In this document: piece by piece, positions 1 to 36,958 of the stretch
Position numbering within the stretch: position 1 is the first letter of the stretch
Layout of the letters: each line of letters starts with the position of its first letter
NCBI GenBank assembly: GCA_045636245.1
Contig: JAZTXA010000146.1
Span: 1-36,958 of the forward strand
Length of the DNA stretch: 36,958 bases
Direction of reading: 5' to 3'
Source: Eubacteriales bacterium
GTDB taxonomy: Bacteria; Bacillota; Clostridia; Oscillospirales; CAG-272
Notes under the pieces: model-generated
Databases searched by the model: none
The model's input: only the letters and a program-made list of their open reading frames with translations
What the model was told of the DNA's origin: nothing
Made by a program: the position numbers and the translations under genes

Positions 1-60
1 TTTTGCCATTTTATTTTTTCCTTTCTTTAGGGTCAGAATTTCTTTCCCGTTAGATAAATT

Positions 61-1104
61 TTATTTTACGTAATCTCCTCGGTCAATGACCGTTTCATAG
101 CCTATCTCTGCAAGGCTTGCCATGATGTTTGCGAGGTTTTCTCCCGCCTCGCTTCCCGTGTATGCCTTTCCGTTATAAAGCATATATTTTTCACGCACAC
201 TTGACGGTGAAAGATTGGGCATTATAACATTTGCCCCGGACATAATTCCTTTTTCACGTCCGCCAACGGCAACGGAACCGAGCGCAGTTGTCGCCGGCAA
301 AAGGATATTTGGGTGAATAAGCCTTATAAGTGACAATAGATAACAGGTAAAATCTGCACTTCCTGCTTCAAACTCACCAAACGGTGTGTCAATATGAGGT
401 ATAAACGGGCCAATTCCGCACATGTGAGGCTTAAATTCTTCAATGAATTTAAGATCGTTTGCAATATGCTTTACCGTCATAAAAGGGGATGAAACCATAA
501 AACCGCATCCTACCTGAAAGCCCTCTGCTTTAAGGTCGTTTAAACACCTTATTCTTTCGTCATATGACATATTTTCGGGGTGGAGCATCTCATAATGCTC
601 ACGTGTTATGCTTTCGTGGCGTAAAAGATACCTGTCAGCGCCCGCTTCCTTTAACCTGCGGTAGCTTTCGCGTGAACGCTCCCCAAGTGACAGTGTCACG
701 GCACATTCGGGATACTTTGTTTTTATCGTTTTGACTATATCGCAAATCACGTCATCGGTGAAATACCCATCCTCACCGCCTTGCAAAACAAAGGTGCGGA
801 AGCCGAGGTCATACCCCCCATCACAGCAGGTGAGTATTTCGTCCTTTGTCAGTCTGTAACGGGAACAAAGAGTATTGCTTTTTCTTATACCGCAATAATA
901 GCAGTCGTTTTTGCAGATGTTTGATATTTCAATAAGCCCTCTTATAAAGACCTTGTTTGAATATACCTTTTTTCTTGCTTCAACTGCCTTTGCACGGGCA
1001 TAGTCATAGGTGTCATCGTAAAAATTTGATATAAGCTGTTCATATTCATTAAGTGACAGCGAATGTTCTGCCGCGAGCTTATCGATAAGTTTAAATGTGA
1101 GCAT
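61..1104 (-). CDS. hydE: [FeFe]-hydrogenase maturase HydE (radical SAM)
   Basis: ORF 61..1134. It has the radical-SAM motif EISNICKNDCYYCGIRKSN, FVLQGGED and a BioB/HydE-like C-terminal half. It lies directly downstream of a TM1266-type regulator gene. Start set at MLTFKLIDKL (1104); the ATG at 1134 is an alternative. Confidence 0.8.
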   Translation of the reverse strand: MLTFKLIDKLAAEHSLSLNEYEQLISNFYDDTYDYARAKAVEARKKVYSNKVFIRGLIEISNICKNDCYYCGIRKSNTLCSRYRLTKDEILTCCDGGYDLGFRTFVLQGGEDGYFTDDVICDIVKTIKTKYPECAVTLSLGERSRESYRRLKEAGADRYLLRHESITREHYEMLHPENMSYDERIRCLNDLKAEGFQVGCGFMVSSPFMTVKHIANDLKFIEEFKPHMCGIGPFIPHIDTPFGEFEAGSADFTCYLLSLIRLIHPNILLPATTALGSVAVGGREKGIMSGANVIMPNLSPSSVREKYMLYNGKAYTGSEAGENLANIMASLAEIGYETVIDRGDYVK

Positions 1105-1351
1105 CGTGAACCCCCGAATAAACAGTCTTAACACTTACCCCATCAAGCTTTCCTATCTTGCCTGCAAGCGCGGATATGATATCCTGCGGAGCATCAATGG
1201 CAACGCTTATGATATTTATATTCTTTTTGCGGTAGGGAATACCCATTCTGCCTATCACATACTCACCGTATGTATGCAAAATCGAGTTTACTTGTTCTGC
1301 CGAATCAAATTTTTCAACGATTATGCTTATAAGTGCGACTCTTGTTTCCAT
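1091..1351 (-). CDS. Putative iron-only hydrogenase system regulator (TM1266-like, ACT/NikR-C-like small protein)
   Basis: ORF 1091..1405 trimmed to METRVALISIIVE, which is preceded by GGAGG. This is an 86-aa protein of the type found next to hydE/hydG. It overlaps the hydE start by about 14 nt. Confidence 0.7.
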   Translation of the reverse strand: METRVALISIIVEKFDSAEQVNSILHTYGEYVIGRMGIPYRKKNINIISVAIDAPQDIISALAGKIGKLDGVSVKTVYSGVHDAHI

Positions 1352-1490
1352 AATTCCTCCGAAAGCATATATGTTTATAATACTCGAAAAATATGAACAA
1401 TACATTTATATATTAATTAAATAAATAAAACATTGATTTCTATGTAAAAATTACACAAATGCATATGTCGATATTTGTGCAATTTTGTCA

Positions 1491-1519
1491 TTGAAATTTG
1501 TATTTGCTTGTGATAAAAT
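1491..1519 (+). promoter_or_regulatory. Sigma-A-type promoter of the riboswitch-agcS unit
   Basis: TTGAAA (1491-1496), a 17-nt spacer, then TAAAAT (1514-1519) with TG at 1511-1512 (extended -10). Confidence 0.5.
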
Positions 1520-1539
1520 ATCGTTTGCAACCGTTGAGG

Positions 1540-1660
1540 CTTTTGGAATTACAATTGTAAGACCGAAAGCGGAGGAGGCTCTGGAGAATCCCGCAAGCCG
1601 TGCGGGTGCCGAAGGTGCAAGGCTTAATGCTGAATCTCTCAGGCAAAAGGACAGGGCAGG
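1540..1660 (+). promoter_or_regulatory. Glycine riboswitch (single full aptamer 1578-1657 plus a degenerate upstream aptamer-like remnant)
   Basis: GCTCTGGAGAAT...GTGCCGAAGGTGCAAGG...AATCTCTCAGGCAAAAGGACAGGGC matches the conserved glycine aptamer core (CUCUGGAGA / CCGAAGG.GCAA / CUCAGGCAAAAGGAC). The upstream GACCGAAAGCGGAGG looks like a remnant of a second aptamer. It sits in front of an alanine/glycine symporter, a classic context. Confidence 0.85.
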
Positions 1661-1696
1661 CATTCGTTTTTATATGTCTGAAATATTTCCTTATTC

Positions 1697-1728
1697 TCCG
1701 CTGCTTTTCAGCGGATTTTTATTTTTTT
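1697..1728 (+). terminator. Intrinsic terminator (riboswitch expression platform)
   Basis: TCCGCTG-cuuuu-CAGCGGA hairpin (1697-1715) followed by ATTTTTATTTTTTT, 17 nt before the agcS start. Confidence 0.75.
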
Positions 1729-1744
1729 ACAGGAGGGCGTTTTT

Positions 1745-3295
1745 ATGGACGCAGTTTTAAAAGTTGTTCAGACTATAAATGCGTATATGTCTGACTACAT
1801 TCTTATTGTTTTGCTTGTCAGCGTAGGTCTTTTCTACAGCTTTAAGACGAGATTTGTTCAGGTTCGTTGTTTCGGAGAAGGTATGAAAAAGGTTTTCGGT
1901 AACTTCTCTATGAAGGGCGGTAAGCAGAATGGCGGTCTTTCATCGTTCCAGGCACTTTCCACAGCTATTGCCGCACAGGTCGGTACAGGTAATATTGTCG
2001 GTGCGTGCGGTGCGATACTCGTAGGTGGTCCCGGTGCTATATTCTGGATGTGGGTTATCGCATTTCTGGGTATGGCTACTATTTATGCCGAGGCTGTGCT
2101 GGCACAGGAAACAAGAGTTAAGGAAGCAGACGGAGAAATCCACGGCGGTCCCGTTTACTATATGAAAAAGGCATTTCCTAATGGATTTGGCAAGTTCCTT
2201 GCGGCATTTTTTGCTATTGCTACCGTTCTGGCACTCGGTTTTATGGGCTCAATGGTACAGTCAAACTCTATTGCTGAGTCTATTTGTAACGCCGTTGGTG
2301 TTAATTATACTGACTGGGGATGGATAATCGGTGCAGCACTTGCGATTATCTGCACGATCATTTTTATCGGCGGTATTCAGAGAATTGCTTCTGTTGCTGA
2401 AAAAATAGTTCCCGCTATGGCATGTTTGTTCCTTATAGGCGGTCTGATAGTTCTCATTACCAATATCACTAAGCTTCCCGAGACATTTACAATGATATTC
2501 AAATATGCCTTTACCCCAAATGCTCTCATAGGCGGTGGTATCGGTTATGCACTCAAGACGGCTATCAGCCAGGGCGCAAAGCGAGGTCTTTTCTCGAACG
2601 AAGCGGGTATGGGTTCAACACCTCACGCACACGCACAGGCAAATGTTGAAAAGCCTCACGATCAGGGCGTTGCTGCTATGATAGGTGTATTTATAGATAC
2701 ATTTATCGTTCTTACTATGACTGCTCTTGTTGTTATCACAATGCTTTATACTTCAAACGGTCCTGTAGGCGACACCTATAAGGCAGAGACAGAAGCTATC
2801 AGCGTTATGACCGATGCGGAGATAAATGAAAGTTATGCAGCATTGGTTGAGGAAAGTGGTATCACCAACACTGTTGCTGACACTGAAGCTAAGAAAAACG
2901 CACTCATACAGGATGTATACAACGACGCGATTTCCGAGTCCGGTATAAGCAAGACTAACGCAATGCAGTGGGCTCTTACAAACGGATTCCCGTCCTTTAT
3001 GAGCGGAATAGGTAATGCGTTTGTTGCTATCTGTCTTATGTTTTTCGCATTCACTACGATTATCGGATGGAATTTCTTTGGTAAGATAAATATTCAGTAT
3101 CTGTTTAAGAATAACAAGGCTGCTACGGTTATTTATTCTGTGGTATCAATAGTATTCATCTTTCTGGGAACGCTGGCTTCTAATGACCTTGTGTGGGAGC
3201 TTACGGACTTCTTCAACTATCTAATGGTGCTTCCCAATGCTATTGCACTCTTTGCACTGTCAGCGATAGTTGTTAGTGCAACAAAGAAAAAATGA
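1745..3295 (+). CDS. agcS: Alanine/glycine:cation (sodium) symporter, AGCS family
   Basis: 516-aa polytopic protein. Motifs seen: SSFQALSTAIAAQVGTGNIVG, GAKRGLFSNEAGMGSTPHAHA and FAFTTIIGWNFFG. RBS AGGAGG lies upstream. Confidence 0.9.
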   Translation: MDAVLKVVQTINAYMSDYILIVLLVSVGLFYSFKTRFVQVRCFGEGMKKVFGNFSMKGGKQNGGLSSFQALSTAIAAQVGTGNIVGACGAILVGGPGAIFWMWVIAFLGMATIYAEAVLAQETRVKEADGEIHGGPVYYMKKAFPNGFGKFLAAFFAIATVLALGFMGSMVQSNSIAESICNAVGVNYTDWGWIIGAALAIICTIIFIGGIQRIASVAEKIVPAMACLFLIGGLIVLITNITKLPETFTMIFKYAFTPNALIGGGIGYALKTAISQGAKRGLFSNEAGMGSTPHAHAQANVEKPHDQGVAAMIGVFIDTFIVLTMTALVVITMLYTSNGPVGDTYKAETEAISVMTDAEINESYAALVEESGITNTVADTEAKKNALIQDVYNDAISESGISKTNAMQWALTNGFPSFMSGIGNAFVAICLMFFAFTTIIGWNFFGKINIQYLFKNNKAATVIYSVVSIVFIFLGTLASNDLVWELTDFFNYLMVLPNAIALFALSAIVVSATKKK

Positions 3296-3388
3296 ACATC
3301 TGATTATAAAAAAAAGCCTTGATTTGATTATTTAAATCATATCAAAACGGTGTATAATTAATTTAATCAAATGTAGAGGTGTTTTATT

Positions 3389-4216
3389 ATGGCTTATAAA
3401 AGAGTTTTAACTATTCAGGATATTTCCTGCTTCGGTCAGTGCTCCTTGACAGTTGCACTTCCGATAATCTCCGCGTGCGGAATTGAAACGTGTGTTTTGC
3501 CGTCTGCTGTGCTTTCAACGCACACAGCAGGTTTTTCCGGATATACGTTTGCTGATCTTACAGAGGATATGCCGAAGATCAAGGATCATTGGGTGAAGGA
3601 AAATATTTCATTTGATGCACTTTATACAGGTTACCTCGGATCTGCACAGCAGATACAGTATGTTTGCGATATTTACGATGCCACGGTTAACGGTGCGCTT
3701 ATCGTTGACCCTGCTATGGCTGACAACGGCAAGCTTTATCCCGGATTCGATGAAGCGTTTGTTGAAAAGATGAAAACGCTTTGTGCGGCGGCTGATTACG
3801 TTGTTCCCAACATAACAGAGGCTTGCTTCATTACAGGTGTTGAGTATAAAACGGAGTATGACAGGGCGTATATCGACCTTATCATAGAAAAGCTTTCGTC
3901 CATTGGATGTAAAAACGTTGTACTTACGGGTGTCAGATACAATGAGGGCAAGACGGGCGTTGTCGTTTTTGAAAACGGAAAGTACAGTTATTATGAGCAT
4001 GATATGCTCCCCAACAGCTGTCACGGCACGGGTGACATATACGCATCGGCTTTTGTCGGTTCGCTTGTAAGAGGTAAGAGTGCATGCGAAAGCGCGAAGA
4101 TTGCGGCGGATTATACGGTTGAGTGTATAAAAGCAACAGCCGAGGAGGAGAACCATTGGTACGGAGCGAAGTTTGAGCCTGTGCTCGGCAAGCTGATATC
4201 AATGCTTGAAGAATAA
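3389..4216 (+). CDS. pdxK: Pyridoxal/pyridoxamine kinase
   Basis: 275 aa. N-terminus VLTIQDISCFGQCSLTVALPIISACG, then DPAMADNGKLY and GTGDIYASAF, all typical of PdxK/PdxY ribokinase-fold kinases. Confidence 0.8.
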   Translation: MAYKRVLTIQDISCFGQCSLTVALPIISACGIETCVLPSAVLSTHTAGFSGYTFADLTEDMPKIKDHWVKENISFDALYTGYLGSAQQIQYVCDIYDATVNGALIVDPAMADNGKLYPGFDEAFVEKMKTLCAAADYVVPNITEACFITGVEYKTEYDRAYIDLIIEKLSSIGCKNVVLTGVRYNEGKTGVVVFENGKYSYYEHDMLPNSCHGTGDIYASAFVGSLVRGKSACESAKIAADYTVECIKATAEEENHWYGAKFEPVLGKLISMLEE

Positions 4217-4222
4217 GAATTA

Positions 4223-4894
4223 ATGAAAAGAACAAAGCTTGCTGACAGACAGCTTCCCGACTATACAAAGGGTGAGGAAATATTCAATACCGTCAGCCAC
4301 ATTGTCGGCGCGGCGCTCGGTGTTGCTGTTTTGGTGTTGTGTATTGTGTATTCGGCAATAAACAGCGATGCATGGGCGGTCGTCAGCGGCTCAATATATG
4401 GGGCATCAATGGTGGTGCTTTATACAACATCAAGTATTTATCACGGACTTCACCCGAATATGGGTAAAAAAGTGATGCAGGTGCTTGACCACTGCATGAT
4501 AAACTTCCTTATTGCGGGAACTTATACACCTGTGTTACTTTGCGGTATACGACCCGTACATCCCGGATGGGCTTGGGCTTTGTTCGGCATCGTGTGGGGC
4601 TGTGCCGCCGTTGCGACGGTTTTTACTGCAATTGACCTTGATAAATATGCAGTACTTTCGATGATATGCTATCTCGGCATGGGCTGGTGCATTGTTTTGG
4701 CTATAAAGCCTGCTATGGCATCAATAGCACCTATGGGGCTGATGTTTATTTTCGTCGGCGGTATTGCTTATACTTTAGGTGCTGTACTGTACGGTATCGG
4801 CAATAAGGTAAGATATATGCACTCGGTGTTTCATCTGTTTGTAATTGCAGGAAGTGTGTTGCAGTTCTTTGGGATAATTTTTTATGTACTATAA
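4223..4894 (+). CDS. Hemolysin III / PAQR family membrane protein
   Basis: 223 aa with 7 predicted TM segments. Motifs EEIFNTVSHIVG, SSIYHGL and HLFVIAGSVLQF. Confidence 0.85.
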   Translation: MKRTKLADRQLPDYTKGEEIFNTVSHIVGAALGVAVLVLCIVYSAINSDAWAVVSGSIYGASMVVLYTTSSIYHGLHPNMGKKVMQVLDHCMINFLIAGTYTPVLLCGIRPVHPGWAWALFGIVWGCAAVATVFTAIDLDKYAVLSMICYLGMGWCIVLAIKPAMASIAPMGLMFIFVGGIAYTLGAVLYGIGNKVRYMHSVFHLFVIAGSVLQFFGIIFYVL

Positions 4895-4897
4895 TAT

Positions 4898-4926
4898 AAA
4901 GAGGTCGGAGCGCTCCGACCTCTTTA
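4898..4926. terminator. Bidirectional intrinsic terminator
   Basis: The palindrome AAAGAGGTCGGAGCGCTCCGACCTCTTT is flanked by A/T runs. It lies between convergent genes. Confidence 0.8.
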
Positions 4927-4927
4927 T

Positions 4928-5188
4928 TCATTTCTTTTTCAAAATGGAAAGTATACCCTTTTTCTCATACGGTGCACGGACAATATTCAAAAGTTTGTAA
5001 CCTGTTTTTTCAACAATATTTTTAAGCTCTGCATCGTTTATCTTTATATCAGTAAGTATGACTGTTTGCTTATCCTTGTGAGAGGATACTACTTTCTTTA
5101 CGTTAAAGCTGTTTCTTATCGCATCATTCATATGCGCCTCACACATCGGGCACATCATACCATCTATTTTGAGTGTTATTTTTTCCAT
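4928..5188 (-). CDS. Heavy-metal-associated (HMA) domain protein, CopZ-like
   Basis: ORF trimmed to MEKITLKIDGMMCPMCEAH, which carries the GMxCxxC motif. GGAGA RBS upstream; 86 aa. Confidence 0.75.
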   Translation of the reverse strand: MEKITLKIDGMMCPMCEAHMNDAIRNSFNVKKVVSSHKDKQTVILTDIKINDAELKNIVEKTGYKLLNIVRAPYEKKGILSILKKK

Positions 5189-5366
5189 TTTATTTTCTCC
5201 CTTGTGACAGTTAGTGTATGCTAACCTGATTATACCCCCGTTTTTCTGTTTTGTCAATATAAAAAGTTTTATTTAACTTGATTTTTTTTGAAAAAATACT
5301 ATACAAACCGAAAAAAATGTGGTAATATGATGAATGTAATTTTGTTACTTAAAGGAGTCTTGCATT

Positions 5367-6050
5367 ATGAAAAAGATTTATGAAGGCAAAACAAAGGATG
5401 TTTACTCACTTGATAACGGTAATGTAATGCTGAAATTCAAGGATGACTGCACAGGCAAGGACGGCGTGTTCGATCCCGGTGAAAATACTGTCGGACTTAC
5501 TATCGAAGGCATCGGCCGTGCAAATCTTGAAACATCTATCCGTTATTTTGAACTGCTTAAAAATGCGGGAATCAAGACGCACTATGTAGGTGCTGATCTT
5601 GAAAACGCAACAATGGAGGTTCTCCCCGCTACTGTGTTCGGTCACGGTCTTGAGGTTATCTGCAGGCTCGTTGCAACGGGAAGCTTCATCCGCAGATACG
5701 GCGAATATATCAAGGACGGCACACCTCTTGAAGGCGGTTATGTTGAGTGTACCTTCAAGAACGACGAAAAGGGCGATCCGCTTGTAACAGGCGAAGGACT
5801 TGCCGCGCTTAATGTAATGACTCCCGAAATGTTTGAAAGCATGAAGGAACAGACACTTAAAATAACAAAGATCGTTGCGGATGACCTTAAAGAGATAGGT
5901 CTCGACCTTTGGGATATCAAGTTTGAATTCGGTTACAACAACGGAGAGGTTATCCTTATTGACGAAATTGCATCTGGCAATATGCGTGTATATAAGGGTG
6001 ACAAGATCGTTGAACCCGTTGAGCTTACAAAGCTTATCCTTAACAGATAA
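5367..6050 (+). CDS. purC: Phosphoribosylaminoimidazole-succinocarboxamide (SAICAR) synthase
   Basis: 227 aa. [15 protein letters not shown]..., [12 protein letters not shown]; RBS AAAGGAG. Confidence 0.9.
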
Positions 6051-6060
6051 ATATAATTTA

Positions 6061-6091
6061 AGAGCCGAGGGATCGGCTCTTTTATTTTTTT
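6061..6091 (+). terminator. Intrinsic terminator of purC
   Basis: AGAGCCGA-ggga-TCGGCTCT followed by TTTTATTTTTTT. Confidence 0.8.
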
Positions 6092-6125
6092 GTACGGGAC
6101 GGCGCCCCGACGTCCCGTTTTATGC
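6091..6125 (+). repeat. Hairpin repeat, copy A (TGTA-stem-GGCGCCYCGAC-stem-GTTTTA family)
   Basis: TGTACGGGACGGCGCCCCGACGTCCCGTTTTA. It shares flanks and loop with copy B at 8550-8581, but the stem bases differ in a compensatory way. Confidence 0.5.
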
Positions 6126-6227
6126 CGCCTTTTTATGTGAATTTTCTTATAAAGCGGTTGAATAAAAAACATAAGTGTGATAAAATAAATAAAATATACA
6201 GTTACAGATACAAATAAGGAATATAAT

Positions 6228-8489
6228 ATGTCGGATATTTTTTATAGATTTTCTCCGTTTATACAGGATTATATATACAGAAACAATTGGGAATCGCTTC
6301 GTGCGGTACAAACGGCGGCAGCAGAGGTGATTTTTGAAAGTGAACATAACCTTTTGCTCACCTCCTCAACGGCATCGGGTAAGACTGAGGCGGCATTTTT
6401 CCCGATAATATCGATGCTTACAGAGGATCCTTCGCAAAGCGTTGGTGTTTTGTACATCGCGCCGCTCAAAAGCCTTATAAATGACCAATTTTTAAGACTT
6501 GATGAGGTGCTGAAGGAATGTGATATTCCTGTGTTTCATTGGCATGGAGATGTTTCGGCGTCACATAAAAATAAGCTTCTTAAGTCGCCCAAGGGTATAC
6601 TTCAAATCACACCCGAATCACTTGAAAGTATGCTTATGAACAGGTCAAACGATATCGTCCGTCTGTTTTGCGATCTTCGTTTCGTTGTTATAGACGAAAT
6701 ACACATACTGACGGGTACTGACAGAGGGAATCAGATAATCTGTCAGCTTAACAGAATTGCCAAAATCATCGGCAGAGATGTAAGACGTGTTGGACTTTCG
6801 GCAACTATCGGTGACGTTGAGATAGCAAAAAAGTGGCTTAACGGCGGCTCAAACAGAATATGCGAAGCACCGATACTGAATGAAGGCAAAACATCGTGGC
6901 GGCTCGCACTGGAGCATTTTTATATACAAAACGAAAAATTCGATCAATCGGGAACGGATGTGTTTGCCAATAAAGACGTAACGCAGTTTACCGATGAAAA
7001 GAAAGAAAACCCGATACCTGCACGTGCAAGGATAGATGCGGGGTATGAGTATATTTATGACTGTGTAAAGGACAAAAAGAGCCTTGTTTTTTCAAATTCG
7101 AGGGAAGAAACGGAGTATATAACTGCGACACTTCGCCAAATTGCAGACAACAGACATGAGCCTGATATTTTTCTGATACATCACGGAAATCTTTCCGCTT
7201 CGCTTCGTGAGGAGGCGGAATTTAAAATGAAAAATGACGAATACAATGCCGTGACATGTGCAACTGTTACTCTTGAACTTGGCGTTGACATAGGCAGACT
7301 TGAAAGAATAATGCAGAACGGCTCACCGAATACTGTTTCAAGCTTTTTACAAAGACTCGGCAGAAGCGGAAGACGCGGCGCACCGCCTGAAATGTTTATG
7401 GTGTTCAGGGAGGAAAATCCCCTGCCCGAAACACCTATGCCGCAGCTTATACCGTGGGAGCTTATCAGGGCGATAGCGATAATACAGCTTTATATAGAGG
7501 AAAGATTTATCGAACCGCCAAGCGAAAAAAGACTGCCGTTTTCGCTTTTGTTCCAGCAAACGTTGTCGATACTGTTTGCCTCGGGTGAGCTGACGGCAAA
7601 GGCGCTTGCAGAGCGTGTTTTGTCGCTTCCGCCGTTTCAAAACGTGACAAAGGAAGAATATAAAGCGTTGCTTGTCAGTATGCTGAAATGTGATTACCTG
7701 CAGATGACCGACGAAAAAACGCTTTTAATAGGTCTTGCAGGGGAGAGAATAGTCAACAGCTTCAAATTTTATGCCGTGTTCAAGGACAGCGAAAACTTCT
7801 CCGTAAGATGTGAATCCGACGAAATAGGCACGATAACAACACCTCCGCCCGTCGGCGACCGCTTTGCACTTGCGGGCAGAGTCTGGGAGGTAACAGAGCT
7901 TGATATCCCCCGAAAGCTCATATACGTCAAGGGTGTAAAGGGCAAAATGGAGGTCACGTGGCCGGGGGAAAGCGGTGAGATACACACACGCATACTTGAA
8001 AGAATGAAACAGGTGCTGTGCGAGGATAAAGTTTATCCGTATTTAAAGCCGAATGCAAGACGCCGCCTTGATATTGCAAGACGTGTGGCGCAAAATGCAC
8101 GTATCTGCGAAAGATATGTCATACCGCTTGGGGGGCTTACGTACTGTATGTTCCCGTGGCTCGGTACAAGAAGCTTCAGAACGCTCCGTAAGCTGATGGC
8201 GAAAAACGCAAAGTATCTGCAAGTGTCGAACATTGAGTATGACGGTTGCTGCTATCTCACGTTTAAATACGAGGGTAACAGCGAAAGGGAACTGATAAAC
8301 AAGCTTTGCGCCCTGACTTGTGACGGCTTTGACAAAAAAGAGCTTGTGTCACCGTCTGAGGTGCCGATATTCGAAAAATATGACGAATATATCCCACACG
8401 AGCTTCTGCGTGATGCCTATGCGGAGGATAGACTTCGTGAGGATGAGGTCGTATTGAGAGTCAAACAAATGTATGATAGCATAAAATAA
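6228..8489 (+). CDS. ATP-dependent DEAD/DEAH-box helicase, Lhr-like
   Basis: 753 aa. Walker A SSTASGKTEA, DEIH box (VVIDEIHIL), SATIGD, HHGNLSASLREEAE, ATVTLELGVDIG and QRLGRSGRR. Confidence 0.8.
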   Translation: MSDIFYRFSPFIQDYIYRNNWESLRAVQTAAAEVIFESEHNLLLTSSTASGKTEAAFFPIISMLTEDPSQSVGVLYIAPLKSLINDQFLRLDEVLKECDIPVFHWHGDVSASHKNKLLKSPKGILQITPESLESMLMNRSNDIVRLFCDLRFVVIDEIHILTGTDRGNQIICQLNRIAKIIGRDVRRVGLSATIGDVEIAKKWLNGGSNRICEAPILNEGKTSWRLALEHFYIQNEKFDQSGTDVFANKDVTQFTDEKKENPIPARARIDAGYEYIYDCVKDKKSLVFSNSREETEYITATLRQIADNRHEPDIFLIHHGNLSASLREEAEFKMKNDEYNAVTCATVTLELGVDIGRLERIMQNGSPNTVSSFLQRLGRSGRRGAPPEMFMVFREENPLPETPMPQLIPWELIRAIAIIQLYIEERFIEPPSEKRLPFSLLFQQTLSILFASGELTAKALAERVLSLPPFQNVTKEEYKALLVSMLKCDYLQMTDEKTLLIGLAGERIVNSFKFYAVFKDSENFSVRCESDEIGTITTPPPVGDRFALAGRVWEVTELDIPRKLIYVKGVKGKMEVTWPGESGEIHTRILERMKQVLCEDKVYPYLKPNARRRLDIARRVAQNARICERYVIPLGGLTYCMFPWLGTRSFRTLRKLMAKNAKYLQVSNIEYDGCCYLTFKYEGNSERELINKLCALTCDGFDKKELVSPSEVPIFEKYDEYIPHELLRDAYAEDRLREDEVVLRVKQMYDSIK

Positions 8490-8493
8490 CACA

Positions 8494-8532
8494 CAAGGTC
8501 AGCTCGGATTTATCCGTGCTGACCTTGTTTTG
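8494..8532 (+). terminator. Intrinsic terminator of the helicase gene
   Basis: CAAGGTCAGC...GCTGACCTTG stem, with an inner CGGAtttaTCCG, followed by TTTT. Confidence 0.7.
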
Positions 8533-8549
8533 TATATTCGAAGCGATGC

Positions 8550-8581
8550 TGTAGGGGTTGGCGCCTCGACAACCCGTTTTA
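8550..8581 (+). repeat. Hairpin repeat, copy B
   Basis: TGTAGGGGTTGGCGCCTCGACAACCCGTTTTA. It abuts the GNAT stop codon. Confidence 0.5.
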
Positions 8582-9175
8582 ATCACATTTTTGTTTTTTT
8601 AAATTCCTTATAAACTCATCACTTATTATTGCGCTTGTATGAATTGAGGTGTATTTGCCCTTTATGTACATACTTGACCTTGCACAGCCTTCATATGTCA
8701 TACCGCATTTTTCCATAACACGCAGACTTGCATGGTTTCCGTCCATGCAGCGTGCGTAGATTCGGTGTAAATTAAGTGTCAGAAAGCCTGTTTTTATGAC
8801 TTCGGTAAGCGCTTCCGATGCATATCCGCGTCCTGAATAAACGGGATTTATAACATATCCTACCTCACCTGCGTTGTTGTTTTCATCAAATGATGTAAAA
8901 CCGCACGTGCCTATCATTTTGTTTGATTCTTTCAGAGTGACAGCCCAATCGTAAAACTCACCGTCGCTGTATTGATCCTGCACAAGATGAAGATATCTCT
9001 TTGTGTATTCGGCATCGGGGTGCGCGCGCCATGTAAGAAATTTTGTCACCGATTCAAGCTTTGCGTATTCAAACATATCGGGAAAATCCGCAGGCTTTAT
9101 TTTTCGAAGTATAAGATGTTCTGTTTCGAGTGTTGGTATCCGCTTGAAATATTTTCTCAATATAGTTTTTTCCAT
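8579..9175 (-). CDS. GNAT family N-acetyltransferase (RimJ/RimL-like)
   Basis: ORF trimmed to MEKTILRKYF. TERLILRKIKPADF-type N-terminus, and GTCGF...GEVGYVINPVYSGRGYASEA acetyl-CoA motif. Confidence 0.8.
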   Translation of the reverse strand: MEKTILRKYFKRIPTLETEHLILRKIKPADFPDMFEYAKLESVTKFLTWRAHPDAEYTKRYLHLVQDQYSDGEFYDWAVTLKESNKMIGTCGFTSFDENNNAGEVGYVINPVYSGRGYASEALTEVIKTGFLTLNLHRIYARCMDGNHASLRVMEKCGMTYEGCARSSMYIKGKYTSIHTSAIISDEFIRNLKKQKCD

Positions 9176-9352
9176 TGACAATACACTTTCCGTAAATTTA
9201 AATTGTATATATATTATACTCACAACTGCTAAAAAAGTAAATACATGAGTCGAATTTTTAAAAAGAAAACGCGATTTTTTATTTTTAAATAAAAAAGTTA
9301 CAAAACGTTAAGAAAAAAATATTCGTCAAAAGGTAGAAAAAGAAGTGCTTGA

Positions 9353-9371
9353 ATTGTGCAAATTGCACAAT
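9353..9371. promoter_or_regulatory. 19-bp perfect palindrome (candidate operator)
   Basis: ATTGTGCAA-a-TTGCACAAT with 9-bp arms, in the AT-rich spacer between the GNAT gene and the ABC operon. Confidence 0.35.
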
Positions 9372-9415
9372 CGCGATATTTATTTTATTTAAGATGTTAA
9401 TTTGCTCGCCTTCAA

Positions 9416-9566
9416 ACATGGTAAATAAAATTCACCACGTAACTATAATTGCCAGAAAAGTAAAATATATTTTTTGAGTTTTGGTGTAAAAATTCAATGA
9501 TTGTTAACACATGGTGTGATATTTGTCTTGCTGTTTTCTATGCGAGGTGAATTTTATTTACCACAT
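9416..9566. repeat. MITE-like element: perfect 17-bp terminal inverted repeats flanking 109 bp
   Basis: GGTAAATAAAATTCACC (9420-9436) and GGTGAATTTTATTTACC (9546-9562) are exact reverse complements. ACAT directly flanks both ends (9416-9419 and 9563-9566). Confidence 0.45.
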
Positions 9567-9583
9567 TTGAGAGTGTGTGGATT

Positions 9584-9637
9584 TTTGTGGCATAAACGTG
9601 CTTTTTGTGTGTACAAAATATAAGTAAATGCCACAAA
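9584..9637. repeat. 10-bp inverted repeat
   Basis: TTTGTGGCAT (9584-9593) and ATGCCACAAA (9628-9637), separated by 34 bp that contain TTTGTGTGTACAAA. Confidence 0.4.
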
Positions 9638-9699
9638 TAAACTTGGAAAAATTTGCATTTTTATAAAGAATCGAATGTGTTTGCAGAGTATGGCTGCAC

Positions 9700-9728
9700 T
9701 TGACAACTGTGCGAATATATGTTATTAT
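9700..9728 (+). promoter_or_regulatory. Sigma-A-type promoter of the seven-gene ABC operon
   Basis: TTGACA (9700-9705), a 17-nt spacer, then TATTAT (9723-9728). Confidence 0.55.
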
Positions 9729-9740
9729 TATTTATAAATA

Positions 9741-9754
9741 TGAAATCGGTTAAA
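9741..9754 (+). promoter_or_regulatory. Candidate cre (CcpA) site
   Basis: TGAAATCGGTTAAA fits TGWAANCGNTNWCA except for position 13. It lies just downstream of the predicted -10. Confidence 0.35.
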
Positions 9755-9842
9755 TGGAGAATCGCTCGGATTGTGTCGGTTTTTTGTTTATACCTGCAAG
9801 TTTTTACTTGTTTTCAGTTAATTTTCACAGGAGGAACACCCA

Positions 9843-12800
9843 ATGAGAAAATCAAAATTGTCAAGAGCTTTGATTGTTTTTCTCGCCCTGTTGACGGCCA
9901 TATCGCCCGTGGGCATCAGTGCAGCGGAAGGTACATCCACTACGACAAGTATTGAAGATGTACGTGAGTTGCTTGAAGCACAGACGTATTATGACTATCT
10001 CCAGGAGAACAACAACCTCGGAATTACCGATGGCGAGGGTTCTGTAACCGTTAAGGCGGCAGAAGGCTTCACTTTCGAAAAGGATGAGGAATACGGTAAG
10101 GAGGACGATATTGCGAAGGTCGTGACCGACCCTGACGGCGAAAAGGGCGATGTCCTTTACGTTCCGCAGACGGGTACGGTTTCATGGAATATATCGATTC
10201 CCAAGACCGGTTATTACATTGTTAAGCTTACGTACAGACCCGTTGAAAACGATTCCGGCTCTGCGAACACTTCTACTATTGAACGCGTCCTCAGAATAGA
10301 CGGCAAGGTTCCCTTTAAGGAAGCCAACTATTTTGAAATGACACGTGCATTTAAAGATGTTTACACAGAACAGGATGAAAACGGAAGTCCTGCGTTCAAG
10401 CTTGACTTCAACGGCAACGACAAGAAGCCCGAGAAGAAGCAGGTTTATATGTGGAGCGAATACAGCCTTTGCGATTCCGCAGGCTTCCACGTAGATCCGT
10501 TTAAGTTCGTTTTTGAGGCTGGTGAACATACCATCGCCTTGGAAGCTACGATGAACGACATGTATCTGTATGATATCACGGTTGAAAAAGCGGAAACGCG
10601 TATTTCATACGAAAAATACGTTGCACAGTATGCGAACCTTCCCGCGGTCGATTCGTCGGTTGCGTATAAGATCCAGGCAGAGTACCCCATACATGCTTCC
10701 GATCTTACAATATACGCTCTCAACGACAGAACATCGCCTATAACAGAGCCGCAGGATCCTGCAAAGCAGAAGCTGAACACTATCGGCGGAAGCAAATGGC
10801 AGAACATCGGTCAGTGGATAGAATGGACGATTCCCGCATCCGCAATAACACAGTCGGGACTTTACAACATAATCCCCCGTTATCTGCAGAACACATTGGC
10901 AGGTCTTTACGTTTCAAGACGTATATTCATTAACGGCGAGATACCGTTTGAAGAAGCAAGTTACTTGCAGTTCAACTATGCCGATGACTGGGCAACAGCT
11001 CCCCTCAACAACGGTGAGGAAGAGTTCAAGTTCTATCTTGAGGCAAACAAAGAATACACAATCCGACTTGAAGTAGTTTACGGTAATTTGTCAGATGCGC
11101 TTCGCCGTTGCGAAACATCGCTGACAAACATGAACGAAATATATAACTCCATATTGAGAATTACAGGTCCTACACCTGACGAAAATATGGACTACGGTTT
11201 CGCAGAACAGATATACGACACGATCATTCTCATGCAGGAAACAAGAGATGAGCTTCAGTCGATTGTTGATATGTTCCTTGAAATCTCGGAAGGTAAATCC
11301 GCAGAGAACATAGCAACACTTGAAAAGATTATATTTATCCTTAATAAGATGTGTACAGATGAGGATGAGATCGCGAAGAACCTTGAAAACCTCAAGGTAA
11401 ACTCCGGTACGCTCGGTACATGGATAATGAACACTAAGCTTCAGCCTCTTACACTTGACTATTTGCTCGTTCAGGCTGCAGATGCAGAGGTTCCCGAAGC
11501 AAATGCGACATTCTGGCAGAGCCTTTGGTTTGAAATCAGTTCATTTTTCCAGAGCTTCTTCACAGACTATAACTCACTCGGTGCATCTGAGCAGATCGAT
11601 GAAGAAAACGTAGTTGAAGTCTGGATCGCAACGAGCCGTGACGAAGCGCAGGTTATGCGTGAGCTTGTTGACAAGGACTGTCCCGTAACTGTAAACCTTA
11701 AGCTTGTTGCAGGCGGTACGCTTCTTCCCGCGACACTTGCGGGAACAGGTCCCGATATTTCATTGGCAACAGGTCAGTCTGACGTTATCAACTACGCTAT
11801 CCGTAGTGCGATTGAACCGTTGTCACAGTTTGATGACTACTTTGATTATGTTGGTAACACAAACCGTTTCAATCCTGAAACGCTTGTAGGTTTGAGACTT
11901 CAGAATCCCGAAGTTACAGATGAAAACGATCCTCATTACTATGACTATTACGGTGTTCCGGAACGTCTTGGCTTCGTTATGATGTTCTACCGTAAGGACA
12001 TCTTTGCAGAGCTTGATATCGAAGTTCCGAGAACATGGGATGACCTTTATGAGATCGTTCCCGACCTTCAGACAAACTACCGTGATGTCGGTATGGCATC
12101 CAGCCTTGGCGGTCTTCAGATATTTATGTATCAGCTTGATGAAGACCTCTACAAGGAAAACGGTATGAGAATCAATATAGATTCCAATACGTCACTCGAT
12201 TGCTTCAAGAAGCTTTGTGACCTCTTCACATCTTATAACTTCCCCAGAGTATATGACCTTGCAACATACTTCAGAATGGGTGAAATGCCCATCGCTGTTG
12301 CGGATTATCTTACATACAACCACTTCTCGATCTATGCTACGGAAATCAAGGGCTTGTGGGAATTCGTTCCGCTTCCCGGTACGATAGATCCCGAAACAGG
12401 TGAGCTTAACAACTCCGTTCCTTGTTCTGTTTCGGCAGTTATTCTTATGGCTGACGAAAACAGATCCGAAAAGGTAAGAAACGATGCTTGGGAATTCATC
12501 AAGTGGTGGACAGATGCTCCTGCACAGAGTGAATATGCAAGACAGTATGAGGCGCTGATCGGTATGGCTGCTAAGTACAACACAGCTAACATGGAAGCGC
12601 TCAGAAGTATGCCTTGGACATCTTCCGAAATGAAGAACCTTGAGGCACAGTTCCAGAACCTTAAAGGTACTCCTGAATATCCCGGCGGTTACATCATAAC
12701 ACGTTACGTTGACTTTGCATTCCTTGATGCTTACAACAACGGTACTGATCCCGTTGATGCACTGCTTGACAATGTTGTTAATATCAACAGTGAGCTTTCA

Positions 12801-12857
12801 AGAAAGAGACAGGAATTCGGTCTGCCGATATACGAGGAAGTATACGGAAATGAATAA
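9843..12857 (+). CDS. Giant extracellular solute-binding protein: signal peptide, two CBM-like beta-sandwich modules, a helical linker and a family-1 ABC substrate-binding domain
   Basis: 1004 aa. The signal peptide MRKSKLSRALIVFLALLTAISPVGISAAEG has no lipobox Cys. There is an internal duplication: GTVSWNISIPKTGYYIVKLTY...RIDGKVPFKEANYF...FKFVFEAGEHTIALEA versus GQWIEWTIP...SGLYNIIPRY...FINGEIPFEEASYL...FKFYLEANKEYTIRLEV. The C-terminal roughly 420 aa is SBP-like (VEVWIATSRDE, GTGPDISL, TWDDLYEIVPDL, AWEFIKWW). Confidence 0.75.
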   Translation: MRKSKLSRALIVFLALLTAISPVGISAAEGTSTTTSIEDVRELLEAQTYYDYLQENNNLGITDGEGSVTVKAAEGFTFEKDEEYGKEDDIAKVVTDPDGEKGDVLYVPQTGTVSWNISIPKTGYYIVKLTYRPVENDSGSANTSTIERVLRIDGKVPFKEANYFEMTRAFKDVYTEQDENGSPAFKLDFNGNDKKPEKKQVYMWSEYSLCDSAGFHVDPFKFVFEAGEHTIALEATMNDMYLYDITVEKAETRISYEKYVAQYANLPAVDSSVAYKIQAEYPIHASDLTIYALNDRTSPITEPQDPAKQKLNTIGGSKWQNIGQWIEWTIPASAITQSGLYNIIPRYLQNTLAGLYVSRRIFINGEIPFEEASYLQFNYADDWATAPLNNGEEEFKFYLEANKEYTIRLEVVYGNLSDALRRCETSLTNMNEIYNSILRITGPTPDENMDYGFAEQIYDTIILMQETRDELQSIVDMFLEISEGKSAENIATLEKIIFILNKMCTDEDEIAKNLENLKVNSGTLGTWIMNTKLQPLTLDYLLVQAADAEVPEANATFWQSLWFEISSFFQSFFTDYNSLGASEQIDEENVVEVWIATSRDEAQVMRELVDKDCPVTVNLKLVAGGTLLPATLAGTGPDISLATGQSDVINYAIRSAIEPLSQFDDYFDYVGNTNRFNPETLVGLRLQNPEVTDENDPHYYDYYGVPERLGFVMMFYRKDIFAELDIEVPRTWDDLYEIVPDLQTNYRDVGMASSLGGLQIFMYQLDEDLYKENGMRINIDSNTSLDCFKKLCDLFTSYNFPRVYDLATYFRMGEMPIAVADYLTYNHFSIYATEIKGLWEFVPLPGTIDPETGELNNSVPCSVSAVILMADENRSEKVRNDAWEFIKWWTDAPAQSEYARQYEALIGMAAKYNTANMEALRSMPWTSSEMKNLEAQFQNLKGTPEYPGGYIITRYVDFAFLDAYNNGTDPVDALLDNVVNINSELSRKRQEFGLPIYEEVYGNE

Positions 12858-12956
12858 ACCGTTGTCACACCGCCCGGTCCTCGGCGGCTCGGCGATGTGA
12901 TGATATAATAGAAAAAAGATATTCATTATATAATTCTAATATAGGAGAGTACACAC

Positions 12957-13916
12957 ATGTCACAAAATACGGCAGTTAAAACCGAGAGTGTAAAGCCGGT
13001 ATCGCGTAAAGATATGTCGAAATTGCAGTGGACATGGAAAGAAATGAAGAAACACAAAATGGGCTATGTAATGATTGCTCCGTTCTTCATTCTGTTCTTT
13101 ATCTTTACTGTGGTTCCCGTTCTTTTGTCGCTGGTGCTCAGCTTTACGTCCTTCAACTTGCTTGAATGGCCTAAATGGTTGGGTTTTGACAACTACTTAA
13201 GATTATTCCTTGATGACGATATATTCCTTACAGCAGTTAAGAATACACTTATATTCGCTATTGTTACAGGTCCTGTATCGTACATAATGTCACTTTTCGT
13301 TGCGTGGTTTATCAATGAGCTTTCACCGAAGGTAAGAGCTTTGGTAACACTTATATTCTACGCACCGAGTATATCGGGTGCGATGTATTCAATCTTTGCG
13401 ATCTTCTTCTCCTCCGACCGTTACGGATACGTTAACGCAATTCTCATTTCACTCAATATCAGAACAGAACCGATACAGTTCTTCCAGGATGCAGCATACG
13501 TTATGCCTTTGTGTATAGTTGTTGCGCTCTGGACATCGCTTGGTGTTACGTTCCTTTCGTTTATCGCCGGTCTTCAGACGATTGATAACAGCCTTTATGA
13601 AGCAGGCGCGATTGACGGTATACGTAACAGATGGCAGGAGCTTTGGTATATCACGCTTCCCACGATGCGTCCTCAGCTTTTGTTCGGTGCCGTTATGGCT
13701 ATCACGGGCGCATTCGGCTTCGGCGGTATAGTTACCGCTTTGGCAGGCTTCCCGTCTGTTGACTACTGCGCACACACGATCATGCACCACCTTGAAGACT
13801 ACGGCGGTCAGCGTTTCGAGGTTGGTTATTCATCTGCAATTGCAACGATATTGTTCTTGATGATGATCGGTTCAAATATGCTTATTCAGAAATTACTCTC
13901 GAAGGTGGGCGAATAA
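12957..13916 (+). CDS. Carbohydrate ABC transporter permease (MalF/UgpA-like), pair 1
   Basis: 319 aa with 6 TM segments. EAA loop LYEAGAIDGIRNRWQELWYITLP. Confidence 0.9.
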   Translation: MSQNTAVKTESVKPVSRKDMSKLQWTWKEMKKHKMGYVMIAPFFILFFIFTVVPVLLSLVLSFTSFNLLEWPKWLGFDNYLRLFLDDDIFLTAVKNTLIFAIVTGPVSYIMSLFVAWFINELSPKVRALVTLIFYAPSISGAMYSIFAIFFSSDRYGYVNAILISLNIRTEPIQFFQDAAYVMPLCIVVALWTSLGVTFLSFIAGLQTIDNSLYEAGAIDGIRNRWQELWYITLPTMRPQLLFGAVMAITGAFGFGGIVTALAGFPSVDYCAHTIMHHLEDYGGQRFEVGYSSAIATILFLMMIGSNMLIQKLLSKVGE

Positions 13917-13917
13917 T

Positions 13918-14793
13918 ATGGCTAAGAAGTTAAGAGTTCGTAATCATAAAGTCGTCCTCAACCGCTCCGCCGGCGGTGACGCGGGTATCACATTAATGCT
14001 TATCATCCTCGGCGCGATGATGTTTTTGCCCATGTACTTTGCGGTAATGCAGTCGTTCAAGCCTCTTGATGAGCTTTGGATATTCCCTCCGAAATTCTAC
14101 GTTATCAACCCCACGCTTAAAAACTACTCCGACCTGTTCAAGTTGATGAGTACATCTTGGGTTCCTTTCTCCCGTTACATATTCAACACCGTTCTTATTA
14201 CGGTTTGCGGTACATTCGGTAACCTGGCACTTGGTTCTCTTGCAGCTTATGCGCTTGCAAAGATCCCGTTCCCGGGCAGAAACGGTATGTTCAAGATGGT
14301 CGTCCTCTCCCTCATGTTCGTGTCTACGATCACGGGTGTTGCGAACTTCATCACAATGAGATTCCTCGGACTTATCGACAACATTTTGGCGATAATTATC
14401 CCTGCATTCTGCTCAACTCTTGGTCTTTACCTTATGAAGCAGTTTATGGAATCTTCAGTATCTGACCAGGTTCTTGAATCTGCACGTCTTGACGGCGCAG
14501 GTGAATTTAAAGTATTCTGGACAATAGCAATGCCGATGGTTAAGCCCGCTTGGCTTACACTTATCGTGTACTCCTTCCAGGGACTCTGGAACACAGGTTC
14601 TTCTATCTATATTCAGAGTGAACAGTGGAAGACATTCAACTATGCTATTAACCAGATTTTGTCGGCAGGTATTGTCCGTGCCGGCGCAAGTACGGCGGCG
14701 ATGGTTATCATGATGATCGTCCCCGTTACGGTATTTGTCATCACACAGAGTAACATTATTGAAACGATGGGTACATCGGGTATGAAGGATTAA
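13918..14793 (+). CDS. Carbohydrate ABC transporter permease (MalG/UgpE-like), pair 1
   Basis: 291 aa. EAA loop LESARLDGAGEFKVFWTIAMP. The gap to the upstream gene is 1 nt. Confidence 0.9.
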   Translation: MAKKLRVRNHKVVLNRSAGGDAGITLMLIILGAMMFLPMYFAVMQSFKPLDELWIFPPKFYVINPTLKNYSDLFKLMSTSWVPFSRYIFNTVLITVCGTFGNLALGSLAAYALAKIPFPGRNGMFKMVVLSLMFVSTITGVANFITMRFLGLIDNILAIIIPAFCSTLGLYLMKQFMESSVSDQVLESARLDGAGEFKVFWTIAMPMVKPAWLTLIVYSFQGLWNTGSSIYIQSEQWKTFNYAINQILSAGIVRAGASTAAMVIMMIVPVTVFVITQSNIIETMGTSGMKD

Positions 14794-14802
14794 GGAGGAA
14801 AT

Positions 14803-16953
14803 ATGAAAAAAATACTTTTCAGAACACTTACTGTCCTTTTAGGTGTACTTACGGTGCTTTCGCCTATCACGGCGTCTGCGTATTATTCTTATCAGACATA
14901 TACCTATTCACTTGAAGGGTACCCGATGAATTCTCCCGACGCATACGTTCCGTCGGAGATCGTCGACAGTGATTCTATGGGACTTGTCGTTGACATTGAC
15001 GACCCCAAGGATATTACGGTAGACAGCGATAATAATGTGTATATCGCAGATGCTACAAATCACAGAATCGTTGTTCTTAACAACCGCTTTAAGCAGAGAT
15101 TTATAATCGATGAGTTTGTTAACGAACACGGCGTAAAAGATGCGCTTACAAACCCCAACGGTGTGTTTGTTACAGACGAAAAAATTTATGTTGCCGATAC
15201 GGACAACAGCCGTATTGTTGTGTTCGACAAGGAAGGCGAATTTCTTGAGATAATCGGCAAGCCTATTTCAAAGGAAATCAGTGTTGATGACCTTTACAGA
15301 CCTATTGCACTTGCAGTTGATGCCGCGGGCCGTATGTACATTGTTTCTTCAACGACATACAGAGGTATTATTGCAATCAACAAGGAAGGTAACTTCCAGG
15401 GCTTTATAGGTGCACAGAAATCCTCCCTCAGTGCGTGGGAGATCTTCTGGAGAAAGTTCCAGACAGAGGAACAGAGAAAATACTCCGATACAGTCGTATC
15501 AACTGAGTATAACAATATAACCATCGACGATATGGGACTTATTTACGTTACCACATCCTCCATCGACGAAGGTGCACAGCAGAACGCAATTAAAAGTAAG
15601 GATAAATCCGGTGACTACGCTCCTGTCAAGAAGCTTAACACAGCCGGTGACGAGATACTTGACCGTAACGGCTTCTGGCCTCCGTCAGGTGAAGTAGAGG
15701 TCAATGATCAGAATATGACCACAAGCTCATCGTCAATTACAGGTCCTTCCAAGATCATTGACGTTGCACTTGGTCCGGAAGGTACATGGAGCATCATCGA
15801 CGAAAAGAGAAACAAGGTCTTCACATATGATGAAGAAGGACGTTTGCTTTTCGTATTCGGTGACCAGGGTACACAGCTCGGTAACCTTCAGAGCATTCAG
15901 GCTATCACCTATATGGGCGATGATATGTTGCTTCTCGACAAGACTGCTGATAATATCACAGTTATGAAGCGTACCGACTACGGTGATACACTTATCAATG
16001 CTATCAAGAATCAGCGTGAGCGCCGCTATGACGAGGCTGAAGCTGACTGGCTTGAAATTTTGAAGCGTAACAATAACTTTGATGCAGCTTATGTAGGACT
16101 TGGCAGAGCGTACTACCGTGACGGTAAGTATGAAGATGCTATGGATATGTATAAGTTTGCATACGATACTGAGAACTATTCAACGGCGTTTAAGTATTAC
16201 AGACAGGAATGGGTTGCAAAATATGCCCTTGTTGTTCCGATAGTTGTGGTGGTTATCGCAATTGCTGTATATTACTTCTTCACCTATGCCGGAAAAAAGA
16301 ACAAAGAGGTTGCGACAAGACCCGACGGTTCAAGAACCTTCTGGGAAGAGATTCTCTACGGTATGCATGTAATAATGCACCCGTTTGATGGTTTCTGGGA
16401 TTTGAAATACGAAAGACGAGGTTCTGTAAGAGGCGCTATCGTATACATTATATTGGCAATAGCGGCCTTCACATACAACGGTATCGGTTCTGCATACTTG
16501 TTCAATCCTCAGGGCGAATATATAAGCGTATTCGGTCAGATCATTTCGATCCTTGTTCCGCTTTTCCTGTGGTGTCTTGCAAACTGGTGTCTTACAACGC
16601 TGTTTGAAGGTGAGGGAAGCTTTAAAGATATCTTCATCGCATCTTCTTATGCGCTTGCACCTATACCGCTTTTGATGATACCCGCAACACTTTTGACAAA
16701 CATATTCACACTTAACGAATCGCAGATCATCACACTTCTCACATCCATTATGTGGATTTGGGTAGGTTTGCTTATATTCTTCGGTTCGATGATAACACAC
16801 GACTATTCACTCGGAAAGAACCTTATAATCAGTATCAGTACAATAGTTGGTATGGCGGCAATCATGTTTATTGCATTGTTGTTCTCCAGCTTGATGTCCA
16901 AGATCATAAGCTTTATCACGAGTATCGTGGTCGAAATTTCGTACAGAATGTAG
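14803..16953 (+). CDS. Signal peptide + NHL-repeat beta-propeller + TPR-like segment + C-terminal Yip1-type polytopic membrane domain
   Basis: 716 aa. Signal peptide ...LSPITASA. NHL-type blades: VYIADATNHRIVVLN, IYVADTDNSRIVVFDKEGEF, MYIVSSTTYRGIIAINKEGNF and KVFTYDEEGRLLFVFG. TPR-like segment: YDEAEADWLEILKRNNNFDAAYVGLGRAYYRDGKYEDAMDMY. TM segment ALVVPIVVVVIAIAVYYFF, then a K/R-rich loop and about 5 further TM segments (Yip1-like). Confidence 0.65.
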   Translation: MKKILFRTLTVLLGVLTVLSPITASAYYSYQTYTYSLEGYPMNSPDAYVPSEIVDSDSMGLVVDIDDPKDITVDSDNNVYIADATNHRIVVLNNRFKQRFIIDEFVNEHGVKDALTNPNGVFVTDEKIYVADTDNSRIVVFDKEGEFLEIIGKPISKEISVDDLYRPIALAVDAAGRMYIVSSTTYRGIIAINKEGNFQGFIGAQKSSLSAWEIFWRKFQTEEQRKYSDTVVSTEYNNITIDDMGLIYVTTSSIDEGAQQNAIKSKDKSGDYAPVKKLNTAGDEILDRNGFWPPSGEVEVNDQNMTTSSSSITGPSKIIDVALGPEGTWSIIDEKRNKVFTYDEEGRLLFVFGDQGTQLGNLQSIQAITYMGDDMLLLDKTADNITVMKRTDYGDTLINAIKNQRERRYDEAEADWLEILKRNNNFDAAYVGLGRAYYRDGKYEDAMDMYKFAYDTENYSTAFKYYRQEWVAKYALVVPIVVVVIAIAVYYFFTYAGKKNKEVATRPDGSRTFWEEILYGMHVIMHPFDGFWDLKYERRGSVRGAIVYIILAIAAFTYNGIGSAYLFNPQGEYISVFGQIISILVPLFLWCLANWCLTTLFEGEGSFKDIFIASSYALAPIPLLMIPATLLTNIFTLNESQIITLLTSIMWIWVGLLIFFGSMITHDYSLGKNLIISISTIVGMAAIMFIALLFSSLMSKIISFITSIVVEISYRM

Positions 16954-16970
16954 TAAGGAGGTAAATTATA

Positions 16971-19900
16971 ATGGCTTTGAAAAAACTTTTATCTATGCTC
17001 CTTGCTATACTCATGGTAGTAGGTACACTCACAGCTTCTTTTGCGGTTACGATATATGCGGACGAAGAGGAAGACACACAGACGGGTGAGACCGAAACCG
17101 AAGGCGAGGAAGAAGAGGAAGACTCCGGTAATATCGACTATACAAGAGTTGAGTACGATTCACCGGAAGATAAACTCAAATCAATGACTCTCCGTGTTCA
17201 GAACAACAACTATGAGCTTTATTCTTTCGCAAGAACGGGTGAAGTTGCTGTTCGTGACAGAAGATCGGGACAGATACTTTTCTCAAACCCCTATGACCTT
17301 GGCTCAACCACAGGTTCTGCGGATACAAAAGAAATGCTTCTGTCACAGGTAATCGTTGAATTTACAAACGGTTCCAAAAACCAGACATACTACAGCTATA
17401 AGGAAGCGGCTCTCCGTGACCAGATAATCGTTAAGAATATTCAGAACGGTTTGAGAGTTGAGTATGCAATAGGACGTACGGAAACAAGAAAGCTTGTTCC
17501 GCGTCAGATCACAAAAGAAAGCTTTGAAACAAATATTATTGCAAAGCTTAAAGAAGCAGGTGTTTCCAACTGGCTTTTGAACAAGTTCACAGCTTACTAT
17601 CTGCTTAAAGACCCCACAGCAGCGGGTGTCACACAGACAACTCTTAACGCGATGTATAACCAGTGGCCTATCACAAAGAAGTATGCCATCTACGTGCTTT
17701 CCAACGATACAAAGGACAGAGAGTACAACTGGATTGAAGAGCAGATCAAAAAATACTGCCCTGAATACACATACGAAAAGCTTGACGAAGACCACGATCT
17801 CGTTGAGTACAGCGTTACAGACACAGCTCCCCCCTTGTTCCGTCTTTCTATTGAGTATACGCTTGACGAACAGGGACTTACCGCAAGACTTGCGGCAAAC
17901 GGTATCCGTTTCAACGAGGCCAACTATAAGCTGAAGAAGCTTACTATCCTGCCTTATTTCGGCGCAGGTAACAGTAAGGATAACGAAGGCTACACATTTA
18001 TTCCTGACGGAAGCGGTACGCTGACAAGATTCGAAGACGTTGATACACAGCTTTCACTCAGTGCGAAAATGTACGGTTCCGACTTTGCATACCACACAGA
18101 TGATCCTCAGCACCGTCAGGCGATGAGACTTCCTGTATTCGGTATTGTGGAAAATTATGTCGAATCGAATACATACAGAGTAAATGTTCCGCTCAACAAG
18201 TATTATTACGCAGACGGCACGGAAATAACAAGATATATTTCCGAAAATGCTGACAAGGGTTGGTTCAACGTATATCCCGAAAACGGTGTATTCTATGACA
18301 AAGACGGAAAAGCTGCTCACACAATGAAGAACGGCGAATATCCCGAAGATATGGAATATATCGACGCATACGGAAATCTTATCAGCACAAAGTCTGTCAC
18401 AGAAACCTCAACATATGAGGAAGACAGAGGATATTTTGCTATCCTTCTTGAAGGTGACGCACTTGCTGAAATTTCCACAAACCACGGCGGTGTTCTCCAT
18501 GACTACAGCTCTGTTGCAACATCGTTCTACCCCCGTCCTACCGACTCGTATAACCTTGCTGATGCAACAAGTGTCGGCGCAAATGCGATGTGGACGGTAA
18601 CATCAAAGCGTAGATACACAGGCAGCTACATAATCAGATACACAATGCTTACAGATGAAGCAAAAGCGGCTGATTATAATGCTTATCTTGAAGATCCCGA
18701 AGGCTACAGAGATAATCTTATTTCAGGTCTTGTCCCTGATGCTGAAGGAAATGTTGACACATCATCACTCTTCATTCCCGATGTTAAGGTTGATAATTAT
18801 AAATATTATCCCGCATCGTATATGGGTATGGTAAATGTCTGCAGAGATTATCTTGAAGGTGAAGGAATCCTTACAAGACTTAAGGCAGAAGATGTAAAAG
18901 ACGATATTCCCCTTTGTATCGAAACAATGGGTGTTATCAAATCTACAGATAAAATTTTGAGTATTCCCGTAGAAGTCAAAGTACCTCTTACAACATTTGG
19001 CGATGTCAAGACTATGTACGGTATGTTGGCTGAAAAGGACATCACAAATGTCAACTTCAAGCTTACGGGCTATGCAAACGGCGGTGTTACATCTACTGTT
19101 CCCAACAAAGTTAAGTGGGAAAAGAAAGTAGGCGGTGCTAGCGGATTCGAGGATCTTATGGCGTTCGCTGAAGAAAAGGATATTGGTATATATCCTGAAT
19201 TTGAATTCTCTTATTTGCAGAGTGTTTCGCTCTTTGACGGCTTCAACTACAAGAAGCATGCAGTTCAGACAATGGACGGCAGATACCCGTCACAGCGTGA
19301 ATATAACCCTGCATACCAGGAATTCTATAAGACGGGCTTCAACCCCATTTCTCCTTCTGTTTTCGAATATTTCTATGACAAAATGTCAAAAGATCTTCTT
19401 GAAACAAAGCCCACAGGTATTTCCGTTTCAACTCTTGGTTCGGATCTTAACTCCGACTTTAACGAGGACGATCCTTACAACAGAGAAGACAGCAAGGAAT
19501 TTGTAAAAGATCTGCTTGCAAAGATGCAGAACGATTTCGGCAAAGTAATGGTAAGCGGCGGTAACTCCTTTGTTCTCCCGTATACAGATTACATTCTCAA
19601 TGTACCGCTTGATTCCAGCCAATACCTGAAATCAAGTAACGCAATACCTTTCGTGGGTATGGTTCTCCACGGATATGTAAACTTTACAGGTTCTGCCCTT
19701 AATATGGCAGGTGACTTGGACTACGAACTTTTGAAGGCAATTGAAAACGGTTCTTCGATGTATTTCGTACTTTGTTATCAGAATACGAACAAACTCAAGG
19801 AAGACGTTACACTTCAGAAGTACTATTCTGTAAACTTCGATACATGGCTTGAAGGTCTCGCTGAAAGCTATCACAAGCTCAACGGTGCTATAAGCGATGT

Positions 19901-20387
19901 TCAGGATAAGCTCATAATCGATCACGAATTTATCTCCGGCGTGCGTGTTCTTACAGAAGAAGAATATCAGCAGGCAGTTGCAGATAAGCTTCGTGCAGAG
20001 GAAGAATCAAAGAAGGAAGAAACGGAGGCACCCGAAACAGAAGCTCCTGTTGATTCCGAAACAGAAGCACCTGTTGATTCAGATGCTCCCGTTGACAGTG
20101 ATTCCTCTGTTGGAACGGATGCTCCTGTAGAAGATACTGAAACAGACGCTCCCGCAGAAGACGCTCCCGCAGAAGATGATGCTGAAGAAGATAAGGAAGA
20201 TGAAAAACTTTCCATCGAAGAACAGATCGCAGCAGAAAACGTTATTGACAATGGCAAGATCGTTAAGGTAACTTATGAAGGCGGTAAGGTATTCATACTT
20301 AACTACAACAACTTCAAAGTTTCCGTTGACGGTGTTGAGATCGAAGCTCTCGGCTTCCACACATATACAGAAGGAGGAGAAGGCTGA
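16971..20387 (+). CDS. Large secreted or anchored acidic protein of unknown function (possibly DUF5696-type; putative glycan-active)
   Basis: 1138 aa. N-terminal hydrophobic segment LLSMLLAILMVVGTLTASFAV is followed by DEEEDTQTGETETEGEEEEED. A globular core of roughly 900 aa has no motif I can assign. The C-terminal acidic/Pro tandem-repeat linker (ETEAPVDS etc.) is followed by a tail of about 60 aa. The DUF5696 label comes from memory of similar loci and is unverified. Confidence 0.45.
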   Translation: MALKKLLSMLLAILMVVGTLTASFAVTIYADEEEDTQTGETETEGEEEEEDSGNIDYTRVEYDSPEDKLKSMTLRVQNNNYELYSFARTGEVAVRDRRSGQILFSNPYDLGSTTGSADTKEMLLSQVIVEFTNGSKNQTYYSYKEAALRDQIIVKNIQNGLRVEYAIGRTETRKLVPRQITKESFETNIIAKLKEAGVSNWLLNKFTAYYLLKDPTAAGVTQTTLNAMYNQWPITKKYAIYVLSNDTKDREYNWIEEQIKKYCPEYTYEKLDEDHDLVEYSVTDTAPPLFRLSIEYTLDEQGLTARLAANGIRFNEANYKLKKLTILPYFGAGNSKDNEGYTFIPDGSGTLTRFEDVDTQLSLSAKMYGSDFAYHTDDPQHRQAMRLPVFGIVENYVESNTYRVNVPLNKYYYADGTEITRYISENADKGWFNVYPENGVFYDKDGKAAHTMKNGEYPEDMEYIDAYGNLISTKSVTETSTYEEDRGYFAILLEGDALAEISTNHGGVLHDYSSVATSFYPRPTDSYNLADATSVGANAMWTVTSKRRYTGSYIIRYTMLTDEAKAADYNAYLEDPEGYRDNLISGLVPDAEGNVDTSSLFIPDVKVDNYKYYPASYMGMVNVCRDYLEGEGILTRLKAEDVKDDIPLCIETMGVIKSTDKILSIPVEVKVPLTTFGDVKTMYGMLAEKDITNVNFKLTGYANGGVTSTVPNKVKWEKKVGGASGFEDLMAFAEEKDIGIYPEFEFSYLQSVSLFDGFNYKKHAVQTMDGRYPSQREYNPAYQEFYKTGFNPISPSVFEYFYDKMSKDLLETKPTGISVSTLGSDLNSDFNEDDPYNREDSKEFVKDLLAKMQNDFGKVMVSGGNSFVLPYTDYILNVPLDSSQYLKSSNAIPFVGMVLHGYVNFTGSALNMAGDLDYELLKAIENGSSMYFVLCYQNTNKLKEDVTLQKYYSVNFDTWLEGLAESYHKLNGAISDVQDKLIIDHEFISGVRVLTEEEYQQAVADKLRAEEESKKEETEAPETEAPVDSETEAPVDSDAPVDSDSSVGTDAPVEDTETDAPAEDAPAEDDAEEDKEDEKLSIEEQIAAENVIDNGKIVKVTYEGGKVFILNYNNFKVSVDGVEIEALGFHTYTEGGEG
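20035..20174 (+). repeat. In-frame tandem repeats encoding the acidic linker
   Basis: A 24-nt unit, GAAACAGAAGCTCCTGTTGATTCC (20035-20058), repeats at 20059-20082 with 2 mismatches, and a degenerate third unit follows at 20083-20106. A perfect 15-nt duplication, GACGCTCCCGCAGAA, lies at 20145-20159 and 20160-20174. Confidence 0.85.
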
Positions 20388-21361
20388 TGAATAATACTGC
20401 AAACGAAAAGCTTGTAAAAGCGGCTCCCAAGAAAAAACGCCGCATAGCTTCGCTTGATAAGAAGAAGGCAAGAGCAGGTTATATATTTGTACTTCCGTTT
20501 ATAATCGGTCTTGTGGCAATGTATTTGCCGATCATTTATGACTCCATTCTGTACAGCTTTACAAATATCAAGCACGGCGCAGACGGATATCAGCTGATGT
20601 TTGTCGGCCTTGAAAACTACCGTGACGCATTGTTCGTAGATACGACATACGTTCAGGTGCTTACAACAGGTGTCCAGCAGTTGTTCCTTGACATTCCCTG
20701 TATAGTAATATTCTCGCTGTTTATGGCTGTTCTTCTTAACCAGAAGATGATCGGCCGTGCGGCTTTCCGTGCAATTTTCTTTGTCCCCGTTGTCTTGTCA
20801 ACAGGTTTGGTTGCAAAGATCGACTCGGGCAACGAATTGCTTTCCTACATGCAGAATACCGATGAAGGTATCAGCACAGGTGCGCAAAGCACGGGCGTTT
20901 CGGAAATCGTTTCCGCAATGGACTTCAAATACTTGTTCTCAAGTATGAAAGTCGGTACTGAGCTTGTTGAATACGTTATAAGTGCTATCAACAACATTTA
21001 TAACATTGTCAACCGTTCCGGTGTTCAGATGCTTATCTTCCTTGCAGGTTTGCAGTCAATTTCCCCCGCTATTTATGAGTCGTGTGAAATTGAAGGCGCA
21101 TCTGCTTGGGAAACATTCTGGAAGATCACCTTCCCGATGATAAGCCCGATGATTCTGACAAATGCAGTTTATACGATCATTGACGCGTTTACATCTTCTA
21201 CAAATACGGTTATGTCTTATATCGATCAGGTATACAGCAAGACAGACGGTGACGTTCTTTCGTCAGCGATGGCTTGGATGTACTTCTTGATAGTAATTGC
21301 GATAATCGCCGCTGTGGTTGGTATTCTGTCAATGTACGTATTCTATCAGAGAAGAGATTAA
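20387..21361 (+). CDS. Carbohydrate ABC transporter permease (MalF-like), pair 2
   Basis: 324 aa. EAA loop IYESCEIEGASAWETFWKITFP. The start overlaps the upstream stop (TGATG). Confidence 0.9.
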   Translation: MNNTANEKLVKAAPKKKRRIASLDKKKARAGYIFVLPFIIGLVAMYLPIIYDSILYSFTNIKHGADGYQLMFVGLENYRDALFVDTTYVQVLTTGVQQLFLDIPCIVIFSLFMAVLLNQKMIGRAAFRAIFFVPVVLSTGLVAKIDSGNELLSYMQNTDEGISTGAQSTGVSEIVSAMDFKYLFSSMKVGTELVEYVISAINNIYNIVNRSGVQMLIFLAGLQSISPAIYESCEIEGASAWETFWKITFPMISPMILTNAVYTIIDAFTSSTNTVMSYIDQVYSKTDGDVLSSAMAWMYFLIVIAIIAAVVGILSMYVFYQRRD

Positions 21362-21375
21362 GGGGGTGTATGTAA

Positions 21376-22428
21376 ATGAATGCTGATGCAAGTGTAAAAA
21401 CAAAAAGAAAAGCAAAAGACACTGTAAAGGTTGATTTCGACAGAACCCCGTTCTGGCAGAGAATGAAGGCAAAGTATCTTTCACTTTACTTCCTCAAAAA
21501 GGTTGTTTGGGCATTATTCCGATACGTTTTGCTTATCGGTATATCGTATGTTATACTTTTCCCCTTCTTTGCAAAGATCGCTTCTTCGTTTATGTCGCCC
21601 GAGGACTTTGTCGATGCAACGGTTAAATTGATACCTAAGTATCCCACATTTGACCAGTATAAGTACATAGTTCTTGAGAACCATTATCTCAAAGCATTAA
21701 TGAACACAACGCTCCTTTCGTTGTCGTGTGCAGTATTCCAGACGTTTATATGTGCTATAATCGGTTATGGTTTTGCTAAATTCAAATTCAAGGGAAATGG
21801 TCTCTTGTTCGCGCTCGTTATATTCTCGATGGTCGTTCCTCACCAGACGCTCCAGCTTGCTATGTTTATGAAGTTCAGATACTTTGACGTTCTCGGTATC
21901 ATGAATTTGCTTGGTGGCGGCGTTTTCAAGGGTCTGAATATCACAGGCGGCGTAACATACTTCAATTTGACAAACCAATTCACACCGCTTATACTCCTCT
22001 CACTTACAGGATTTGCGTTTAAGAACGGTCTTTATATCTTTATGATGAGACAGTTCTATAAGGGTGTTCCCGATGAGCTTGAGGAATCCGCATATGTTGA
22101 CGGTTCGGGTGTTATGCGTACATTCTTCCAGATAATTATTCCGCTTTCCGTACCTATGATGATTACAATATTCTTGTTTGCGTTCTCATGGCAGTGGACA
22201 GACAGCTTCTACACAGGCTTGTTCTTCACGAAGACGGATATTTATATGATGAAGAGTATCGTCGCAATTCCTAAGTCGCTTGATATTACATTCGCTGCTT
22301 CAAACCTCTATAATGCTGCGATAAGAAATACTTGCGGACTTATGATAATCCTTCCCCTTGTTATCTTGTTCCTGTTCTGCCAGAGATATCTCATTCAGGG
22401 TATCGAGCGTTCAGGTATCACAGGCTAA
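21376..22428 (+). CDS. Carbohydrate ABC transporter permease (MalG-like), pair 2
   Basis: 350 aa. EAA loop LEESAYVDGSGVMRTFFQIIIP. Confidence 0.85.
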   Translation: MNADASVKTKRKAKDTVKVDFDRTPFWQRMKAKYLSLYFLKKVVWALFRYVLLIGISYVILFPFFAKIASSFMSPEDFVDATVKLIPKYPTFDQYKYIVLENHYLKALMNTTLLSLSCAVFQTFICAIIGYGFAKFKFKGNGLLFALVIFSMVVPHQTLQLAMFMKFRYFDVLGIMNLLGGGVFKGLNITGGVTYFNLTNQFTPLILLSLTGFAFKNGLYIFMMRQFYKGVPDELEESAYVDGSGVMRTFFQIIIPLSVPMMITIFLFAFSWQWTDSFYTGLFFTKTDIYMMKSIVAIPKSLDITFAASNLYNAAIRNTCGLMIILPLVILFLFCQRYLIQGIERSGITG

Positions 22429-22454
22429 TAACGGTGTACACAAACTGATAATTT

Positions 22455-22488
22455 CAAGACTGACTCAACGAGTCAGTCTTGATTTTTT
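22455..22488 (+). terminator. Intrinsic terminator of the ABC operon
   Basis: CAAGACTGACTC-aac-GAGTCAGTCTTG (12-bp stem) followed by ATTTTTT. Confidence 0.85.
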
Positions 22489-22513
22489 ATTTGTAACATT
22501 TCTTCGTAACTTC

Positions 22514-22541
22514 TTGTAATTTCACGCTTTATGTGTATAAT
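22514..22541 (+). promoter_or_regulatory. Promoter of the preQ1 riboswitch unit
   Basis: TTGTAA (22514-22519), a 16-nt spacer, then TATAAT (22536-22541) preceded by TGTG. Confidence 0.5.
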
Positions 22542-22548
22542 TAAATCA

Positions 22549-22593
22549 CCGACAGTTCGTTTGTACCATCCTGTCGTTAAACAAAACCAGGAC
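22549..22593 (+). promoter_or_regulatory. preQ1-I riboswitch
   Basis: CC-GACAG-UUCGUUUGUACCAUC-CUGUC-GUUAAACAAAACCAGGA. This is a 5-bp P1, a loop starting UUC, and an A-rich tail very close to the Thermoanaerobacter/Bacillus preQ1-I tail (UUAACAAAACAAGG). It lies upstream of a YhhQ-type transporter. Confidence 0.7.
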
Positions 22594-22617
22594 TGCTTTT
22601 CATATTTATATGATGCG

Positions 22618-22646
22618 GCTTTGCGTTTTGCAGGGCTTTTTGTTTT
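22618..22646 (+). terminator. Weak intrinsic terminator (putative riboswitch expression platform)
   Basis: GCTTTGC-guuuu-GCAGGGC (7 bp including 2 G-U pairs) followed by TTTTTGTTTT, 22 nt before the start codon. Confidence 0.4.
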
Positions 22647-22667
22647 GGGAAAATATCGGAGAAATTT

Positions 22668-23435
22668 ATGAATAAAGAAAAAAAGCAATCCCGTACACTC
22701 GGCACGGTGCTTTCGCGTGAAAAAAAAGAAACGGAGATATTGTTAAGAGCAATTCCGTCTACAGTCGTGTCTTTGTTTGTTGTAAGCGTTATATGCATGA
22801 ATCTGCTTGCAAACAAAACGCTGTATCAAAATGAATATATTGCCCTTGACGGTGGAATTTTAATATCTTGGCTGTCATTTATGTGTATGGATATCATCAC
22901 AAGATATTTCGGGCCAAAGGCATCAAATAAAATTGCAATACTTGCATGTGTTATAAATCTTTTGACGTGTCTTGTATTTTATATCGCAAGTATCATACCG
23001 TCAAACGCCAATGATTATACGGCGCTTGACACTATACTCGGCGGAACGTGGTTTATACTTTTGGGAAGCACTGTCGCTTTTCTTGTGTCGGCTGTCATAA
23101 ACAACCTTTTGAATTATGCCGTCGGAAAAGCATTTTGTGAAAACCCAAACGGAAAAACGGCATATGCGGCAAGCGCATATATTTCGACATTCATTGGTCA
23201 GTTTTTTGATAATTTCATATTTTCTATTATCGTTTTTGTCTTTTTTGCGCCGAGATACTGGAACGGATTTTGCTGGACACCTTTGCAATGCGCAATGTGT
23301 GCATTAACGGGGGCATTTGCTGAGCTTTTAATGGAGATCATTTTTTCTCCGTTTGGCTATAAAATAGTGACCAAATGGAGAGAAAACGGTGTGGGAAAAG
23401 AATATCTGAGTTGCGTTAAAGGAGAGAAAAAATGA
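22668..23435 (+). CDS. yhhQ: Queuosine-precursor transporter (YhhQ/VUT family)
   Basis: 255 aa with about 6 TM segments. MDIITRYFGPK resembles the conserved YhhQ D..nE.yG motif. A preQ1 riboswitch lies upstream. Confidence 0.75.
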   Translation: MNKEKKQSRTLGTVLSREKKETEILLRAIPSTVVSLFVVSVICMNLLANKTLYQNEYIALDGGILISWLSFMCMDIITRYFGPKASNKIAILACVINLLTCLVFYIASIIPSNANDYTALDTILGGTWFILLGSTVAFLVSAVINNLLNYAVGKAFCENPNGKTAYAASAYISTFIGQFFDNFIFSIIVFVFFAPRYWNGFCWTPLQCAMCALTGAFAELLMEIIFSPFGYKIVTKWRENGVGKEYLSCVKGEKK

Positions 23436-24082
23436 GGGTATTGATAACGGGAACATCACAAGGCATCGGATTTGGAATAGCTGAATATTTTTTGAATAAA
23501 GGTCACGAGGTCATAGGTATTGACAGACAAAATTCAAGTATTGAGCATCAGAATTACCGACATTATGTATGCGACATACGTGATTACGAAAATCTGCCCG
23601 AAATAAAAAATGTAGATATTTTAATAAACAATGCGGGAACGCAAAACGAGGACGATATCGACATAAACCTCAAGGCTTTGATACATATCACCGAAAAATA
23701 CGGTGTTCACGAGGGGATACGTTCAATTTTGAATATAGGCTCTGCAAGTGCGCATACAGGCTCTGAATTTCCCGAATACTGTGCAAGCAAGGGCGGAATA
23801 CTGTCATATACAAAAAATGTCGCTTTGCGTGTGGCAAAGTACGGTGCTGTGTGTAACAGCCTTGACCCCGGAGGTGTTATCACACCGCTTAACGAATGTG
23901 TCATGAATGATTCCGAGCTGTGGGCGCAGATAATGAACGAAACACCGCTTAAGCGTTGGGCAACTACTGAAGAAATTGCCGAATGGGCATATTTTTTGAC
24001 AGTTACAAATAAATTTTGCACAGGTCAAAATATCCTTGTGGACGGCGGGGAATCGATAAATTTTAATTTTATTTGGAAATGA
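23432..24082 (+). CDS. Short-chain dehydrogenase/reductase (SDR)
   Basis: 216 aa. TGTSQGIGFG (TGxxxGxG), NNAG and YCASK (YxxxK). There is a 4-nt ATGA overlap with the yhhQ stop. Confidence 0.85.
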   Translation: MRVLITGTSQGIGFGIAEYFLNKGHEVIGIDRQNSSIEHQNYRHYVCDIRDYENLPEIKNVDILINNAGTQNEDDIDINLKALIHITEKYGVHEGIRSILNIGSASAHTGSEFPEYCASKGGILSYTKNVALRVAKYGAVCNSLDPGGVITPLNECVMNDSELWAQIMNETPLKRWATTEEIAEWAYFLTVTNKFCTGQNILVDGGESINFNFIWK

Positions 24083-24088
24083 TAAACC

Positions 24089-24119
24089 AAAAAAACTCCT
24101 CAGCTGAGGAGTTTTTTTA
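24089..24119. terminator. Bidirectional intrinsic terminator
   Basis: AAAAAACTCCTCAGCTGAGGAGTTTTTTT, between convergent genes. Confidence 0.85.
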
Positions 24120-24189
24120 TGAAATATTGCTTTGCAATTTGAAATAATCCTGCGGATTATGAAATATCTCACTTCGCTCGATATGAAAA

Positions 24190-24792
24190 TCAAATTTGTT
24201 CAAAATTCATCAATACAGCTCTACACGGCGAGCCGTCCGCACCTGATAAATTCAGAGGTGCAGCATTTAAAAAATAAACACCTTCACACACTTCTGACAA
24301 ACGAATTCCTTCAAGCAAGATAACATTAGCACCCAAAAGCACAAGATGCACTGCCATTGGAGCATTTTGCGGTCCGATTGTCTGCGGCTCATTTCCCAAA
24401 TGCAAAATATCTGAAGATGCAAATATCTTTGCCGCTTCCAAAGATACTTCAATATCTCCTTTAATCAAAATTCTCTTTGCTGCTTCCGGACTCTGTTTTT
24501 TTGCTTTTTCAATTATTTCTACAGCATCATCAGCGGTAATGACCCCATGATGTTCTGCCACATAAGCCATTCCCACAAATGCCTCTATGCATATCTCATC
24601 CACGGTATTTCCGTCTTTAATAAAATGAGACGGTGCATCTATATGCGTGCCGTTGTGTGCACACATATTAAATGCCGTCAAATTATATGTGTCACCATTT
24701 TTTATTGATTTAATCATCTTTTTCTCCGGTGTCGGGTCGTCGGGGTACACCTGACAACTGAAAACTTCTTGGGAAATATCGTAGATTTTCAT
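24190..24792 (-). CDS. Cyclase family protein (kynurenine formamidase-like fold)
   Basis: ORF trimmed to MKIYDISQEV, with GGAG 8 nt upstream. Motifs CAHNGTHIDAPSHF and a HxGTHxDxPxH-type metal site. Confidence 0.8.
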   Translation of the reverse strand: MKIYDISQEVFSCQVYPDDPTPEKKMIKSIKNGDTYNLTAFNMCAHNGTHIDAPSHFIKDGNTVDEICIEAFVGMAYVAEHHGVITADDAVEIIEKAKKQSPEAAKRILIKGDIEVSLEAAKIFASSDILHLGNEPQTIGPQNAPMAVHLVLLGANVILLEGIRLSEVCEGVYFLNAAPLNLSGADGSPCRAVLMNFEQI

Positions 24793-24865
24793 TGCTTCAG
24801 TCTCCACTTCAAACAAAATTTATTGAATAGATTATACCACAGATTTCAACACTTTTTGATGAAAG

Positions 24866-25020
24866 CGCACAAGGTGCGGTTAAATCCGAGCAAGCTCAGA
24901 TGAAATCTGCTTCGCAGATGAAATTAAATCCACCAGCGCCCGTCGCCGCGGCGGATTTCACACGCTACATGTGTATTTCATATTGCGAAGCAATATTTAG
25001 CGCGCCCGTAAGGGTGGATT
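24866..25020. repeat. Array of about 7 short GC-rich tri/tetraloop hairpins separated by A/T-rich GATTTCA/GAAAT-like spacers
   Basis: Hairpins seen: CGCAC-aag-GTGCG; GAGCaaGCTC; ATCTGC-ttc-GCAGAT; AAATCCaCC...GGcGGATTT; ACAC...GTGT; ATATTGC-gaa-GCAATAT; CGCCC-gtaa-GGGTG. Confidence 0.5.
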
Positions 25021-25026
25021 TAGTTG

Positions 25027-25058
25027 AAAAACCGACTTGTCGAAACAAGTCGGTTTTT
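25027..25058 (-). terminator. Intrinsic terminator downstream of tRNA-Leu
   Basis: ACCGACTTGT-cgaa-ACAAGTCGGT (10-bp stem) flanked by A5/T5. Confidence 0.8.
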
Positions 25059-25059
25059 C

Positions 25060-25146
25060 TGGTGCCGGTGGCGGGGGTCGAACCCGCACGGTATCGCTAC
25101 CACTGGATTTTGAGTCCAGCACGTCTGCCAATTCCATCACACCGGC
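25060..25146 (-). tRNA. tRNA-Leu (anticodon CAA), class II with long variable arm, encoded CCA
   Basis: The reverse complement reads GCCGGTGTGATGGAATTGGCAGACGTGCTGGACTCAAAATCCAGTGGTAGCGATACCGTGCGGGTTCGACCCCCGCCACCGGCACCA. Acceptor stem GCCGGTG/CACCGGC, anticodon loop CTCAAAA, T-arm GCGGG-TTCGACC-CCCGC. Confidence 0.95.
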
Positions 25147-25157
25147 GTACCTTTGTT

Positions 25158-25186
25158 ATAATATCACATATTAATGATTTTTGCAA
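25158..25186 (-). promoter_or_regulatory. Promoter of tRNA-Leu
   Basis: On the minus strand: TTGCAA (25181-25186), a 17-nt spacer, then TATTAT (25158-25163), about 11 nt upstream of the mature 5' end. Confidence 0.5.
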
Positions 25187-25236
25187 GATGTTTTTCAAAA
25201 TTTTTTTGCTTTTTACAATTTTTTAAAATTCTGACT

Positions 25237-25281
25237 TTACATATAAGTTTACAGATAATTTGACAGATGACTTGACAGATG
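25237..25281 (+). promoter_or_regulatory. Four 12-bp-phased direct repeats TT(T/G)ACA(G/T)AT overlapping the nadA -35 (candidate NiaR operator)
   Basis: ACATAT at 25239, then ACAGAT at 25251, 25263 and 25275. The block begins TTTACA and ends TGTAAA. Confidence 0.4.
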
Positions 25282-25300
25282 TAAAATTTTGTGGTACAAT
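25272..25300 (+). promoter_or_regulatory. Promoter of nadABC-niaR
   Basis: TTGACA (25272-25277), a 17-nt spacer, then TACAAT (25295-25300). Confidence 0.6.
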
Positions 25301-25342
25301 ATCGACAATTTAAATCATTTTATCCGAAATGGAAAGAAAATT

Positions 25343-26254
25343 ATGACAAGTGATATTTTAAATGAGATAATAGATCTCAAAAAAGAAAAAAATGCGGTGA
25401 TACTTGCGCATTACTATGCACCCGATGAAATACAGTCGGTTGCAGATTACGTAGGAGATTCGTTCTACCTTGCCAAAACAGCGGAAAAGATTCCGGAAAA
25501 TCTTATCGTTTTCTGCGGTGTCGGTTTTATGGCGGAGAGTGTGAAGATAATAAATCCCGAAAAAACAGTTCTTGTGCCCGATATAAGCGCTGACTGTGCG
25601 ATGGCGCATATGGCATCGGTGGAAAAGATTAAAGAGTTAAGAGCAAAATACGATGACTTGGCTGTCGTATGCTACATAAATTCAACTGCTGAACTTAAGT
25701 GCCACAGTGACATTTGCGTTACTTCATCAAATGCGGTGAAGATAGTAAAGAATTTACCGAACAAAAATATTTTCTTTATCCCTGACAAAAATCTCGGCGG
25801 ATATGTTGCAGAACAAGTACCGGAAAAAAATATAATTTTAAATGACGGCTACTGTCCTGTACATGCCGCACTTTCGGTTGATTCTCTGAAGAAAACGATA
25901 GAAGCACATCCAAATGCACAGGTTTTGACACACCCCGAATGTGAAAGGGAAATACTTGAGCTTTCCGATTACATCGGAAGCACTGCAGATATATTAAAGT
26001 ATGCCTATGAAAGTGAGTGCAAAGAATTTATCATTTGTACCGAGGACGGTGTAGAATATCCTTTGCAGCAAAACAACCCCGGAAAGAAATTTTACTTTGC
26101 GGGTGAAGATTTCAAATGTATGGATATGAAGCTGAATACACCCGAAAAGCTGTTGTATGTTTTAAAAGCGGGCGAAAACGAAATAAAGGTAGACGAAACG
26201 AAAAGGGAAAAAGCACTTTTGCCCTTAAAGCGGATGCTTGAAAGTGCAAAATAA
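25343..26254 (+). CDS. nadA: Quinolinate synthase
   Basis: ORF trimmed to MTSDILNEIIDLKKEKNAVILAHYY. 303 aa. The three conserved Cys contexts are present (FCGVGFMAE, YINSTAE, CPVH). Confidence 0.9.
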   Translation: MTSDILNEIIDLKKEKNAVILAHYYAPDEIQSVADYVGDSFYLAKTAEKIPENLIVFCGVGFMAESVKIINPEKTVLVPDISADCAMAHMASVEKIKELRAKYDDLAVVCYINSTAELKCHSDICVTSSNAVKIVKNLPNKNIFFIPDKNLGGYVAEQVPEKNIILNDGYCPVHAALSVDSLKKTIEAHPNAQVLTHPECEREILELSDYIGSTADILKYAYESECKEFIICTEDGVEYPLQQNNPGKKFYFAGEDFKCMDMKLNTPEKLLYVLKAGENEIKVDETKREKALLPLKRMLESAK

Positions 26255-26264
26255 CGGAGAAAAT

Positions 26265-27539
26265 ATGAAAGCCGATATTGTAATTGTCGGATGCGGGGTA
26301 AGCGGTCTGTACTTTGCCCTGAATCTTCCGAGAGACAAAAAAATACTAATGATAACGAAGGATGATGAAGAAAACAGCGATTCCTTTCTGGCGCAAGGCG
26401 GTATATGCGTTCTTAAAGACAAGGACGATTATGATTCGTTTTTCGAAGATACGATGCGTGCAGGTCATTATGAAAACAGGAAAGAATCTGTTGACATAAT
26501 GATACGATCCTCACGCGGTGTTATAAATGACCTTATTTCATACGGCGTTGATTTTGAAAAGGAAAACGGTGAGCTTGCCTACACAAAAGAAGGCGCCCAC
26601 ACCAAAAACAGAATACTTTTCCATAAGGATGAAACGGGTAAGGAGATAACAAAAAATCTTTTAAAGGCGGTCAAAAAGCTTGACAATGTCACGCTCAAAG
26701 AACACTCTGCAATGGTCGATATAATCGAAAATGACGGCGAATGTGCAGGTATTGTTTACCGCGATGAAAAAGGGAATTATAAAACTGTTTACGCAGATTA
26801 CACAATGCTTGCAACAGGCGGTATAGGAGGACTTTTTGAACATTCCACAAACTTCCCCCACTTGACGGGAGATGCCTTGGCAATTGCGCTCAAGCACGGT
26901 GTTAAGCTTAAAAATATAGACTATATACAGATACACCCCACTACGCTTTATACAAAGAAAAAGAACGGACGGGATTTCCTTATTTCCGAATCCGTCAGAG
27001 GCGAGGGTGCAGTGCTTTTGAATGAAAAGGGCGAGCGCTTTGTAAATGAGCTTTTACCGAGAGATGTTGTTGCAAATGCGATATTTGAGGAAATGGCAAA
27101 GACGGGGGCTGAACACGTGTGGCTTTCAATGGCTCCGATACCGAAAGAGGAAATAGAAAGCCATTTTCCGAATATTTGCGCAAAATGCCTTGAAGAAGGG
27201 TATGATGTAACAAAGGAGCCTATACCCGTTGTACCCGCACAGCATTACTTTATGGGCGGTATATACGTTGATAAATACAGCAAAACATCGATGAACAGGC
27301 TGTATTCATCCGGTGAAACGGCTTGTAACGGTGTACACGGTAAAAACAGACTTGCAAGCAATTCGCTTCTTGAAAGTCTTGTGTTTGCAAAACGTGCCGC
27401 ACAGAGGATAACTAAAACATATACAAAGGCTGAACATGTAAAGCAGATAATTGACTTTTCCGTTTATGACGGCTGTGATGAAGAATACAGAAAAACCGTA
27501 CTTGATGCGATAGAAAGTGAGAAGAAAAAACATGAATGA
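26265..27539 (+). CDS. nadB: L-aspartate oxidase
   Basis: Trimmed to MKADIVIVGCGVSGLY (FAD GxGxxG). AQGGI, RGEGAVL and HYFMGGI motifs. GGAG RBS. Confidence 0.9.
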   Translation: MKADIVIVGCGVSGLYFALNLPRDKKILMITKDDEENSDSFLAQGGICVLKDKDDYDSFFEDTMRAGHYENRKESVDIMIRSSRGVINDLISYGVDFEKENGELAYTKEGAHTKNRILFHKDETGKEITKNLLKAVKKLDNVTLKEHSAMVDIIENDGECAGIVYRDEKGNYKTVYADYTMLATGGIGGLFEHSTNFPHLTGDALAIALKHGVKLKNIDYIQIHPTTLYTKKKNGRDFLISESVRGEGAVLLNEKGERFVNELLPRDVVANAIFEEMAKTGAEHVWLSMAPIPKEEIESHFPNICAKCLEEGYDVTKEPIPVVPAQHYFMGGIYVDKYSKTSMNRLYSSGETACNGVHGKNRLASNSLLESLVFAKRAAQRITKTYTKAEHVKQIIDFSVYDGCDEEYRKTVLDAIESEKKKHE

Positions 27540-28383
27540 AATAACAATGATGATGAATGCCGATGAGCTTATTTTAAGCGCTCTGAGAGAAGATATAACA
27601 AGTGAGGATATCACGACAAATTCCGTAATGCGTGAATATCAAAAGGGCGAGGTTGAGCTTATTTGTAAGCAGGACGGTGTGCTTGCAGGGATAAGCGTTT
27701 TCAAAAGAGTTTTTGAGCTTCTTGATAAAAATACCGAATTTGAGTTTTATTTTAAGGACGGGGATGAGGTCAAGAACAAAGATAAGATCGGTGTTATAAG
27801 AGGTGATATACGTGTGCTTTTGTCGGGTGAGCGAGTTGCCCTCAACTATTTACAGCGTATGTCTGGTGTGGCAACTTATACACGCGGTGTTGCAAAGCTT
27901 CTTGAAGGTACAAAAACAAAGCTGCTTGATACAAGAAAAACGACACCGAATATGCGTGTGTTTGAAAAGTATTCCGTCAAGGTGGGCGGAGGTTATAACC
28001 ACAGATATAATTTAAGCGACGGTATCCTTTTGAAGGATAACCACATTGGCGCTGCAGGCAGTATCACAAAGGCGGTGCAGATGGCAAAGGAATATGCACC
28101 CTTTGTAAGAAAAATCGAAATTGAGGTTGAAAACCTTGAAATGTTTAAAGAAGCGCTTGAGGCGGGCGCTGACATAATTATGCTTGACAATATGAGTCCC
28201 GAGGATATGAAAGAGGCTGTAAAGCTTGCAAAAGGAAGAGCCGAAACGGAGTGCAGCGGTAACGTCACAAAAGAAAATATCAAGCGCCTGACGGATATTG
28301 GTGTTGACTATATTTCAAGCGGTGCGTTGACACATTCATCGCCTATACTTGACCTTTCGCTTAAAAATCTCCATGTGATATAA
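27532..28383 (+). CDS. nadC: Nicotinate-nucleotide pyrophosphorylase (quinolinate phosphoribosyltransferase)
   Basis: Motifs ALREDITSEDITT, LSGERVALNYLQRMSG, TRKTTPN, IMLDNM and SSGALTHS. The start overlaps the nadB stop (ATGAATGA). Confidence 0.9.
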   Translation: MNEITMMMNADELILSALREDITSEDITTNSVMREYQKGEVELICKQDGVLAGISVFKRVFELLDKNTEFEFYFKDGDEVKNKDKIGVIRGDIRVLLSGERVALNYLQRMSGVATYTRGVAKLLEGTKTKLLDTRKTTPNMRVFEKYSVKVGGGYNHRYNLSDGILLKDNHIGAAGSITKAVQMAKEYAPFVRKIEIEVENLEMFKEALEAGADIIMLDNMSPEDMKEAVKLAKGRAETECSGNVTKENIKRLTDIGVDYISSGALTHSSPILDLSLKNLHVI

Positions 28384-28394
28384 GGGGAATGTGA

Positions 28395-28910
28395 ATGAAA
28401 GCAGAAACAAGAAGAAAAGAGATAATATCCCGCCTTATATCGGAAAACGGACCCGTTTCGGGCAGTGAGCTTGCCGAGGTGCTTGATGTTTCAAGACAGA
28501 TAATAGTTCACGATATTGCGATATTGAAGGCGGCAGGATATGAGATACTGTCAACCCACAGCGGTTATATTTTAAATGAAACACCCAAGGCTGAACGCGC
28601 GTTCAAGGTGCGCCACACAAGCGAGAGAACTGAAGAGGAGCTTTCCTTGATCATCGATATGGGCGGTACAGTTGACGATGTGTTTGTTTGGCATAAGGTG
28701 TACGGAAAGGTACAGGCAAAGCTCAATATTTTTTCAAAACGCGGTATTGAGCAGTTTATTGACGGCATAAACAGCGGACGCTCGACGGAGCTTATGAACA
28801 TTACCGATGGATATCACTATCATACGGTAAAGGCGGACAGTAACGAAACGCTCGATAAAATAGAAAAGGAATTGAAAGCCCGCGGTCTTCTCGTCCCCGA
28901 GGTTGAATAA
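28395..28910 (+). CDS. niaR: NAD-biosynthesis transcriptional repressor NiaR (YrxA type; HTH + 3H domain)
   Basis: 171 aa. N-terminal HTH (RRKEIISRL...SGSELAEVLDVSRQIIVHDI). C-terminal His-containing 3H domain (VRHTSE..., VWHKVYG, GYHYHTV). It is the last gene of the nad operon. Confidence 0.85.
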   Translation: MKAETRRKEIISRLISENGPVSGSELAEVLDVSRQIIVHDIAILKAAGYEILSTHSGYILNETPKAERAFKVRHTSERTEEELSLIIDMGGTVDDVFVWHKVYGKVQAKLNIFSKRGIEQFIDGINSGRSTELMNITDGYHYHTVKADSNETLDKIEKELKARGLLVPEVE

Positions 28911-28936
28911 AATTCAATATAAAAATAAAAAAATGC

Positions 28937-28965
28937 TTGACAAATGGCATATTTTATGATAGAAT
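28937..28965 (+). promoter_or_regulatory. Promoter of rplS
   Basis: TTGACA (28937-28942), a 17-nt spacer, then TAGAAT (28960-28965) with TG at 28957-28958. Confidence 0.6.
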
Positions 28966-28971
28966 TGCTTT

Positions 28972-29060
28972 GTTTGTGGGTTTGTCCTTACTCGCAAACC
29001 GTCAGGGCAGTCCGCCGGCGAATAGCGCCGTGAATGCGCGGAGATTATTTATTTTGGAGG
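28972..29060 (+). ncRNA. Structured 5' leader, probably the Firmicute L19 ribosomal-protein leader
   Basis: About 95 nt of GC-rich leader with stems GGTTTG/CAAACC and CGGCG-aata-CGCCG, between a strong promoter and the rplS RBS. The family assignment is by context only. Confidence 0.45.
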
Positions 29061-29069
29061 TCCATAAAA

Positions 29070-29414
29070 ATGGATTTGTTAAAGGCATTTGTTGCAGATC
29101 AGCTCAAGGCTGACGCTCCCAAAGTTGAAATCGGTGACACCGTACGTGTTCACAACAAGATCGTTGAAGGTTCCAGAACAAGAACTCAGATCTTCGAAGG
29201 CACAGTTATCGCAAAGCGTAACAGCGGTATTTCCGAAACATTTACCGTAAGAAGAATCGCATACGGTGTAGGCGTTGAAAAGACGTTTAACCTGCATTCT
29301 CCCACAGTTGAAAAGGTTGAGACCATAAGACTCGGTAAAGTAAGACGTGCTAAGCTTTACTATCTCCGTGATAGAGTAGGTAAGGCAGCCAAAACTAAGG
29401 AACAGGTAAGATAA
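29070..29414 (+). CDS. rplS: 50S ribosomal protein L19
   Basis: Trimmed to [39 protein letters not shown]..., and [17 protein letters not shown]. Confidence 0.95.
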
Positions 29415-29415
29415 T

Positions 29416-29448
29416 CAAAAGAACTGCGGTAATACCGCAGTTCTTTTG
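29416..29448. terminator. Bidirectional intrinsic terminator
   Basis: CAAAAGAACTGCGGT-aat-ACCGCAGTTCTTTTG, between convergent rplS and nadK. Confidence 0.85.
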
Positions 29449-29451
29449 ATT

Positions 29452-30273
29452 TTAAAGTAATGACGTATTGTGTAATTTTTCGTTATTAACAAAGCTGCAG
29501 CGGTCGTTCACAAGAAGTGTAAGATCGGCCGCGGCTTTTTTAACCGTTATTCGCGACTTTACCTCGCCGTACTGTATACCGTCACAGTATATGTAAGCGG
29601 GATTATTTGTGTTATCGGAAACACTTACATTGAGCGTACAAGTATCGGGGACTACCATTGTTCTTGCATCCGATAAATGAGGACAAATGGGGGTTACAGC
29701 AAAGCACCTGCTGTCAGGAAGAAGCACAGGACCTCCCGCGGAAAAATTGTAAGAGGTAGAACCCGTGGGCGTTGAAATTATAACGCCGTCGCCTCGGAAG
29801 GACATAAGGGGTTTGCCGTCGCACAGAACATCTATCTTTATAACGGAGCCGTAATTTCCCTTGGCAACCACGATGTCGTTTAATGCAACTTCGCTTTTTT
29901 CGCCGTCATCAAAGCAAACCGTGCTTCTTTGCGACTTTATGAGATTTTTGACTGATTCAGGTGTTATATCCTTTGATGAGTCAAGCTCATATGCGCAAAG
30001 ATAGCCAAGCCGTCCTCCGTTTATGCCGAGCAGAGGCTTATTATATTCAAGTGCCGTTTTGGCTGCATTAAGTACCGCACCGTCACCGCCGACAGAAACT
30101 ATAATATCAGCGGTGTCCGGTGATATTGTATGCTCCTCGTTTTTGAAAAGTGTTATGGAATCCTCTTTTGAAAAATAACATTCAAATCCGTTTTGGACAA
30201 GCGATGCTATACATAAATGAGAGGATCTTATATATCTTTCTTTTGAAAGATTTGGGCAAATATAAAGCTTCAT
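29452..30273 (-). CDS. nadK: NAD kinase
   Basis: Trimmed to MKLYICPN. GGDGAVL, INGGRLGYL and STPTGSTSYNFSAGGP motifs. The start lies 1 nt after the nfnB stop. Confidence 0.85.
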   Translation of the reverse strand: MKLYICPNLSKERYIRSSHLCIASLVQNGFECYFSKEDSITLFKNEEHTISPDTADIIVSVGGDGAVLNAAKTALEYNKPLLGINGGRLGYLCAYELDSSKDITPESVKNLIKSQRSTVCFDDGEKSEVALNDIVVAKGNYGSVIKIDVLCDGKPLMSFRGDGVIISTPTGSTSYNFSAGGPVLLPDSRCFAVTPICPHLSDARTMVVPDTCTLNVSVSDNTNNPAYIYCDGIQYGEVKSRITVKKAAADLTLLVNDRCSFVNNEKLHNTSLL

Positions 30274-30274
30274 A

Positions 30275-31684
30275 TCATTTATTCTTAAGGTATTCGTCAA
30301 TGGCATGTGCCGCTTTTTTGCCCGCACCCATTGCTGAAATAACAGTTGCGGCACCCGTTACGGCATCGCCGCCTGCGTAGACAGCGTCTTTTGATGTAAG
30401 CCCGTCTTCGTTGACGACAATACCTCCGCGCTGGTTTACCTCAAGTCCTTTTGTTGTGTCTTTGATAAGGGGATTCGGAGATGTTCCTATCGACATTATT
30501 ACTGTGTCAACATCAAGAGAAAATTCCGAATTTTCTACGGGAATGGGCTTCCGCCTGCCTTTTTCATCAGGCTCACCCAATTCCATTTTTATACATTTTA
30601 TAGCCTTTACAAAACCGTTTTTAGGGTCTTTCGGGTTGTTTTCGTTTTTGTATCCTTCAATCTCAACGGGATTGCAAAGAAGACGGAATTCTATTCCTTC
30701 CTCCTCTGCATGCTCAACCTCTTCACGTCTTGCGGGAAGCTCATCCATACTTCTTCTGTATATAATATATACCTTTTCGGCACCGAGCCTCAAAGCTGTT
30801 CTTGCCGCATCCATCGCGACATTTCCGCCGCCGACAACGGCAACACGACCGCCCTTCATAATGGGCGTGTCGGGATTTGAGCGATACGCTTTCATAAGGT
30901 TGCTGCGGGTTAAAAATTCATTTGCCGAATACACACCCTTGAGTGATTCACCCGGTATATTCATAAAGTTCGGAAGTCCTGCACCCGATCCGATAAATAC
31001 AGCTTCAAAGCCCATATCAAAAAGCTCGTCAACCGTCAGCGTTTTTCCGATGATGACGTTTGTTTCTATCTTTACGCCGAGGGATTTCAGTGTGTCGATC
31101 TCCTTCTGAACTATTGACTTCGGAAGCCTGAACTCGGGAATACCGTAGACAAGTACACCTCCGGGTGTATGAAGTGCCTCATATACCGTTACGTCATATC
31201 CTTTTTTGGCAAGGTCACCCGCACATGTGAGTCCCGATGGACCCGAGCCGACAATGGCAACTCTTTTGCCGTTTGGTGTCGGTTTTTCCGGAGCATCGCC
31301 ATCGTTTTCATTATGAAAGTCAGCGGCAAATCTTTCAAGTCTGCCTATGCCTACAGGTTCAAATTTTATACCGAGTGTGCAGTGCTTTTCGCATTGGGAT
31401 TCCTGCGGACACACTCTTCCGCACACGGCGGGGAGCGATGAGGATTCGGTAATGCACTTATATGCACTCTCAATATCATCATTTTTTATATAATCGATAA
31501 ATCCGGGAATGTCGATGTTTACAGGACAACCCTTTACGCAAGGCTTATTTTTGCAGTTGAGACAGCGAGCTGCCTCTGCTTTTGCCATATCGTATGTGTA
31601 GCCGAGTGCCACTTCGTCAAAGTTATGCGCCCTTTCTTCGGGTGACTGTGTCGGCATCGGATTCTTTTTTGGATCAATAGCCAC
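30275..31684 (-). CDS. nfnB: NADPH-dependent glutamate-synthase-small-chain homologue; NfnB-type subunit of NADH-dependent reduced ferredoxin:NADP+ oxidoreductase
   Basis: 469 aa with a GTG start. N-terminal 2x[4Fe-4S]-type Cys (CLNCKNKPCVKGCP, CGRVCPQESQCEKHC). Two Rossmann motifs (VAIVGSGPSGL, VAVVGGGNVAMD). Confidence 0.75.
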   Translation of the reverse strand: MAIDPKKNPMPTQSPEERAHNFDEVALGYTYDMAKAEAARCLNCKNKPCVKGCPVNIDIPGFIDYIKNDDIESAYKCITESSSLPAVCGRVCPQESQCEKHCTLGIKFEPVGIGRLERFAADFHNENDGDAPEKPTPNGKRVAIVGSGPSGLTCAGDLAKKGYDVTVYEALHTPGGVLVYGIPEFRLPKSIVQKEIDTLKSLGVKIETNVIIGKTLTVDELFDMGFEAVFIGSGAGLPNFMNIPGESLKGVYSANEFLTRSNLMKAYRSNPDTPIMKGGRVAVVGGGNVAMDAARTALRLGAEKVYIIYRRSMDELPARREEVEHAEEEGIEFRLLCNPVEIEGYKNENNPKDPKNGFVKAIKCIKMELGEPDEKGRRKPIPVENSEFSLDVDTVIMSIGTSPNPLIKDTTKGLEVNQRGGIVVNEDGLTSKDAVYAGGDAVTGAATVISAMGAGKKAAHAIDEYLKNK

Positions 31685-32545
31685 TTAAAATTCCCCCTCG
31701 GATCTTTTCAAAAGATTACATGTGTCTTCGTATGCGTGATGTTCAAAGTCAGAATACATGCGGCTTCGCGACATTGCCTCGTCAAAATCTACCTCATAAC
31801 CGTTGAAATCTGGACCGTCAACGCAGGCAAAGCTCGTCACACGCTTGCCGTCACGGCTTAAAGTGAGCCTACAGCCGCCGCACATTCCCGTTCCGTCGAT
31901 CATAATGGGATTCATAGATACTGTTACGGGGGTGTTGTAAGGGCGTGCTGTTTCGACGACAAATTTCATCATTACAAGCGGGCCTATGGTGATTATCATA
32001 TCGAATTTTTCACCTGACTCAAGAAGCTCCTTAAGCGGAAGCGTGACGTTTCCGCCACGTCCGTACGAGCCGTCATCAGTCATAACGGAAAGACTGTCAC
32101 AACAAGCTGAAAATTCTTCTTCAAGTATGAGTAAGTCTTTATTTCTGAAGCCTATAATTCCCGTTACCTCTGCCCCAAGCCTGTGAAATTCCTCGGCTAC
32201 AGGCAAAGCGATCGCACAGCCGACACCGCCGCCGACAATGCAGACCTTTTTAATACCGTCTGTGTGCGTGGGCACACCCAAAGGCCCTGCAAAATCTATT
32301 ATATATTCGCCTTCATTTTTCAAGTCAAGCTTTTTTGTTGTCGAGCCTACTATCTGAAATATTATTTTGACAGTTCCTCGGCTTTTGTCGGTGCCCGCAA
32401 CGGTAAGCGGTATTCTTTCGCCGTCTTCGTCAACACGCAGGATGATGAACTGTCCCGGCTTTGCTTTGTTTGCCACAAGCGGTGCTTCTATCTCCATCTG
32501 TGTAACGGTGGGATTAAGTGATTTTTTTGTTACTATTTTATACAT
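31685..32545 (-). CDS. nfnA: NfnA-type subunit (ferredoxin-NADP reductase-like; PyrK/sulfide dehydrogenase-like, [2Fe-2S])
   Basis: 286 aa. FIILRVDEDGERIPLT (FAD-binding barrel), VGGGVGCA, and C-terminal GTGMCGGCR...CVDGP. Confidence 0.75.
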   Translation of the reverse strand: MYKIVTKKSLNPTVTQMEIEAPLVANKAKPGQFIILRVDEDGERIPLTVAGTDKSRGTVKIIFQIVGSTTKKLDLKNEGEYIIDFAGPLGVPTHTDGIKKVCIVGGGVGCAIALPVAEEFHRLGAEVTGIIGFRNKDLLILEEEFSACCDSLSVMTDDGSYGRGGNVTLPLKELLESGEKFDMIITIGPLVMMKFVVETARPYNTPVTVSMNPIMIDGTGMCGGCRLTLSRDGKRVTSFACVDGPDFNGYEVDFDEAMSRSRMYSDFEHHAYEDTCNLLKRSEGEF

Positions 32546-32570
32546 CGTATGCCTCTTTGATGATGTGCTT

Positions 32571-33140
32571 TTATATTTTTAAAAGATCGCATGCCGCCGA
32601 CAGTATCTCGGAGTGGTCAAACGCCAAAGTTGTGTCGGTTGTATATACTGTGCATCCGTCTTTGATTTGAAATTCTATTTTTGTATCTTTGCGTGTCAAA
32701 GTCAAGGTATTATCTTCACGTGATATCTCGAACCATACTGCCTCTGCTGCGTCGTCACCCGCTTCCGGTTTTATGGGTGTTTTTCCGATGTATGCAAGAA
32801 ATGCATATGTAACCACCCAGCCGCGGGGATCACGTCCGGGTTTTGTAAACATATCTATCGGTGTTAAAGGGATATTTTCTATTTTCGTTTCCTCGTAAAG
32901 CTCGCGCAGGGCTGTTTCTTTTATAGTTTCATCGGGGTTTGCAAAGCCCCCGGGAAGAGCAAATGCACCCATAAACGGGTGGTTTTTACGTTTTATTAAA
33001 AGTATCTGCTTTTTTCCACATTCACCGTCTTTAAATATTGCAATATCAGCAGTCAGCGACGGACGTGGGTATTTTTCGGCAGAATAGTTTTTTAAAAATT
33101 CCGCCTCGGACAATGTTTTACCGTTTGAGTTTTCGTTCAT
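32571..33140 (-). CDS. NUDIX hydrolase (ADP-ribose pyrophosphatase / NrtR-Nudix-like)
   Basis: Nudix box GGFANPDETIKETALRELYEETKI. The N-terminal YPRPSLTADIAIF and C-terminal LAFDHSEIL resemble the NrtR/NadM-Nudix clade. The second ATG (MNENS) has better SD spacing; the ATG at 33149 is an alternative. Confidence 0.75.
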   Translation of the reverse strand: MNENSNGKTLSEAEFLKNYSAEKYPRPSLTADIAIFKDGECGKKQILLIKRKNHPFMGAFALPGGFANPDETIKETALRELYEETKIENIPLTPIDMFTKPGRDPRGWVVTYAFLAYIGKTPIKPEAGDDAAEAVWFEISREDNTLTLTRKDTKIEFQIKDGCTVYTTDTTLAFDHSEILSAACDLLKI

Positions 33141-33240
33141 TTTAATCATTTCTCCGCTTGTAAATACCGAAAATATGAAGTTCAGCTCCCCCGACGCACC
33201 GAACAGCGAAGCTGTTCAAAATTGTCAAAGACAATTTTCA

Positions 33241-33294
33241 AAAGAGGCGGGATGAAATTCATGCCGTTTTAATACATTTTGTACCCGCCTCTTT
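33241..33294 (-). terminator. Long-loop hairpin downstream of the adh gene (weak terminator candidate)
   Basis: AAAGAGGCGGG...CCCGCCTCTTT, an 11-bp stem with a 32-nt loop that has an inner ATGAAaTTCAT hairpin. A short T run follows on the minus strand. Confidence 0.35.
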
Positions 33295-33352
33295 GTGCGT
33301 CTGCATGGGCATTATCCCATAAAAGCACACGCACCTGAAGTGCGGTACAAAC

Positions 33353-34570
33353 TTAAAAATCAACGTGTGTGCCGTAATAACAGCAGGTAAGAAGCTTTTC
33401 CATTTCCTTTTGTGATATACTTCTCGGATTGGAAAGTGTACATGCATCAAGCAGTGCTTCCTCGGCAATTTTCGGAACACGCTTCAAAAAGACATCCTCC
33501 GGCATAAAGCTATTATCTGACACATCTCCGTTTTCACCGCAGTTTTTAATGCAGGCGGGGATGCCGAGCGACCTGTTCATATTTTCAAGATATTCTGTGA
33601 GTTTTTTTATTTTTTCGTCTTCTGAGTCTGAGGATATGCCGAGTGTATCGGCGATAACGCAGTATTTCTTTTTTGCTCTTTCGTCCTTAGAGTTGAATTC
33701 AATTACTCTCGGCAGATACATTGCGTTTGCCGAGCCGTGTATTATATGCGAGCCGTAGTCCGCAAATGCCGCGCCTGTTTTGTGAGCCATAGAATGAACT
33801 ATGCCGAGCAGACCGTTTGTGAAAGCTATCCCCGCAAGACACTGCGCGTAGTGTACAGATTCGCGCTTGACGCTGTCACCCTCATATGAGCCTTTAAGGT
33901 CATTGCCTATCATCGCAATTGCAGATAATGCCAATGGATCCGTAAATGGATTTGCGGCAGTTGAAACGTATGCTTCAATGGCATGTGTCAGTGCATCCAT
34001 TCCTGTGTGAGCTGTCAGCTTCTTCGGCATGGTTTCGGCAATTGCAGGGTCAACTATTGCAACGTCGGGGGTTATTTCGTAATCGGCAATAGGATATTTT
34101 ATCCCCTTGTCATAGTCTGTTATTATCGAAAATGCAGTGACTTCCGTTGCTGAGCCCGATGTTGAGGACACAGCGCAGAATTTAGCTTTTTTGCGTAGCT
34201 TTGGCAGTCCGAAAACCTTTTTCATTTCGTCGAAAGATATATCGGGGTATTCGTATTTTATCCACATTGCCTTTGCTGCATCAATAGGCGAGCCGCCTCC
34301 GATTGCAACTATCCAATCGGGCTTGAAGCGTGCCATTGCCTCGGCACCCTTCATTACGGTGGTAACTGACGGATCAGGTTCTATGCCGTCAAAAATTTCG
34401 ACTTCAAACCCTGCATTTTTCAAATATTCTACCGCTTTGTCAAGAAATCCGAATTTCTTCATGGATGACCCACCCGTGCATATCATAGCACGGTGTCCTT
34501 CCAGATTTTCAAGCTCTTTTAAAGAATCGCGTCCGAAATAAATATCTCTCGGTATTGTAAAACGTGGCAT
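33353..34570 (-). CDS. Iron-containing (group III) alcohol dehydrogenase
   Basis: 405 aa. GGGSPIDAAKAM; His cluster HTGMDALTHAIEAY and HSMAHKTG...HG. GGAGA RBS. Confidence 0.85.
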   Translation of the reverse strand: MPRFTIPRDIYFGRDSLKELENLEGHRAMICTGGSSMKKFGFLDKAVEYLKNAGFEVEIFDGIEPDPSVTTVMKGAEAMARFKPDWIVAIGGGSPIDAAKAMWIKYEYPDISFDEMKKVFGLPKLRKKAKFCAVSSTSGSATEVTAFSIITDYDKGIKYPIADYEITPDVAIVDPAIAETMPKKLTAHTGMDALTHAIEAYVSTAANPFTDPLALSAIAMIGNDLKGSYEGDSVKRESVHYAQCLAGIAFTNGLLGIVHSMAHKTGAAFADYGSHIIHGSANAMYLPRVIEFNSKDERAKKKYCVIADTLGISSDSEDEKIKKLTEYLENMNRSLGIPACIKNCGENGDVSDNSFMPEDVFLKRVPKIAEEALLDACTLSNPRSISQKEMEKLLTCCYYGTHVDF

Positions 34571-34632
34571 AATTATCTCCTTAACATGTATTTTAAGAAG
34601 ATTATTTCCGAATTTTACTTATTTAATACACT

Positions 34633-35184
34633 TCAGGGATTATCGGGTGTATATTCAAGATATATTTCCCCATCAAGCGTTTTCCACAAAAATGTCTTCC
34701 CGTCAAATGTCATATAGCTGTTCGGAGAATCCTCCTTCGGAATCGACACCGAACCGGGGTTAATATACGTGTGCGTATCGTATTTTTCACATACGGGAAT
34801 GTGTGTGTGTCCGTGAAGCAAAATATCGTTTTTTGTAATGGGGGGAAGCTTACCGTTATTGTATACATGTCCGTGTGTTGCGTATATAAGTCCTTTTTCC
34901 ATCGGAATTACTGCGTAATCCGCAAGAACGGGGAAGGAAAGCACCATCTGATCGACCTCTGTATCGCAGTTTCCTCTGACGCAGAAAATTTGATCTTTCA
35001 TTCCGTTAAGCATTTCTATGACCTCTTTGGGAGCATATTCCTTAGGCAGATCATTTCTCGGTCCGTGGTAAAGAATGTCGCCTAAAAGCAGCATTCGCTC
35101 ACAGCCTTCCTTTTTGTAGGCCTCTACAAGCTTTTTACAGTAAAAAGCAGAGCCGTGTATATCCGATGCTATCATAAGCTTCAT
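34633..35184 (-). CDS. yfcE: Metallophosphoesterase, YfcE / MJ0936 family phosphodiesterase
   Basis: MKLMIASDIHGS, LLLGDILYHGPRN, VRGNCD, HGHV and LHGHTH motifs. Confidence 0.8.
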   Translation of the reverse strand: MKLMIASDIHGSAFYCKKLVEAYKKEGCERMLLLGDILYHGPRNDLPKEYAPKEVIEMLNGMKDQIFCVRGNCDTEVDQMVLSFPVLADYAVIPMEKGLIYATHGHVYNNGKLPPITKNDILLHGHTHIPVCEKYDTHTYINPGSVSIPKEDSPNSYMTFDGKTFLWKTLDGEIYLEYTPDNP

Positions 35185-35186
35185 AA

Positions 35187-35651
35187 TTATTTTCCTCCGT
35201 TTTTCATCAAATGCTCAAACAAAGCCATACAGCCGTCCAAAATATCGTCGAAAGCTTTATCAAACCGTCTTGTGTACCAAGGGTCGCTGACATCTCCGCC
35301 CTGTTTTGTATAATCCATAAGCTTGTGTATCTTACCGTCAGGATCCCCGTTTAATATAGATGTCATATTTCTTATATTCATACTGTCCATACCGATGAAA
35401 AGATCGTAATTTTCATAGTCGGAGCTTTTGAGCTTTACAGCATATTTTCCCGAACAGTCGATTCCATGACGCTTCATTTCCTCCCTTGACGGGGAATATA
35501 CGGGATTTCCAAGCTCCTCGGACGATGTGGCAGATGAAGCTATAATAAAGTCCTTTTCCATACCGTTTTTCTTTACTATATCACGAAAAACAAATTCCGC
35601 CGTAGGTGAACGGCAAATGTTTCCGTAGCAAACAAACATAACTCTTATCAT
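35187..35651 (-). CDS. Low-molecular-weight protein-tyrosine phosphatase
   Basis: Trimmed to MIRVMFVCYGNICRSP (CX5R P-loop). DP loop (VSDPWY). 154 aa. Confidence 0.85.
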   Translation of the reverse strand: MIRVMFVCYGNICRSPTAEFVFRDIVKKNGMEKDFIIASSATSSEELGNPVYSPSREEMKRHGIDCSGKYAVKLKSSDYENYDLFIGMDSMNIRNMTSILNGDPDGKIHKLMDYTKQGGDVSDPWYTRRFDKAFDDILDGCMALFEHLMKNGGK

Positions 35652-35739
35652 AAATATCAAATCCTTTTATTTTATATACTATATTATACATAGAAAAATA
35701 AAAAAATCAATAGCGAATGTGAATATTTTTGTTAAGCTA

Positions 35740-35768
35740 TTGACAAATTGGAAATGATGTGGTATACT
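35740..35768 (+). promoter_or_regulatory. Promoter of rimP-nusA
   Basis: TTGACA (35740-35745), a 17-nt spacer, then TATACT (35763-35768). Confidence 0.55.
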
Positions 35769-35789
35769 TGCAAAAGTAAAGTGAAGAAC

Positions 35790-35823
35790 GGAGGTGCTGA
35801 AAAACAGCACCTCTGAACTTTTT
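35790..35823 (+). terminator. Leader hairpin with a displaced U-tract (attenuator candidate)
   Basis: GAGGTGCTG-aaaaa-CAGCACCTC (9-bp stem), then TGAAC, then TTTTT. It lies about 30 nt before the rimP start. Confidence 0.4.
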
Positions 35824-35852
35824 ATAACGGCATATGCTGTAGTGAGGAGAAT

Positions 35853-36323
35853 ATGAAGAGTAAAAAAAATATTATTCAGACGGTAACTGAATTTGCAACA
35901 CCTCTTGCCGAGGAACTCGGATATATCATTTGGGATATAGAGTACGTTAAAGAGGGCGGCAAGATGGTCTTGCGTTTCACCATCGATAAGGAAGGCGGCG
36001 TTGGAATCGAAGACTGTGAAAAATTCCACCGCGCGATAGATGTTCTTATCGAAGAGGCGGATCCCATTGAGGATGCATATACTCTTGAGGTGTCATCCCC
36101 CGGCATTGAAAGGGAGCTTAAATATAATTGGCACTTCAATGCCGCAATAGGTCAGACAGTGCAGATAAAGCTTTATAAACCGCTTGACGGACAAAAAACA
36201 TTCGTCGGTGAGCTTGTAAGCTATGACGAAAATGTAACTTTGAACTGTTCGGGAAACAATATTGTGATACCGGCAGTTGAAGTCGCAAAAGCGAATATCT
36301 ATTTCGATTTTACCAATATATAA
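35853..36323 (+). CDS. rimP: Ribosome maturation factor RimP
   Basis: 156 aa. LGYIIWDIEYVKEGGKMVLRFTIDKEGGVGIEDCEKFHRAI and LEVSSPGIEREL. Confidence 0.9.
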   Translation: MKSKKNIIQTVTEFATPLAEELGYIIWDIEYVKEGGKMVLRFTIDKEGGVGIEDCEKFHRAIDVLIEEADPIEDAYTLEVSSPGIERELKYNWHFNAAIGQTVQIKLYKPLDGQKTFVGELVSYDENVTLNCSGNNIVIPAVEVAKANIYFDFTNI

Positions 36324-36360
36324 ATTTACTGATAAGTATCAAGGAGGATAACGGAAAAAA

Positions 36361-36958
36361 ATGGCGAAGGCAAAGGAAAATGCGGCGCTGTTCGATGCGC
36401 TTGACGATCTTCAGAGAGAAAGAGGAATACCGAAGGATTATATGCTTGAACGCTTGTCGGCAGCTCTTGTGAGCGCGTACAAGAAGGCATATTCAAACAG
36501 CACAAACGTAAAGGTCGTGCTTGATCCCGAAACAAAGGAATGCAGACTTTTCAGAGTCCTTACAGTAGTTGATGAGGTTACAGACGAAAACTGCGAAATT
36601 TCTCTTGAGGATGCAAAGAAAATAAGCAAAAGACATAAACTCGGTACAGTGATCGAGCTTGAAATAAAGACAAAAGAATTCAGCAGAACAAGCGCACAGA
36701 TCGCAAAACAGGTAATTATTCAGGGTATCAGAGAAGCTGAGCGCGGTATGCTGATAAAGGAATACGAAAACAAGAAGGAAGAAATAATGACAGCTACTGT
36801 CGTTGCAACGGATCTTGCATCGGGCGCTGTTATAGTAAATACGGGAACCAGTGAAGTTGCACTCACCAAGGGCGAACAGATACCCGGTGAAACATTCAAG
36901 GTCGGCGATCACGTCAAGGTTTTTGTGACGGAAGTAAATCACGAACCCAACCCTGAAG
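36361..36958 (+). CDS. nusA: Transcription termination/antitermination factor NusA (5' partial; runs off the window)
   Basis: Not in the ORF track because it is open-ended. ATG at 36361 follows AAGGAGG. The translation reads MAKAKENAALFDALDDLQRERGIPKDYMLERLSAALVSAYKK...AKQVIIQGIREAERGMLIKEYENKKEEI...GDHVKVFV, which covers the NusA N-terminal and S1 domains. Confidence 0.9.
   Translation, partial: MAKAKENAALFDALDDLQRERGIPKDYMLERLSAALVSAYKKAYSNSTNVKVVLDPETKECRLFRVLTVVDEVTDENCEISLEDAKKISKRHKLGTVIELEIKTKEFSRTSAQIAKQVIIQGIREAERGMLIKEYENKKEEIMTATVVATDLASGAVIVNTGTSEVALTKGEQIPGETFKVGDHVKVFVTEVNHEPNPE

Follow-up and report, generated by a model that had tools for sequence, protein, structure and literature searches.

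What does a bacterium do with two complete sugar-type ABC translocators, one giant binding protein and two large surface proteins that are not ABC components, all encoded in a single row of genes? This arrangement is found in the 36,958-nucleotide contig JAZTXA010000146.1 of an Eubacteriales bacterium (assembly GCA_045636245.1), which was analysed over its full length and is hereafter referred to as the window. Literature searches found no publication on the seven-gene cassette, none on DUF5696, the family of its largest protein, and no assigned substrate or mechanism for the locus, in agreement with an earlier sequence-only reading that had called its non-ABC components uncharacterised. A 2026 review of glycoside transporters nowhere mentions Yip1 or NHL, the domains found in one of these components. 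With moderate confidence, we propose that the cassette encodes a surface machine for the capture, trimming and import of a glycan, that a shared MalK-type ATPase energises it in trans, and that the Yip1 protein serves as the scaffold for its assembly.

Organisation of the cassette

The cassette comprises seven same-strand genes (9843-22428; + strand, as are all features given below), which are bounded by a promoter conserved in relatives and a strong terminator. The open reading frames, coordinates and junctions claimed by the sequence-only reading were all reproduced. The successive gaps are of 99, 1, 9, 17, -1 (a TGATG overlap) and 14 nt, and a GGAGG-type ribosome-binding site lies ahead of all seven genes. 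The promoter (9700-9728), described earlier as near-consensus, is of the sigma-70 type with an extended -10 element (TTGACA, 17 nt, TG-n-TATTAT). Promoter-like matches in the region are overall about as frequent as expected by chance (31 found, 29.2 expected); this one is the top match, with 11/12 plus the TG, and it is footprinted in 7 relatives, in which CTTGACA and TGTTATTAT are invariant while the sequence upstream of the -35 element has fully diverged. The 5' leader of about 115 nt (9729-9842) aligns well among close relatives. It contains no recognisable riboswitch, an Rfam search gave no match, its predicted fold is not significant (z = -0.14), and a cre-like site at 9740 shows no enrichment across loci. 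The intrinsic terminator (22454-22492) consists of a 13-bp stem (22454-22482) with a 3-nt loop, followed by TTTTTTATTT; the terminator claimed earlier, with a 12-bp stem at 22455-22488, is confirmed.

In most loci, only one junction is loose, namely that between the binding-protein gene and the first permease gene, with a median gap of 47 nt. In the window, fold prediction places a GC-rich stem-loop (12861-12904) directly 3' of the binding-protein stop codon. The stem reported for this gap is thus present, but the predicted folding of this region does not reach significance (z = -1.3) and no U-tract follows. It is possibly an mRNA stabiliser or a processing site that raises the stoichiometry of the binding protein. 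Gene spacing and conservation suggest that the seven genes are carried on a single transcript.

Conservation of the cassette

The census covered the 80 nearest relatives and 2 distant ones, out of the 4,259 clusters that make up the DUF5696 family. Among the 80 best GTDB loci, every contig of sufficient length has the seven genes in identical order, giving 61 complete sets. The order is kept at 25-28% DUF5696 identity in two cultured bacteria, Butyrivibrio fibrisolvens and Paenibacillus cellulosilyticus. The carriers are gut and rumen Clostridia, and Paenibacillus; relatives of the largest protein are encoded in at least 493 GTDB species genomes. The same 2 of 72,556 plasmid records, and no others, were hit by DUF5696, by the full-length NHL-Yip1 protein and by the N-terminal 600 residues of the binding protein. 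Thus, the two non-ABC proteins co-occur with ABC permeases in other genomes, and the checks proposed with the sequence-only reading, as far as they were run, all favoured it. The flanks vary among genomes and consist of housekeeping genes, with no flank family in more than 14 of the 80 loci, so the seven genes are the unit that is conserved. A chance juxtaposition of two ABC importers and two surface proteins, all unrelated to one another, would fit the low identity between the two UgpA/UgpE-like permease pairs (only about 24%) and the loose 99-nt junction after the binding-protein gene. However, the order shared by all 61 complete loci and by members of two other orders or classes, the perfect co-occurrence in plasmid records and the constancy of the seven genes between varying flanks make such an accident extremely improbable, and the census effectively refutes it.

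Permeases and the ATPase

Four CUT1-type permeases had been claimed, and all four match Pfam BPD_transp_1 and NCBIfam models (UgpA-like for A1) and carry EAA loops. The first pair is composed of the UgpA/MalF-like A1 (12957-13916, 319 aa, EAA loop EAGAIDG...ITLP) and the UgpE/MalG-like B1 (13918-14793, 291 aa, ESARLDG...IAMP). The second is composed of A2 (UgpA/MalF-like, 20387-21361, 324 aa, ESCEIEG...ITFP) and B2 (UgpE/MalG-like, 21376-22428, 350 aa, ESAYVDG...IIIP). Between distant genomes, the permeases share 62-71% identity, and A1 retains about 70% identity across distant loci. A2 has a polar insertion of about 70 residues between TM3 and TM4, which is predicted to face outward.

The four EAA loops indicate coupling of both pairs to an ATPase. 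The whole 37-kb window contains no ABC ATPase and no sugar regulator. In Paenibacillus, an ATPase of the UgpC/MalK type, containing OB_MalK and TOBE_2 domains, is encoded in cis, 37 nt upstream of the cassette, and another UgpC/MalK-type ATPase lies 1.4 kb upstream in locus L034. The absence of an ATPase and a regulator, as read from the window, is therefore correct for its lineage but not for the cassette overall, given the Paenibacillus ATPase and a regulator in Butyrivibrio. One ATPase shared by many sugar importers is established in Bacillota (PMC7658222, PMC5730181).

The Butyrivibrio version and the possible source of the glycan

The Butyrivibrio version adds a two-component system, made of a histidine kinase and an AraC-type response regulator, and a GH43 protein without signal peptide, hence cytoplasmic, whose gene overlaps that of the binding protein and is apparently co-transcribed with the cassette. 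Its second permease pair is followed by two further binding proteins, both of them lipoproteins, while DUF5696 is kept. In a 74%-identical relative, gene lengths and order are identical.

In the window's lineage, no regulator and no cytoplasmic sugar-processing enzyme were found within the 37 kb, which is unusual for a nutrient-foraging locus. The constitutive-looking promoter and the housekeeping neighbours are likewise unusual and count against foraging, and the high conservation of the permeases would also fit a core cellular role. These features, together with the lack of catabolic genes, would suit the same machine recycling or remodelling the bacterium's own wall-linked or secreted glycopolymer, instead of dietary or host glycans. 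Wall-related genes are indeed found in the flanks, namely Amidase_3 in 7 loci, VanY in 7, the phosphodiester glycosidase NAGPA in 5 and a polysaccharide deacetylase in locus L081, but the limit of 14 loci for any flank family means that none of these links is conserved. Moreover, with its AraC-type two-component system and cytoplasmic GH43, the wiring in Butyrivibrio resembles that of a plant-glycan locus, and both CBM35-like modules and lobes of the MalE type are characteristic of foraging systems. We consider the use on the cell's own envelope rather unlikely.

The binding protein

The secreted solute-binding protein (9843-12857) has 1004 residues, with Pfam SBP_bac_8 at 626-906. Its signal peptide has no lipobox, hence no lipid anchor is expected. 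In the AF2 model (pLDDT 80.8), a pair of CBM35/Golvesin-like beta-sandwiches (about 60-250, and 275-412) is followed by a bundle of four helices (416-532) and then by a MalE-type lobe (537-1000). A Foldseek search with this lobe matched oligosaccharide binding proteins with TM 0.7-0.8. The earlier description as a CBM-fused protein stands at the level of the family, in which CBM_35 or Golvesin_C is found in 10 and 16 of 30 homologues, but the protein's own sequence has no Pfam CBM match.

The DUF5696 protein

The protein encoded at 16971-20387 (1138 aa), in which no motif had been recognised, does belong to a family, DUF5696 (PF18952, E = 5.5e-144). A signal peptide and N-terminal domains precede a (beta/alpha)8 barrel (about 615-990), after which come an acidic linker specific to the lineage (1021-1078) and, at the C terminus, a conserved beta mini-domain (1095-1133). 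When the AF2 model (pLDDT 74.5) was searched with Foldseek, a glycosidase fold was found, in favour of the glycan reading: GH129 (5opq) matched over the whole chain (E = 4e-23, TM 0.69), followed by GH101, GH31 and GH36. A (beta/alpha)8 barrel flanked on its N-terminal and C-terminal sides by beta domains is an arrangement shared with the GH129/GH101 alpha-N-acetylgalactosaminidases and the 3,6-anhydro-D-galactosidase ZgGH129 (TM 0.68-0.69 over the whole chain). However, the identity to GH129/GH101 is only 9-10%, large insertions are present, the catalytic pair is unmappable, and neither profile nor sequence comparison gave similarity to any glycoside hydrolase family or solved structure.

The acids E295, D346, D371, D756, D829 and E925 are invariant down to 25% identity, as are R625, R838, H900, H985 and a PDGSG motif. 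In the model, D829 would sit after barrel strand 4, the nucleophile position in the GH129/GH101/GH31/GH36 clans; the loop that holds D829 and R838 is a low-confidence part of the model. No acid/base residue could be assigned, and the candidate D881, which follows strand 6, lacks conservation among distant members. The model thus folds like retaining alpha-glycosidases, and DUF5696 is a candidate enzyme of this kind. It is unlikely, on balance clearly so, that it is instead a glycosidase-derived binding or docking protein, a receptor for the second translocator. Such a receptor would fit the missing acid/base residue, the lack of a sequence link to any GH family, the symmetrical order [binding protein, A1, B1] / [NHL-Yip1, DUF5696, A2, B2], and the A2 start that overlaps the DUF5696 stop codon. 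Yet the invariant acids, with R625, R838, H900 and H985, suit an active site more than a lectin surface, and Butyrivibrio keeps DUF5696 despite its two additional binding proteins.

The NHL-TPR-Yip1 protein

The third non-permease product (14803-16953, 716 aa) has an NHL propeller, TPR repeats, one TM helix and a five-TM Yip1 domain. Pfam bears out the fusion proposed earlier, with Yip1 (54.5 bits) and NHL (50 bits) both above the cut-off. Hydropathy places the propeller and the TPR outside the cell; all three non-permease products have ordinary Sec signal peptides, as expected for exported proteins. A conservation map of 64 sequences shows invariant polar motifs, HPFDGFWDLK.E.RGS (526-541), NWC.T.L..GEG...D (594-609) and H666/Y668. 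In Butyrivibrio, NHL and Yip1 are encoded by two overlapping genes, split exactly in the cytoplasmic loop, and their fusion in the window provides a Rosetta-stone link.

The Yip1-family protein YknW modulates the assembly of the ABC transporter YknXYZ (PMC4887032). Bacillus YknWXYZ, like the cassette, pairs an ABC transporter with a membrane protein of the Yip1 type, in Bacillus an accessory subunit required for assembly; however, YknW lacks an NHL propeller or TPR, and YknYZ is a MacB-type exporter, while the cassette is a type I importer. That this sole characterised bacterial Yip1 partner is an exporter, and that the large secreted proteins are unanchored, would suit permease pairs that play a part in exporting or assembling these proteins themselves or a surface glycan. 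This is very improbable, since type I importers are defined by just this combination of EAA-loop permeases of the BPD_transp_1 family, a binding protein of the MalE type and an ATPase of the MalK/UgpC type, and the Sec signal peptides are against it as well.

Comparison with known systems

With the CUT1-type sugar importers, namely MalEFGK2, UgpBAEC and the Bacillus or Streptococcus systems energised by shared MsmX/MsmK, the cassette has in common MalF/UgpA-like and MalG/UgpE-like EAA-loop permeases, a MalE-fold lobe and a MalK/UgpC-type ATPase (in cis in Paenibacillus, presumably in trans here). It differs from them in having two complete permease pairs with one binding protein in a single operon, two obligatory non-ABC partners, and a binding protein of 1000 aa with CBM-like sandwiches, a helical bundle and no lipid anchor. 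To our knowledge, one binding protein serving two translocators has no characterised precedent.

The gpPULs of Roseburia and Eubacterium rectale also combine a candidate enzyme and an ABC sugar transporter in one locus, and the Butyrivibrio version resembles them further by its regulator and GH43; the window's version falls outside the published minimum definition because it has no regulator (PMC5320581). Whereas gpPULs are variable and species-specific, the cassette is rigidly conserved across orders. The bifidobacterial mucin O-glycan route (GH101 EngBF and the GL-BP ABC importer) has the same logic, from surface alpha-glycosidase to MalE-type binding protein to ABC importer, but its parts lie in separate loci, its binding protein is a lipoprotein and its enzyme is anchored to the wall, and it has no Yip1/NHL component and no second translocator. 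With the Bacteroidota Sus-type utilisome (SusCD with surface enzymes and binding proteins), the analogy is functional, with no homology: Sus is TonB-dependent in the outer membrane, while the cassette is a predicted ABC importer of the cytoplasmic membrane.

Proposed function

Glycan import is supported by the GH129/GH101-like fold, the MalE/oligosaccharide-type lobe, the CBM35-like sandwiches and, in Butyrivibrio, GH43 and the AraC-type two-component regulator. In the mechanism that we propose, one mRNA would be made from a strong, apparently unregulated promoter, and Sec would export the giant binding protein, DUF5696 and the NHL-TPR portion of the membrane-anchored Yip1 protein. A polymer or large oligosaccharide, the presumed substrate, would be held by the two CBM35-like sandwiches of the binding protein and cut at the surface by DUF5696 acting as a glycosidase. 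The MalE-type lobe would deliver the oligosaccharide to translocator A1B1, and A2B2 may take a second product, handed over by this binding protein or else directly by the DUF5696/NHL module, whose genes lie just upstream of those for A2B2. Energy for both translocators would come from a MalK/UgpC/MsmX-type ATPase whose gene lies elsewhere in the genome. The Yip1 domain may organise a membrane complex, like YknW in Bacillus, while the external propeller and the TPR would tether the two large secreted proteins, neither of which is lipid-anchored. With two sugar-type channels, a giant binding protein, an anchored propeller and a protein of alpha-glycosidase fold, the cassette probably represents a new way of harvesting glycans in Gram-positive bacteria.

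Organisation and conservation of the cassette

The cassette is composed of seven genes on one strand (9843-22428), which encode a binding protein, permeases A1 and B1, an NHL-TPR-Yip1 protein, a DUF5696 protein and permeases A2 and B2. The seven open reading frames were found exactly where the sequence-only reading had placed them, and the claimed distances between successive genes, 99, 1, 9, 17, -1 and 14 nt, hold as well. Each of the seven has a GGAGG-type ribosome-binding site 6-10 nt ahead of its ATG.

The promoter proposed at 9700-9728, TTGACA-17-TATTAT, is the best match in the region and has a TG extension. The region contains 31 promoter-like matches where chance would give 29.2 +/- 5.1, so that the consensus match alone is little proof. 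In an alignment of the cassette promoter region with those of six relatives, CTTGACA and TGTTATTAT are invariant and the sequence upstream of the -35 element is fully diverged. It is this footprint, an invariant -35 and -10 amid divergence, that carries the evidence for the promoter, and not the consensus match. The terminator expected at the other end has a stem of 13 bp at 22454-22482 and, after it, a T-run. The hairpin described for the 99-nt gap does exist, but it lacks a U-tract and its fold is not significant against shuffled sequences (z = -1.3), which rules out an internal terminator in this gap. A riboswitch or other structured leader was also ruled out, there being neither an Rfam match nor a significant fold in the cassette leader. 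The leader sequence ATGAAATCGGTTAAA at 9740 is one mismatch from the cre consensus, but control by CcpA was rejected, since such sites are not enriched across loci. A cre-like site was found in the 250 nt upstream in only 5 of 61 loci, with a background of roughly 0.1 per 250 nt. Of the five, three are one site shared by the near-identical homologous loci L001-L003.

Two further features of the DNA can be noticed around the cassette. The long, AT-rich intergenic region between the cassette promoter and a divergent GNAT gene holds, at 9354-9370 and about 330 nt ahead of the promoter, a perfect 8-1-8 inverted repeat, TTGTGCAA-A-TTGCACAA, which may serve as operator of either the cassette or the GNAT gene. 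A second promoter-like match of 11/12, TTGACA-17-TATACT, lies at 21967-21995 (+) inside the gene of permease B2, the last of the cassette, and could be due to chance or serve the Vut_1 transporter gene further downstream, at 22668.

Gut and rumen metagenomes have yielded Clostridia genomes with hundreds of close homologues of the DUF5696 protein. An exhaustive search gave 4,259 clusters at 50% identity with E <= 1e-3, 1,626 of which have E <= 1e-30, and a scan of one genome per GTDB species gave at least 493 relatives. For the census, the best 80 of these at least 493 loci were taken with 10-kb flanks, and their open reading frames were called and classified against the proteins of the window. 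The same one-strand order of seven genes is present in every census locus with a long enough contig, down to 39% identity of the DUF5696 protein, which bears out the expectation that the non-transporter genes co-occur with the permeases; 61 of the 80 loci have complete sets. In a distant subset, identity to the proteins of the window is 62-71% for the permeases, 56% for the Yip1 protein and about 43% for the two large secreted proteins. The flanks, for their part, are housekeeping genes that differ from genome to genome. The commonest flank families are Aminotran_5, GNAT, NifU and AlaRS, no family occurs in more than 14 of the 80 loci, and no conserved neighbour in the flanks names a substrate or provides an ATPase. 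No regulator was found in the window or in the relatives' flanks examined. By sequence comparison, the cassette is a conserved unit and not a local arrangement. A chance juxtaposition of the seven genes, which the census excludes, is left with hardly any probability.

Elsewhere in the window, a glycine riboswitch aptamer at 1571-1664 (+) (63.7 bits, E = 4e-11) is found directly upstream of a sodium:alanine symporter family gene (1745-3295), which is plausibly a glycine-controlled amino-acid transporter. A Gut-1 RNA match, with 52.4 bits against a gathering score of 50, adjoins a tRNA gene, at 24950-25026 (-) and 25063-25146 (-). An NAD biosynthesis operon at 25289-28910 (+) consists of nadA, nadB and nadC-like genes, after which comes the gene for a NiaR-type regulator with HTH_11 and 3H domains.

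The two translocators

All four permeases match BPD_transp_1 above the Pfam cut-off, and the EAA loop, E-[AS]-x-x-x-[DE]-G...[IL]-x-[LFMI]-P, is intact in the four of them, as had been read from the sequence. Their closest NCBIfam relatives are UgpA/MalF and UgpE/MalG, with scores below the equivalog cut-offs. The two UgpA/UgpE-like pairs, A1/B1 and A2/B2, each of which makes one translocator, are mutually only about 24% identical, and the A2B2 subunits have longer loops that are predicted to face outward. The features of a CUT1 importer that were found are the paired BPD_transp_1 subunits and a MalE-type binding protein. Neither an ABC ATPase nor a sugar regulator is encoded in the 37-kb window, in agreement with the sequence-only reading; in particular, the window has no MalK/UgpC-type ATPase with a C-terminal regulatory domain. 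That one shared MalK-type ATPase powers several sugar importers is established in Bacillota (PMC7658222, PMC5730181), and by analogy with MsmX/MsmK (PMC7658222) the ATPase of the window cassette is presumed to be supplied in trans. A cassette that exports is contradicted by these type I importer parts, and we regard it as very improbable.

The giant binding protein

The binding protein of 1004 amino acids is of the MalE/oligosaccharide type, as had been proposed, with SBP_bac_8 matched at 41.8 bits (cut-off 27) in the C-terminal 40% of the chain. Its model (pLDDT 80.8) can be described as two beta-sandwiches, a four-helix bundle and a MalE-type lobe. The Foldseek neighbours of this lobe are MalE and the binding proteins for cyclodextrin, sophoro-oligosaccharide and LNB/GNB, with TM scores of 0.7-0.8. 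The carbohydrate-binding module claimed for this protein was not seen in the window's own protein, but homologues support it in part, their sandwiches matching Golvesin_C in 16 of 30 cases and CBM_35 in 10 of 30. The signal peptide is of type I, and no conserved cysteine that could form a lipobox (L-x-x-C) is present in any lineage compared.

The DUF5696 protein

The 1138-residue protein, in which the sequence-only reading had recognised no motif, is in fact a strong member of DUF5696 (E = 5.5e-144), and this is its only Pfam match. An AlphaFold2 model built from 32 sequences (pLDDT 74.5, pTM 0.69) has the architecture of the GH129/GH101 fold, with an N-terminal beta domain, a (beta/alpha)8 barrel and a C-terminal beta domain. 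In a Foldseek search against the PDB, the best match is the GH129 3,6-anhydro-D-galactosidase of Zobellia (5opq, E = 4e-23, TM 0.69), followed by the GH129 alpha-N-acetylgalactosaminidase NagBb of Bifidobacterium (5wzr, E = 1e-16, TM 0.68), then by GH101 endo-alpha-GalNAc-ases (E about 1e-11) and by GH31 and GH36 enzymes. Identity to these glycosidases is 9-10%. Neither phmmer nor the 32-sequence profile gave anything beyond chance hits among all PDB sequences. The link to glycosidases is thus one of fold only, and by sequence DUF5696 is not a member of GH129 or GH101.

Invariance was judged after two distant members, from Butyrivibrio and Paenibacillus, had been added to the DUF5696 alignment. 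The acids that are still invariant are E295, D346 (in PDGSG), D371, D756, D829 (in LNSDF) and E925, and R625, R838, H900 and H985 are likewise invariant. D881, a promising catalytic candidate in close relatives, was discarded, being lost in the distant members. D829 is located just after barrel strand 4, which is the position of the nucleophile in this superfamily; the loop 826-840 has a pLDDT below 50. No invariant acid follows barrel strand 5 or 6, and D756 and E925 are the alternatives. This lack of an assignable acid/base would fit a non-catalytic DUF5696 that serves as receptor for the second translocator, as would the symmetrical gene order, but an active site is favoured by the acidic and basic residues that are invariant, and such a receptor seems to us distinctly improbable.

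The small C-terminal beta domain is universal in DUF5696, and the acidic linker 1021-1078 is a lineage-specific insertion. The linker (window 20031-20204) contains imperfect E-T-E-A-P-V-D-S repeats, and since these repeats generate them at the DNA level, the minus-strand terminator-like matches 20175-20149 and 20068-20043 are artefacts. DUF5696 proteins range from about 760 to 2,500 residues among the 150 best clusters, and wider-family representatives reach 2,545. Seven of the homologous loci (L059, L062, L063, L064, L067, L069 and L076) have genes for 1800-2040 residues with a C-terminal extension of 800-1000 residues; in five variants of 1400-2000 residues that were scanned, L059, L062 and L076 among them, Pfam gave nothing beyond DUF5696.

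The NHL-TPR-Yip1 protein

The fusion of NHL, TPR and Yip1 in this 716-residue protein was confirmed with Pfam. The Yip1 domain (PF04893) scores 54.5 bits, against a cut-off of 28.6, over profile positions 2-171 of 173, which places it in the family, and five hydrophobic segments lie between residues 540 and 694. NHL, with a cut-off of 20, scores 50 bits, and two families of six-bladed propellers, SGL and DUF5128, were matched only below threshold. According to hydropathy and the positive-inside rule, the propeller and the TPR are predicted to be outside, followed by one helix, a cytoplasmic loop and the five Yip1 helices. Among 64 sequences, two distant ones included, the densest invariant motifs are HPFDGFWDLK.E.RGS (residues 526-541, window 16378-16425), NWC.T.L..GEG...D (594-609, 16582-16629) and H666/Y668 (665-668, 16795-16806), all of which fall in predicted cytoplasmic loops. 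Polar and rich in His, Asp, Glu and Cys, they look less like a passive anchor in the membrane than like a binding or metal site.

The cassettes of Butyrivibrio and Paenibacillus

In a tblastn search of 72,556 records of annotated plasmids and chromids, DUF5696 was found in two, with 25-28% identity, and both carry the whole cassette. The hosts, Butyrivibrio fibrisolvens D1 and Paenibacillus cellulosilyticus KACC 14175, are cultured and belong to other orders, and their DUF5696 proteins are shorter than that of the window. Co-occurrence holds in reverse too, since the full-length NHL-Yip1 protein and residues 1-600 of the binding protein each match the same two records; elsewhere in the 72,556, the NHL-Yip1 query gave partial propeller matches only.

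In Paenibacillus, a UgpC/MalK-type ATPase (domains ABC_tran, OB_MalK and TOBE_2) is encoded upstream of the binding protein and on its strand, with 37 nt between the two genes. An ATPase is also found near the homologous locus L034. Ahead of the Butyrivibrio cassette are genes for a histidine kinase, for a response regulator whose DNA-binding domain is of the AraC type, and for a GH43 without signal peptide; the GH43 gene overlaps that of the binding protein. After the cassette come two more binding proteins, of the ordinary kind, with 501 and 536 residues and the lipoboxes AAGC|S and ISGC|G. NHL-TPR-TM1 (498 residues) and the five-helix Yip1 domain (206 residues) are encoded in Butyrivibrio by separate genes with a 22-nt overlap, divided precisely at the cytoplasmic loop. 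When metagenomes were scanned with the Butyrivibrio protein as seed, no more than three close relatives came up; the Butyrivibrio layout is repeated, by lengths and order of the open reading frames, in a metagenome relative of 74% identity. Split genes were also seen in two homologous loci from metagenome-assembled genomes, namely the NHL-Yip1 gene at 7841-9972 of L028 and the binding-protein gene at 2272-5507 of L040, each as two overlapping open reading frames, which may be assembly frameshifts or real splits like that of Butyrivibrio.

The Butyrivibrio version bears on the possibility that the cassette recycles the cell's own envelope glycan. Recycling would explain the constitutive-looking promoter, the absent regulator, the housekeeping neighbours and the highly conserved permeases. 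However, no wall-related neighbour is conserved, the wiring in Butyrivibrio looks like plant-glycan foraging, and we consider recycling rather unlikely.

Discussion

The anatomy of the cassette suggests that it is most likely a surface machine for the capture, trimming and import of a glycan, and the earlier interpretation as a surface machine that captures, processes and imports a substrate, probably a glycan, is supported. A polymer would be captured by the CBM-like sandwiches of the binding protein and cut by the DUF5696 protein. The MalE-type lobe would then feed translocator A1B1, and a second product would be handled by A2B2, whose gene appears to be translationally coupled to that of DUF5696. 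Both translocators would be powered by a shared MalK-type ATPase, a reading supported by the ATPase that Paenibacillus encodes in cis. YknW, the one characterised bacterial Yip1 protein, modulates assembly of the ABC transporter YknXYZ (PMC4887032). By this analogy, and because a lipid or wall anchor is missing from both large secreted proteins, the likeliest role of the Yip1 protein is that of an assembly scaffold.

More tentatively, these elements could be joined into one picture, which we offer as a possibility only. The seven proteins and a borrowed ATPase might assemble into a single obligate supercomplex, the Gram-positive equivalent of the Bacteroidota utilisome, in which the Yip1-anchored NHL-TPR scaffold holds the unanchored binding protein and the founding member of a new GH family over twin translocators. 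The second translocator would be fed directly by the enzyme, without a classical binding protein, and the cytoplasmic Yip1 motifs (HPFDGFWDLK.E.RGS, NWC...GEG and THDY) would link the scaffold with the ATPase or with the coupling helices of the permeases.

Much less is understood of glycan harvesting in gut Bacillota than of the Sus systems of Bacteroidota. The presumed working logic of the cassette, a CUT1 importer with a surface glycosidase, is common to gpPULs and to the bifidobacterial route of GH101 and GL-BP. The window cassette has a transporter and an enzyme candidate but no regulator, and so falls short of the published minimum for a gpPUL (Sheridan et al. 2016), whereas the Butyrivibrio version has all three if its GH43 is counted. 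The collection of papers searched has none that mentions DUF5696, and the search gave nothing relevant on Yip1 with binding proteins or on Yip1 or NHL with Butyrivibrio or Paenibacillus. It gave no match for twin translocators, for a giant unanchored CBM-bearing binding protein or for an obligatory Yip1-propeller partner. Neither Yip1 nor NHL comes up in a 2026 review of bacterial glycoside transporters, and public records name the window's own proteins no more closely than 'YIP1 family protein' and 'extracellular solute-binding protein'. The cassette is widespread, rigidly conserved and so far undescribed.

If our reading is true, DUF5696 would be a candidate new glycoside hydrolase family, a Yip1 protein would have its first role in an ABC importer, and the cassette would be the first operon to combine two translocators with a single giant binding protein, unanchored and CBM-bearing. 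The cassette is directly testable in its two cultured hosts, B. fibrisolvens D1 and P. cellulosilyticus KACC 14175, and gut and rumen metagenomes, in which thousands of proteins are labelled 'hypothetical' or 'YIP1 family', would be better annotated on the same reading.

Follow-up and report, generated by a model that had tools for sequence, protein, structure and literature searches.

The window analysed here, a stretch of 36,958 nucleotides from a member of the Eubacteriales, carries at 14803..16953 (+ strand) an open reading frame with an ATG start that, as checked in the window, encodes a protein of 716 amino acids. Its gene is the fourth of seven tightly spaced and co-oriented genes (9843..22428, + strand), which follow each other in the order 1004-residue solute-binding protein (SBP), two permeases, NHL-TPR-Yip1 protein, DUF5696 protein and two more permeases. 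The neighbouring genes and the best-matching signals at both ends of the cluster are located as follows:

9700..9728, + strand: best sigma-70-like promoter match, TTGACA-17-TATTAT with TG preceding the -10, about 115 nt 5' of the SBP start (consensus match only, 11 of 12 positions)
9843..12857, + strand: large SBP, 1004 aa (Pfam SBP_bac_8; PDB profile; internal repeat)
12957..13916, + strand: permease A1 (MalF/UgpA-like), first CUT1 translocator (BPD_transp_1; similarity to UgpA, GlcT and MalF)
13918..14793, + strand: permease B1 (MalG/UgpE-like), first translocator (BPD_transp_1; similarity to UgpE, GlcU and MalG)
16971..20387, + strand: DUF5696 protein, 1138 aa (PF18952, 481 bits; AlphaFold2 model; Foldseek)
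20387..21361, + strand: permease A2, second translocator, its start overlapping the DUF5696 stop (BPD_transp_1; UgpA-like)
21376..22428, + strand: permease B2, second translocator, 350 aa (BPD_transp_1; similarity to GlcU, UgpE and MalG)
22454..22482, + strand: strongest intrinsic-terminator-like hairpin, 26 nt past permease B2 (stem of 13 bp, then a T-run; pattern match only)

From the N- to the C-terminus the 716-residue protein consists of a signal peptide, a six-bladed NHL propeller, two TPR-like hairpins, one transmembrane (TM) helix, a K/R-rich cytoplasmic linker and a five-TM Yip1 domain, encoded by the following segments:

14803..14880, + strand: signal peptide, residues 1-26, ending in SPITASA (hydropathy and sequence reading)
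14884..15975, + strand: extracellular six-bladed NHL beta-propeller, residues ~28-391 (Pfam NHL; PDB sequence matches; AlphaFold2 model; Foldseek)
15976..16212, + strand: two TPR-like helical hairpins leading to the membrane, residues ~392-470 (TPR_16 below cutoff; PDB consensus TPR; model helices; TPR-segment HMM)
16213..16338, + strand: TM1 anchor, residues ~471-496, and K/R-rich cytoplasmic linker, residues 497-512 (hydropathy; split-pair alignment; conservation)
16339..16953, + strand: Yip1-family module, residues 513-716, and stop codon (Pfam Yip1; identity to standalone Yip1 proteins; conservation)

The initial annotation had proposed a cleavable signal peptide, about six NHL blades, a TPR-like pair, a TM helix followed by a positive-inside loop and about five further Yip1-like helices, and every one of these elements was recovered, NHL and Yip1 both above their Pfam cutoffs. 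Hydropathy supports the signal peptide, with ASA at residues 24-26. The NHL family (PF01436) reaches 50 bits (cutoff 20), and NHL domains of the PDB, those of Thin, TRIM71 and PknD among them, are matched by sequence at E = 2e-16 to 1e-10. The AlphaFold2 model is of moderate confidence only (mean pLDDT 66.9; about 90 in the first blades, lower in blades 4-6) and shows six four-stranded blades closed into a propeller. Foldseek superimposes it on complete six-bladed NHL propellers (target TM-scores 0.70-0.79, ~335-355 columns), among them Thin, TRIM71, Brat and the PknD sensor. The blade positions conserved in at least 90% of sequences, D83, R88, D132, D242, D333 and D379, look like the repeated structural motif of NHL repeats and not like an aromatic sugar-binding platform. 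For the TPR-like segment the Pfam family TPR_16 reaches 24 bits in the window protein, under its cutoff of 32.7, although consensus-TPR entries of the PDB are matched at E = 6.5e-5 and the model places four helices at residues 392-454. In the split-gene homologue L081, described below, TPR_2 rises above its cutoff (28.6 against 27), and an HMM built for this segment matched every full-length representative.

By hydropathy, TM1 spans residues ~475-495 and five more TM segments lie within residues 543-700; the loop after TM1 contains eight K/R residues, against none in the predicted external loops. The Yip1 profile (PF04893) scores 54.5 bits, the gathering cutoff being 28.6, and covers profile positions 2-171 of 173 at residues 522-690. 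The module begins with a conserved cytoplasmic motif, HPFDGFWDLK.E.RGS, followed by the TM helices, a predicted core of five segments by hydropathy and of five to six long helices in the model. Conservation in the whole protein is highest in three predicted cytoplasmic loops of this module (HPFDGFWDLK..RGS, EGEGSFKD and HDY) and falls to its minimum (0.23-0.31) in the linker at residues 497-512.

This poorly conserved linker is the place where two genes have been joined. In relatives from Lachnospiraceae and Oscillospiraceae, adjacent genes of the same cassette encode an NHL-TPR-TM protein of ~500 aa and a Yip1 protein of ~208 aa. In all eight standalone-Yip1 loci examined the NHL-TPR-TM gene (488-516 aa) lies immediately 5' of the Yip1 gene (205-210 aa), stop and start often overlapping. 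Alignment of the split pairs sets the fusion junction in the cytoplasmic linker; the standalone Yip1 proteins likewise match PF04893 and share 38-41% identity with the Yip1 module. The 716-residue protein has thus arisen naturally by joining, end to end, two membrane proteins encoded separately elsewhere: a type-I anchored ectoprotein (signal peptide, propeller, TPR hairpins and TM1) and a five-TM protein of the Yip1 family. The possibility that the split genes are frameshift artefacts was rejected, given more than 120 distinct clusters of standalone Yip1 proteins of consistent length, four types of junction, and NHL-TPR proteins that each end in a proper TM anchor and tail. The split cassettes lie among pectin- and arabinan-degrading genes and AraC/LacI regulators; the glycan-related genes around them encode GH28, GH43, GH51, GH36, GH78, GH88, GH95, GH106, rhamnogalacturonan lyase and GDSL esterases. 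Their DUF5696 proteins are 23-28% identical to those of the fused type, and the core gene order is kept with wholly different flanks.

The surrounding genes correspond to the CUT1-type importer operon with four permeases named in the initial annotation: four BPD_transp_1 permeases and one SBP_bac_8 protein are encoded on the same strand, and the MalF/MalG-type permease pair and the family-1 extracellular SBP that characterize CUT1 systems are both present. No ABC ATPase was found among the window ORFs scanned (essentially all those of at least 150 aa). The ATPase gene is usually absent from CUT1 loci of Firmicutes, and CUT1 ATPases such as MsmX and MsmK are shared between systems. Rfam detected no riboswitch or leader RNA in the 620-nt region 5' of the operon, and a search of sequencing runs returned no RNA runs, all its matches being DNA metagenomes that contained 10% of the sampled words at most. 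The SBP has a signal peptide without lipobox and a C-terminal family-1 oligosaccharide-binding domain (SBP_bac_8 at residues 626-906), its profile matching Lin1841 (5ysb) in the PDB at 5.9e-27 over profile positions 575-880; by sequence it belongs to the oligosaccharide-binding family. At its N-terminus there are ~570 extra residues with an internal duplication (repeat E = 1e-5), and no Pfam family at E<=0.1 and no sequence relative in the PDB was found for this half. Two SBP homologues give a faint match to CBM_35, and the duplicated modules appear to be CBM-like.

The DUF5696 protein, encoded directly after the NHL-TPR-Yip1 gene, is composed of a signal peptide without lipobox, a beta-sandwich plus a (beta/alpha)8 barrel, a linker of low complexity rich in acidic residues and, at the C-terminus, a small conserved domain. 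In its AlphaFold2 model (pLDDT 81.6, pTM 0.75) the overall fold, an N-terminal beta-sandwich followed by the barrel, is that of GH129, GH101, GH31 and GH36 glycosidases. Foldseek retrieves ZgGH129 (5opq, E = 8e-22) and NagBb (5wzn, E = 1e-15) with target TM-scores of 0.61-0.69. The predicted fold is thus that of a GH129/GH101/GH31-like glycosidase, although sequence identity to GH129/GH101-type enzymes is only ~10%. A profile search of PDB sequences gave 5opq at a borderline E = 0.004, and a single-sequence search of the PDB returned nothing meaningful. Only part of the acidic residues are conserved across 17 members of the fused and the split type, namely D346, D356, D371, D496, D525, D/E745 and E925. 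We found no mention of DUF5696 in the literature, and the family apparently has no CAZy assignment. The initial annotation had passed over this fold, as it had the fusion of two genes and the multidomain nature of the 1004-residue SBP.

The propeller-TPR-Yip1 architecture is present in more than 3,000 database proteins and in at least 593 species genomes, from gut and rumen Clostridia, and the cassette also occurs in thousands of metagenomic proteins. The three domains were found in each of 100 representatives with 30-53% identity. Synteny was analyzed in the 80 closest relatives (at least 50% identity) of those at least 593. The seven genes stand in identical order in 67 of the 67 loci with sufficient contig, the other 13 being cut by contig ends; median intergenic gaps are 1-21 nt, but 44 nt after the SBP. 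Among 88 loci no homologue lacked adjacent permease and DUF5696 genes. The linkage of the NHL-TPR-Yip1 gene with the ABC genes is therefore far beyond chance, and the synteny is strict. The initial annotation had reasoned that its proposal would fall if the architecture proved both common and randomly placed with respect to ABC transporter genes; the family is indeed abundant, but its placement is anything but random.

The flanks of the fused-type cassettes vary and consist mostly of housekeeping genes. Local clustering of the flanking ORFs and Pfam scans of the cluster representatives showed that each flanking family occurs in 15 of the 80 loci at most, by which a conserved regulator, ATPase or glycoside hydrolase beside the fused cassette was rejected. 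Fused-type loci, that of the window included, have no dedicated regulator and usually no flanking glycosidase; some of them adjoin GH51, GH3 or a GDSL esterase. The glycan-utilisation context is hence established mainly for the split-type relatives and less so for loci of the window type. Of the 80 fused-type loci only four have an SBP2-like ORF anywhere in their flanks, L052 being the sole locus in which it directly follows permease B2, and a nine-gene form with a second SBP does not apply to the window cassette.

Participation of Yip1 proteins in ABC systems has precedents. YknW is an accessory Yip1 protein that modulates assembly of the YknWXYZ transporter complex of B. subtilis (PMC4887032). 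The initial annotation was right in citing it and wrong in taking it as the only case, since BawG-type Yip1 proteins accompany MacB/HlyD-type exporters in bacteriocin gene clusters (PMC10707071). Like them, the protein described here includes a Yip1-family (PF04893) five-TM part and is encoded within an ABC-transporter operon. However, the transporters in those cases are exporters of the MacB type, which possess an HlyD/MFP adaptor and an ATPase of their own, whereas the present cassette consists of CUT1 importer permeases and an SBP, and no MacB/FtsX, HlyD or ATPase gene was found in the cassette or the window. YknW and BawG are Yip1-only proteins of ~220 aa, to which the present protein adds an extracellular NHL-TPR domain of ~470 aa (the partner gene in the split form); its kinship to YknW is that of a shared Pfam family. 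The ectodomain resembles that of PknD from M. tuberculosis (1rwi/1rwl; sequence E = 8e-11, Foldseek target TM-score 0.75-0.77), where an extracellular six-bladed NHL propeller is likewise carried on a single TM helix. In PknD the propeller is coupled to a cytoplasmic Ser/Thr kinase, while here it continues through the TPR segment and TM1 to the Yip1 module, which carries no known signalling domain, and its gene is part of a transporter operon.

The cassette as a whole is akin to CUT1 polysaccharide-utilisation loci of Gram-positive bacteria in its MalF/MalG-like permease pairs, its family-1 oligosaccharide SBP and the lack of an ATPase in the locus. The split-type cassettes bring together the transporter, GH genes and AraC/LacI regulators; the window holds the transporter and the glycosidase-fold DUF5696 protein, with a single SBP and no regulator. 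Unlike usual CUT1 loci, the cassette has two permease pairs, an SBP of ~1000 aa with CBM-like duplicates, and obligatory NHL-TPR/Yip1 and DUF5696 genes placed between both pairs. We found no publication describing it in searches for DUF5696, for Yip1 with NHL, SBP and GH, or for Yip1 with ABC permeases; the NHL-TPR/Yip1 and DUF5696 families are uncharacterised and without described function.

We give an even chance to the view that the 716-residue protein acts, without catalysis of its own, as an accessory or scaffold subunit in an apparatus for capture, trimming and import of glycans at the cell surface. The Yip1 module would sit in the membrane beside the permeases, where its conserved cytoplasmic loops may touch the permeases or a shared ATPase, and the ectodomain of TPR and propeller would dock the DUF5696 enzyme and/or the large SBP, or the glycan itself, directly above both translocators. 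We infer the physical association of these components, the docking role and the class of substrate (plant or pectic-type oligosaccharides). The membrane-held binding platform beside the translocators suggested by the initial annotation fits the evidence. Besides the architecture, the strict linkage, the glycan context, the nature of the partner proteins and the YknW precedent, two further arguments point to a scaffold. The pattern of fusion and fission suggests, by the Rosetta-stone argument, a physical partnership of the propeller part and the Yip1 part. Moreover, the SBP and the DUF5696 protein of the fused-type clade usually have no lipid anchor, and so would need tethering: 57 of 67 large SBPs and 116 of 120 DUF5696 homologues are without lipobox, and LPxTG was found in none of the 120. 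Against a scaffold, the signal peptides of both proteins could stay uncleaved as anchors, which would make docking by the NHL-TPR-Yip1 protein unnecessary, and the conserved cytoplasmic side of the Yip1 module is left unexplained by a purely extracellular docking role.

This last observation would be accommodated by a transmembrane sensor or gate, in which the propeller senses an extracellular substrate and the Yip1 module relays the signal inward, for instance by modulating a shared ABC ATPase or the two translocators. The NHL domain of PknD is a precedent for an extracellular sensor of this kind and, with no ATPase in the cassette or the window, coupling to a shared one may need a specificity factor. 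We nevertheless judge the sensor quite unlikely, as there is neither a recognisable signalling output domain nor a conserved regulator beside the fused cassette, and as the separate polypeptides of the split forms and the unconserved linker make coupling through that linker improbable. The propeller might instead be mainly a carbohydrate-binding, lectin-like surface protein that catches poly- or oligosaccharides and passes them to the DUF5696 protein and the SBP, as surface glycan-binding proteins of Bacteroidetes do. This proposal overlaps with the scaffold and differs from it only in the ligand of the ectodomain. It agrees with an ectodomain tethered outside the cell next to import genes, with the position of the split-type cassettes in glycan-degradation loci and with the varied ligands of six-bladed propellers, the PknD sensor for example. 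It seems unlikely all the same, since NHL propellers are better known as binders of proteins, RNA or small ligands, the conserved blade residues look structural, CBM-like modules are already provided by the SBP and the TPR motifs suggest contacts between proteins.

An enzymatic propeller, a lactonase, lyase or esterase (cf. SGL/SMP-30, strictosidine-synthase and PAL-type proteins) acting before import with Yip1 merely as its anchor, would suit the carbohydrate-processing gene context. It is also hinted at by sub-threshold Pfam matches to SGL/gluconolactonase-like and DUF5128 families (E = 7e-4 and 8e-5) and by a weak similarity to ScyF/ScyE-type NHL proteins. Yet these matches lie below curated cutoffs and the best-scoring hits are NHL propellers that are not enzymes, no metal-binding or catalytic constellation is conserved beyond the structural Asp/Arg of each blade, and the conserved TPR segment, Yip1 module and cytoplasmic loops would be superfluous for a simple anchor, which TM1 alone provides in the split form; we regard this option as very unlikely. 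Finally, the neighbourhood could be coincidental or inherited and the protein could serve apart from the ABC system, e.g. in general membrane or envelope maintenance. Window-type cassettes do sit among housekeeping genes, and the 80 loci are fairly close relatives, so that common ancestry inflates the synteny counts. The core order is, however, held in divergent split-type cassettes of other families (Yip1 38-41%, DUF5696 23-28% identity) whose flanks differ, with genes separated by few nucleotides or overlapping, and this makes coincidence extremely improbable.

The reading as a scaffold could be extended, tentatively and with the chances rather against it, to a more general model. The NHL-TPR-Yip1 protein would be the organising hub of an unrecognised surface supercomplex for glycan import in Firmicutes, physically joining two ABC translocators, a giant CBM-bearing SBP and DUF5696 as a new family of GH129-like enzymes, and ABC exporters and importers alike would use the Yip1 fold as a general membrane adaptor. 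Such an assembly would be the monoderm counterpart of the utilisome of Bacteroidetes. The Sus-like utilisome, SusC/D with its surface glycan-binding proteins and surface enzymes, couples capture, trimming and import by keeping transporter, surface glycosidase and binding protein together at the cell surface. The resemblance would be one of functional idea only, the complex being presumed here. There is no homology, and both proteins and envelope differ entirely: Sus is a TonB-dependent outer-membrane system, the present importers are ABC systems of monoderm bacteria.

Oscillospiraceae and Lachnospiraceae of gut and rumen are major fibre degraders, and the understanding of how they, as monoderms, organise surface glycan capture lags far behind that of the Sus systems in Bacteroidetes. 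The pair of split and fused genes predicts a physical partnership that can be tested. If the NHL-TPR-Yip1 protein is a scaffold, DUF5696 would be a candidate new family of glycoside hydrolases, bacterial Yip1 proteins would have a role that reaches past MacB-type exporters, and importers dependent on binding proteins would have a new class of accessory subunit.

The gene for the NHL-TPR-Yip1 protein is the fourth of seven co-oriented genes, which are bounded by promoter-like and terminator-like elements and surrounded by unrelated housekeeping genes (GNAT, helicase, Vut_1 transporter, SDR and nadABC, for NAD biosynthesis).

Operon in the window
9700-9728, best promoter-like site of the operon
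9843..22428, seven co-oriented genes in the order 1004-aa solute-binding protein (SBP), permeases A1 and B1, NHL-TPR-Yip1 protein, 1138-aa DUF5696 protein, permeases A2 and B2
22454-22482, strongest terminator-like hairpin, just past the last permease

Elsewhere in the window
1571-1664 (+), glycine riboswitch aptamer (Rfam RF00504, 63.7 bits), immediately ahead of the gene (1745-3295) for a sodium:alanine symporter family protein
24950-25026 (-) and 25063-25146 (-), Gut-1 sRNA match (RF01706, 52.4 bits; gathering score 50) and the tRNA gene that it adjoins, with a putative cyclase gene on one side and the nadA operon on the other
25289-28910 (+), NAD de novo biosynthesis cluster: nadA, nadB, nadC, then a regulator with HTH_11/3H domains (NiaR-like)
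30275-32545 (-), gene pair encoding Fer4_20 + Pyr_redox_2 in one protein and an Fe-S binding domain of DHODB type in the other, resembling NfnAB or a sulfide-dehydrogenase-type ferredoxin:NADP oxidoreductase

The location in an ABC importer operon, as proposed in the initial annotation, is borne out by the four permeases and the SBP co-oriented with the NHL-TPR-Yip1 gene; the permeases are similar to UgpA/UgpE, MalF/MalG and GlcT/GlcU, that is, of CUT1 type. No ABC ATPase gene was found anywhere in the window. A search of sequencing runs matched DNA metagenomes and no RNA run.

The NHL-TPR-Yip1 gene starts with an ATG, occupies exactly 14803..16953 (+) and encodes 716 amino acids. The protein is a bona fide member of two Pfam families, Yip1 (PF04893; 54.5 bits, cutoff 28.6; residues 522-690, nearly the whole profile) and NHL (PF01436; 50 bits, cutoff 20), while TPR_16 scores 24 bits, below its cutoff of 32.7. 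Among PDB sequences it matched the NHL propellers of Thin (2e-16), TRIM71 and the PknD sensor (8e-11), and also consensus TPR proteins (6.5e-5). The AlphaFold2 model, for which 17 homologues served as input and whose mean pLDDT is moderate (66.9; about 90 in the first blades), contains six four-stranded blades followed by four helices at residues 392-454, which continue into a long transmembrane (TM) helix and then into five more long helices. Foldseek aligned it with whole six-bladed NHL propellers of the PDB, with target TM-scores of 0.70-0.79 over ~335-355 columns. Hydropathy indicates a signal peptide with ASA at residues 24-26, a first TM segment (TM1) at ~475-495 and five more within 543-700. 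The topology, predicted from hydropathy and the positive-inside rule, places eight Lys/Arg residues in the loop after TM1 and none in the predicted external loops. Pfam, PDB, model, Foldseek and hydropathy results together therefore show that all the features read in the initial annotation are present, namely the signal peptide, about six NHL blades, the TPR-like pair, the TM helix with its positive-inside loop and about five further Yip1-like TM helices. That observation is confirmed, and the interpretation built on it is supported.

More than 3,000 database relatives of the full-length protein were found. The best 120 of them, all from Clostridia metagenome-assembled genomes and automatically named 'YIP1 family protein' or 'hypothetical protein', have ~700-755 amino acids and a precomputed Yip1 match, and all but one have NHL. 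A scan of species-representative genomes located homologues in at least 593 genomes, those listed being all gut or rumen Oscillospiraceae, 'Eubacteriales' or Ca. Flemingiibacterium. For synteny, the seven proteins of the cassette in the window were used to search six-frame ORFs from the 80 best loci, a sample of closest relatives (>=50% identity) with the most distant fused forms lying outside it. The order SBP-A1-B1-NHL/Yip1-DUF5696-A2-B2 is identical throughout; the cassette is complete in 67 loci, and the other 13 are all cut by a contig end. Median intergenic gaps are 1-21 nt, and 44 nt after the SBP. No flanking gene is conserved: the most frequent family reaches at most 15 of the 80 loci, and the families found there are housekeeping ones (IscS-like, RNase H, ROK, AlaRS, MnmA, CarB); in a few loci a GH51, GH3 or GDSL esterase gene adjoins the cassette. 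The conserved unit is the seven-gene cassette itself. Hence the architecture is common but not, as would have spoken against the initial annotation, also randomly distributed with respect to ABC transporter genes.

The C-terminal 252 residues by themselves, searched against 1.8 billion 50%-identity representatives, gave 1,699 matches, 268 of them with E<=1e-30. With HMMs made for the propeller, TPR and Yip1 segments of the family, every full-length representative (~690-790 aa, 30-53% identity to the window protein) proved to contain all three modules. A separate subgroup of matches has only 205-214 amino acids, and its alignment begins just past TM1. A search with one member of this subgroup, P0214, gave more than 120 clusters of such short standalone Yip1 proteins, from Oscillospiraceae and Lachnospiraceae. 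When the gene context of eight of them was looked up, one common, split-type arrangement emerged each time, truncated in locus L086, where the SBP lies past the contig end. The eight include the orthologous loci L087-L089 and therefore represent about six distinct arrangements.

Gene order of split-type loci
Large SBP (960-981 aa)
Permease
Permease
NHL+TPR protein (488-516 aa)
Yip1 protein (205-210 aa)
DUF5696 protein (848-888 aa)
Permease
Permease
Ordinary-sized SBP (SBP2; 472-550 aa)

At their C-terminus the split NHL-TPR proteins have one TM helix followed by a short basic tail, and the standalone Yip1 proteins start with a conserved '...ELKY...HPF(D/K)GFW(D/E)(I/L)K.E..GS' motif that corresponds to residues 513-541 of the window protein. 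The latter therefore equals the two neighbours joined via a cytoplasmic linker, ~497-512. This linker, TM1 and the signal peptide are the least conserved parts of the family (mean top-residue frequency 0.23-0.31), and the split gene junctions vary by locus (overlapping ATGA, 14-nt gap, 44-nt gap, 22-nt overlap). Such a fission/fusion relationship is classical evidence that the NHL-TPR and Yip1 parts would act as one physical unit. In split-type loci, the SBP2 encoded past the second permease pair (e.g. 15256-16779 in L081) is a lipoprotein; window-type cassettes are devoid of it, and just 4 of the 80 loci have an SBP2-like ORF somewhere in their flanks.

The sole described function of a bacterial Yip1 protein is that of YknW, which modulates assembly of the YknXYZ ABC complex (PMC4887032), and similar Yip1 genes accompany HlyD/ABC exporters in bacteriocin clusters (PMC10707071). 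By analogy, the role of YknW may be the one most like that of the NHL-TPR-Yip1 protein, which we consider most likely, with about even confidence, to be a non-catalytic accessory or scaffold subunit. Its Yip1 module would sit in the membrane beside the two permease pairs, while the ectodomain of TPR and propeller would position the putative DUF5696 enzyme and/or the giant SBP, or the glycan, over the translocators and so couple trimming to uptake. Among 101 diverse homologues, the most conserved segments of the protein (0.62-0.66) are the three predicted cytoplasmic loops of the Yip1 module.

Conserved, predicted cytoplasmic loops of the Yip1 module
Residues 513-541, window 16339-16425, HPFDGFWDLK.E.RGS
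Residues 601-611, window 16603-16635, EGEGSFKD
Residues 666-672, window 16798-16818, HDY

A purely external docking role leaves this conservation unexplained. The pattern suggests a conserved cytoplasmic-side contact of the loops with the permeases' cytoplasmic face or with a shared ATPase. It also leaves room for a regulatory or gating variant of the protein, which we regard as quite unlikely. The ectodomain being a lectin-like glycan binder is an unlikely but admissible reading, largely compatible with the scaffold model. An enzymatic propeller is very unlikely, SGL-type matches being sub-threshold only, and a coincidental neighbourhood is extremely improbable.

Monoderm cells must keep binding protein and enzyme at their surface. 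The window SBP and DUF5696 protein have signal peptides with Ala-X-Ala-type sites, and no lipobox cysteine, other TM segment or LPxTG motif was found in them; in the fused-type clade the lipobox is absent from 116 of the 120 DUF5696 homologues and from 57 of the 67 large SBPs. Obvious lipoproteins do occur in split-type loci, namely the small SBP2 and some of the DUF5696 proteins. Because uncleaved signal anchors are an alternative, we only infer, as plausible, that the membrane-anchored propeller-TPR platform, encoded between SBP and DUF5696, would be the retaining device.

Split-type cassettes sit in glycan-degradation loci of pectin/rhamnogalacturonan and arabinan flavour, with GH95, GH88, GH28, GH78, GH106, GH43, GH51, GH36, rhamnogalacturonan lyase and GDSL esterases, and are accompanied by AraC or LacI regulators. 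In its C-terminal half the large SBP is of the family-1 oligosaccharide-binding type, the best match being the sophoro-oligosaccharide binder Lin1841 (5.9e-27). Its extra ~570 N-terminal residues (window 9843-11550), which matched no Pfam family, show an internal duplication (E=1e-5) that looks like two beta-sandwich/CBM-like modules, then a helical segment; faint CBM_35 matches occur in two homologues.

The DUF5696 protein (window 16971-20387; PF18952, 481 bits) belongs to a family of which we found no mention in the literature. A single-sequence search of the PDB gave no relative, and a 17-sequence profile gave borderline GH129 matches (5opq, E=0.004; 5wzn, 0.035). Its AlphaFold model, a good one (pLDDT 81.6, pTM 0.75), was matched by Foldseek to ZgGH129 (8e-22) and NagBb GH129 (1e-15), then to enzymes of GH101, GH31 and GH36, the target TM-scores reaching 0.69. 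On the profile and Foldseek matches DUF5696 is therefore a glycosidase-fold protein, with a GH129/GH101/GH31-like fold, and a candidate new glycoside hydrolase family. Several acidic residues are kept across fused- and split-type members. Its C-terminal part carries an acidic low-complexity repeat of EAPVDS/DAPAED type (window 19998-20196), followed by a small conserved domain (IVKVTYEGG..FILNYNNF), a region very variable in length among homologues, whose total lengths run from 983 to 1757 aa.

The cassette is a CUT1 importer locus resembling Gram-positive polysaccharide utilization loci (PUL), and is unusual in its twin permease pairs, its ~1000-aa SBP and two obligatory uncharacterised proteins. 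The PknD sensor propeller resembles the ectodomain in fold and placement, whereas the NHL-TPR-Yip1 protein lacks a kinase. YknW works with a MacB exporter, MFP and ATPase; here the accompanying proteins are importer permeases and an SBP. What is new is a putative ABC accessory protein of Yip1 type that accompanies importers and bears an ectodomain, and a widespread, undescribed seven-to-nine-gene cassette, probably for glycan import, in which the fusion protein is central and the second signature gene encodes a GH129-like protein.
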